NCBI GenBank assembly: GCA_012295275.1
Contig: CM022675.1
Coordinates: 2,046,001-2,110,000 of the forward strand
Length of the DNA: 64,000 nucleotides
Source of the DNA: Chrysomallon squamiferum
Lineage: Eukaryota > Animalia > Mollusca
Direction of reading: 5' to 3'
Shown in pieces: positions 1 to 64,000 of this stretch. Within the stretch, counting starts at the first letter, position 1; each line of letters begins with the position of its first letter. The translations under genes were made by a program, and so were the position numbers. The notes beneath the pieces were generated by a model. That model did no database searches and was not told the origin of the DNA. It worked only from the letters and a program-made list of their open reading frames with translations.

Positions 1-246
1 CTGAAATGAAAAAAAAAGAAAGAAAAAATACATTATCTATTTAAATTATATATTTTAATACAATTTCTCTCTTTGGATAATATATTTGTCTATTGTATAT
101 AGTCAATGAAATTATCATGTTCTAATCCTATTTGACTATCTAAATTTAATAAATATATATGTTCCCTGTGTGAATTATCTATTTTCATATTTTCTTTATT
201 TAATTAACGTAAAATATTTCTATAAAGAAACATAGAACAACGTTAC

Positions 247-298
247 CTAGACCAGTGGAACAACCTAGAAATATCAGATACACGAATGATATCCACAT
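247..298 (-). CDS. Signal-peptide exon of a diverged paralogue that continues left of the window
   Basis: MWISFVYLIFLGCSTGL(G); same 52-nt length, same acceptor spacing and gtaac donor as 52089-52038. Confidence 0.8.
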
Positions 299-1779
299 CT
301 TTAATGTATACTGGAAAGAAAATTAGATAAATAAACAAATAATTAAATTAATTAATTAATTAATAATATTCAGCATCAGCCTTGATTGGAACCTGGACTC
401 AAATAAAAATATCGCGATATTCCAGTACGTCTATGTGATAAATATGATTAAACAAACGTGTTTATCGTTATAGTTAAAAACAGACAGAGAAAAAATCTAT
501 AAATAAATAAAACAAACTAAGATAAACTAATCGAGATTATAATAGAATATAAACAACAACAACAAGAACACAAAATCTATAAAAGTACATACATAAAATC
601 AGAAGCAGATACAGCACATTAGATAGGGAAACAGATACATATATAGATGCATACACTGATACAATGTATGTAGATAGGTACGCATGTACATTATTAAGTA
701 GAATCAGTATCGTCAACTACGATTAATATATATGTGTGTGTATGTCTGCGTGAGTGTCTGTTATATGTAGGTGCTTTAAAACAATTAAAGATGTGCTGTA
801 AAACAGTAGAGAACTAACAAAACGATTAACCGTTCTGAAATACGCCAGTGACTGTCTGTTAACATCTTAGTAATAATTTGTTTTATCTTAATTTGTATTT
901 GTTTTGTTTCTTTTCATGTAACATATCATCCAAAGCAAACGGTTACAAAATAAAGAGAAAATATTACATTGAATACATGTGTCATCAGAACACTCACACT
1001 AAAACTGTCACTAAATTTTGAATGTTTAATATCACTTAAATTCACATCCACTATGAGCTACAAACTAAAAGTTTTTTTTGATAACGTATTGATCAGCACC
1101 ATCTAAAAGGGAAGAGGGATATACTTATACCTCTATATACATACACACGTAAATACATACAAATATATGTGTGTGTTTGCGTGTGTGGATATAGAAAATA
1201 TATATACACACTCATCCACCCACCCACACACATACACACACACATACATACATACAAACATATATACAGAAACCTACACATATAAATACAACTTACACAA
1301 ATAAGAAATAGAACAAAAATTTAAATTAAAACAACAAAAAAAACAAATGTGTTAACCCTCGCAATGAACTAACAGGTACACACAAAATCTCGCGCGAAGG
1401 CAGTTGACAGTTTCGCAAACTGACCGGTTGCAAAAATGCATATTTCAGTTGTATGTAATAGCTGGTATGGATACTGCTGAAGTGATAAAACCGGGTTGCA
1501 GTGATAAGAATATAGAGGAATCCTTAAATCTTAATTGTGTAGCATTTTTGTGTGAAAGATAAAATAATTATTCTTGAAGGTAGTTTTTAAAATGATTTGT
1601 ATAAGTTTACAAATGTACATAGAGAAACACATATATTTATGTCTGTACAAATATATAGAAAGTATACAGAAGTATTTACTTACATAGTATACATACCAAT
1701 ATATTGAAAATGTGCACATATATTTATTGAAGTAGCAAACATAGAAATATGTAAAAATAGAAAGTGTACGCACAGACTG

Positions 1780-2300
1780 AGGTAGCATAGAAACAAACAC
1801 ATATTTTTAATGAAGTTATATACAAACAAACACACATATATTTTTAATGAAGTTACATATAAACAAACACATATATTATTAGTGAAGTTACATACACACA
1901 AACACACATATATTTTTAATGAAGTTACATATAAGCAAACAAACACATATATTTTTAATGAAGTTACATACACACACATATATTTTTAATGAATTTACAT
2001 ATAAACAAACACACATATATTTTTATGTAGTGACATACATTCAAACACACATATATTTTTAATGAAGTTACAGATAAACAAACACATATATATTTTTAAT
2101 GAAGTTACATACAAACAAACAAACATATTTTAATGAAGTTAGATATAAAGAAACACAGACATATCTTTAATGAATTTACATATAAACAAACACACATATA
2201 TTTTTTATGAAGTTTCATACATTCAAACACACACATATTCTTACTGCAGTTACGTACAAACAAACACACATATAATTTTAATGAAGTTACATAGAAAACA
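1780..2300. repeat. ~40-bp minisatellite (tatttttaatgaagttacatataaacaaacacac)
   Basis: About a dozen degenerate tandem copies. Confidence 0.85.
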
Positions 2301-2475
2301 ACAGATGTATCATACATACAAATACATAGGAATTTACTTACACATTTACTAAAATAGCTCAAAAATAAGAATATTTACGTATCGTACATACAGATTAAAA
2401 GAAAGTGTACACATATATTTTTGAAGTAGCATTCAAATAATTATATTTAAAGTGTACACATACATTTAGTGACGT

Positions 2476-2522
<47 letters not shown>

Positions 2523-2795
2523 ATAGAAAGGCGAGCTGAACCTACCTTGTTTATTGTAGCACTCATAGTAAACCGAGTTCCTGTGCTCTGTTTGGAAACA
2601 AATATAAAAGTGTCTATTAAAAACTTTTTACCCTATTTATGTGGTGAGGGGAAAAAAGAAGCTATTTCAATGCATCACTGATTTTAAATCACATGTGAAG
2701 CTCATCATACTTTTTTCTGTTTATTATTATTATTATTGTTATTATTATTATTATTATTATTAGTATTACTACTATTATTATTATTATTATTATTA

Positions 2796-2857
<62 letters not shown>

Positions 2858-3494
2858 TATTTATTTATTTTATTTTATTTATTTATTTTTTTTTTTTTTA
2901 TGTATTACTATTATTATTGTTACTTGTTTTTACTTAGCCACTGATCTTTAGACGTGGGTTCTGGTATATATACAGAGTTAACTGAAAATGTATACATATC
3001 ACGCTATCGTGTAAGCAGACTAAGTGTATTTATTTATGTAGTTGTTTAATTATTTGCTTATTTATTTGTGAGTTTGTTTATTTGATTCTTTATTTAGTTA
3101 TTTGTTTTCATTATTTATTTTTCTTGCTTGTTTAGTGGGTTTATTTTTTTACTTGTATAATTGTTTCTTTAATTACCTGTTTTAAAAAAGTAGACTGACA
3201 TCAATTGTTACAGCTACTACAGCTGTTATTGCTACAACTACTACTGTTACTAGTGCTTTTCAACTAGTAATATCACTACCATTGCTTTTACTACTACTGC
3301 GTTTCCAAGTACAGCATTTACAACTACTACTGTCACTATCACTATAACCACAGCTACTTGAAGTAATATTACTAGGATTATTACTACGACTACCAGTTTT
3401 ACTCTTCGCTACTGTTAACACAAATGATACTACTTCTGTTATTACTGTTACTGCTGTTGCATCGTTATTAATTACTGCAACAATCATTTCGAGT

Positions 3495-3895
3495 TCTAGA
3501 GCTACCACTAATACCAATACTACTACTTGTCATACTGCTAGTACTAGAGCTACCACTAATACCAATACTACTACTTGTCATACTGCTAGTACTAGAGTTA
3601 CCACTAATACCAATACTACTACCTGTCATACTGCTAGTACTAGAGTTACCACTAATACCAATACAACTACTTGTTATACTGCTAGTACTAGAGCTACCAC
3701 TAATACCAATACTACTACTTGTCATACTGCTAGTACTATGGCTAACTACTAATACCAATACAACTACTTGTCATACTGCTAGTACTAGAGTTATCACTAA
3801 TACCAATACTACTACTTGTCATACTGCTAGTACTAGAGCTACCACTAATACCTATACTACTACTTGTCACTCTGTTAGTACTATGGCTAACTACT
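3495..3895. repeat. 48-bp minisatellite (actagagctaccactaataccaatactactacttgtcatactgctagt)
   Basis: About 7-8 tandem copies; source of the Ser-rich ORFs. Confidence 0.85.
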
Positions 3896-4199
3896 AATGC
3901 TAATACTGAAACGAGGACTTCTACTTTTAATACTCTTACCAGTTCTACTGAAACAACCACTATACTGTTATCATTAATACGCCTATTACTACACAGTAAC
4001 AACATCGACAACTATTATTACTATTACCAGTATTTATTATTCTATTACTACTATTATATATTTACTTTTATTTACCGCATTTATTCTGTGACACCATATC
4101 CTTTTCTTTTTGAGAGTTAAACAATATTAACAGTAACAACAAAACTACTCGTACTACTACTACTGCTGCTACTACTAAATCTACTACTACTACAACTAC

Positions 4200-4259
<60 letters not shown>

Positions 4260-4889
4260 TAATAATAATAATATTTTAAAGACATTTTCTGCTTTCTCTA
4301 CAGATTGTGAGAGGTTGCATACGCTGCACTGAAATGTTTTCAAAAGAAATTACGATGTGAAATCAAGCATGACGTTATATGTTTTCTGATTTCTATACCG
4401 TAGAAAAGAAATGCACTAAGATGTATATTATATCTGCAGCTTTTAGGGTGTGACACAAAACTTGTATTTTCAGATAAATGGTGTGTATATGAAGAAATAA
4501 TAATATAAAAACGATAAATACACAAAACAAAATATTAATAAAAGTAAAAATAGTATTGAGGTAGGTGTGTCTATGTGTTAAAATAGATTGCAGTGTTTAC
4601 GATAATAATTTTCGAATCATGCAGCTGCTGGGACGGACACATACATTTAAAGTAAATTAAGCTACCGTCGTCAAAGAAATAAAATTATAAGAAAGATCAC
4701 TGGCTGTTAGACAAATTAAATAACTTACTTTTTATTAGTGTATACACCATTCATCTGACAAAAATGTAAATAAATATCTCGAGTAGTGCACCTGCAAGAA
4801 CGTTTACGAATATTTTATGCTAAATTAAAAAAAATTAAATTATAACAAATACTGATGGCTGATAGATACATTTAAAAACTATATTTTTT

Positions 4890-5100
4890 TATTTTGAATA
4901 GCGTATACACCATTTATCTGAGAACACAACTTTGTGTCACACCCTAACATTCGCAGATATAATATCTATCATAGAGTATTTAGTTTTTACTCTTTAGAAA
5001 TGAGAAAACATGTAATACCAAGCTTAATTTAACGTAATTTATTCTGAAAGTCTTTCAGTGCAGTGTCTGAAAAAACTTTGAATCTCTACAGAACGTATAT
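4890..5100 (+). repeat. Locally dispersed ~200-bp repeat (tatacaccattcatctga...gtgtcacaccctaac...cagtgcagtgtctgaaa)
   Basis: Related copies near 7330, 7660, 22330, 25125, 25815, 54990, 57785, 58475 and inverted at ~4290-4490; no clear TIRs or TSDs. Confidence 0.7.
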
Positions 5101-5330
5101 TATGTCATAAACTATTATTGTTATTATTATTATTATTATGATTGTTATTATTATTTAAAAAATAAATGATATTATATTTCAGAAAACTTGCTGTAAATAA
5201 AATTATAATAGAAAGTAAAAGCAGTAGCACTGGTAGCAGTCGTAGCACTGATACTAGTAGTATTAGCGTAGATAAATAAATATATATATATAGAAATAGA
5301 GAGAAGAGAGACAGAGAGAGAGAGAGAGAC

Positions 5331-5413
<83 letters not shown>

Positions 5414-6132
5414 CATATACACATATATACATACATACACACATACAAACACACATACATAATACATACGTGGATTATGTGTGTTACTGGCTTTTATCGT
5501 CCTGTGGCTGGTAAAATCGAGCAGAAAAAAAGAAAGAAAAAAAAGAAAAATAGATATTTGAAATTAAAATCGACTTTTATGTATTCAAGTTCAGTTTGAA
5601 AACACTTGGAGGTATCGCTCTACGTTACATGATTAAAACTACATCAGCTAAGATAACGCAAACATACAAACATAAAGAGGTATGAATGCAAGCATATACA
5701 CATCGACACAAGCATTTATAGTGAATATTTTGCCTTCAGGTGAGAATAGAGCTTTAAGAAAGGTAATCCATTCAGAGATAAAATGAAACTCGATTTCTTT
5801 TTTTGATTCCTAAATACATATATGAAACTAAAGTCGTAAAATATTTCATTCGTCTTTCAAAGCGATGTCGAAAAACACTCAGAATATGAATACATCAAAC
5901 ATCGCCATTAAACTATTAGTTGCTTTTACTTTAAGTGAGAGAGAAAAAAGTCTGACTAATATATATCACCATATATTCAGTGCACCGCAATGGGTAAATA
6001 ATGTAATGTCAGTGACTATAAATAAACATAAACAAAATGAAGAAAAAAAGATATACAGAGAAAAGCTAATAGTAGTAATAATACTGTTTCTTTTTTTTTT
6101 CTCTCTCTCTCTCTCTCTCTCTGCTCTCTCTC

Positions 6133-6223
<91 letters not shown>

Positions 6224-6824
6224 GTAAAGGATACATACATTTACTGAGTATACAGTAGATATACATTCCTTTAATCGTCCTATTGGTGATAGATGAATGA
6301 CAATAATGAAATAACACATTTTATTCACATTTAACGCTTCAGATATATTTGTGATATATCTCGTAACTCGGATTTTGGCTCGCAACTCAAAGCAAACGAT
6401 CGTAAGATGAGGCACTCATAAGTCGAGGTACCGGTGTAAATCCTATTTAAACTGTACTGTTTGGTTTTACGCTAAATTAAGACAAGACTGCAGAAATCAA
6501 GTGAAACATAACCTAAAACAATAACAGCATATTTACTTTATTGATATCTCCATAGGGACACTTTAAGAATAAACTAAACTAAACTGGACTAAAATAAAAA
6601 AAATTATAAAAAATACATTATTAAATTAAAATAATATAATATCATACAGTAGTAGCAACAACAACAGCAACCACAACATAAGAAACAATAAAATAACTCA
6701 AGTACTACTAAAACTGCAGATACGTATCTGTTACAGTGAAAATATATACACCTGCATTTACTGAAATCAGATGCATTCAAAGGCGTACAAACATATTAAT
6801 TGAAGTAAGTTTACGTGAACCTAC

Positions 6825-6920
6825 CTTCTTACTTGAGACACTCACAAAAGAATCTTTATCCTCCTTTACACAGAATAAAACATAAAACTGCATCTCATGA
6901 CGTGTTTAGCTGTATTTATA
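6825..6920 (-). promoter_or_regulatory. Paralogous TATA/Inr/first-exon module
   Basis: TATAAATA (6920-6913), gcAgtt at 6889 (same 31-nt spacing despite spacer substitutions), AAG|gtaggt donor after 6825. Confidence 0.55.
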
Positions 6921-7023
6921 TCGTAAGGACAAAGAAACCATCCTGTCCAATGAATAACTGCTTTTAACTATTGCATCATACATGATGTGCATTTATACGT
7001 AGCATAATAATAATAATAATAAC

Positions 7024-7073
<50 letters not shown>

Positions 7074-7872
7074 TAATATAAATAGTAATACTACTAATAA
7101 TAGTACTACTTGTACTACTAACACTATAACTACTACTGCTGCTACTACTACTACTGCTACTACTACTAATAATAAAAATAAAACAGTAATAATGATACAT
7201 TTGCATATGTAACGCCTCGAATTTGACTTGTAACCGTTGCTAACATCCAAAGGAAGAACAAAAAAATAAATGAAAAATAAAAAAACTGGCTGAGAGATAT
7301 ATCAAAGAACTAATTTTTTATTTTGAACAGCGTATACACCATTCATCTGACAATACAGATTTGTGTCACACCCTAACACCTGCAGATATAATATCTATCT
7401 CAGGACATTTCTTTTTTACTCTATGGAAATAAGAAAACATGTAACATATAGATTAAGTTAACATCGTCATTTATATCGCAGAATAAATGGCAAAACAAGT
7501 GTTCACGATATTCATTCTCACTTCTTGAGTACTGCACCTGTAACAATGTATCCGAATATTTTATGCTAAATTAAACTACTTTCGAGAAAAAAAAAAAGTA
7601 TGACAAATACTAATGTCTTATAGATATATTTTAAAACTAATTTTTTATTTTGAATAGCGTATACACCATTCATCTGAGAACACAAATTTGTGTCACAGCC
7701 TAACATTAGCAGATATAATATCTATCATAGAGCACTTAGTTGTTACTCTGTGGAAATCAGAAAATATGCAATATCAAGCTTAATTTAACTTCGTCCTTTA
7801 TTTTCAAAGTCATTCAGTGCAGTGTCTGAAAGCTCTCACAATCTGTGTAGTAGGTATATTATATCAATAAAA

Positions 7873-7903
<31 letters not shown>

Positions 7904-9514
7904 TTAACTTTGAAATTAACACATATGATAGTAAAATCAAAGTATACAGTAGCAGTGTTAGTACTAGAGGCAGATACAATAGTAGTGGAGTTATTAGTAA
8001 TAGTAGTTGCTGTTCTGGTGGCTATATGCACACTATTGACAACAGTACTGGCTATTTTAGTACTGCTGGTAAAAGTGTTTGGAGTTGAAGTCGTCATTTC
8101 AGTATTAGAATTAGTAGTTAGTCATAGTACTGGCAGTATGACAAATTGTAGGAGTAGGATTAGTGGTAGCTGTAGTATTCGAAACAATTGTTGCAGTAAA
8201 AATAACGAAGAAATAGCAACGCATACACAACCATTGAACCCTGTCCGTAGAGCAGTAGACGTGAGATGTCTCGAGGTAAAAATGTTTGTCTGACTCTAAC
8301 AAAAACTACAAGAATCGATGTGTTATTTATTATCTAAGCACAAATAGGAGACTTACTCTCGTAACACCTGGATGAGTTTAGGTAATCTTAGCAGGATGTT
8401 TTAGTCTGCTGTGTTAATATTTTCGTAAACACAGTTAAAAATATAACTGTAAAGTATCTTCTGCTTCTGTCTTAAAAACACAAAACATATATAAATAAAA
8501 TAAATTGAAACGAAGAAACAAAAAACTAATGGTAATACTAATACTAGTTCTACTTCTAATAATAACATAATATCTATATATATATATATATATAGAGGTG
8601 GAAAATGTTCTCAGAGATAGGTGTTTCTTTAACTTAGGAAGTTGGTCGTAACTTATGTACTAAGCTACGGATCGCAATTTAGTTTATACGTACTTGTAGT
8701 ATTCGCTGGCAGCTATTTTTTATTTACTTATTACAAGATTCTTTATTGGTGTACTATCAAGATACATTTTTTGAAAATGTATATACGAAACCCACTATTC
8801 TTGATATTACTATTGTAACACATTGTAACACATAATTGCAGATGAATTATTTTGTTTGATAGTTAAAACAGAAATGCTGAACTGTACTGTTTCAGAGTTA
8901 ACAATTGAATGTTGGAATGTTGTGTTTCAGAGTAAAAAATGAAATGTTTAAATATTGTGTGTTTCAGAGTTAAAAATTGAAATGTTGAAATGTTGTGCAT
9001 TTAAGAGTTAAAAACAAAATGTTGAAATGTTGTTTCAGAGTTAAAAACAGAATATTGAAATATAGTTTTTCAGATTTAAAAATGAAATGTTGAAATGTAC
9101 ATTTCAGAGTTAAAAACAAAATGTTGAAATGTTGTGTTGAAATGTTGTGAAAGACAAGTAATGTCAAAACAGAAATGATTACTGTTTGTAATGTTTCAAC
9201 ACAAAATGATAATTTTATGTTCAGACTATTGATAAGAAAAAAAATTGTGGCATTTGTAATTTTAATATTAATTAATGCAATGTTTCAGATATGATAACAT
9301 TTATATTATGTTTCAAATCATATGGTTACATTATTTTTTTAACAAAAATTGTTACATCTAGTTAATGTAATGTCATAGTAGAGCATTTCAACTAAAAATC
9401 ATTATTATTAATTGGTGTAATACTTGGATACTAATAAGGAATTTTTATTTAATACTATTTTTCAGCAGATAACAGAAACAGTATGTTTTTTTTTTTTATA
9501 ATGTAACATCAGAA

Positions 9515-9755
9515 TACTTTAACAAACTGTAGAAATGATGAAACTAATGTAATTGTACAACATTTTAACAAACTGTAGAACTGATGAAGCTAATGTACTT
9601 TTACAACATTGTAACAAACTGTAGAACTGATGAAGCTAATGTAATTTTACAACATTTTAACAAACTGTAGAACTGATGAAGCTAATGTAATTTTACAACA
9701 TTTTAACAAACTGTAGAACTGATGAAGCTAATGTAATTTTACAACATTTGAACAA
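9515..9755. repeat. 46-bp minisatellite; fewer copies at ~28320-28465 and ~60990-61130
   Basis: ttttaacaaactgtagaactgatgaagctaatgtaattttacaaca, about 5 copies. Confidence 0.85.
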
Positions 9756-11868
9756 CCTGGGTGAAGATTAGATTTTAGTGTCTGGAGTGTTACACAATTT
9801 CAAACACAGCAGTTTTTTTCATGCATATAACATAAGCCAAAGATGAAGAGCATTCCACATTTGTTTATCACTGATTGTTGTAACTCTGTTGTATCAAGAA
9901 ACTTTTTCTCTTTTAAATCTTTGATATAACTGTTGTAACAGTACACAGTGTCAGCTTGGAGGCTTACAATAATAAAACTTATATAATTTGTTCAGATTAT
10001 TTCAGCAAGTTGCCAAGTGTACACAAACTGAAGAAGCTGATTCCAGTATATATCTGTACAATTAAATTCTCTCAGTATAGTTTCTATGATTTCAGATTGT
10101 TTTTACTTAGCTTTGCTAATAACAAAATATAATTATAAAATAACAAACTTGAAAACAATCAGTGGCGCCTGACATATTCTCTTTTGTGGTGACATCAATT
10201 TTCAAACTGAATAATAAAACTGGATACTCACTGAAACCAGGAATATTCTCAGCTCTCATATATATATATTCTTTTAGATTAATAAATACTAACTGGCTTT
10301 GTCCAGATTGAATGTTGAGATTAATTGTAATAAAGAGAAACTTAACAAACTCTGTGACTCATACTCAGCTCTAATTCATGTTAGTCAGTTCAGAGATTTT
10401 TATTACCTTTTCTTTCTAATTATTACAGTTTTGAAATACTCACTTGCTGTCATCAGAATCGTACTGTATACAATCAAATAGATTTTTAAAGTTTTTATCT
10501 GTATAGATAACATAAACCAAGTATCGTTGATCTATAAGTTTTGTCATACATTTTAGATATATTAATAATAAAAGACTTTCAAAAACTATAAATATATGGG
10601 CTTTATTTATTTTATTTTTTTTTTCATTTTGTGAGATAAAGATGATGCAGATTATTATTTTTTTTGTATCTGGTGTCAGGATATGATGTGACTACAATCA
10701 TAAAAAAGCCAATTTTACAAACTCTACAAATTATACCAATATGTAGGCATGCAATAAAACTATATCATTCATTTTTATTTATTTATTATTTTAAATGTTT
10801 TCTTTTACAATTTCTTTTAAATTTACACTCCATTATAATTATAGGCAGGGTTTTCAGAAACTGCATATTTTACATTGAACTGTATGATATAAAATGTCAA
10901 ATGCAAATTTGAATATTTGTAAAATGCTGCATGTCCATTCATTAAATGTATATTTCTTTTAATTATGATTTGCATGTATAATGTATGTATGGTTTATTAT
11001 TATCATCAGCATGATAATATATGAAGTTATGCATGACGATCAGTATGTTGTATGTTGATATGTATATCTGTGTGTATGTCGATTATTTTATATGATTGTT
11101 AACATAGATAAAATAGATTTAAAATAAATAAAATATAAAACAAACATACAAAGAATAAATACATATTTCCTTCTGTGATGTTGAGAAAAATCAAAATATA
11201 AGCCAGTAATTGCTAAGAAAAACAAAAAAAAAAAATTATAATAAGAAAATAAATTAAAATGTATATTTATTATAATGACAAATAATGAAATTAAATAAAT
11301 GAATAAATCAGAGGAAAAATATCCAGGATATCACAGTTTAGTTATTTAATAACAAAAATAAAATAACTATACTTTTTTACTTGAAGTATTATTAGTTTTC
11401 ATATCAGGAAATTCTCAACGTTTGTCATCCAAGTTCTGCTAAGTCAACTATCACAGCCTGCTTGTCACCTGTCTACTTAAACTAGATATAACTTTTATAT
11501 TTAAATGTAGCCTGCATCACATTTTTATATAAACAAGACATTACATACCAGTTTTCTTCACAGTATTTGAATATGAAACTGATGAGCAGTAAGAAATATA
11601 GCAATTACAACACAATTGTCTAGTAGTTTTATTTTTGTATTATGTTTTTAAATTTTTTAATTTTACTGTGTAGCATTAATTAACAATGTATTTTATAATT
11701 TTTTTTTAATTTTTTTTTTGTTTTGTTTTGTTATTATTAGTATTTTCTTAGATATACAGTGCATCAGATATATACATCATTATAAGATATTTTTATGCCA
11801 GCCTGCACTTTTATATTTTATAGGCAGCACATATGAAAACAACAGATTATTATTATTACTACTACTAC

Positions 11869-11926
<58 letters not shown>

Positions 11927-11963
11927 TATATATTTATATTATTATTATTATTATTATTATTGT

Positions 11964-12000
<37 letters not shown>

Positions 12001-12804
12001 ATTATATTTATTTGTTTATTTATTTATTTACTTTATTTTATTATTTTTATTTATTTTATTATTGTTTGTTTCAGAATTTTACAATTCGGGAAAGAACTCC
12101 ATTAATACAGAGGTATTATAATGAAGTTTTAATAATTTCTGAAATTAGCAATGTCCTTTTCTAATAAACTGTGAAACCTGATTATATTAACATTTTATTT
12201 TTAAAATATCAGTAAAAGTATTTACATTAGTGTTAATATGGATGTTTCATCTGATATCAAGATTTGTTTCAAACTAGACTGGTACATGATGCTGTTAAGA
12301 AGAGTTGTTTACAGCTAGACTGGTACATAACAATGTTAACAAGCTTTTATTTTCACTTAGACTGGTATATACACTGTTCACAATATTTGTGTACAACTAG
12401 ACTGATACATACTACTATTAACATGTTTCATTCTTTATTCACAAGTGGACTGCTACATCTGACAGTTCTGGATGTATTATGTTAAACAATAATGTAAGTC
12501 AACTTGTTTGTGTCACTGCAGTGTAACTTATTCTCTGTTTCATATTTTCAGTATTCTTTTGTATAACTTTTTGAAATGAATATATTTACAAAAGTACTTA
12601 TGACTGTTTTTGTTATTCTTGTTGCACTTTTGATCGTTAGATAAGAGAAAGAAAAAAAGATCTGTATAATTTCACACATACAGTCCTTTTGAAAAACAGC
12701 AAAGCACAATATTGATAGAATATAAACATGCTTCACAATGCTAAATTAAATGACATCTTTATTTTCATATTTGACTATAACGTGACATTTTTATTTTATT
12801 TTAT

Positions 12805-12878
<74 letters not shown>

Positions 12879-14445
12879 TAAATAAAAACAAAAACCCTGT
12901 CTGATATGGATCCTTTCTCTGCAGGAGTTAGGATGATGAAGTGAAGTTGTCAGATAAGTGGTGTGTGCACTACACAGAGTAATACGTTAATTCTTGAGTA
13001 CATCTATCCACTCGTCATATTTCTTTGATTTCTTTGGAGAGAAAAGTTTAGAAAAGGTGCGTTAGTTCTTTCATCCACATCATATAGCTCTCTATTTTGT
13101 GTGAAAACAATCTGAGAGAGAAAAGTGAAGTTTAAAAACAATTTAACAAAAAATGAAAAAGGCTGAAGTAGTTTTGTTTAGAGCTGCATTAGACGTGGAC
13201 TGTGAGTTCTGGGTGGAGCACAGACAGATTTCATCTACTAGTAATTTTGTGCTTTGCTAAAATGTCCACTATTGTTTAATTTAACTTCATCACTCATAAT
13301 GACAGGATCTGTAAAGGAAAAAGTGTAGGCACAAACACAAACACCCATACACGCACACACACATGCACATACACACACACGCATACGCACACACAACAAC
13401 ATGACACAACAGAAACATTGTAGGAAGAAACGAAGTTATTTCCCTTTTTTTTTTTTTTGTCTAATTTCTCTTTGTAGAATAGAGATACTGGCTATAAATG
13501 ACACAAAGGTCAGGTAGAAGGAACGAAGCTGTCTCTTTCTTGTTTTTACTTTTCGGGACATTTTCATTAATTTCTATAATTCTGGCTGGTGAAAGAGAAT
13601 TACTGGCAATAAATATCACAGAATGATGAAATAAATCATATTTAAATGTTTGTACATAGTTAAAATGACCTACTACTACTGTTATTATTATTAAATTGTT
13701 TCTTGTCTTTTCCTGCTTGTTCTGTCTTTTTTCTCCTCTCTGATGTGTTTCTGAATGCACGCATTCGTTCACTGATGACATCTATACTGAAAAGTCTTCT
13801 GCAAGTGTGTTTTCATCCATTTCCATGAAGTGAAGCTTATTTTAGTGAATGGCAATATTTAATCATTAGACAATTATTGTTTGTACTAAATGAATTCAAA
13901 ATCAAAACTAAAAAAAAGAGAAAAGTGATAAATAGATTTTGTAAAATGAGCATGAACTGGTAACGGTATGGTAAAATGTGGGCAATCACTCTTCACATTA
14001 AATATTTCTAAGAATACTGACATTTCCCCTTAGATATTACCATCAAGATACAGAAGTGACTAGACAAGATGCACCAAGTTAAACGGATAGGACAGTACTG
14101 TGTGAGAAAACACAATAGAATCGCTGACAAATAGAGATTTCTTGCAGTCCGGATTTTCGACTGGTCGCGCTTTCACGCGATATCGTTTCTGCCAAACTGA
14201 ATGAACTCACAGCTGAAGATACAAAGAAAACACGAAGACTGGTTTAGAATTTCAATCATTTTTTGTATTATTAAAAGTAATTCAGAAGAAATATATTTCC
14301 ACCTTATAAAATAGCCGAGAACGGTTTAGGAACAGTTTCGAAATAGGAGAATGTACACTTAAGTCAAAACTTCAGAATGTATAAGTTCATCAACATAAAG
14401 TGAATATTTGTTATATTTATTTATTTTATAGTACATCGACATTAC

Positions 14446-14599
14446 CTGGCTTAATATCGTCAATTTTATCTGGCACCGTCGAGGTCAAATCTGAAAATAA
14501 TGAAACGAATTTTATAAATATGTTTGTCTTACTTGCAAAACGTTAAAAATGATAACTAACGTATTACAATTATGATGAAGATGATGGTGATAATAATAA

Positions 14600-14663
<64 letters not shown>

Positions 14664-14883
14664 TTTTGCTGCAACTGCTATTACTATTATTTTGATTATT
14701 ATTAAATAAAATATGAGAAAAAAAATCTACATTTTCTTACTTGTAGTAAACCCAAATGTAAGTTCTTCATCTAAAGATACAGCTGCTGATTCTGAAATTG
14801 AAGACCCGTCTTTGAGGTTGATGTTGAACTGGACAAGCGAGGAGTCTGTTGAGTTGACTGTGTTTGTGATATTCTGTCCGTTT
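14446..14883 (-). pseudogene. Orphan paralogues of EGF-ZP exon 6 (14883-14741) and exon 7 (14490-14446)
   Basis: NGQNITNTVNSTDSSLVQFNINLKDGSSISESAAVSLDEELTFGFTT and NLTSTVPDKIDDIKP; same 143/45-nt lengths and intact AG/GT. Exons 1-5 and SRCR exons are not adjacent. Confidence 0.7.
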
Positions 14884-17149
14884 CTGCAGAATAACATTAC
14901 AAATAAACACACGTAAAACATAATATCGTAAACAAGATTAATATTCACACTTTCAATATATGCATTTTCTTCTTCACCATAACCGATGGTTTTATTTCTT
15001 GGCATCTGAGGTCAGTTCATAAAATGTACGTCTGTCATACGTTTTCAAATATTAGCTGCATATTAATAATTAACGTTTATAACGTGTTAATATAAACAAT
15101 TTTCTGCTAATGAACTAGTAAATAAAACTAAATGATAAAACACAAAGATATATATACATACTGCTTAAATTACGTTCAATACTATTTTAATTACTGCTTT
15201 GTACACAGAAAAAATGCAATCTGTTTTTTCTTAAGGCTTTTTCTGAGAGTAAAATGTCGCAAAAAAAAAAAAAAAAACAAAATCTATTTTATTTAAAGAA
15301 ATTACAATTATAAGGAGCTGTGATCTTTTATATTAGTCTAACCTGAAATTAATAAACATGTATAACTTTTCGGTGTTAAAAGTTCTATTCCTAAAAGTCC
15401 AACCAGACTGAGTCCCCATGTGTGGCACGACTCAGTCTACTAGAAACAGACATTTTATTTCTTTTTAAAACATTTATCACAATTAAATTTCCTGTGAATT
15501 TGAAACTGATGAACCGTGTAACAGTTCCTCTACACGTCTAGAACAGACTGTGATAGAGAGCAATACATACATTAATAATATGACACCACGAGTCTATACA
15601 TATAAATAAACCACACACACACACGCACGCGCACACACACACACGCACGCACGCACACACACACAGAAGTATATGTGTACTGTAAATCCATGCCTGAATA
15701 TTGAAAACTATATGGACAATTCCATTGCCCAAGGAACAAAAGGAGAAACCTTACATACAATAATGAAGATTATTTTTACTGCTTATTTTTACTTTGTCAA
15801 TCTGAAGACGCGTCATGTAATTTTACTACTACAGACAACACAAAACAGGAGTATTAAGAATATTAAAACACTGACACTAAACTGGCTTTGGCAGTTGATT
15901 TCACTCAGTTTATAATGTCACAGCATCTGTTTAAAAAATAAGTCAGTTTAAGGTAATTCTTGGAAATAGCTAACTAAATACTGGATTTAAAACAATGAGC
16001 CAGTCCATCATAAAACAAAAAAAAAATTAAAAAAATCTAAATTGTGAGAAGATAATCATGTACTTTCTAACTCTTATTACCAGCCAAGGCAAAGTTAAAA
16101 AATACATCAATTTTTGTTATGTCTACTTGAGAGAGAGCAGGACACTTTAGCATTCATATAAATCAGGACATTTTTTACTACCACCGACTTATTTATTTAC
16201 CATTTGTGAACAGAAAATGGTTTCACCAAACACAGTGAGGTCACCTGCAGCACAATGACGTTTTTACCCACAATTCTTCAGTTTTTAAAGAAAAAATGTA
16301 CACCACGTTCATGAGGGAACGTGTTCAAAATAAATAAAGTTTGTGTATTCAACCTTTTCAGACTGGTCTCAAAAATTGTCATTTCAAGCCCAAGAAGAGC
16401 ACAGAGTATTGCAAAGTAATTACAGATTTTATAATAAAATGGAGATTAATAACAGACAAAAAAAAAAAAAAAAAAACAGACATGTGTAGACAGAAGAGTA
16501 AAGAAACAGAAGATGGCAGAACGCGGAGCATGTTGAGAGCAGTGAGAAGAGCAGAGACAATACAACTGGATGCGTTCAAATGTGACAAATCCGTGGATAA
16601 AAGCGATCACTAATGAGCATTCACATTTCCACATACTCCTAAATTACGAAAACTGCAAGCACGCACAAAATCAAGTTTATGGCCATGACTGACATGGATG
16701 ACTTAGCGGAAGTGACTTGAGATGTCTGAAACACTGATTGAGATGAAACAATTTCAAAAGTAGTAGAAGATGCATCAACTAATGATCTACGCGTTTTCAT
16801 TTCTTCCTTATTACCCCTGTTTATGGAACACTTCTATACTATACGTGCCAGTATCAAGACGAAATACAAAGTGCTCATTGGCAGCAATATCAAGCAGGCT
16901 TCTTACAGTATTCATGTGACATATTGCCTTGCCGCACTCAACTTTAATGGCACCTGATAATTTTGCACATTCCAAATACTCTATCACAGGAAACGATCCT
17001 CACTTCAGTGAAACCTGTACTCATTTGGTCTGATGCCACATTTTAAAATCCGATAGAGATACACGACTTGAGACCCTCGAAGAGAAAAGCTTTTTGCGGA
17101 TGCCCCACACATGAGAGGAATTGATCGGATCCGCTTCAGTGTATCAGTA

Positions 17150-17357
17150 TATCTATATCTATCCATCTATATCTATATCTATCCAACTATATCTATATCT
17201 ATCCATCTATATCTATATCTATATCTATATCTATATCTATATCTATATCTATCCATCTATATCTATATCTATCCAACTATATCTGTATCTATATCTATAT
17301 CTATATCTATATCTATATCTATCCATCTATATCTATATCTATATCTATCCATCTATA
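17150..17357. repeat. (ATCTAT)n array, much shorter in the duplicate at ~35950-36017
   Basis: Direct reading. Confidence 0.9.
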
Positions 17358-18363
17358 TTTATGCGTTAATTTATTAGTTGACATCAAATGTCAAAATGTT
17401 GTACACACTTAACCGAAATTTATATAAGAAACATTGTTTTGCTTTGGCATACTTAAAAGTGTTTATGTGGCAGTATTGATAAACGATGTAATAAAATCTG
17501 ATATGCTAATACCTTATTATTCCATTGTTTTGGCGACCTCCATTAGTCAGAACAAAATAAGACAATGACACAATGCAGTGATATCAGTTCAAACACTCGT
17601 TTTACATCTTTATAACAAGAGTTTGTTCTGACTCAAGAAGACTTTTGTAGTGAAAACATAGACGACATATGCTGTGACATCACTACTACAGAGTGATATC
17701 TATATATATTAAACTGTACCATTTGTTTTACACTCAGTTACGACTAGCCTGCAGAAAGCAGGTTTAACATAATTTAAAATAATACCGAGCATGTTTACTT
17801 TCTTAATATCTCCACAGGGACACTTTAAGTATAAGAAATAAAGTAAAGTAAAGTAAAGTAAAGTAAAGTAAAATTAAATAAATAAAAATAAAACTAACAA
17901 ACAAATAAATAAATAAATAAAATAAATGAGATAGATAAAAGAAAATAATAATAATAATAATGTTAAAAATGATAGGGTTTAATCCGTATATTAAAAAAAA
18001 AAAAAAGAAAAAAATGATTTCTGAAGGTTAATTGCCTGTTATAAAATATAGTACAATATCATGTAATACAATGAAATAGCATGTTAATTTAACTTTGAGG
18101 TTTATGTCACAGCAGTAGCAACAATAACAACAACAACATAAGTAAAACTCAATAAACTCAATATTAAAACAGCTGATATGTGTTTTGTTATATAGAGAAT
18201 TTACATATAAACATTTGATAACGTCAGACGCATGATAATGTACAAACAACACAAACATATTAACTGAAGTAAAGTAACGTGAACCTACCTTGTTTCTTGT
18301 AACACTCAGAAAAAAAGCTTTGTCCTTACTTACACAGAATAAAACATAAAACTGCATCTCACG

Positions 18364-18563
18364 NNNNNNNNNNNNNNNNNNNNNNNNNNNNNNNNNNNNN
18401 NNNNNNNNNNNNNNNNNNNNNNNNNNNNNNNNNNNNNNNNNNNNNNNNNNNNNNNNNNNNNNNNNNNNNNNNNNNNNNNNNNNNNNNNNNNNNNNNNNNN
18501 NNNNNNNNNNNNNNNNNNNNNNNNNNNNNNNNNNNNNNNNNNNNNNNNNNNNNNNNNNNNNNN
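18364..18563. other. Assembly gap (200 N)
   Basis: Run of n. Confidence 1.
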
Positions 18564-18607
18564 ATTGAAGTTACCCACACTTGACATATTAGAATTACAA
18601 TACTGAC

Positions 18608-19096
18608 TTGTCTCCAGCTCACAGTTGTAGCCAGTGTAGTCATTTCCACAGTCACAGGTGCCGTCATTTTGACAAGTTTTATTATTAGCACAATCCTGAC
18701 CCTGTCGTCTGCAGTCGAAGTATTCTTCACCTGTAAAACAACATTTTTAACATAGGATAACTTTCATGACTGAAAATTGTTATTGAATAAAAGAAAGAAA
18801 AAAATACATATGTGACAGATTTTACTTTAAATTGCAATAGAGGTAGGAGGAATAGTAGTAATAATAATAATAATAATAATAAAATAGAAGAGAATAGACG
18901 TTAGGAAGAATAATGTGGAGATAACCAGTAAACATGACAACTGTTGTGACCAGTATGAAATAAAGAAAGCAGCATATCGAAATTATAGTCATCCAAATTT
19001 TTGTTTCAAATTTTATTTATTTATTTATTTAGAAATATTAATCATTATTTTACTTTTATTAATCAGTATTATATAGGTTTTTTCACTGTTCAGATG

Positions 19097-19141
<45 letters not shown>

Positions 19142-19433
19142 GCGTATTTAATTACTGAAGTCGTCTTGTTCTTAACCCTATTTCACCATGTAAACCAAAA
19201 AATATATATCATCATTTAAAGGAATTCTTTCTAAAATATTAATGTTATAATTTGAATGATGTATTTGTTTTTAATATTTTGTTCCACTGTGTGAACTATC
19301 TATTTTCAAATTCCCCTTCTTTTTGTGACAACAGACACATACAATATTTCTATAAAGAAACAGAGACGAAAATAAAGTTACCTCGAGTGATGGAACAACT
19401 TAGCAGTAGCAGATAGACGAAAGATATCCACAT
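18608..19433 (-). CDS. Exons 1-2 (19433-19382, 18730-18608) of another EGF-ZP gene copy, cut by the assembly gap
   Basis: Essentially identical to 52089-52038 and 51370-51248; the following intron runs into the N-gap. Confidence 0.8.
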
Positions 19434-20144
19434 ATTTACTTTATACTGAAAAGAAGATTAAATAAATAAACAAACAAAAAAAACAAAACAACTAATAAAT
19501 TAAAAATAAATAAATAAATAAATACCTATGATGTTATATTTTATGAATAGTATTGTGTATGCTTATGTGTGTCTGTGTGTACCTGTCAAATATAGGTGAT
19601 AATCAAACATACGTCATAAAACAATAGAGTATTAACACAATCATTAACTGTTATGAATCACATTTTTTTCTTAAAATCGTAGTTTTATGTGTTGTACACA
19701 GCAATATGCATTACTACATACGTACTTACAGACATACATACATAAACAAAAAATAGTACACACAAATCTGGAGAATTGGCGCAGACTGACCCCTTACCAA
19801 ATTTTCTAATTTGACTGCTATGTAATAGCTGGTACAGTCACTGTTCAAGTTAAACAAGCCGAGTTGCAGTGGTGAGTGTATGGACCAATCGAGAAATCAA
19901 AGTTAATAGAGCTTCTCAGTTGGTGTTTTATGATCAGATAGTTAGTTTTTAAAATAGCTTTTAAGATGATTTGCATACGTTTGCTATTTCATGAGGTAAA
20001 TCAGAACCCATAAATGAGATTAAATCCGATGAAAAAGACGCCAGATGATCTTGGATTCACTTCACGAATATACAGTAACGTGAAAATATCATTACACTAC
20101 AACATGCACATTTACAGATGTCCTTGCATACGCACGTCCTGAAA

Positions 20145-20910
20145 CTGTACAAACACATTGACTGAAGTAATGTACATATGTATTTACAGAAAGTGGACAT
20201 AAACAAGTTATCATACAAATTACATTGACTGAAGTAATGTATATATGCATTTAGAGAAAGTGGACACTAAAGAAATTATACAAATTACATTGACTGAAGT
20301 AATGTACACATGTATATTTACAGAAAGTGGACACTAAAGAAGTAATACAAATTACATTGACTGAAGTAATGTATATATGTATTTAGAGAAAGTGGACACT
20401 AAATAAGTTATACAAATTACATTGACTGAAGTAATGTACATGAATATTTACAGAAAGTGTACACTAAAGTAATTTTACAAATTACATTTACTGAAGTAAT
20501 ATACCCATGTATTTACAGAAAGTGGACACTAAATAAGTTATACAAATTACATTGACTGAAGTAATGTACATATATATTTAGAGAAAGTGTACACTAAAGT
20601 AATTTTACAAATTACATTTACTGAAGTAATATACCCATGTATTTACAGAAAGTGGACACTAAATAAGTTATACAAATTACATTGACTGAAGTAATGTACA
20701 TATATATTTAGAGAAAGTGTACACTAAAGTAATTTTACAAATTACATTTACTGAAGTAATATACCCATGTATTTACAGAAAGTGGACACTAAATAAGTTA
20801 TACAAATTACATTAACTAAAGTAATGTACATATGTATTTACAGAAAGTTAACACTAAAGAAGTTATACAAATTACATTAACTAAAGTAATGTACATGTGT
20901 ATTTACATAA
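20145..20910. repeat. ~61-bp minisatellite (duplicate at ~52800-53550)
   Basis: tacaaattacattgactgaagtaatgtacat...agaaagtggacactaaa, about 12 copies. Confidence 0.9.
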
Positions 20911-21819
20911 GTTTTAAATTTCACTCACAAAATATCACCTGCTTTTATTGTAAAATATTAATGCAATCAGGAAATTAAAACACACACACACACAGACAGA
21001 GAGACACACACACACACACACAAACACAATCACACACAGAACACTACCCAACAAACAGCAAGCCATTCACGACCAGTGAAGCATTTTCGTAGAGCAGTAG
21101 ACGCGAGATGTCTCGAGGTAAAACTGTTTGTATGTCTAACAAGAACTACAAGATTCCATGTATTATTATCTACACACAAATGAGAGACTTACAATTGTAA
21201 CACCTGCAAGAGTTAGGTAATCTTAGGACGATGTTTTAGTCTAGTTTCTTAATATTTTCTTAAACACAGTTACAAATATCTGAAAAGTGTCAGCTTGTGT
21301 CTCAAAAATAAATAAATAAATAAATAAACTAATCAGAAAAAGTATCATAGAGAATTAACATATAATAATAAAATGAATTGAAAATAATAATACAAAATAG
21401 CGCTAACCTGAAATGGAATAGAATATACTGAAATGAACAACAATAACAAACTGAAAAACAGAGGTATAGATAGACACAAAGAAAACAGATATATAAAGAA
21501 GCAGATAGATGCATAGGTGTATACACTGAAAGAGTGTAGGTTGGTAGGTAGGTGGGTACTCAAGAATGAATAACATAGGTAACCAGATTCAAAAAAAAAA
21601 AAAAAAAAATTTCATACAAAATTATCACACATAAAGAAATGAGTTATGGAGGAAAAGGTCAAGATGATCTTCAAACACAACTGACTGAATTTGAATGTTT
21701 AACTGTTCTTTAATTTTAAGTAAATCAGCTTTGGTGTAAAACAGGAATCAAAGAAATCTACGATCTATTTTTGGACATCCATAAGACACATACAACTGGT
21801 AAAAAGTGTTTCTAATAAT

Positions 21820-21931
<112 letters not shown>

Positions 21932-23863
21932 GGAGAGAGAATCGCAGTACTAATATGCTAAATATATAAATAACACAGATACATTTAGACTAAGGTAAAG
22001 ACGAAGAAAATAGAATAGAAGAGAAGATAATAAATAAACTATTTTTGGTGTACTGATCCTTTTTTATATTTCCTCTGTGTTTGGCAAACAATGTTTTATT
22101 TTTCATGAGACTAAAAGTAATAAAATGCAACAAAAATAAAATAAAATTAAATTAAATAATAAATATAAATATATTACTCACAAATGTGGCTGAAACAATG
22201 TGTAAAAATAAATTAATAACTAATATACTTTTCTACTTGAAATAATATCAGAAAACAAAGAGTACATATTAACAGATACATTCAAGTATTGATTCTTTGT
22301 TCTGTACTGTGTTGTTAATTGACTGTTTACACCATTCGTCTGAAAATACAATTTCGTGTCATCTCGTAATCCACTCTACCATAAGATGTGTTTTCTTTAC
22401 TCTGTAATCAAACACCAGAAGATCTAATTATGACAAAACTTTATTTATTGTCGTGTTGTTAATTTACTGTTTACATGAAATGCCTAGAACTCTCAGAGAC
22501 AGTCTGTGTATTAACTTATGTCACTGTAACATTCTTACTGTGCACTTTTAGAAAGAAAACAATGAGAAAAGACGTTATTCAGAAGTATATATTATCATAT
22601 ATTCACTGGTCCAAAATGAGTCTTAGTATTAACATTAGTGTTAGTGTAGCAGTTGTAGTAGTAGTAGTAGCAGCAGTAAGTGTAGCAGCACTGTTTACAT
22701 AATATAGATTTCCTGACGTATCACAAAATATAAAATTAGTGACTTATACATTTATTGAAGTAAAATACAAACACACACACACACACACATATACACATAC
22801 ACACACACACATATATATATGTATATGGAAATGCGAATTGAACGTACCTTGTTATTGTAACACTCTAACCGTGTGATGTGTTTGGAAAGAAATGTAAAAA
22901 TGTGTATTACGCTTTTCACTATTTTTGGGATAAAAAAAAAAAAAGATGACTTCAATGCATCACCGACTTTAAATCATATGTCATGTGAAGTCATAACTAC
23001 TGTATACAAACATTTCTTTTTTTCTTTTATTATTATTATTATTTTTATTATTATTGGGATTTTGTCTTGAGTTTTTTATTTCTTGTTTGGTTGATTTCTT
23101 GGTCAAATTTGTGACTAAGAAAACCACGAGGATGAATTATCTGTATGATAAAAGAGGTTAACGAGCTAAAAGAGAACACAAACTTGTCTGATAGTATTAA
23201 ACACGATTAAATGCACGTACGTCAATCATTTAGTGTTTTCCACCTGAATTCCCTTTTAAAAATAGATATGTTTTAAAGTTGTAACAGTCGTATCTAAATC
23301 TTATAATCTCTGTGTTATTTAATTTGGTAAATTATGTGTTTAGTGTTGAGTCAGTGAGAATTCTAAGTTTAACTCATTTGTTCTTAAAGATAAATTTTAA
23401 AAAGTTTTATTTAATTGCTAATTTATTTCTGACCGAGTGGAAATCATATATTTATCTCATGTTTTAATTTTGAATAAGTGAGAACGATGTTTATTCACAG
23501 CACTAAAACAGAAATGCACCTAAACAAACATACACACACAGACATGCACACAAAGCTGATATTTATAGATATATGTACGCATGTGTGTATAGTAATAAAA
23601 TCTTAATGATAGAGATAACGACTGGCGACGTGTCGAGGATAACCTGTTTGTGTTCGTGGAATAAAAGATACAAGAACCGAGGTATTACGCACAATTTTAC
23701 GTATAATATACGGAAATCTTACAAAAAACTGCATGTATAATGTACATGGGCGACAGACCTCATACAAACTAAGTGATTTCAATAAAACTCCAGGATCACA
23801 TTTATATAATGCCCAGCACATGGGGCGTGTCTCTAAACAAACAAACAAACAAATAAATAAATA

Positions 23864-23907
<44 letters not shown>

Positions 23908-24953
23908 AAATGCTGCTACTACTACTACTACTACTACTATTACTACTACTGTTACTACTGCTACCACTACCACTACTGCTACTACTACTACTACTACTAC
24001 TACTGCTACTACTACTAAATAATAATGATAACACTTTATCTTCTATTACTTCTGTTATTAATACATATATTACAACTACTATTTTTACTGTTTACCTACT
24101 ACATCTATGAATTCTGCTGCCATTACTTCTACTCCTACTACAACTACTAGAGCTACCACTACTGGATGTAGTCATACATGACTAAACAACGACTTAGCAG
24201 ACGAGTTAGAAACAAAGACTGTGACACAGACTTTACACGTATAATGAAAGACAGTCTCAAGATAAAGTATTACAGATATGTCCGCGGATGCAGATTTCAA
24301 TGTATTTCAGTTTGATTTATGATTAATTATTCTCTACTTTAAAAAAGAAAACATATAGAAAATGCCTTTTATACAAACAGTTATTATCATATATTGACAG
24401 ACCTAAATGAGTGTTAGTATTAGCATTAGTGTTAGAATCAATCGTAATAGTAGTAGTAGTAGTAGTAGTAGTAATGCATTTAAATGCGTACAAACATATT
24501 CATTGCAATGTTTACGTGAACCTACCTTGTTTCTTGTGACACTCAGAAATGAAACTTTGTCCTCACTTACACAGTTCTCGTTCTGTTTCTCCCTACATTT
24601 GTTTGTTTTTCTATCTCATTGTCGTTTCGTATAATTTGATATTTTAATTAGTTATTTTTGTATTTGCTATGTATTTACTTGTATGATATTTTGTTAGGGT
24701 TAACGCACTTTTTCTCATTCTGTTTCTCCCTTCAAATGTGTTTTTCTCTACCTTATTGTCGTTTCGTATAATTTGATATTTTAATTAGTTATTTTTCTAT
24801 TTGCTATGTTTTTACTTGTATGATATTTTGTTAGTGTTAAGGCACTTTTTTCTCTGCTTTTAGCTTCTAGTCAATATATCTGTCCGTGTAACCTTTTTGT
24901 ATTAATTTTGTTTTTATGATAACTATTAATGTTTCGTTTTAATACGAAATACG

Positions 24954-24987
<34 letters not shown>

Positions 24988-26007
24988 AATAGTAATAATA
25001 ATAATAATAAGAAGAAGAATCATAAATTTGCATATGTAACGCCTTGTCACAGTAATAAAAATATAGCAAATACTAATGGCTGATAGATATTTTTAAAAAC
25101 AAACACATTTTTATTTTGAATAGTGTAGACACATTCATCTGAAAATACAATTTCGTGTCACACGCTAACACCTGCAGATATAATATCTATCTTAGTTGTT
25201 TTTTGTAATATCAAGCCTAAGTTAACATCGTAATTTATTTTGAAAGTCTCTCAGTGCAATCTCTGAAAGCTCTCACAATCTGTGCAGAAAGAGCTCGGAA
25301 TTTTTATACAATGTCAAGATGATCAGAGAGGCGTGAAAACAGACGTCTTTTTTCGCTTCTTTTGTTTTTGCTTATTAATATAGTCACTGAGGTTACTCCT
25401 TTCTTGTTTGTCTTGATGGCGGAACGGTAATGTCGTCCGCCTTTGGAGTGCGGGAGAATGGGTGCCATACGTTCGTGTCTCGTCAGCGACATCGTATGAG
25501 GTTTGTGAGGTCTGACTAATTCAGTAGTAAAATAGTCAAGTATTGAATGTCACTGCGAGCTTTAAAAATAAAACACTAAGCTACATTTTAAAACGACAAT
25601 CTGCACATTGTTAATATATATATATGTTAGGAATAAACAAAACAAAAACTATAAGTAAATATTTGGATAATGCAGCTACGAGGACGAATACATATTTTTA
25701 TACCTATTTAAGATGCTTTCGTTAGATAAATCAAATAGTAATAGAGATGACTGGCTGAGAGATATATATAATAACTAACTTTTGATTGATTGGTATATTC
25801 TTAATTGACCTGCAGATACAACTCCGTGTACCACCCTAACACCCGCAGAGATAATATCTATCTCAAAGCATTTCTTTTTTACTCTATAGAAATCAGAGGC
25901 ATGCAATATGAAGCTTAATTCAAAGTCGTAATTTATTTTGAAAGTTATTCAGTGCAGTGTCTGAAAGCTCTCACAATCTGTGTAGAACGTATATTATGTG
26001 ATAACAA

Positions 26008-26047
<40 letters not shown>

Positions 26048-26051
26048 TTCT

Positions 26052-26131
<80 letters not shown>

Positions 26132-27229
26132 TTTTATTATTATTATTACCTTTTAACTTTAAAATTAAGACTTTTGGTAAATAACATCAAATATACAGTA
26201 GCATTATTAGTACCATTAGAGGTAGAAGTAGTAGAGTTATTAATGGTAATAGTAATAGTAGTTGCTGTTCTGGTAGCAACAGGCATATTAGTCACAACAG
26301 TATTAGTATCAGTTATAATTGTAGGATGCTGGTTATTTTAGTGCTACTGGTAAAAGTATTAGGAGTTGAAGTCGTCATTTCAGTATTATAATTAGTAGGT
26401 AGACATAGAACTGGCAGTATGAGAAATGGTAGGAGTAGGATTAGTGGTAGCTGTAGTATTCGAAATAATTGTTGCAGTAAAAATAACGAACAAATAGCAA
26501 CGCATACACAACCACTGAACCCTGTCCGTAGAGCAGTAGATGTGAGATGTCTCGAGGTAAAACTGTTTGTGTGACTACAAAAACTACAAGAATCGATGTG
26601 TTATTTATTATCTAAGCACAAATGTGAGACTTACTCTCGTAACACCTGGATGAGTTTAGGCAATCTTAGCAGGATGTTTTAGTCTCCTGTGTTAATATTT
26701 TCGTAAACACAGTTAAAAGTATAACTGTAAAGTATCTTCTGCTTCTGTCTTAAAACACAAAACATATATAAATAAAATAAAATAAATTGAAACGAAGAAA
26801 CAAAAAACTAATGGAAATACTAATACTAGTTCAAGTTCTAATAATAACATAATATCTATATATATATATATATTGACGGTAAACCATGTTGTTGTTTTTC
26901 TATCTTACGTAGTAGGCCCTTAGCTAAACACTAATACGTCCTCGTTCAAGAGGTGGAAAATGTTCTCAGAGATAGGTGTTTCTTTAACTTAGGAAGTTGG
27001 TCGTAACTTATGTACTAAGCTACGGATGGCAATTTAGTTTATACGTACTTGTAGTATTCGCTGGCAGCTATTTTTTATTTACTGATTACAAGATTCTTTA
27101 TTGTTGTACTATTAAGATACATTTTTTGAAAATGTATATACGAAACCCACTATTCTTGATATTACTATTGTAAATGTAACACATAATTGCAGATGAATTA
27201 TTTTGTTTGATAGTTAAAACAGAAATGTT

Positions 27230-27620
27230 GAACTGTACTGTTTCAGAGTTAACAATTGAATGTTGGAATGTTGTGTTTCAGAGCAAAAAATGAAATGTTT
27301 AAATGCTGTGTGTTTCAGAGTTAAAAATGAAATGTGCATTTAAGAGTTAAAAACAAAATGTTGAAATGTTGTTTCAGAGTTAAAAACAAAATGTTGAAAT
27401 GTTGTGTTTCAGAGTTAGAATGTATAAATGTTGTGTTTCAGAGTTAGAATGTTGAAGTGTTGTGTTTCAGAGTTAGAATATTGAAATGTTGTGTTTCAGA
27501 GTTAGAATGTTGAAATGTTGTGTTTCAGAGTTAGAATGTTGAAATGTTGTGTTTCAGAGTTAGAATATTGAAATGTTGTGTTTCACAGTTAGAATGTTGA
27601 AATGTTATGTCTCAGAGTTG
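27230..27620 (+). repeat. 29-bp minisatellite abutting the RhoGAP exon acceptor (also ~59900-60290, ~8880-9150)
   Basis: gtttcagagttagaatgttgaaatgttgt tandem copies. Confidence 0.9.
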
Positions 27621-27793
27621 CGGAGATGAAGGAGAAGACGATGATGAGTGCTGAGAACCTGGCTATCGTGTTTGCGCCGACGTTGCTGAGGCCGCTTGAA
27701 ACAGACCCCATGATCAGTCTGACGTCTGCCATGTTTGAACAGAAAGTCATAGAACTGATGCTTCTCAACTACAAAGATATATTTTCTAAATGA
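27616..27793 (+). pseudogene. Orphan last exon of a RhoGAP, chimaerin-like (RVAEMKEKTMMSAENLAIVFAPTLLR...IFSK*)
   Basis: RhoGAP C-terminal motif M.AENL.IVF.PTL.R; acceptor tctcag at 27615. No upstream RhoGAP exons seen in the window. Frame intact, so pseudogene status is inferred. Confidence 0.75.
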
Positions 27794-30700
27794 CTGACTG
27801 ACCATTGGTCAGTTTTGCTTCAGTTTCATTTCAGGTCAGCTCTACTCAGAACAGCATTAAATTAAAAAGAAGTGTCTAGATCAGAAGATCTTACTTTGTT
27901 TGATCTTTCAACTGAACTCACTTAAAGTAACACTATGAAAGACAAGTGTTCTGTAATGTCAAAACAGAAATGATTACTATTTCTAATGTTTCAACACAAA
28001 ATGATAATTTTATGTTCAGACTATTGATAAAAAAAGATTGTGGCATTTGTAATTTTGATATTAATTAATGCAATGTTTCAGATATGAGGACATTTATATT
28101 ATGTTTCAAATCTTATGGTTACATTATGTTTTTAACAAAAATTGTTACATCTAGTTAATGGAATGTCATAGTAGAGCATTTCAACTAAAAAGCATTATTA
28201 TTAATTGGTATAATACTTGGATACTAATAAGGAATTTTATTTAATAATATTCTTCAGCAGATAACAGAAACAGTATTTTTTTTTTTTTTTTTTTTTTTTC
28301 TTATAATGTAACATGAGAATATTTTAACAAACTTTAGAACTGATGAAGGTAAAGTAATTTTACAACATTTTAACAAACTGTAGAACTGATAAAGCTAATG
28401 TAATTTTACAACATTTTAACAAACTGTAGAACTGATAAAGCTAATGTAATTTTACAACATTTGAACAACCTGGGTGAATGATGGATCTTAGAGTCTGGAG
28501 TGTTACACAGTTCCAAACACAGCAGTTTTTTTCATGCAGATAACATAAGCCAAAGATGAAGAGCATTCCACATTTGTTTATCACTGATTGTTGTAACTCT
28601 GTTGTATCAAGAAACTGTTTCTCTTTTAAATCTTTGATATAACTGTTGTAACAGTACACAGTGTCAGCTTGGAAACTTATAATAATAAAACTTATATAAT
28701 TTGTTCAGATTATTTCAGCAAGTTACCAAGTGTACACAAACTGAAGAAGCTGATTCCAGTATATATCTGTACAATTAAATTATCTCAGTATATTTTCTAT
28801 GATTTCAGATTGTTTTTTTACTTAGCTTTGCTAATAACAAAATATAATTATAAAATAACAAACTTGAAAACAATCAGTGGCGGCTGACATATTCTCTTTT
28901 GTGGTGACATCAATTTTCAAACTGAATAATAAAACTGGAAACTCACTGAAACCAGGAATATTCTCAGCCCTCATAGGCCTTTTATTCATTTAATGAGTTT
29001 ATATATATACAGATATATATATTCTTTTTTTCTTTTAGATTAATAAATACTAACTGGCTTTGTCCAGATTGAATGTTGAGATTAATTGTAATAGTCAGAG
29101 AAACTTAACAAACTCTGTGACTCATACTCAGTTCTAATTCATGTTAGTCACTTCAGAGATTTTTATTACCTTTTCTTTCTAATTATTACAGTTTTGAAAT
29201 ACTCACTTGCTGTCTTCAGAATAGTACTGTACGCAATCAAATAGATTTTTTTAATTTTTATCTGTATAGATAACATAAACCAAGTATCGTTGATCTATGA
29301 GTTTTGTCATACATTTTAGAATTTCTTTTTTGATATATTAATAATAAAAGACTTTGAAAAACTATAAATATATGGTTTTTTTGTTTGTTTGTTTTTTTAT
29401 TTTGTGAGATAACGATGATGCAGATTATTTTTTTTTTGTATTTATGTCAGGATATGATGTGACTACAATCATAAAATAGCCAATTTTACAAACTCTACAA
29501 ATTATACCAATATGCAGGCATGCAATAAAACTATATCATTCATTTATATTTATTATTTTAAATGTTTTCTTTTACAATTTCTTTTAAATTTACACTCAAT
29601 TATAGTTATAGGCAGGGTTTTCAGAAACTGCATATTTTTCATTGAACTGTATGATATAAAATGTTAAATGCAAATTTGAATATTTGTAAAATGCTGCATG
29701 TCCATTCTTTAAATGTATATTTCTTTTAATTATGATTTGCATGTTTAATGTATGTATGGTTTATTATTATCATCAGCATGATAATATATGAAGTTATGCA
29801 TGACGATCAGTATGTTGTATGTTGATATGTATATCTGTGTGTATGTCCATTATTTTATATGATTGTTATAGATAAAATAGATTTAAAATAAATAAAATAT
29901 AAAACAAACATACAAAGAATAAATACATATTTCCTTCTGTGATGTTGAGAAAAATCAAAATATAAGCCAGTAATTGCTAAGAAAACCAAAAAATAAAATT
30001 ATAATAAGGAAATAAATTAAAATGTATATTTATTATAATGCTAAATAATGAAATTAAATAAATGAATAAATCAGAGGAAAAATATCCAGTTTAGTTATTT
30101 AATAACAAAAATAAAATAACTATACCAAAAAAGGTTGAAGTATTATTGGTTTTCATATCAGGAAATTCTCAACATTTGTCATCCAAGTTCTGCTAAGTCA
30201 ACAATCACAGCCTGCTTGTCACCTGTCTACTTAAACTAGATATAACTTTTATATTTAAATGTAGCCTGCATCACATTTTTACATGAACAAGATATTACAT
30301 ACCAGTTTTCTTCACAGTATTTGAATATGAAACTGATGAGCAGTAAGAAATATAGCAATTACAACACAATTGTCTAGTAGTTTTATTTTTGTATTATAAT
30401 ATTTTTTTAATTTTTTAATTTTACTGTGTAGTATTAATTAACAATGTATTTTAGAATTTTTAAAATTGTTTTAAAAAAAATTGTTTTGTTATTATTAGTA
30501 TTTTCTTAGATATACAGTGCATCAAATATATACATCATAATAAGATATTTTTATGCCAGCCTGCACTTTTATATTTTATAGGTAGCACATATGAAAACAA
30601 CAAATTATTATTACTATTATTATTATTAGTAGTATTATTATTAGTATTATTAGTATTATAATTATTATTATTTTATTATTATTATTATTTTTTTTTTATT

Positions 30701-31640
30701 ATTATTATAATTATTATTATTTTAGTATTATTATTAATTTTTTTTTATTATTATTATAATTATTATTATTTTATTATTAAATTTTTTTATTATTATTATT
30801 ATTATTTATTTATTTACTTTATTTGTTTTTTTTTTTTTTTTTTTGTTTCAGAACTTTACAATTAGGGAAAAAACTCCATTAAAATAGCGGCTTTAATACA
30901 GCACTATTATAATGAAGTTTTAATAATTTCTGAAATTAGCAATGTTCTTTTCTAATAAACTGTGAAACCTGATAGAATTATCATTTTATTTTTAAAATAT
31001 CAGTAAAAGTATTTACATTAGTGTTAATATGGATGTTTCATCTGAAACCAAGATTTGTTTCAAGCTTGACTGGTACATGATGCTGTTAAGAAGAGTTGTT
31101 TACAGCTAGACTGGTACTTAACATTGTTAACATGATTTGTTTACTGCTAGACTGGTACATAACAATGTCAACAAGCTATTATTTTCACTTAGACTGGTAT
31201 ATACACTGTTCACAATATTTGTATACAACTAGACTGATACATACTACTATTAACATGTTTTATTCTTTATTCACAAGTGGACTGCTACATCTGACAGTTC
31301 TGGATGTATTATGTTAAACAATAATGTAAGTCAACTTGTTTGTGTCACTGCAGTGTAACTTATTCTCTGTTTCATATTTTCAGTATTCTTTTGTATAACT
31401 TTTTGAAATGAATATATTTACAAAAGTACTTATGACTGTTTTTGTTATTCTTGTTGCACTTTTGTTCGTTAGATAAGAGAAAGAAAAAAAATATCTGTAT
31501 AATTTCACACATACAGTCCTTTTGAAAAACAGCAAAGCACAATATTGATAGAATATAAACATGCTTCACAATGCTAAATTAAATGACATCTTTATTTTCA
31601 TATTTGACTATAACGTGAAATTTTTATTTTATTTTATTAT

Positions 31641-31683
<43 letters not shown>

Positions 31684-33262
31684 TTAAAAAATAAATAAAA
31701 ACAAAAACCCTGTCTGATATGGATCCTTTCTCTGCAGGAGTTAGGATGATGAAGTGAAGTTGTATTTTCAGATAAGTGGTGTGTGCACTACACAGAGTAA
31801 TACGTTAATTCTTGAGTACATCTATCCACTCGTCATATTTCTTTGATTTCTTTGGAGAGAAAAGTTTAGAAAAGGTGCGTTAGTTCTTTCATCTACATCA
31901 TATAGCTCTCTATTTTGTGTGAAAACAATCTGAGAGAGAAAAGTGAAGTTTAAAAACAATTTAACAAAAAATGAACAAGGCTGAAGTAGTTTCGTTTAGA
32001 GCTGCATTAGACGTGGACTGTGAGTGCTGGGTGGAGCACAGACAGATTTCATCTACTAGTAATTTTGTGCTTTGCTAAAATGTCCACTATTGTTTAATTT
32101 AACTTCATCACTCATAATGACAGGATCTGTAAAGGAAAAAGTGTAGGCACAAACACAAACACCCATACACGCACACACACATGCACATACACACACACGC
32201 ATACGCACACACAACAACATGACACAACAGAAACATTGTAGGAAGAAACGAAGTTATTTCCCTTTTTTTTTTTTTTTTGTCTAATTTCTCTTTGTAGAAG
32301 AGAGATACTGGCTGTAAATGACACAAAGGTCAGGTAGAAGGAACGAAGCTGTCTCTTTCTTGTTTTTACTTTTCGGGACATTTTCATTAATTTCTATAAT
32401 TCTGGCTCGTGAAAGAGAATTACTGGCAATAAATATCACAGAATGATGAAATAAATCATATTTAAATGTTTGTACATAGTTAAAATGACCTACTACTACT
32501 GTTATTATTATTAAATTGTTTCTTGTCTTTTCCTGCTTGTTCTGTCTTTTTTCTCCTCTCTGATGTGTTTCTGAATGCACGCATTCGTTCACTGATGACA
32601 TCTATACTGAAAAGTCTTCTGCAAGTGTGTTTTCATCCATTTCCATGAAGTGAAGCTTATTTTAGTGAATGGCAATATTTAATCATTAGACAATTATTGT
32701 TTGTACTAAATGAATTCAAAATCAAAACTAAAAAAAAGAGAAAAGTGATAAATAGATTTTGTAAAATGAGCATGAACTGGTAACGGTATGGTAAAATGTG
32801 GGCAATCACTCTTCACATTAAATATTTCTAAGAATACTGACATTTCCCCTTAGATATTACCATCAAGATACAGAAGTGACTAGACAAGATGCACCAAGTT
32901 AAACGGATAGGACAGTACAGTGTGAGAAAACACAATAGAATCGCTGACAAATAGAGATTTCTTGCAGTCCGGATTGTCGACTGGTCGCGCTTTCACGCGA
33001 TATCGTTTCTGCCAAACTGAATGAACTCACAGCTGAAGATACAAAGAAAACACGAAGACTGGTTTAGAATTTCAATCATTTTTTGTATTATTAAAAATAA
33101 TTCAGAAGAAATATATTTCCACCTTATAAAATAGCCGAGAACGGTTTAGGAACAGTTTCGAAATAGGAGAATGTACACTTAAGTCAAAACTTCAGAATTA
33201 TAAGTTCATCAACATAAAGTGAATATTTGTTATATTTATTTATTTTATTACATCGACATTAC

Positions 33263-33416
33263 CTGGCTTAATATCGTCAATTTTATCTGGCACCGTCGAG
33301 GTCAAATCTGAAAATAATGAAACGAATTTTATAAATATGTTTGTCTTACTTGCAAAACGTTAAAAATGATAACTAACGTATTACAATTATGATGAAGATG
33401 ATGGTGATAATAATAA

Positions 33417-33459
<43 letters not shown>

Positions 33460-33678
33460 TTTGCTGCAACTGCTATTACTATTATTTTGATTATTATTAA
33501 ATAAAATATGAGAAAAAAAATCTACATTTTCTTACTTGTAGTAAACCCAAATGTAAGTTCTTCATCTAAAGATACAGCTGCTGATTCTGAAATTGAAGAC
33601 CCGTCTTTGAGGTTGATGTTGAACTGGACAAGCGAGGAGTCTGTTGAGTTGACTGTGTTTGTGATATTCTGTCCGTTT
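33263..33678 (-). pseudogene. Second copy of orphan exons 6' (33678-33536) and 7' (33307-33263)
   Basis: Matches 14446-14883, splice sites intact. Confidence 0.7.
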
Positions 33679-36600
33679 CTGCAGAATAACATTACAAATA
33701 AACACACGTAAAACATAATATCGTAAACAAGATTAATATTCACACTTTCAATATATACATTTTCTTCTTCACCATAACCGATGGTTTTATTTCTTGGCAT
33801 ATGAGGTCAGTTCATAAAATGTACGTCTGTCATACGTTTTCAAATATTAGCTGCATATTAACAATTAACGTTTATAACGTGTTAATATAAACAATTTTCT
33901 GCTAATGAACTAGTAAATAAAACTAAATGATAAAACACAAAGATATATATACATACTGCTTAAATTACGTTCAATACTATTTTAATTACTGCTTTGTACA
34001 CAGAAAAAATGCAATCTGTTTTTTCTTAAGGCTTTTTCTGAGAGTAAAATTTCGCAAAAAAAAAAAAATAAAAAAAAAATCTATTTCATTTAAAGAAATT
34101 ACAATTATAAGGAGCTGTGATCTTTTATATTAGTCTAACCTGAAATTAATAAACATGTATAACTTTTCGGTGTTAAAAGTTCTATTCCTAAAAGTCCAAC
34201 CAGACTGAGTCCCCATGTGTGGCACGACTCAGTCTACTAGAAACAGACATTTTATTTCTTTTTAAAACATTTATCACAATTAAATTTCCTGTGAATTTGA
34301 AACTGATGTAACAGTTCCTCTACACGTCTAGAACAGACTGTGATAGAGAGCAATACATACATTAATAATATGACACCACGAGTCTATACATATAAATAAA
34401 CCACACACACACACGCACGCGCACACACACACGCACGCGCACACACACACACGCACGCACGCACACACACACACAGAAGTATATGTGTACTGTAAATCAA
34501 TGCCTGAATATTGAAAACTATATGGACAATTCCATTGCCCAAGGAACAAAAGGAGAAAACTTACGTAAAATAATGAAGATTATTTTTACTGCTTATTTTT
34601 GCTTTGTCAATCTGAAGACGCGGCACGTAATTTTACTACTACAGACAACACAAAACAGGAGTATTAGGAATATTAAAACACTGACACTAAACTGGCTTTG
34701 GCAGTTGATTTCACTCAGTTTATAATGTCACAGCATCTGTTTAAAAAAATAAGTCAGTTTAAGGTAATTCTTGGAAATAGCTAACTAAATACTGGATTTA
34801 AAACAATGAGAAAGTCCATCATAAAACAAAAACAAAATTAAAAAAATCTAAATTGTGAGAAGATAATCATGTACTTTCTAACTCTTATTACCAGCCAAGG
34901 CAAAGTTAAAAAATACATCAATTTTTGTTATGTCTACTTGAGAGAGAGCAGGACACTTTAGCATTCATATAAATCAGGACATTTTTTACTACCACCGACT
35001 TATTTATTTACCATTTGTGAACAGAAAATGGTTTCACCAAACACAGTGAGGTCACCTGCAGCACAATGACGTTTTTACCCACAATTCTTCAGTTTTTAAA
35101 GAAAAAATGGACACCACGTTCATGAGGGAACGTGTTCAAAATAAATAAAGTTTGTGTATTCAACCTTTTCAGACTGGTCTCAAAAATTGTCATTTCAAGC
35201 CCAAGAAGAGCACAGAGTATTGCAAAGTAATTACAGATTTTATAATAAAATGGAGATTAATAACAGACAAAAAAAAACAGACATGTGTAGACAGAAGAGT
35301 AAAGAAACAGAAGATGGCAGAACGCGGAGCATGTTGAGAGCAGTGAGAAGAGCAGAGACAATACAACTGGATGCGTTCAAATGTGACAAATCCGTGGATA
35401 AAAGCGATCACTAATGAGCATTCACATTTCCACATACTCCTAAATTACGAAAACTGCAAGCACGGACAAAATCAAGTTTATGGCCATGACTGACATGGAT
35501 GACTTAGCGGAAGTGACTTGAGATGTCTGAAACACTGATTGAGATGAAACAATTTCAAAAGTAGTAGAAGATGCATCAACTAATGATCTACGCGTTTTCA
35601 TTTCCTCCTTATTACCCCTGTTTATGGAACACTTCTGTACTATACGTGCCAGTATCAAGACGAAATACAAAGTGCTCATTGGCTGCAATATCAAGCAGGC
35701 TTTTTACAGTATACATTTACATACTGCCTTGCCGCACTCAACTTTAATGGCACCTGATAATTTTGCACATTCCAAATACTCTATCACAGCAAACGATCCT
35801 CACTTCAGTGAAACCTGTACTCAGTTGGTCTGATGCCACATTTTAAAAACCGATAGAGATACACGACTTGAGACCCTCGAAGAGAAAAGCTTTTTGCGGA
35901 TGCCCCACACATGAGAGGAATTGATCGGATCCGCTTCAGTGTATCAGTATATCTATATCTATCCATCTATATCTATATCTATCCAACTATATCTATATCT
36001 ATATCTATCCATCTATATTTATGCGTTAATTTATTAGTTGACATCAAATGTCAAAATGTTGTACACACTTAACTGAAATTTATATAAGAAACATTGTTTT
36101 GCTTTGGCATACTTAAAAGTGTTTATGTGGCAGTATTGATGAATATACTAACACCTTATTATACCATTGTTTTGGCGACCTCCATTAGTCAGAACAAAAT
36201 AAGACAATGACACAATGCAGTGATATCAGTTCAAACACTCGTTTTACATCTTTATAACAACAGTTTGTTCTGACTCAAGAAGACTTTTGTAGTGAAAACA
36301 TAGACGACATATGCTGTGACATCACTACTACAGAGTGATATCTATATATATTAAACTGTACCATTTGTTTTACACTCAGTTACGACTAGCCTGCAGAAAG
36401 CAGGTTTAACATAATTTAAAATAATACCGAGCATGTTTACTTTCTTAATATCTCCACAGGGACACTTCAAGTATAAGAAATAAAGTAAAGTAAAGTAAAG
36501 TAAAGTAAAGTAAAATTAAATAAATAAAAATAAAACTAACAAACAAATAAATAAATAAATAAAATAAATGAGATAGATAAAAGAAAATTATAATAATAAT

Positions 36601-36936
36601 AATGTTAAAAATGATAGGGTTTAATCCGTATATTAAAAAAAAAAAAAAGGAGAAAAAATGATTTCTGAAGGTTAATTGCCTGTTATAAAATAAATATAGT
36701 ACAATATCATGTAATACAATGAAATAGCATGTTAATTTAACTTTGAGGTTTATGTCACAGCAGTAGCAACAATAACAACAACAACATAAGTAAAACTCAA
36801 TAAACTCAATATTAAAACAGCTGATATGTGTTTTGTTATATAGAGAATTTACATATAAACATTTGATAACGTCAGACGCATGATAATGTACAAACAACAC
36901 AAACATATTAACTGAAGTAAAGTAACGTGAACCTAC

Positions 36937-37032
36937 CTTGTTTCTTGTAACACTCAGAAAAAAAGCTTTGTCCTTACTTACACAGAATAAAACATAAAAC
37001 TGCATCTCACGATGTGATCGGCTCTATTTATA
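36937..37032 (-). promoter_or_regulatory. Putative TATA box, initiator and short first exon with donor
   Basis: TATAAATA (37032-37025); Inr-like gcAgtt with A at 37001, 31 nt downstream; AAG|gtaggt donor after 36937. Confidence 0.55.
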
Positions 37033-37131
37033 TCGTAAGGAGAAATAAACCATCTTGTACAATGAATAACTGGTTTTAACTATTGCAACATACATGAGCT
37101 GTATGTTTGTTCAGACTTATTATTATTATTA

Positions 37132-37195
<64 letters not shown>

Positions 37196-37408
37196 TTTAC
37201 TTATTTATTTATATAGATAAATATTTATATATATATATCTTTTTCTTTCTGCAGAGCTGTATATATCTTAATATAAATTATTTGCTATGAATTTACTTAT
37301 CTAACATTTTCACTTTCATTGTTATCTTCCACTCCATATGTCTGTCTCGTACAATTACATATATAATACATACATCAGCACACAACAAGAAAACCGGGGG
37401 TTATTTTT

Positions 37409-37650
<242 letters not shown>

Positions 37651-37768
37651 TCAACACTGTAGTTAACAATAACGTATTAGTATTAATTTTAATATCATGA
37701 TAACGATCAGTGTTTCTTCTCGTTCCATTTTTGATACGAAATATGTAATATCGAATAATAATGACAAT

Positions 37769-37800
<32 letters not shown>

Positions 37801-38042
37801 AAATGTGCATATTTGACTTCAGTATGCTGCCAACAACATTAACACACACGCGCGCGCAGGCACACATACGCTCACAAGCTAAATGATTACAGTTCATTAA
37901 CAATAAAAAGGTCACAAAAAAGAAGAAAAATAATCATAGTAGTAATATACTCAGTAATAGAATTAATAGTATCTGCGGTTTTAATAGTTGTAGTAATAAT
38001 GAAAGTAATAACGGTACCAAGACTGTTAGTATTAATTGTAAT

Positions 38043-38079
<37 letters not shown>

Positions 38080-38719
38080 TACATACATGTTTCATTTATT
38101 TTATTTTTATATATTTATTTCTTTGTTCCATTTTTTTTTGTTTGTCTTTTATTTTTTTTTTTTTATTCATTTATTTATTTACTTATAGTTTATAATTTTC
38201 TATTCTTTATGCACTTCATTTTTTTTCTATTTGTTTACTTATTTATTTGTTTGTCCTATTTTTGTTTATCTTTCATTTCGTTATTTATTTGTTTGTTTGT
38301 TTGTTTATTTGTTTATTTATTTAAAATTTAAATTTTGTGACTTTGTTTGCTTGCGTGTTTTCTCTTCGTCTGTTTAACTGAATATTTTCAAGATAAAATG
38401 AATATTTTAATGGTACACAGATTTTGTGAAAGGCAATGGAATACTGACAAAGTTTAAATTAAACTGATATAATACGTGTTGTGATGTGCTGTTATAATGT
38501 GAAGTGAGATAGAATAGATCACTGTAGAGTTTGGTTGTCTGACAGAAGGTGGGGTTCAGATATTTCCTCCATGTTAGTCATGCTCAGTTTTACTCGTTCA
38601 AACATACTGGAGGAAACGAATTTAAAAACTTTCGTGAATATCGTGCTAATTATATTATGAGAAACATCACAACTTCATTACGGAACGATGACTAAATGTT
38701 CAGTGACAAAATTCAAACA

Positions 38720-38930
38720 GGTTGTCTCGATGGTCGAATGGTATCGTCTTCAGACTTCGGAATTTGGTCGAATGGGTGTCTTAGGTTCGAATCTCGTCAG
38801 CAGCATCTGACGGGGTTGGTGAGTTCGTATTTCGACTTTGTCCTCCTGTGTCAGTGCGTTCCCGAATATTTTCTATGTGTAACGTATAATGAGAATTAAA
38901 TAAGCCAGACCACTACATGTAAATATAAAC
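38720..38930 (+). mobile_element. tRNA-derived SINE (tRNA-Arg-like head) or tRNA pseudogene
   Basis: A-box TGGTCGAATGGT (38731-38742), GACTTCGGA anticodon-loop-like segment, B-box GGTTCGAATCT (38784-38794). Stems do not close into a cloverleaf; 3' end approximate. Confidence 0.6.
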
Positions 38931-39598
38931 ATACGTATGGCTGTAAGTTCGGCATCCATAACTATATTCTTATATACATGAATGCACAGTGATAGAAACA
39001 TGTACACACAGAAAAATGGATGCATGCGTACATTAATACAAGGGCACTGCTTTTATCACACTGCTGCTAATTACAATGTAATACAAATGTTACACGTCTA
39101 AAAAGAAAGAACACTTCATTTAAAATCCACGCTTCAGTTAACATTTAACAACTGTGGGAGCGACGGCGCAAAATACAGTGCACTGACGTTGAAATGTCTT
39201 GAAAGAAAAAAACCATAATTACACATACATAAATATATATGAATTGCTTTTTTAACACAGTGTTGCTAAAATGTTACTCATACAAATATTGGACTTCAAA
39301 GTCAAAGCAGACTTTTAGTTAGTACAACTGATCTAACACTAAGAAAACTGGGAGTTACTATGCAACATACAGTACGCTGATTTTCAATTAACTGTTCTTA
39401 AAACACACACACACACACACTTCGCAGAGAATGGCTTGAAAGAAAGGAAAGATAATTATATACATCGTATTTGCTTTTATCGTTGTGTTGCTTATAAGTC
39501 AATGAGAGAGAATTGTAGACATTTAAAGAACTCTTTTAGTTTCTTTCAACACTTTAGTTAACATTAACAATGGTGGGTGTTACTATGTAATACATTAT

Positions 39599-39869
<271 letters not shown>

Positions 39870-39995
39870 TGTTTATTTCCTACCTTGATAACCCAACGTC
39901 AACGGTATTTGTCGCCAACGTATCATAAAGAAGCATACCATCAAATTTAGATAACAAGAAAATGGATATTTATTTCTTTTGTTTCTTCTTATTTC

Positions 39996-40042
<47 letters not shown>

Positions 40043-40229
40043 CTTCTTCTTCTTCTTCTTCTTCTTATTATTATTATTATAAGCTTTCTAATTAATTTTA
40101 TTTTCATATAACGCGTAATGTAAAAATGCGAATTAAAAAAAAAAAAAAAATGTACAGTTTGTATGAGAGGAAATTACGTCTTGACGTTGGCCACTTTGTG
40201 TTTTCAACTGATTTTCAATTAACTGCTCT

Positions 40230-40291
<62 letters not shown>

Positions 40292-40630
40292 TATGAAATA
40301 TAGCATCACTAGATATCAGGTGATTCTGTGTAGTTCTTGACATTGCGATGTACTCTATGAAATATAGCATCACTAGATATCAGGTGATTCTGTGTAGTTC
40401 TTGACATTGCGATGTACTCTATGAAATATAGCATCACTAGATATCAGGTGATTCTGTGTAGTTATTGACATTGCGATGTACTCTATGAAATATAGCATCA
40501 CTAGATATCAGGTGATTCTGTGTAGTTCTTGACATTGCGATGTACTCTATGAAATATAGCATCACTAGATATCAGGTGATTCTCTGTAGTTCTTGACATT
40601 GCGATGTACGGTATGAAATATAGCATCACT
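40292..40630. repeat. 64-bp minisatellite, ~5.3 near-perfect copies
   Basis: tatgaaatatagcatcactagatatcaggtgattctgtgtagttcttgacattgcgatgtactc. Confidence 0.95.
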
Positions 40631-40705
40631 TTTAATTACAATATTACTGCATCATTACTAACAATACTACTGCTACTACCAATACTAATAATAACAACAG
40701 CAACA

Positions 40706-40757
<52 letters not shown>

Positions 40758-41242
40758 TAATAAAAATAATAATAACAATTATAAATAAATAAAAATAAGT
40801 AAATAAAAGTAAAAATAACAAAATTCATACTGGAAATAACAGCATGAACAATCAAAAACCATGAGTTTATACAACAAGCCGAATCCCTAAATCTCAATAA
40901 AAGGAAAGGGGAAGAAAATAAAAAATAATAAATAGTTCAATAAACCAGTGAAGTGTTTTGTTTTCTAACATTACCAATAATAACAATTACATGTTTACGA
41001 CTTATCACCGAAAACAAATCAGATGAGATTCACTGCTACAAGCTTTATTCAAACTATTGTAAATATAATTAAAAAGTATTAATACAAAAAAACAACAACT
41101 AATAACTAAATTTCAAACATAAAAAAATAAAAAATAAAATAAAAATATAAAATCGAGCTATACGAGTAGCAAAGGAAGCAAGAAAAAAATTTTAATGAAA
41201 TAAATGTGAAGATAATAAAAAAAAAAAAAAAACAACAACAAC

Positions 41243-41277
<35 letters not shown>

Positions 41278-41296
41278 TAATAATAATAACAACAAC

Positions 41297-41344
<48 letters not shown>

Positions 41345-41475
41345 ATAAGACAAGGAACAAAAATAATAGGAAAAATAAAGGCAAAACGAAAGCTGAAAAC
41401 AAAACGTTTTCCTACTATGACAGTTGAAAGAAATAAAGCACTGCGTGTATTACAAAACAAACAAATGTGTGTGTG

Positions 41476-41554
<79 letters not shown>

Positions 41555-41851
41555 AAAATTAATAAATAAATAAATAAACTAATTAATTAATAATAGCACT
41601 AGTCATGAAAGAAAAGATCTAGAAAAGAATAAAATAGTAAAACATAATATTAGATGAAAACAAAGAAAGAAACAGAGAAAAATAATTACGAAAGTGTAAT
41701 GCAATTACCTAAATGCAATCATGGAAACACATTTTTAAACAAAAGCTGTTTTCCGTAAAATTTGAAACATTTTTCAAGTTCAATTTGCAACTACATTAAT
41801 ATGAAATGTTTCTCAAGTTAACTAAATGTGATGTTTGTTGACATCTTCCTT

Positions 41852-42009
41852 TTACTGATTGGACTTTTTCTTCCTCAGGAAGACGAACACCACAATCCCA
41901 ATGACAAGTGAGAAGATGATCACCATGACAACACAGAGAACAATCAGAATCGTGGTGTTGATACCAAATTGATCAGATCGTTGCTTTTCACCTGATGTCT
42001 GTGAGATAC
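41852..42009 (-). CDS. Exon 19: transmembrane helix and short basic tail
   Basis: ILIVLCVVMVIIFSLVIGIVVFVFLRKKKSNQ*; TAA at 41854-41852. Confidence 0.9.
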
Positions 42010-42342
42010 CTAGAATGTAGGAAGTTTTTATTTATTTATTTTTTTCAATGTCAGATGTTTCTTTTCTTTCTTGCAACTAATATATGCTAAAGAATGTCTG
42101 CATTTAACTGTTGATTAAATTTGACAAAACTAATCACAAATATGAGTTAAGTTAAAGGAAACAAATTACGATTACAGATCTAACATAAACTCACTTGCTG
42201 TTCGATCTTCATTCATCACGTCCAGAACAATATATGTTTTTCTGACAAGTTCATCAGACATTTCAGCAGATCTTCTTTTTCTCCCAAATCCTTCCTTGCC
42301 ATTGCAGTCCACCTAAGATTGACAGTTTGTTTGTTTGTTTGT

Positions 42343-42373
<31 letters not shown>

Positions 42374-45300
42374 TTCATTTATACACTACGAAAAAAAGTA
42401 TTCAAAAAATTAAAACCTTTCAAAAGTAGCAATTTTCAAGTAGTAACTTAATATTTAAATATATTCTCTCTTTCACATATGATATATTTAAATATGTTCC
42501 AAATGCTGTCCTTTATTAATAGAGACGTTGCCATTTTAAGGATATATTTAAAGGTAATTTTGACAAGAAAAAGTATTTTACTCATAATAAAACCTCAGAC
42601 TTACATTTCAAGGGAGAAAACTTGCTAAATTTAACATTCTTCTTTACCGAAAAAAGTTTCGAACTTACTGGGTCACACTGAGACTTTTGTCCTGGAGGAC
42701 AAACTTTGACAGAACATTCTGTAGAGACTGCGTTGTTTTTGTTAAAGGTGAAAGCTTTCAACTTGAATGTGACGTTGTTTCCCGATCTTTCAGGCTCCTG
42801 TATCATCAGTTTACCGATTTCAGACGAAGGACAGCTGAATAAGTAAAGATTATAAGATAAAATAGCATTTCTCTTAAGTTTTCACGATCTGAATAAAGTA
42901 TGTGTGTTTTAAAGAGAGATTCCCTGTATAAGTTATTAGACGTTATAAAATTAGATATTTCAAAACAAGAACAAATAATCTGAGGTAAGAGTAAATATTT
43001 TCAAAAGAATTAGTCTGCAGTTCGGTTGTTTATCGAGAGGTCATCAGTTTACGTACATTATTATTTGAATCGAGAATCTATCTGGTTTGTAGAAATGAAT
43101 AAATAAATAAATAAATGAAAAAAGTGTAAAAAGAATAAAAATAAATAAAAAGTAAAATAATAATAACAATAATAACAACAACAACAACAACAACAACAAG
43201 GACAGCAACAATGATAATGACGATGATGATGATGCTCAGATTTGATGCTCTAAAAATCTTTGTTTATGTTTATATAAACATAAACAAAAAAAAAAAAAAA
43301 AAAAAAGAATTACCTGTTTTCAATGATTTTCAAAGTTTCACTGTCTTCTCCAGTTTTCTGATTATCAGCAGTGCATGATTCCACCCTGAGAGTACCGGAT
43401 TCTGGTTCTGTTTCAAATACACTACAGTACTATTTATTGTAGTTTTGTTATCTTAAACAAATTAATATTTTCCTTGAGGAATATTCAAAATCATGCTAAT
43501 TCTGTACATATCACCTTGACTGGTAATCTTACCATACATAAATGCTTGTATTAGTGAGAGTTAACATCATTCTACTTTTGCATTTATTATTATAACTGCT
43601 GGTATCAAAGTCATGAGACTGACAGAAATTTAGAAAGTCTAAAAAATATATTCAGACGTTTACACAAATTAGTCCATATTAAGTGAGACATCACAATAGA
43701 CTTTATATAATTTCAATACCAATCTTAGTATGGAACAAACACTTGATATCATTTCTTTACAACAACAACAACAACACACACACACCCGCATACACAGACA
43801 CACACAAACACATATACACACAAATTTAGTATAGAACAAGCAGTTCATATTGCAAAGTATGCTATTAACTATATGCATATATGTGTGTAGTTTTGTGTGT
43901 ACAATATTCTTCTGTTAGTTTTGATTAATATTTTCCAAATTCTTGATATGTGCAAAATGAAAAGGAAATTTCTAAAATGTTTCCAACAGTTTTAAAAATA
44001 TATGCAAAAAGATATTCCTGTAAATGACATAGATGTTTGTGTGTTAAATATTTTGAAATGTGTTCAAATGATTCAATACCGCTATCGTTCAACTTACAGT
44101 CGAATGCTAACAGAGTTTTTCTTATTTATTTATTTATTAATTTATCTGTTTTTTAATAAATAGAAAAATTTAGATGATGAAGCATTCAGAAGACTCAACA
44201 TTGCATAAAACAAGACACACGCACGCACACACAGAGGCACACACACACACACACACTTACCTGCACATTTCATGCCAGCGTCATCTTCGTGGTGACAGTG
44301 ATAGTTGCCCCATTGAAAATTGCACTGTTGAAGACTAGTTTCATTTCCCAAACAGTGAATATCACGCAGAAGGATAGGTCCTGATCCTTCACCAAAATTA
44401 TCGATATCAACTGCTGTTGCATTTGAACTGTGAAACATGGGTTATCATTTTATAATATGTATTTAATATTATTTTGTTTTCTATATTCATTTAATAATCT
44501 ACTGTAAAACAATATCTTACAGTTAATAACTGCAACGAGAAGCTTTTTAAAGTATAACCGTAACACTTTGCTTTTTATAATTTCTATTTCACTTACATAA
44601 TGTCACAAATCTGTTTATTTATTTAATTCGTGTGTCACTTGTGAAATACCTCTATTTCTTAATGTATATATTTGTATCACAGGCTAAAAATATATGATTA
44701 AATAATTAAAAAAAAAAAAAAATAAAATAAAAGTAAGAATAAAATGTTACAGACATCTAGAGAAATATCTCTTATTGAGACACAAGCATTTTTCAGAAAC
44801 CATCTGTTTTAATAATAATTATTATTAACTTACATAGTGAAACCGAGCATTCTACAGTAAATAGCTGCGTTATGATAAGCATTATTAATAACTTACTTAG
44901 TGAAACCCAGCATTCTGTAGTAAACAGCTGTTATAATAATCATTATTAAAAACGTAATTAGTGAATCCCAGCATTCTGCAATAAACAGCTGTTATAAGAA
45001 TCATTATTAAAAACGTAATTAGTGAATCCCAGCATTCTGTAGTAAACAGCTGTTATAATAATCATTATTAAAAACGTAATTAGTGAATCCCAGCATTCTG
45101 TAGTAAACAGCTGTTATAATAATCATTATTAAAAACGTAATTAGTGAATCCCAGCATTCTGCAATAAACAGCTGTTATAAGAATCATTATTAATAACTTA
45201 CTTAGTAAAACCCAGCATTCTCTAGTAAACAGCTGTTATAATAATCATTATTAAAAACGTAATTAGTGAATCCCAGCATTCTGCAATAAACAGCTGTTAT

Positions 45301-47091
45301 AAGAATCGTTATTAATAACTTACTTAGTAAAACCCAGCATTCTACAGTAAACAGCTGCGTTATAATAATCATTACTAATAACTTACTTAGTAAAACCCAG
45401 CATTCTACAGTAAACAACTGTTATAATAATCATTATTAACAAATTACTTAGTAAAACCCAGCATTCTGCAGTAAACAACTGTTATAATAATCATTATTAG
45501 TAGCTTACTTACTGAAACCCAGCATTCTACAGTAAACAGCTGTTATAATAATAATTATTAATAACTTACTTAGTAAAACCCAGCATTCTGCAGTAAACAG
45601 CTGCGTTGTAATCAGTATGATATTTATCACAGACTGTGCCCCACATTCCAAGATATTTAATCTCTACTCGACCTTCTCGTTCTGAACTGCCTCCAACCAG
45701 ACGAATCTCAATTTCTGAATTGTCTTCTACAGAAAACAAAAATACATTTCTTTGTCACGTCACTCAGCAAGTATAACATAGAAACCGTGATACTATAGTT
45801 AGATTTTATTTTCAAAGTACACAATGAATAAAATAGCTAGGATATTTCATGTTAGTTTCCCTGTGTGTGTTGTGTATAAGGCAATAGCTATTTAAAAATA
45901 TTAAATATGTAATCATTCTGACTGCTGTGTAAAAGACATTACCTGCACACTTCAGGGCTAAGGACTTTCCTTCAAAGTCGTCCGCAGTGAATTTAATGTA
46001 ACACTGATTAATATTCTCTTCCAATCCAGAACATCGTACTTTTGAAGTCAAAACCTTCTCTCTGCTCGACGTCATGTTATGCTCGTCCCAACTCATCAGA
46101 ATTGGTTTGTAACTTCTTCCAGTGAAGAAGAAAAAGAAGAATTAAAATAAAAATACAAATAGAAATACAAATAACACTACTATTAAAAAATGACACATTC
46201 TTTTTATTATTATTATTATTATTATTCAGTCGTAATTAAACGATTTTGCTCTCTGAGATGTCCCACGTAATTTATATTATAGTCCTAGAAACAAGCTTTT
46301 AAGTGACTGTAATATCTTTTCTATAGATTTTATTTTTGTGGAAATTTCTGTAATATTCAAACTTTGCTTAACTTCAGATGACATGTAATTCTTTCTAAGT
46401 TACTTGTTTGTCTGAGCTTACTCGTTAAATCCAAGTGTTCTGCACATAACTCTAGCATCCTGTGGAGACGGACTGGAATCATAGAATACACCCCACTCAT
46501 TGTTCATTTTCACTTCAACGACGCCGTAGTTACTGCTTGGACCACCAACTAGTCGTAACTCAATGTTTGATATGTCCACTACAACATTCATATATATATA
46601 TATATATAAAAGGTCTAAAACAAACAAAGAAACAAACTGATCACAACGTTCAATAGCATGTCATTTAAATTTGGTATGCTTAGTTTTTTTTTATCTTTTT
46701 ATTTTCACCCACTTCCTCGCATATTTACTTAAATATATTCCTAAAAGCCTGGACATCTGTCTGTAATTATATAATGGTTAATTAAACTGTAAAGTTATAG
46801 TAGTTTTAACATAAACACCTGAACAGCTAATGTTTACATAAGTACATCCACTGTCTTCATTGCGATGACTTAGAAGACACAGATGAAGAGCAGGTTCATA
46901 GTCAGAACATTTAACGTCATATTTCCATTTACTGCCTGTAACAGTTTCACCACTATCATAGAGTTCAGCTCTATAAACATAAATATAAAAAGTCATATGG
47001 ATGGATGGATGGATGTACGTGTGTGGGTGTTTGTATCGAATATTTTAAATTTTAAAATTGTCTAAAATAATTTATTCATGTGATGTTCTTA

Positions 47092-47126
<35 letters not shown>

Positions 47127-47494
47127 GATGAGAATAGCATTTCCAATGGTATTAATACTGTAACAGTGAACATAATAAATTATTGGTATTGAACAAAATT
47201 TTGACAAAGTTATATTATTATTATTATTATATAAATTAACGGAGGTGTTTAAAGAGATATACTGACTTTGCATAACCCATCTGCCTGCACACAACTTCAG
47301 CTGCATCATTTGTAAAGAGATCTGTTCTACACACGAAATTCCATTTGTCATCATCAAATACTTGAAGTTTTCCTTCATGGTCGTTTGCCCCATCCACCAG
47401 TTTCAGTTTGTATGGTGTAGGGTTTTCTTTTGTAGTCGTAGAAAACATTTATTTAATTTATTCAGCTGTTGCACTCAATCATTATTATATTATT

Positions 47495-47578
<84 letters not shown>

Positions 47579-48452
47579 GTTATTGTAAGATCCTGACTTT
47601 TTTAATGATGTAACATTTAATTACAGGTTTTACCGATTTATTGTTACTACTACTACTACTGCTACTGCTACTACTATTAGTATTATTTTTAGTAGTAGTA
47701 CTAGTACTAGTAGTAATAGTATATAGATACATATGTATAGATACGTACATACACTGACATCCATGTATTTCATATTCTGTTTATTTCCGACGAAATCGAT
47801 AATTATTTATTTATATCTCCACACACTTGAAAACTTGTACTTGACAGGAGCGTAAAACACTACTACTACTACTACAAGTACAACTACTACTACTACTACT
47901 GCTACCACTACTACTACTAATAATAATAATAAAGAAAAGAAAAAGAAAGAAAAAGACAACAAACAAAAAATCTTCCTTTTCCTATGACATAATGATGATG
48001 ATCATATGATATTTCTTACCATCACATATAATTCCAATATCTTCATCCCCGCAGTCATCATCACAGTCACTAATACTCCAGGTTATACAATCATTTACAT
48101 CTCTTTCCAGTCCATAACACCTTAAACGACCGCTGAAAACTTTACCACTTCCACCTCTAACGAAACCTTTACCACGAGGCACGCCAAACGCTCTGTTAGA
48201 AACACACACAGAAATCTGATCATAACAGCTAACAAATGATTTACATTTATATGTTTCTTTTCATTTCAAATTTATTTTCTACCACTATTATGTGCATTTC
48301 AGAACATTGTGCTACTGCACGAAATCGTTAATACAGTATTACCCAGATAAGATTACACATTTTTGTTAAGATACTGCTTTAACTTATATCCATTTAGTTA
48401 GATTTACTGGATATAACACAGTTTACATCAATAAAAAAACAACAACAAAAAA

Positions 48453-48549
<97 letters not shown>

Positions 48550-49272
48550 AACAACACACAGATCGATAATCTTAATCTCATCTTAGGATTTCTATATATA
48601 TATAATTACATTTATTTACTTATTTAATTGTTTGTTTATGTATTTATTTAAATAAATATAGTGCTAATTATTTCCTAGTTGTTTTTGATACTTAGTATTG
48701 GTGGATATCATACGGAAGTGTTTGTAATTCACTTACTTGTTGAATCCGATATTCCTACACACTGTAGTGGCTTCGTAGAAGTCGAAAGAATCAGTATGCA
48801 GTCTGCCCCATTCACCTTTGTACAAAACTTCTACACGACCTTCTTTAGTTGTATTACCATCAGCCAGACGAACACTCACTTCATAACAAAATAGTAAACA
48901 TAAATAATAATTCATAGAAAATTCCCAAGAATTCGTTAGGAAATGGGAAAGTAGTTTGAAAATGGGTAAGTCGACAGTTTTAAGTCAAGAATAAATACTG
49001 AAACAATTCAGAAACATAAAATAAATAATTAAAGTCTATAGTTATAATGTAGTACATATATATGTTTTACCTGGTTCAATGTCGGCAGTCTTTTCTGGTA
49101 CGTTTGCTGTCAAGTCTGAGAATACAACAAAAATAACAAAAATAAATACATGAATAAATAAGTAAAAAAGCTAAAGCACCTCAAAAAACAAACAAAAAAA
49201 ACAACAAAAAAAACAACAACCGAAGATGACGCGAAATCAGAATTAATTAATGACAGCTGTTATTACTATGAC

Positions 49273-49357
<85 letters not shown>

Positions 49358-49775
49358 ATGAAGTTCACTATGGAAACAACAACTTGTTCCTACTTGTAGT
49401 AAACTCAAATGTAAGTTCTTCATCTAAAGATACAGCTGCTGATTCTGAAACTGAAGACCCGTCTTTGAGGTTGATGTTGAACTGGGCAAGCGGGGAGTCT
49501 ATTGAGTTGACTGTGTTTGTAATATTCTGTGTGTCTCTGTAAAATAACATCAAGAGCTATTCCAGATATATGCAATTAATATCCAAACTTTCCACCGTGT
49601 TAATAATCTTATACAAATTAACAAATCGTCTTTTTGTGTAATATCCCAAAGTAAAATATTAATACTTGAAATGGAATGTTCAATGCATTAATTTCATCTT
49701 TACTGAAATGTTAATTCAGTATTAACCGCAATTGTAAGTAAAGTTATAGACATTCCAGGAAAGAAAGAAAGAAAC

Positions 49776-49821
<46 letters not shown>

Positions 49822-50185
49822 TATAACTAACCTTTCAATTTCTTTGGTTGTTATCACTTTGGTGACAGTCACGGTTACGACATCGGTGTTTTTTTCACTA
49901 CAAGTGACAGAGACTTTTGTATCGAAGTTTGTCATGTACTTTTCACTGAACTGAATGATCACATCTCGAGTTCGACCTCCATTTACCTTAAGAACGAGTC
50001 ACAATTACACGAGTTATGTTCAATCAATGTCTAATACCACTTTGTACAAAGATAACAACAAATATTTTTGAAAACAATTTTTCTGATCTTATAATTCCAC
50101 AAATACACAAAATTTTAAATCTATTTATTTAAACAATTTGTGGAAGTAGCTAAGTATTTAAACATATTTCATTAAGAAAAAATCA

Positions 50186-50224
<39 letters not shown>

Positions 50225-50522
50225 AAAGAAAGAAAAAAGTAAACTAAGAATTATAAAAATAATGAACAAAACTAACCTGAGTCACCCCTCCACATTCAGG
50301 ATCCTTAACGTTCAGAACCACGCCCTGCTTTCCCGAGGGTAGATCTGATGACGTGAATTTGCAACCTGGAGCGTCTTTTTCACCTTTAGCATAGACGACA
50401 CCACTGAATGTTCCAGCAGGATTAATCATAATCATCATAGAACTTTTCTGACAGGAAACATCATCTGCAAATATTAAGATTAGCATTTGTTAGCAGAAAT
50501 AATCATGATGATTGTGATGATG

Positions 50523-50591
<69 letters not shown>

Positions 50592-51729
50592 ATTATAATA
50601 ATAAAGAAAGCGTATTTGGTATCAAATAATAATATTAAGCTTCGTTTCAGATTAATTTAAATCAGATCATGAATCTCACTGTGTTTAGTGACAGTTTAAA
50701 TCTGTTATAAACTTAAATAGTATGTTACTATTATATTTTTGTTATTTATTTATTTATTTTACATTACTTTACTGGGAGGTGAAAAGTATAGTAAATAACA
50801 GCAATCTAAGTTAATATAAACGCACACACATATATACATACATACATATATTACATAAATATAATAAATGAGCATACTGAAAACAATTGGAATATCATCT
50901 ACCCTTCATTGCTACATAAAAACAGTGGTAGATATAAAAATAAGTATTATTTTGTTAAGTAGAATGAATTACTCACATCTTTTGTTTTCACAGTGGTCAC
51001 CATAGAAACCAGGAGGACAGAAACACGTCTTGTTTCCATTATTGTTGTAACAGATACCTCCATCAGAGCCACAAGAGTCAGTCTGATTGGTACACGGACT
51101 TGAACCACTCAAACCTGAAAACACAAATTTCGTATCTGTCATGATATGAAAAAAACAGAAAAAACCCAAAACTACCTATACCTTCTTTTTTTTTGATGAT
51201 ATCATTGAAGTTACCCACACTTGACATATTAGAATTACAATACTGACTTGTCTCCAGCTCACAGTTGTAGCCAGTGTAGTCATTTCCACAGTCACAGGTG
51301 CCGTCATTTTGACAAGTTTTATTATTAGCACAATCCTGACCCTGTCGTCTGCAGTCGAAGTATTCTTCACCTGTAAACAACATTTTAACATAGGATAACT
51401 TTCATGACTGAAAATTGTTATTGAATAAAAGAAAGAAAAAATACATATGTGACAGATTTTACTTTAAATTGCAATAGAGGTAGGAGGAATAGTAGTAATA
51501 ATAATAATAATAATAATAAAATAGAAGAGAATAGACGTTAGGAAGAATAATGTGGAGATAACCAGTAAACATGACAACTGTTGTGACCAGTATGAAATAA
51601 AGAAAGCAGCATATCGAAATTATAGTCATCAAAATTTTTGTTTCAAATTTTATTTATTTATTTATTTAGAAATATTAATCATTATTTTACTTTTATTAAT
51701 CAGTATTATATAGGTTTTTTCACTGTTCA

Positions 51730-51797
<68 letters not shown>

Positions 51798-52089
51798 GCG
51801 TATTTAATTACTGAAGTCGTCTTGTTCTTAACCCTATTTCACCATGTAAACCAAAAAATATATATCATCATTTAAAGGAATTCTTTCTAAAATATTAATG
51901 TTATAATTTGAATGATGTATTTGTTTTTAATATTTTGTTCCACTGTGTGAACTATCTATTTTCAAATTCCCCTTCTTTTTGTGACAACAGACACATACAA
52001 TATTTCTATAAAGAAACAGAGACGAAAATAAAGTTACCTCGAGTGATGGAACAACTTAGCAGTAGCAGATAGACGAAAGATATCCACAT
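41852..52089 (-). CDS. EGF-EGF-ZP (EGFZP-like) type I membrane protein with four SRCR domains inserted in ZP-C; 19 coding exons, 886 aa
   Basis: Manual exon chain, all GT-AG and phase-consistent: 52089-52038, 51370-51248, 51114-50977, 50464-50277, 49986-49832, 49536-49394, 49115-49071, 48878-48737, 48192-48020, 47426-47267, 46970-46819, 46578-46422, 46115-45943, 45726-45570, 44427-44261, 43407-43314, 42834-42669, 42312-42195, 42009-41852. Total 2661 nt, open from ATG to TAA. Domains were recognised by eye from Cys spacing and motifs. Confidence 0.88.
42195..43407 (-). CDS. Exons 16-18: remainder of ZP-C, furin site RKRR, putative external hydrophobic patch
   Basis: LRVESCTADN...LKIIENSCP...FKLKAFTF...ECSVKVCPPGQKSQCDPVDCNGKEGFGRKRRSAE...VRKTYIVLD: ZP-C C.A / lI..GCp / AF.F / C.v.vC motifs. 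Confidence 0.88.
44261..45726 (-). CDS. SRCR domain 4 (exons 14-15), the most canonical
   Basis: IRLVGGSSEREGRVEIKYLGMWGTVCDK...AAVYCRMLGF / FGEGSGPILLRDIHCLGNETSLQQC...WGNYHCHHEDDAGMKC. Confidence 0.93.
44810..45605 (-). repeat. ~61-bp minisatellite made of the exon 14 3' end plus its splice donor
   Basis: About 13 units of cagctgtttactgcagaatgctgggttttactaagtaagttattaataat (minus strand). Confidence 0.9.
45943..46578 (-). CDS. SRCR domain 3 (exons 12-13)
   Basis: LRLVGGPSSNYGVVEVKMNNEWG...ARVMCRTLGF / VRCSGLEENINQC...LALKC. The exon 13 acceptor is a tandem AAGAAG (exon start 46115 or 46112). Confidence 0.85.
46819..47426 (-). CDS. SRCR domain 2 (exons 10-11)
   Basis: LKLVDGANDHEGKLQVFDDDKWNFVC...AEVVCRQMGY / VKCSDYEPALHLC...GCTYVNISC. 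Confidence 0.88.
48020..48878 (-). CDS. SRCR domain 1 (exons 8-9)
   Basis: VRLADGNTTKEGRVEVLYKGEWG...VCRNIGF / GGSGKVFSGRLRCYGLERDVNDC...CGDEDIGIIC. Confidence 0.9.
49071..49536 (-). CDS. Exon 6 (interdomain linker and first strands of ZP-C) and exon 7 (45-nt linker)
   Basis: AQFNINLKDGSSVSESAAVSLDEELTFEFTT resembles the ZP-C start (v.lGd.l.l pattern). Exon 7 encodes NLTANVPEKTADIEP, phase 1-1. Confidence 0.75.
49832..50464 (-). CDS. Exons 4-5: ZP-N subdomain
   Basis: VSCQKSSMMIMINPAGTFSGVVYAKG...PGC...ECGG...VIIQFSEKYMTNFDTKVSVTC: four-Cys invertebrate ZP-N pattern. Confidence 0.85.
50977..51370 (-). CDS. Exons 2-3: two EGF-like domains
   Basis: EEYFDCRRQGQDCANNKTCQNDGTCDCGNDYTGYNC and CTNQTDSCGSDGGICYNNNGNKTCFCPPGFYGDHC; six Cys each, CxC...G..C ends, phase 1-1 exons. 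Confidence 0.9.
52038..52089 (-). CDS. Exon 1: signal peptide MWISFVYLLLLSCSITR(G)
   Basis: ATG at 52089, hydrophobic stretch, donor G|gtaact (phase 1). An acceptor ttttcag 12 nt upstream of the ATG implies upstream non-coding exon(s). Confidence 0.85.
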
Positions 52090-54486
52090 ATTTACTTTAT
52101 ACTGAAAAGAAGATTAAATAAATAAACAAACAAAAAAAACAAAACAACTAATAAATTAAAAATAAATAAATAAATAAATACCTATGATGTTATATTTTAT
52201 GAATAGTATTGTGTATGCTTATGTGTGTCTGTGTGTACCTGTCAAATATAGGTGATAATCAAACATACGTCATAAAACAATAGAGTATTAACACAATCAT
52301 TAACTGTTATGAATCACATTTTTTTCTTAAAATCGTAGTTTTATGTGTTGTACACAGCAATATGCATTACTACATACGTACTTACAGACATACATACATA
52401 AACAAAAAATAGTACACACAAATCTGGAGAATTGGCGCAGACTGACCCCTTACCAAATTTTCTAATTTGACTGCTATGTAATAGCTGGTACAGTCACTGT
52501 TCAAGTTAAACAAGCCGAGTTGCAGTGGTGAGTGTATGGACCAATCGAGAAATCAAAGTTAATAGAGCTTCTCAGTTGGTGTTTTATGATCAGATAGTTA
52601 GTTTTTAAAATAGCTTTTAAGATGATTTGCATACGTTTGCTATTTCATGAGGTAAATCAGAACCCATAAATGAGATTAAATCCGATGAAAAAGACGCCAG
52701 ATGATCTTGGATTCACTTCACGAATATACAGTAACGTGAAAATATCATTACACTACAACATGCACATTTACAGATGTCCTTGCATACGCACGTCCTGAAA
52801 CTGTACAAACACATTGACTGAAGTAATGTACATATGTATTCCTACAAACTGTACAAACACATTGACTGAAGTAATGTATATATGTATTTAGAGAAAGTGG
52901 ACACTAAAGAAATTATACAAATTACATTGACTGAAGTAATGTACACATGTATATTTACAGAAAGTGGACACTAAAGAAGTTATCATACAAATTACATTGA
53001 CTGAAGTAATGTATATATGTATTTAGAGAAAGTGGACACTAAATAAATTATACAAATTACATTGACTGAAGTAATGTACATGTATATTTACAGAAAGTGG
53101 ACACTAAAAAGTAATTTTACAAATTACATTTACTGAAGTAATATACCCATGTATTTACAGAAAGTGGACACTAAATAAGTTATACAAATTACATTGACTG
53201 AAGTAATGTACATATATATTTAGAGAAAGTGTACACTAAAGTAATTTTACAAATTACATTTACTGAAGTAATATACCCATGTATTTACAGAAAGTGGACA
53301 CTAAATAAGTTATACAAATTACATTGACTGAAGTAATGTACATATATATTTAGAGAAAGTGTACACTAAAGTAATTTTACAAATTAATTTTTACTGAAGT
53401 AATATACCCATGTATTTACAGAAACTGGACACTAAATAAGTTATACAAATTACATTAACTAAAGTAATGTACATATGTATTTACAGAAAGTTAACACTAA
53501 AGAAGTTATACAAATTACATTAACTAAAGTAATGTACATGTGTATTTACATAAGTTTTAAATTTCACTCACAAAATATCACCTGCTTTTATTGTAAAATA
53601 TTAATGCAATCAGGAAATTAAAACACACACACACACAGACAGAGAGACACACACACACACACACAAACACAATCACACACAGAACACTACCCAACAAACA
53701 GCAAGCCATTCACGACCAGTGAAGCATTTTCGTAGAGCAGTAGACGCGAGATGTCTCGAGGTAAAACTGTTTGTATGTCTAACAAGAACTACAAGATTCC
53801 ATGTATTATTATCTACACACAAATGAGAGACTTACAATTGTAACACCTGCAAGAGTTAGGTAATCTTAGGACGATGTTTTAGTCTAGTTTTTAATATTTT
53901 CTTAAACACAGTTACAAATATCTGAAAAGTGTCAGCTTGTGTCTCAAAAATAAATAAATAAATAAATAAATAAACTAATCAGAAAAAGTATCATAGAGAA
54001 TTAACATATAATAATAAAATGAATTGAAAATAATAATACAAAATAGCGCTAACCTGAAATGGAATAGAATATACTGAAATGAACAACAATAACAAACTGA
54101 AAAACAGAGGTATAGATAGACACAAAGAAAACAGATATATAAAGAAGCAGATAGATGCATAGGTGTATACACTGAAAGAGTGTAGGTTGGTAGGTAGGTG
54201 GGTACTCAAGAATGAATAACATAGGTAACCAGATTCAAAAAAAAAAAAAAAAAAAAAAATTTTTCATACAAAATTATCACACATAAAGAAATGAGTTATG
54301 GAGGAAAAGGTCAAGATGATCTTCAAACACAACTGACTGAATTTGAATGTTTAACTGTTCTTTAATTTTAAGTAAATCAGCTTTGGTGTAAAACAGGAAT
54401 CAAAGAAATCTACGATCTATTTTTGGACATCCATAAGACACATACAACTGGTAAAAAGTGTTTCTAATAATATTGAGAGAGAGAGA

Positions 54487-54600
<114 letters not shown>

Positions 54601-56519
54601 CGCAGTACTAATATGCTAAATATATAAATAACACAGATACATTTAGACTAAGGTAAAGACGAAGAAAATAGAATAGAAGAGAAGATAATAAATAAACTAT
54701 TTTTGGTGTACTGATCCTTTTTTATATTTCCTCTGTGTTTGGCAAACAATGTTTTATTTTTCATGAGACTAAAAGTAATAAAATGCAACAAAAATAAAAT
54801 AAAATTAAATTAAATAATAAATATAAATATATTACTCACAAATGTGGCTGAAACAATGTGTAAAAATAAATTAATAACTAATATACTTTTCTACTTGAAA
54901 TAATATCAGAAAACAAAGAGTACATATTAACAGATACATTCAAGTATTGATTCTTTGTTCTGTACTGTGTTGTTAATTGACTGTTTACACCATTCGTCTG
55001 AAAATACAATTTCGTGTCATCTCGTAATCCACTCTACCATAAGATGTGTTTTCTTTACTCTGTAATCAAACACCAGAAGATCTAATTATGACAAAACTTT
55101 ATTTATTGTCGTGTTGTTAATTTACTGTTTACATGAAATGCCTAGAACTCTCAGAGACAGTCTGTGTATTAACTTATGTCACTGTAACATTCTTACTGTG
55201 CACTTTTAGAAAGAAAACAATGAGAAAAGACGTTATTCAGAAGTATATATTATCATATATTCACTGGTCCAAAATGAGTCTTAGTATTAACATTAGTGTT
55301 AGTGTAGCAGTTGTAGTAGTAGTAGTAGCAGCAGTAAGTGTAGCAGCACTGTTTACATAATATAGATTTCCTGACGTATCACAAAATATAAAATTAGTGA
55401 CTTATACATTTATTGAAGTAAAATACAAAAACACACACACACACACATATACACATACACACACACACATATATATATGTATATGGAAATGCGAATTGAA
55501 CGTACCTTGTTATTGTAACACTCTAACCGTGTGATGTGTTTGGAAAGAAATGTAAAAATGTGTATTACGCTTTTCACTATTTTTGGGATAAAAAAAAAAA
55601 AAGATGACTTCAATGCATCACCGACTTTAAATCATATGTCATGTGAAGTCATAACTACTGTATACAAACATTTCTTTTTTTCTTTTATTATTATTATTAT
55701 TTTTATTATTATTGGGATTTTGTCTTGAGTTTTTATTTCTTGTTTGGTTGATTTCTTGGTCAAATTTGTGACTAAGAAAACCACGAGGATGAATTATCTG
55801 TATGATAAAAGAGGTTAACGAGCTAAAAGAGAACACAAACTTGTCTGATAGTATTAAACACGATTAAATGCACGTACGTCAATCATTTAGTGTTTTCCAC
55901 CTGAATTCCCTTTTAAAAATAGATATGTTTTAAAGTTGTAACAGTCGTATCTAAATCTTATAATCTCTGTGTTATTTAATTTGGTAAATTATGTGTTTAG
56001 TGTTGAGTCAGTGAGAATTCTAAGTTTAACTCATTTGTTCTTAAAGATAAATTTTAAAAAGTTTTATTTAATTGCTAATTTATTTCTGACCGAGTGGAAA
56101 TCATATATTTATCTCATGTTTTAATTTTGAATAAGTGAGAACGATGTTTATTCACAGCACTAAAACAGAAATGCACCTAAACAAACATACACACACAGAC
56201 ATGCACACAAAGCTGATATTTATAGATATATGTACGCATGTGTGTATAGTAATAAAATCTTAATGATAGAGATAACGACTGGCGACGTGTCGAGGATAAC
56301 CTGTTTGTGTTCGTGGAATAAAAGATACAAGAACCGAGGTATTACGCACAATTTTACGTATAATATACGGAAATCTTACAAAAACTGCATGTATAATGTA
56401 CATGGGCGACAGACCTCATACAAACTAAGTGATTTCAATAAAACTCCAGGATCACATTTATATAATGCCCAGCACATGGGGCGTGTCTCTAAACAAACAA
56501 ACAAACAAATAAATAAATA

Positions 56520-56555
<36 letters not shown>

Positions 56556-56626
56556 AAATGCTACTACTACTACTACTACTACTACTATTACTACTACTGT
56601 TACTACTGCTACCACTACCACTACTG

Positions 56627-56658
<32 letters not shown>

Positions 56659-57614
56659 GCTACTACTACTAAATAATAATGATAACACTTTATCTTCTAT
56701 TACTTCTGTTATTAATACATATATTACAACTACTATTTTTACTGTTTACCTACTACATCTATGAATTCTGCTGCCATTACTTCTACTCCTACTACAACTA
56801 CTAGAGCTACCACTACTGGATGTAGTCATACATGACTAAACAACGACTTAGCAGACGAGTTAGAAACAAAGACTGTGACACAGACTTTACACGTATAATG
56901 AAAGACAGTCTCAAGATAAAGTATTACAGATATGTCCGCGGATGCAGATTTCAATGTATTTCAGTTTGATTTATGATTAATTATTCTCTACTTTAAAAAA
57001 AAGAAAACATATAGAAAATGCCTTTTATACAAACAGTTATTATCATATATTGACAGACCTAAATGAGTGTTAGTATTAGCATTAGTGTTAGAATCAATCG
57101 TAATAGTAGTAGTAGTAGTAGTAGTAGTAATGCATTTAAATGCGTACAAACATATTCATTGCAATGTTTACGTGAACCTACCTTGTTTCTTGTGACACTC
57201 AGAAATGAAACTTTGTCCTCACTTACACAGTTCTCGTTCTGTTTCTCCCTACATTTGTTTGTTTTTCTATCTCATTGTCGTTTCGTATAATTTGATATTT
57301 TAATTAGTTATTTTTGTATTTGCTATGTATTTACTTGTATGATATTTTGTTAGGGTTAACGCACTTTTTTCTCATTCTGTTTCTCCCTTCAAATGTGTTT
57401 TTCTCTACCTTATTGTCGTTTCGTATAATTTGATATTTTAATTAGTTATTTTTCTATTTGCTATGTTTTTTACTTGTATGATATTTTGTTAGTGTTAAGG
57501 CACTTTTTTTTCTCTGCTTTTAGCTTCTAGTCAATATATCTGTCCGTGTAACCTTTTTTGTATTAATTTTGTTTTTATGATAACTATTAATGTTTCGTTT
57601 TAATACGAAATACG

Positions 57615-57648
<34 letters not shown>

Positions 57649-58668
57649 AATAGTAATAATAATAATAAGAAGAAGAAGAATCATAAATTTGCATATGTAA
57701 CGCCTTGTCACAGTAATAAAAATATAGCAAATACTAATGGCTGATAGATATTTTTAAAAACAAACACATTTTTATTTTGAATAGTGTAGACACATTCATC
57801 TGAAAATACAATTTCGTGTCACACGCTAACACCTGCAGATATAATATCTATCTTAATTGTTTTTTGTAATATCAAGCCTAAGTTAACATCGTAATTTATT
57901 TTGAAAGTCTCTCAGTGCAATCTCTGAAAGCTCTCACAATCTGTGCAGAAAGAGCTCGGAATTTTTATACAATGTCAAGATGATCAGAGAGGCGTGAAAA
58001 CAGACGTCTTTTTTCGCTTCTTTTGTTTTTGCTTATTAATATAGTCACTGAGGTTACTCCTTTCTTGTTTGTCTTGATGGCGGAACGGTAATGTCGTCCG
58101 CCTTTGGAGTGCGGGAGAATGGGTGCCATACGTTCGTGTCTCGTCAGCGACATCGTATGAGGTTTGTGAGGTCTGACTAATTCAGTAGTAAAATAGTCAA
58201 GTATTGAATGTCACTGCGAGCTTTAAAAATAAAACACTAAGCTACATTTTAAAACGACAATCTGCACATTGTTAATATATATATATGTTAGGAATAAACA
58301 AAACAAAAACTATAAGTAAATATTTGGATAATGCAGCTACGAGGACGAATACATATTTTTATACCTATTTAAGATGCTTTCGTTAGATAAATCAAATAGT
58401 AATAGAGATCACTGGCTGAGAGATATATATAATAACTAACTTTTGATTGATTGGTATATTCTTAATTGACCTGCAGATACAACTCCGTGTACCATCCTAA
58501 CACCCGCAGAGATAATATCTATCTCAAAGCATTTCTTTTTTACTCTATAGAAATCAGAGGCATGCAATATGAAGCTTAATTCAAAGTCGTAATTTATTTT
58601 GAAAGTTATTCAGTGCAGTGTCTGAAAGCTCTCACAATCTGTGTAGAACGTATATTATGTGATAACAA

Positions 58669-58714
<46 letters not shown>

Positions 58715-58718
58715 TTCT

Positions 58719-58754
<36 letters not shown>

Positions 58755-58755
58755 C

Positions 58756-58808
<53 letters not shown>

Positions 58809-60284
58809 TTATTACCTTTTAACTTTAAAATTAAGACTTTTGGTAAATAACATCAAATATACAGTAGCATTATTAGTACCATTAGAGGTAGTAGTAGTAG
58901 AGTTATTAATGGTAATAGTAATAGTAGTTGCTGTTCTGGTAGCAATAGGCATATTAGTCACAACAGTATTAGTATCAGTTATAATTGTAGGATGCTGGTT
59001 ATTTTAGTGCTACTGGTAAAAGTATTAGGAGTTGAAGTCGTCATTTCAGTATTATAATTAGTAGGTAGACATAGAACTGGCAGTATGAGAAATGGTAGGA
59101 GTAGGATTAGTGGTAGCTGTAGTATTCGAAATAATTGTTGCAGTAAAAATAACGAACAAATAGCAACGCATACACAACCACTGAACCCTGTCCGTAGAGC
59201 AGTAGATGTGAGATGTCTCGAGGTAAAACTGTTTGTGTGACTACAAAAACTACAAGAATCGATGTGTTATTTATTATCTAAGCACAAATGTGAGACTTAC
59301 TCTCGTAACACCTGGATGAGTTTAGGCAATCTTAGCAGGATGTTTTAGTCTCCTGTGTTAATATTTTCGTAAACACAGTTAAAAGTATAACTGTAAAGTA
59401 TCTTCTGCTTCTGTCTTAAAACACAAAACATATATAAATAAAATAAAATAAATTGAAACGAAGAAACAAAAAACTAATGGAAATACTAATACTAGTTCAA
59501 GTTCTAATAATAACATAATATCTATATATATATATATATTGACGGTAAACCATGTTGTTGTTTTTCTATCTTACGTAGTAGGCCCTTAGCTAAACACTAA
59601 TACGTCCTCGTTCAAGAGGTGGAAAATGTTCTCAGAGATAGGTGTTTCTTTAACTTAGGAAGTTGGTCGTAACTTATGTACTAAGCTACGGATGGCAATT
59701 TAGTTTATACGTACTTGTAGTATTCGCTGGCAGCTATTTTTTATTTACTGATTACAAGATTCTTTATTGTTGTACTATTAAGATACATTTTTTGAAAATG
59801 TATATACGAAACCCACTATTCTTGATATTACTATTGTAAATGTAACACATAATTGCAGATGAATTATTTTGTTTGATAGTTAAAACAGAAATGTTGAACT
59901 GTACTGTTTCAGAGTTAACAATTGAATGTTGGAATGTTGTGTTTCAGAGCAAAAAATGAAATGTTTAAATGCTGTGTGTTTCAGAGTTAAAAATGAAATG
60001 TTGTGCATTTAAGAGTTAAAAACAAAATGTTGAAATGTTGTTTCAGAGTTAAAAACAAAATGTTGAAATGTTGTGTTTCAGAGTTAGAATGTATAAATGT
60101 TGTGTTTCAGAGTTAGAATGTTGAAGTGTTGTGTTTCAGAGTTAGAATATTGAAATGTTGTGTTTCAGAGTTAGAATGTTGAAATGTTGTGTTTCAGAGT
60201 TAGAATGTTGAAATGTTGTGTTTCAGAGTTAGAATATTGAAATGTTGTGTTTCACAGTTAGAATGTTGAAATGTTATGTCTCAG

Positions 60285-60462
60285 AGTTGCGGAGATGAAG
60301 GAGAAGACGATGATGAGTGCTGAGAACCTGGCTATCGTGTTTGCGCCGACGTTGCTGAGGCCGCTTGAAACAGACCCCATGATCAGTCTGACGTCTGCCA
60401 TGTTTGAACAGAAAGTCATAGAACTGATGCTTCTCAACTACAAAGATATATTTTCTAAATGA
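60285..60462 (+). pseudogene. Second copy of the orphan chimaerin-like RhoGAP last exon
   Basis: Same translation as 27616-27793, inside the segmental duplicate. Confidence 0.75.
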
Positions 60463-63400
60463 CTGACTGACCATTGGTCAGTTTTGCTTCAGTTTCATTT
60501 CAGGTCAGCTCTACTCAGAACAGCATTAAATTAAAAACAAGTGTCTAGATCAGAAGATCTTACTTTGTTTGATCTTTCAACTGAACTCACTTAAAGTAAC
60601 ACTATGAAAGACAAGTGTTCTGTAATGTCAAAACAGAAATGATTACTATTTCTAATGTTTCAACACAAAATGATAATTTTATGTTCAGACTATTGATAAA
60701 AAACATTGTGGCATTTGTAATTTTGATATTAATTAATGCAATGTTTCAGATATGAGGACATTTATATTATGTTTCAAATCTTATGGTTACATTATGTTTT
60801 TAACAAAAATTGTTACATCTAGTTAATGGAATGTCATAGTAGAGCATTTCAACTAAAAAGCATTATTATTAATTGGTATAATACTTGGATACTAATAAGG
60901 AATTTTATTTAATAATATTCTTCAGCAGATAACAGAAACAGTATGTTTTTTTTTTTGTTTTTTTTCTTATAATGTAACATGAGAATATTTTAACAAACTT
61001 TAGAACTGATGAAGGTAAAGTAATTTTACAACATTTTAACAAACTGTAGAACTGATAAAGCTAATGTAATTTTACAACATTTTAACAAACTGTAGAACTG
61101 ATAAAGCTAATGTAATTTTACAACATTTGAACAACCTGGGTGAATGATGGATCTTAGAGTCTGGAGTGTTACACAGTTCCAAACACAGCAGTTTTTTTCA
61201 TGCAGATAACATAAGCCAAAGATGAAGAGCATTCCACATTTGTTTATCACTGATTGTTGTAACTCTGTTGTATCAAGAAACTGTTTCTCTTTTAAATCTT
61301 TGATATAACTGTTGTAACAGTACACAGTGTCAGCTTGGAAACTTATAATAATAAAACTTATATAATTTGTTCAGATTATTTCAGCAAGTTACCAAGTGTA
61401 CACAAACTGAAGAAGCTGATTCCAGTATATATCTGTACAATTAAATTATCTCAGTATATTTTCTATGATTTCAGATTGTTTTTTACTTAGCTTTGCTAAT
61501 AACAAAATATAATTATAAAATAACAAACTTGAAAACAATCAGTGGCGGCTGACATATTCTCTTTTGTGGTGACATCAATTTTCAAACTGAATAATAAAAC
61601 TGGAAACTCACTGAAACCAGGAATATTCTCAGCCCTCATAGGCCTTTTATTCATTTAATGAGTTTATATATATACAGATATATATATTCTTTTTTCTTTT
61701 AGATTAATAAATACTAACTGGCTTTGTCCAGATTGAATGTTGAGATTAATTGTAATAGTCAGAGAAACTTAACAAACTCTGTGACTCATACTCAGTTCTA
61801 ATTCATGTTAGTCACTTCAGAGATTTTTATTACCTTTTCTTTCTAATTATTACAGTTTTGAAATACTCACTTGCTGTCTTCAGAATAGTTCTCTATGCAA
61901 TCAAATAGATTTTTTTAATTTTTATCTGTATAGATAACATAAACCAAGTATCGTTGATCTATGAGTTTTGTCATACATTTTAGAATTTCTTTTTTGATAT
62001 ATTAATAATAAAAGACTTTGAAAAACTATAAATATATGGTTTTTTTGTTTGTTTGTTTTTTTATTTTGTGAGATAACGATGATGCAGATTATTTTTTTTT
62101 TGTATTTATGTCAGGATATGATGTGACTACAATCATAAAATAGCCAATTTTACAAACTCTACAAATTATACCAATATGCAGGCATGCAATAAAACTATAT
62201 CATTCATTTATATTTATTATTTTAAATGTTTTCTTTTACAATTTCTTTTAAATTTACACTCAATTATAGTTATAGGCAGGGTTTTCAGAAACTGCATATT
62301 TTTCATTGAACTGTATGATATAAAATGTTAAATGCAAATTTGAATATTTGTAAAATGCTGCATGTCCATTCTTTAAATGTATATTTCTTTTAATTATGAT
62401 TTGCATGTTTAATGTATGTATGGTTTATTATTATCATCAGCATGATAATATATGAAGTTATGCATGACGATCAGTATGTTGTATGTTGATATGTATATCT
62501 GTGTGTATGTCCATTATTTTATATGATTGTTATAGATAAAATAGATTTAAAATAAATAAAATATAAAACAAACATACAAAGAATAAATACATATTTCCTT
62601 CTGTGATGTTGAGAAAAATCAAAATATAAGCCAGTAATTGCTAAGAAAACCAAAAAATAAAATTATAATAAGGAAATAAATTAAAATGTATATTTATTAT
62701 AATGCTAAATAATGAAATTAAATAAATGAATAAATCAGAGGAAAAATATCCAGTTTAGTTATTTAATAACAAAAATAAAATAACTATACCAAAAAGGTTG
62801 AAGTATTATTGGTTTTCATATCAGGAAATTCTCAACATTTGTCATCCAAGTTCTGCTAAGTCAACAATCACAGCCTGCTTGTCACCTGTCTACTTAAACT
62901 AGATATAACTTTTATATTTAAATGTAGCCTGCATCACATTTTTACATGAACAAGATATTACATACCAGTTTTCTTCACAGTATTTGAATATGAAACTGAT
63001 GAGCAGTAAGAAATATAGCAATTACAACACAATTGTCTAGTAGTTTTATTTTTGTATTATAATATTTTTTTAATTTTTTAATTTTACTGTGTAGTATTAA
63101 TTAACAATGTATTTTAGAATTTTTAAAATTGTTTTAAAAAAAATTGTTTTGTTATTATTAGTATTTTCTTAGATATACAGTGCATCAAATATATACATCA
63201 TAATAAGATATTTTTATGCCAGCCTGCACTTTTATATTTTATAGGTAGCACATATGAAAACAACAAATTATTATTACTATTATTATTATTAGTAGTATTA
63301 TTAGTATTATTAGTATTATAATTATTATTATTTTATTATTATTATTATTTTTTTTTTATTATTATTATAATTATTATTATTTTAGTATTATTATTAATTT

Positions 63401-64000
63401 TTTTTTATTATTATTATAATTATTATTATTTTATTATTAAATTTTTTTATTATTATTATTATTATTTATTTATTTACTTTATTTGTTTATTTTTATTATT
63501 TTTTGTTTCAGAACTTTACAATTAGGGAAAAAACTCCATTAAAATAGCGGCTTTAATACAGCACTATTATAATGAAGTTTTAATAATTTCTGAAATTAGC
63601 AATGTTCTTTTCTAATAAACTGTGAAACCTGATAGAATTATCATTTTATTTTTAAAATATCAGTAAAAGTATTTACATTAGTGTTAATATGGATGTTTCA
63701 TCTGAAACCAAGATTTGTTTCAAGCTTGACTGGTACATGATGCTGTTAAGAAGAGTTGTTTACAGCTAGACTGGTACTTAACATTGTTAACATGATTTGT
63801 TTACTGCTAGACTGGTACATAACAATGTCAACAAGCTATTATTTTCACTTAGACTGGTATATACACTGTTCACAATATTTGTATACAACTAGACTGATAC
63901 ATACTACTATTAACATGTTTTATTCTTTATTCACAAGTGGACTGCTACATCTGACAGTTCTGGATGTATTATGTTAAACAATAATGTAAGTCAACTTGTT

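Follow-up and report, generated by a model that had tools for sequence, protein, structure and literature searches.

The minus-strand gene described here lies in the window (the whole 64,000-nt stretch of DNA analyzed) and encodes an EGF-EGF-ZP-furin-TM protein whose four SRCR domains are inserted between strands B and C of the ZP-C domain, at a phase-1 intron. To the complete reading, in which the split ZP-C refolds and the protein forms a matrix displaying its inserts, we assign a probability of about 65%. Observed directly were the gene structure, SRCR exons joined in paralog RNA to either half of ZP-C, inserts that differ among Gigantopelta aegis gene models, and the tandem array.

Gene model and SRCR cassette

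The rebuilt gene model comprised 19 exons, all 18 introns being of the GT-AG type, with an 886-aa frame free of internal stops (Table 1). It reproduced the exon coordinates, phases, 886-aa and 444-aa models and 1326-nt cassette of an earlier note on this DNA. The domains follow in the order signal, two EGF, ZP-N, ZP-C start, linker and four SRCRs, ZP-C rest, furin site and TM helix. The traits of a ZP module were present: ZP-N with its four conserved cysteines (Cys109, 139, 162, and 196), ZP-C with the strand A patch and six cysteines, a furin-type site, an external hydrophobic patch, and a membrane anchor. The hydrophobic leader of exon 1 also precedes the first EGF in the G. aegis homologs. 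In a Pfam scan of 16 exons (E up to 1), seven of the eight SRCR exons of the cassette matched SRCR and exon 11 matched nothing. No CUB domain was found in these 16 exons or in exon 19, exons 1 and 7 being too short. Exons 6 and 16, scanned singly, gave no ZP match, and since exon 6 lacks one, its assignment to ZP-C rests on the homologs.

The cassette measures 1326 nt (442 codons) including the linker exon, the SRCR exons alone 1281 nt. The linker exon and each two-exon SRCR unit (315, 312, 330, and 324 nt) are phase 1-1 modules, and because of this symmetry the cassette is removable in frame; joining exon 6 to exon 16 gives the 444-aa model. This removability is real and needs no special explanation. 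Intron 14, within SRCR 4, contains a 61-bp tandem array of exon end plus donor.

Table 1. Features of the gene and of its tandem neighbors in the window.
Feature	Position	Strand	Basis or remark
Exon 1: start codon and signal peptide	52038..52089	(-)	signal by eye
Exon 2: EGF-like domain 1	51248..51370	(-)	weak Pfam EGF_TEN, E 0.005
Exon 3: EGF-like domain 2	50977..51114	(-)	weak Pfam EGF_2, E 2.3e-4; RNA contig, exon 3-4 joint
Exon 4: ZP-N first half	50277..50464	(-)	Pfam CUT_N (ZP-N type), E 8.6e-6; exon 4-5 joint, canonical ends
Exon 5: ZP-N second half and start of interdomain linker	49832..49986	(-)	homologs; RNA contigs
Exon 6: linker end and ZP-C strands A-B (internal hydrophobic patch)	49394..49536	(-)	homolog alignment; ends in phase 1 at the socket
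Exon 7: 45-nt phase 1-1 spacer (linker exon)	49071..49115	(-)	gene model
SRCR 1, 6 Cys: exons 8 (48878-48737) and 9 (48192-48020)	48020..48878	(-)	Pfam SRCR; exon 8-9 joint
SRCR 2, 6 Cys: exons 10 (47426-47267) and 11 (46970-46819)	46819..47426	(-)	Pfam SRCR in exon 10
SRCR 3, 4 Cys: exons 12 (46578-46422) and 13 (46115-45943)	45943..46578	(-)	Pfam SRCR
SRCR 4, 6 Cys: exons 14 (45726-45570) and 15 (44427-44261)	44261..45726	(-)	Pfam SRCR, E 5e-11, 2e-10
Exon 16: continuation of ZP-C (strands C, including its cysteine, and D), phase 1 in	43314..43407	(-)	exon 15-16 joints, 2 RNA contigs
Exon 17: ZP-C strands E-F, FxF motif, C-terminal cysteines	42669..42834	(-)	Pfam ZP-C, E 1.6e-5; RNA contig
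Exon 18: furin-type site RKRR and external hydrophobic patch	42195..42312	(-)	by eye; exon 18-19 joint
Exon 19: transmembrane helix, short basic tail, stop	41852..42009	(-)	weak TM-type Pfam matches; TM by eye
Orphan copy of exon 6 and spacer exon	33262..33680	(-)	85% aa identity to exon 6
Second tandem copy, exons 1-2, then assembly gap 18364-18563	18564..19433	(-)	sequence match
Third, more diverged paralog, exon 1; continues past the left end of the window	247..298	(-)	67% aa identity over 18 residues

One insertion site with different contents in G. aegis

The same scaffold was found in seven G. aegis RefSeq proteins from six loci, with 43–55% identity in the N-half and, in the four giving a BLASTP match, 53–76% in the C-half. 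Of the 15 phmmer matches, five of the repeat type were set aside, and P0005 and P0007 were left out. P0006, P0009, P0012, and P0013 gave no ZP-type Pfam match. Measured from the strand B motif to the strand C motif, the gap was 7 in P0008, 44 in P0015, 88–89 with one PAN domain (P0001, P0010, and P0011), 166 with two (P0016), and 452 in the window gene; P0003 carries three SRCRs at this point, after which the model ends. In the cassette-skip form the gap is 10; the EGFZP proteins of Pinctada and Lottia have about 12 (by eye), P0008 has 7. On sequence comparison, the ZP-C insertion site is a family-wide socket, which in the G. aegis paralogs is either empty or filled with SRCRs or with one or two PAN domains. 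P0008, the insert-free case, may owe this state to faulty prediction, because the G. aegis proteins come from automatic gene models, several of which end in intron read-through. The variable contents of the socket and the position of the gene within a tandem array both go beyond the earlier note.

Word-based searches for homologs of exons 6 and 4 returned no matches, which is weak evidence, and one with P0003 residues 100–272 (lengths 339–1080) returned only P0003 and P0015. In the Atlas, P0001 resembled ZP/PAN clusters, arthropod PAN+CUT_N ones among them, and a molluscan cluster of EGF-like domain-containing protein 2 (0.84–0.89, leads only), residues 100–390 of P0003 pointed only to a chordate DMBT1-like cluster (0.77), and none of the clusters listed (of 50 or more) combined CUT_N with SRCR.

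Predicted fold of the split ZP-C

The Pfam ZP-C match in P0015 begins at the LTFEF strand preceding the insert (residues 141–267 against model positions 5–133, E 1.2e-9). Together with the SRCR matches and the fold of P0001, it bears out the earlier placement of the four SRCRs inside ZP-C. In the AF2 model of P0001 residues 236–476, both flanks of the insert aligned to solved ZP-C domains, those of ZP2 (Z 8.3, rmsd 4.6, 129 aligned, model 8..240) and betaglycan (Z 7.9, rmsd 4.6, 138 aligned, model 5..240), a Z near 8 being close to what the tool gives for common folds and the mean pLDDT 59.7 (about 36–62 in the ZP-C blocks). Both alignments exceed the approximately 120 residues that follow the insert. 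The best Foldseek row was betaglycan ZP-C (E 0.0099), and model residues 44–119 resembled PAN/apple (Z 11.1, rmsd 2.4, 73 aligned). Full-length AF2 modeling of P0001 gave a poor result (pLDDT 46.8), the complex prediction of its two halves without alignment scored 0.19 against a mark of 0.34, and a PDB sequence search with P0015 gave 0 matches at E 10. The ZP-C halves are predicted, with moderate confidence, to refold as one domain around the insert; the modeled protein is a PAN paralog with an 80-aa insert, against the 442-aa SRCR insert of the window gene.

Splicing of SRCR exons to ZP exons

All splice joints derived from one RNA run, X2, and concern paralogs. Exon 6 was joined in frame to SRCR exon 8 in two contigs (depths 11.2 and 2.5) and SRCR exon 15 to exon 16 in two contigs (depths 7 and 3), so that all four socket-side joints include SRCR exons. 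No contig of this run spanned both socket junctions. A spacer of about 48 nt lay between exon 6 and the SRCR in one contig and was absent in another. Among the 10 joints listed from this single shallow run there was no exon 6–16 skip joint, and runs X3 and X4, of low depth, yielded no joints. As the listed exon pieces differ from the window copy by 3–19%, the joints do not establish expression of that copy itself. In run X1, the summed depth was far higher over exons than over introns, a figure that gives no copy number.

The outcomes regarded beforehand as fatal to the proposal (SRCR exons never spliced to ZP exons, exon 6 equivalent to the interdomain linker only, or an architecture already common) were not encountered in these tests.

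Relation to the scaly-foot snail 'DMBT1' family

The sections available of two papers describe 'DMBT1' of the scaly-foot snail as a family with as many as 65 tandem copies and with expression in the mantle and the scale epithelium (PMC7142155), with models published as DMBT1/SRCR genes carrying 0–5 SRCR (PMC7142155, PMC7736800). The SRCRs of Scaf282_0.15 were placed at 175–272, 287–328, 340–438, and 450–546 (PMC7142155). The window gene, numbered from Met114, has SRCR 175–272, followed by 284 and by two domains, 99 and 97 aa long, with an offset of 110, a spacing equal to that of Scaf282_0.15 if that model is without exon 11. In Scaf481_0.9, a ZP match (420–496) directly follows the last SRCR, and mantle enrichment was 21-fold for Scaf282_0.15 and 5-fold for Scaf481_0.9 (PMC7142155). 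SRCR lengths, spacing, and tandem arrangement are alike, a leader of 173–174 residues occurring in 5 and a ZP after the last SRCR in 1 of the 50 models listed. Unlike in the window gene, EGF, a split ZP-C, and a socket are not described in the accessible parts of these papers (PMC7142155, PMC7736800). Judged by domain coordinates rather than by sequence, the window gene is likely a member of this family, whose genes are likely EGF+ZP shell-matrix relatives and not DMBT1.

Comparison with known systems

Molluscan EGFZP shell-matrix proteins, such as Lottia LUSP-17 and Pinctada EGFZP (PMC9290575), share with the window gene the signal, two EGF, the ZP module, and TM; ZP-C strands A–D line up by eye with the alignment in Fig. 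S1 of that paper, and both P0008 and P0011 bear the name EGF-like domain-containing protein 1. Their B–C loop has about 12 residues (by eye), whereas that of the window gene has 442 more, so its ZP module is interrupted. In the portion of PMC9290575 available, no EGFZP form with an inserted domain is described, and its supplements do not name peltospirids.

As in the window gene, SRCR occurs together with ZP in DMBT1/hensin/SALSA and LZP1, within a single protein that is secreted or membrane-bound; in DMBT1 and LZP1 the SRCRs lie upstream of the whole ZP module, whereas in the window gene they lie inside ZP-C with EGF in front. Vertebrate DMBT1 has its SRCRs ahead of the whole ZP module and also carries CUB domains. 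Group B SRCRs are defined by eight cysteines and in DMBT1 bear an acidic pair, whereas the window SRCRs have 6, 6, 4, and 6 cysteines and, by eye, do not keep the pair (motif context around D1019/D1020). For lophotrochozoan LZP1, the part of PMC9290575 available lists SRCR before ZP.

ZP modules are known to accept added sequence, as in the ZP3 subdomain, the AB-loop expansion of fish VE, the ZP-N DE-loop insertion of C. elegans CUTL-9, and the long linker of LET-653 (PMC7456536, PMC7665627). In the sections available, none of these is a known folded domain family within ZP-C or is described as having exchangeable contents. NompA, NOAH-1/2, and LET-653 unite PAN and ZP, as the G. aegis paralogs do, but with PAN upstream of the ZP module instead of inside ZP-C, according to the accessible text (PMC5769628, PMC7456536). 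The literature search, in openly accessible text, found no account of SRCR, PAN, or any domain inside ZP-C.

Possible origin and function

We propose that exon shuffling placed phase 1-1 SRCR and PAN modules in the phase-1 intron between strands B and C. For the SRCRs this idea was already put forward in the earlier note; it is supported, as is real splicing between SRCR and ZP exons in paralogs. The two ZP-C halves would refold around the inserted domains, furin cleavage would likely lead to polymerization into a mantle or scale matrix, and the filament would display the inserts. The hallmarks of polymerization described for uromodulin (available text of PMC7737619) appear to be kept (FxF, furin site, EHP-like strand, four ZP-N and six ZP-C cysteines, partly by eye), and we infer from the sequence that the window protein could polymerize. 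Gain, loss, and swapping of modules between paralogs would be the most likely source of variety, rather than mainly a splice switch in one gene.

Such a switch, also envisaged in the earlier note, would let one gene yield a 444-aa EGF-ZP form and an 886-aa SRCR form, or vary the number of SRCRs. It would suit the 3n length and phase 1-1 boundaries of all units, the normal B–C loop left by skipping (gap 10), the two-PAN (P0016) and one-PAN (P0010) isoforms annotated for G. aegis LOC121386274, and the RNA contig missing the spacer exon. However, removability follows from the insertion of symmetric modules and is no evidence of use, the LOC121386274 isoforms are automatic models, and all of the socket-side joints involve SRCR exons. 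We consider the switch unlikely, and its structural/microbe-binding version is not supported so far by the shallow RNA. Also unlikely, in our view, is that the insert blocks filament formation; the protein, membrane-bound or shed as a monomer, would then serve as a receptor recognizing patterns on symbionts or surface microbes, and the split ZP-C would be its stalk. DMBT1 SRCR tandems do bind microbes (PMC7043408), four SRCRs are large relative to a ZP-C domain, and immunity is one interpretation given to the snail 'DMBT1' expansion (PMC7736800), as far as the available sections go. Against this, the furin site, FxF, and the EHP-like strand are retained, and relatives carry PAN in place of SRCR at the socket. 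According to the parts of the sources available, ligand binding by human DMBT1 SRCRs depends on the acidic residue pair (PMC7043408), both aspartates of which occur by eye in 0 of the 4 window SRCRs, and expression of the matching published family is high in the mantle and the scale epithelium, with low levels in gill and symbiont (oesophageal) gland (PMC7142155). These last two points weaken the microbe-binding reading of the earlier note.

It appears very improbable that the SRCR exons form a separate nested gene or a dead insertion, or that tandem paralogs were merged into a chimera during assembly. In favor of this one could cite the array of nearly identical tandem copies, with its orphan exons and assembly gap, and the cassette's lack of its own start or signal, but the nine consecutive exons are in phase without a stop, spliced joints occur at both sides of the cassette, and P0003 of G. 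aegis has the same layout.

Returning to the displayed-insert matrix, a broader version would have a peltospirid ZP filament with a ZP-C socket, loaded with PAN or SRCR by shuffling and amplified to dozens of tandem genes in the scaly-foot lineage; the 'DMBT1' expansion would then be a misnamed library of shell-matrix polymers displaying variable binding domains and helping to build scales and periostracum. We see even odds for this extension. The usual description of ZP proteins places extra domains in front of the module. If our reading is true, a swappable folded insert would make ZP-C a tolerant display site on a polymerizing fold, useful for ZP biology and for engineering domain-carrying filaments. 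If the family link holds, the headline gene expansion of the armor would be a derivative of a shell-matrix family and not an immune DMBT1 expansion, the co-option story would change, and the published copy and SRCR counts would rest partly on split gene models.

Tandem array in the window

Three gene starts lie within the window. Positions 18564–31340 match 51204–64000 at 98.9%. No further exons were found near the orphan exon 6 copy, which has a twin at about 14445–14885.

Structure of the gene and its SRCR cassette

The gene rebuilt from the window has 19 exons with all 18 introns of the GT-AG type and an open frame of 886 aa. The claim of the earlier note that four SRCRs form an in-frame removable cassette inside ZP-C was confirmed: exon 6 ends and exon 16 starts in phase 1, exons 7-15 sum to 1326 nt, and the model deprived of them encodes 444 aa. 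The Pfam check proposed for the model, run on 16 exons scanned singly, recovered SRCR in seven of the eight SRCR exons. Exon 4 matched CUT_N (ZP-N type), exon 17 matched ZP-C, and exons 2-3 matched EGF weakly. Every SRCR is encoded by two exons of 3n bases with phase-1 introns at both ends, hence the cassette is removable in frame, which is no evidence of its actual removal. Since pairwise identity among the four SRCRs (6, 6, 4, and 6 cysteines) is just 25-33 residues per ~100, they are old and diverged.

The end of exon 14 and its splice donor make up the unit of a tandem array. A stop codon lies in the reading frame immediately past the first donor, so splicing from a later donor would likely yield a secreted but truncated protein with half an SRCR at its end.

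Coordinates of the features in the window
Feature	Window position	Details
Rebuilt gene	52089 -> 41852	minus strand
Tandem array, exon 14 end and its splice donor	44785-45603	61-bp unit, 13.4 copies, 88% matches
Duplicated segments	18564-31340 and 51204-64000	98.9% match
Second gene copy		exons 1-2, then the gap
Gap	18364-18563	200 N
Third exon 1	298-247	more diverged
Orphan exon 6 + spacer exon	33680-33262	
Orphan exon 6 + spacer exon	near 14885-14445	
SRCR pieces in RNA contigs	48737-48880, 44301-44396	
Exon 3, 6, 17 pieces in RNA contigs	50977-51114, 49394-49484, 42670-42837	

Splicing between the SRCR and ZP exons

Four RNA runs were aligned to the window. For run X2, aligned at 80% likeness, all ten joints listed (3-4, 4-5, 6-8 twice, 8-9, 9-10, 12-14, 15-16 twice, and 18-19) keep the exon order of the model. 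In one exon 6-8 contig, the aligned pieces lie 46 letters apart, corresponding to a spacer of ~48 nt; the second is devoid of the spacer. One exon 15-16 contig extends to exon 17, its pieces being separated by 134 nt instead of the expected 131 (one additional codon). Because the listed exon pieces are 3-19% divergent from the window, the contigs derive from paralogs of the gene. In such paralogs, the SRCR exons are spliced to the ZP exons on both sides. No X2 contig covered both socket junctions; runs X3 and X4 gave zero joints. The possible splice switch, with a skip form alongside the SRCR-bearing one, did not gain from the same check: no exon 6-16 joint was found among the X2 joints listed, a depth at which a skip form may still exist, and the in-frame removability follows from the phase-1 3n modules whether or not they are skipped.

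The SRCR pieces of the paralog contigs were 83-85% identical to the window, the exon 3, 6, and 17 pieces 93-97%, the exon 4 pieces 87%, and one exon 5 piece ~81%. There is a thin hint that the inserts may be diverging faster than the scaffold.

The socket in ZP-C and its variable contents

A phmmer search of 1.84 billion proteins with exon 4 gave 15 matches. Six are RefSeq proteins of Gigantopelta aegis, three are short ENA fragments without a name, and the other six, of the repeat type, were set aside. A seventh G. aegis protein was recovered as a cluster member. The G. aegis proteins share the scaffold (N-half identity 43-55%; C-half 53-76% in the four giving a BLASTP match). The strand B and strand C motifs lie 7 residues apart in P0008 and 44 in P0015. 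The distance is 88-89 with the single PAN domain of P0001, P0010, and P0011, 166 with the two PAN of P0016, and 452 in the window gene; P0003 has three SRCRs at this position, and then the model ends. Judged from these sequences, the insertion site is a family-wide socket with differing contents. The empty form (P0008) is the least secure, since the G. aegis models are automatic and several are truncated. P0010 and P0016 are annotated isoforms of LOC121386274, one whole PAN repeat apart inside the socket.

The socket was placed inside ZP-C on three grounds. In P0015, the Pfam ZP-C match starts at the pre-insert strand (residues 141-267, model 5-133, E 1.2e-9). The motifs of strands A-B and C-D can be aligned by eye to the EGFZP of Lottia and Pinctada, whose corresponding B-C loop has ~12 residues (Fig. 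S1, PMC9290575, in part). Finally, in the AF2 model of P0001 residues 236-476 (pLDDT 59.7; the full-length model was poor), residues 44-119 adopt a PAN fold (Z 11.1). Of 48,161 chains compared, the highest-ranking ones outside PAN are ZP-C domains matched by both flanks jointly: those of ZP2 (Z 8.3, 129 aligned, model 8..240), betaglycan (Z 7.9, 138 aligned), and uromodulin (Z 7.5, 132 aligned). Since the post-insert part has only ~120 residues, the pre-insert strands take part in this match. With moderate confidence, refolding of a split ZP-C is thus predicted around an 80-residue PAN insert, as distinct from the SRCR cassette.

Relation to the scaly-foot 'DMBT1' family

The nearest named relatives belong to a peltospirid snail, which makes a related snail the probable source of the window. 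The parts of PMC7142155 consulted describe up to 65 tandem scaly-foot 'DMBT1' paralogs, each holding 0-5 SRCR, with high expression in the mantle and the epithelium that secretes the scales (70 paralogs in the excerpted PMC7736800). By eye, 41 of the 50 models in its Supplementary Data 2 have SRCR, five have the first SRCR at residue 174-175, one has a ZP match, and none has CUB or EGF. Numbered from Met114, the window gene has its first SRCR match at 175-272, exactly that of Scaf282_0.15; SRCRs 3 and 4 (99 and 97 residues, 110 apart) are as in Scaf282_0.15 (340-438, 450-546), whose spacing fits the model without exon 11 plus three extra residues. The ZP match of Scaf481_0.9 begins 7 residues past the last SRCR, the point where ZP-C resumes in the window gene. 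On this matching of numbers, not of sequences, the window gene is likely a member of the family. Mantle enrichment is 21-fold for Scaf282_0.15 and 5-fold for Scaf481_0.9, and scaled expression in gill and oesophageal gland is negative for four genes of this kind (PMC7142155, in part). In Supplementary Data 2, counted by eye, the last SRCR match has <=51 residues in 30 of the 41 SRCR-bearing models, and several SRCR-free models adjoin SRCR-only ones, which suggests that the published set holds truncated and split gene models.

DMBT1 identity was rejected for the window gene, which is without the defining features of DMBT1. It is built like EGFZP, but its ZP module is interrupted where EGFZP has a whole one; therefore, it is filed as a new variant of EGF+ZP matrix proteins. 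Besides EGFZP and LZP1 (signal, SRCR, ZP, TM), the excerpted PMC9290575 describes lophotrochozoan EGF+ZP proteins, some of which also carry SRCR. In PMC7456536 and PMC7665627, in part, the additions noted for ZP modules of nematodes and vertebrates are inserted loops and a long linker rather than domain families. The portions seen of PMC13361971, PMC11871041, PMC5769628, and PMC6331135 hold nothing on a split ZP-C, and the text of the literature searched describes neither SRCR nor PAN within ZP-C. No large cluster joining CUT_N and SRCR is listed in the ESM Atlas; arthropod clusters there combine PAN, CUT_N, and VERL_C.

Putative role

On cleavage, uromodulin sheds its external hydrophobic patch; head-to-tail assembly is then driven by the linker together with the FxF motif (PMC7737619, in part). 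Since the window protein retains the FxF motif, furin-type site, patch-like strand, cysteines, and membrane anchor (partly by eye), we infer by analogy a membrane-anchored precursor that would be cleaved and then polymerise, carrying its SRCRs on the B-C loop. Ligand binding by DMBT1 requires an aspartate pair (PMC7043408, in part), complete by eye in none of the four window SRCRs, and this makes a simple function in binding microbes less likely. Given the mantle and scale expression of the matching family, binding of putative matrix ligands there seems the likelier job.

Genomic setting

The tandem unit spans ~32.6 kb. The gap behind the second gene copy likely conceals or collapses ~14 kb of it, including exons 3-19 of that copy. 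The orphan exon 6 + spacer pairs, with splice sites that look intact, correspond precisely to the 5' flank of the socket and recur with each tandem unit.
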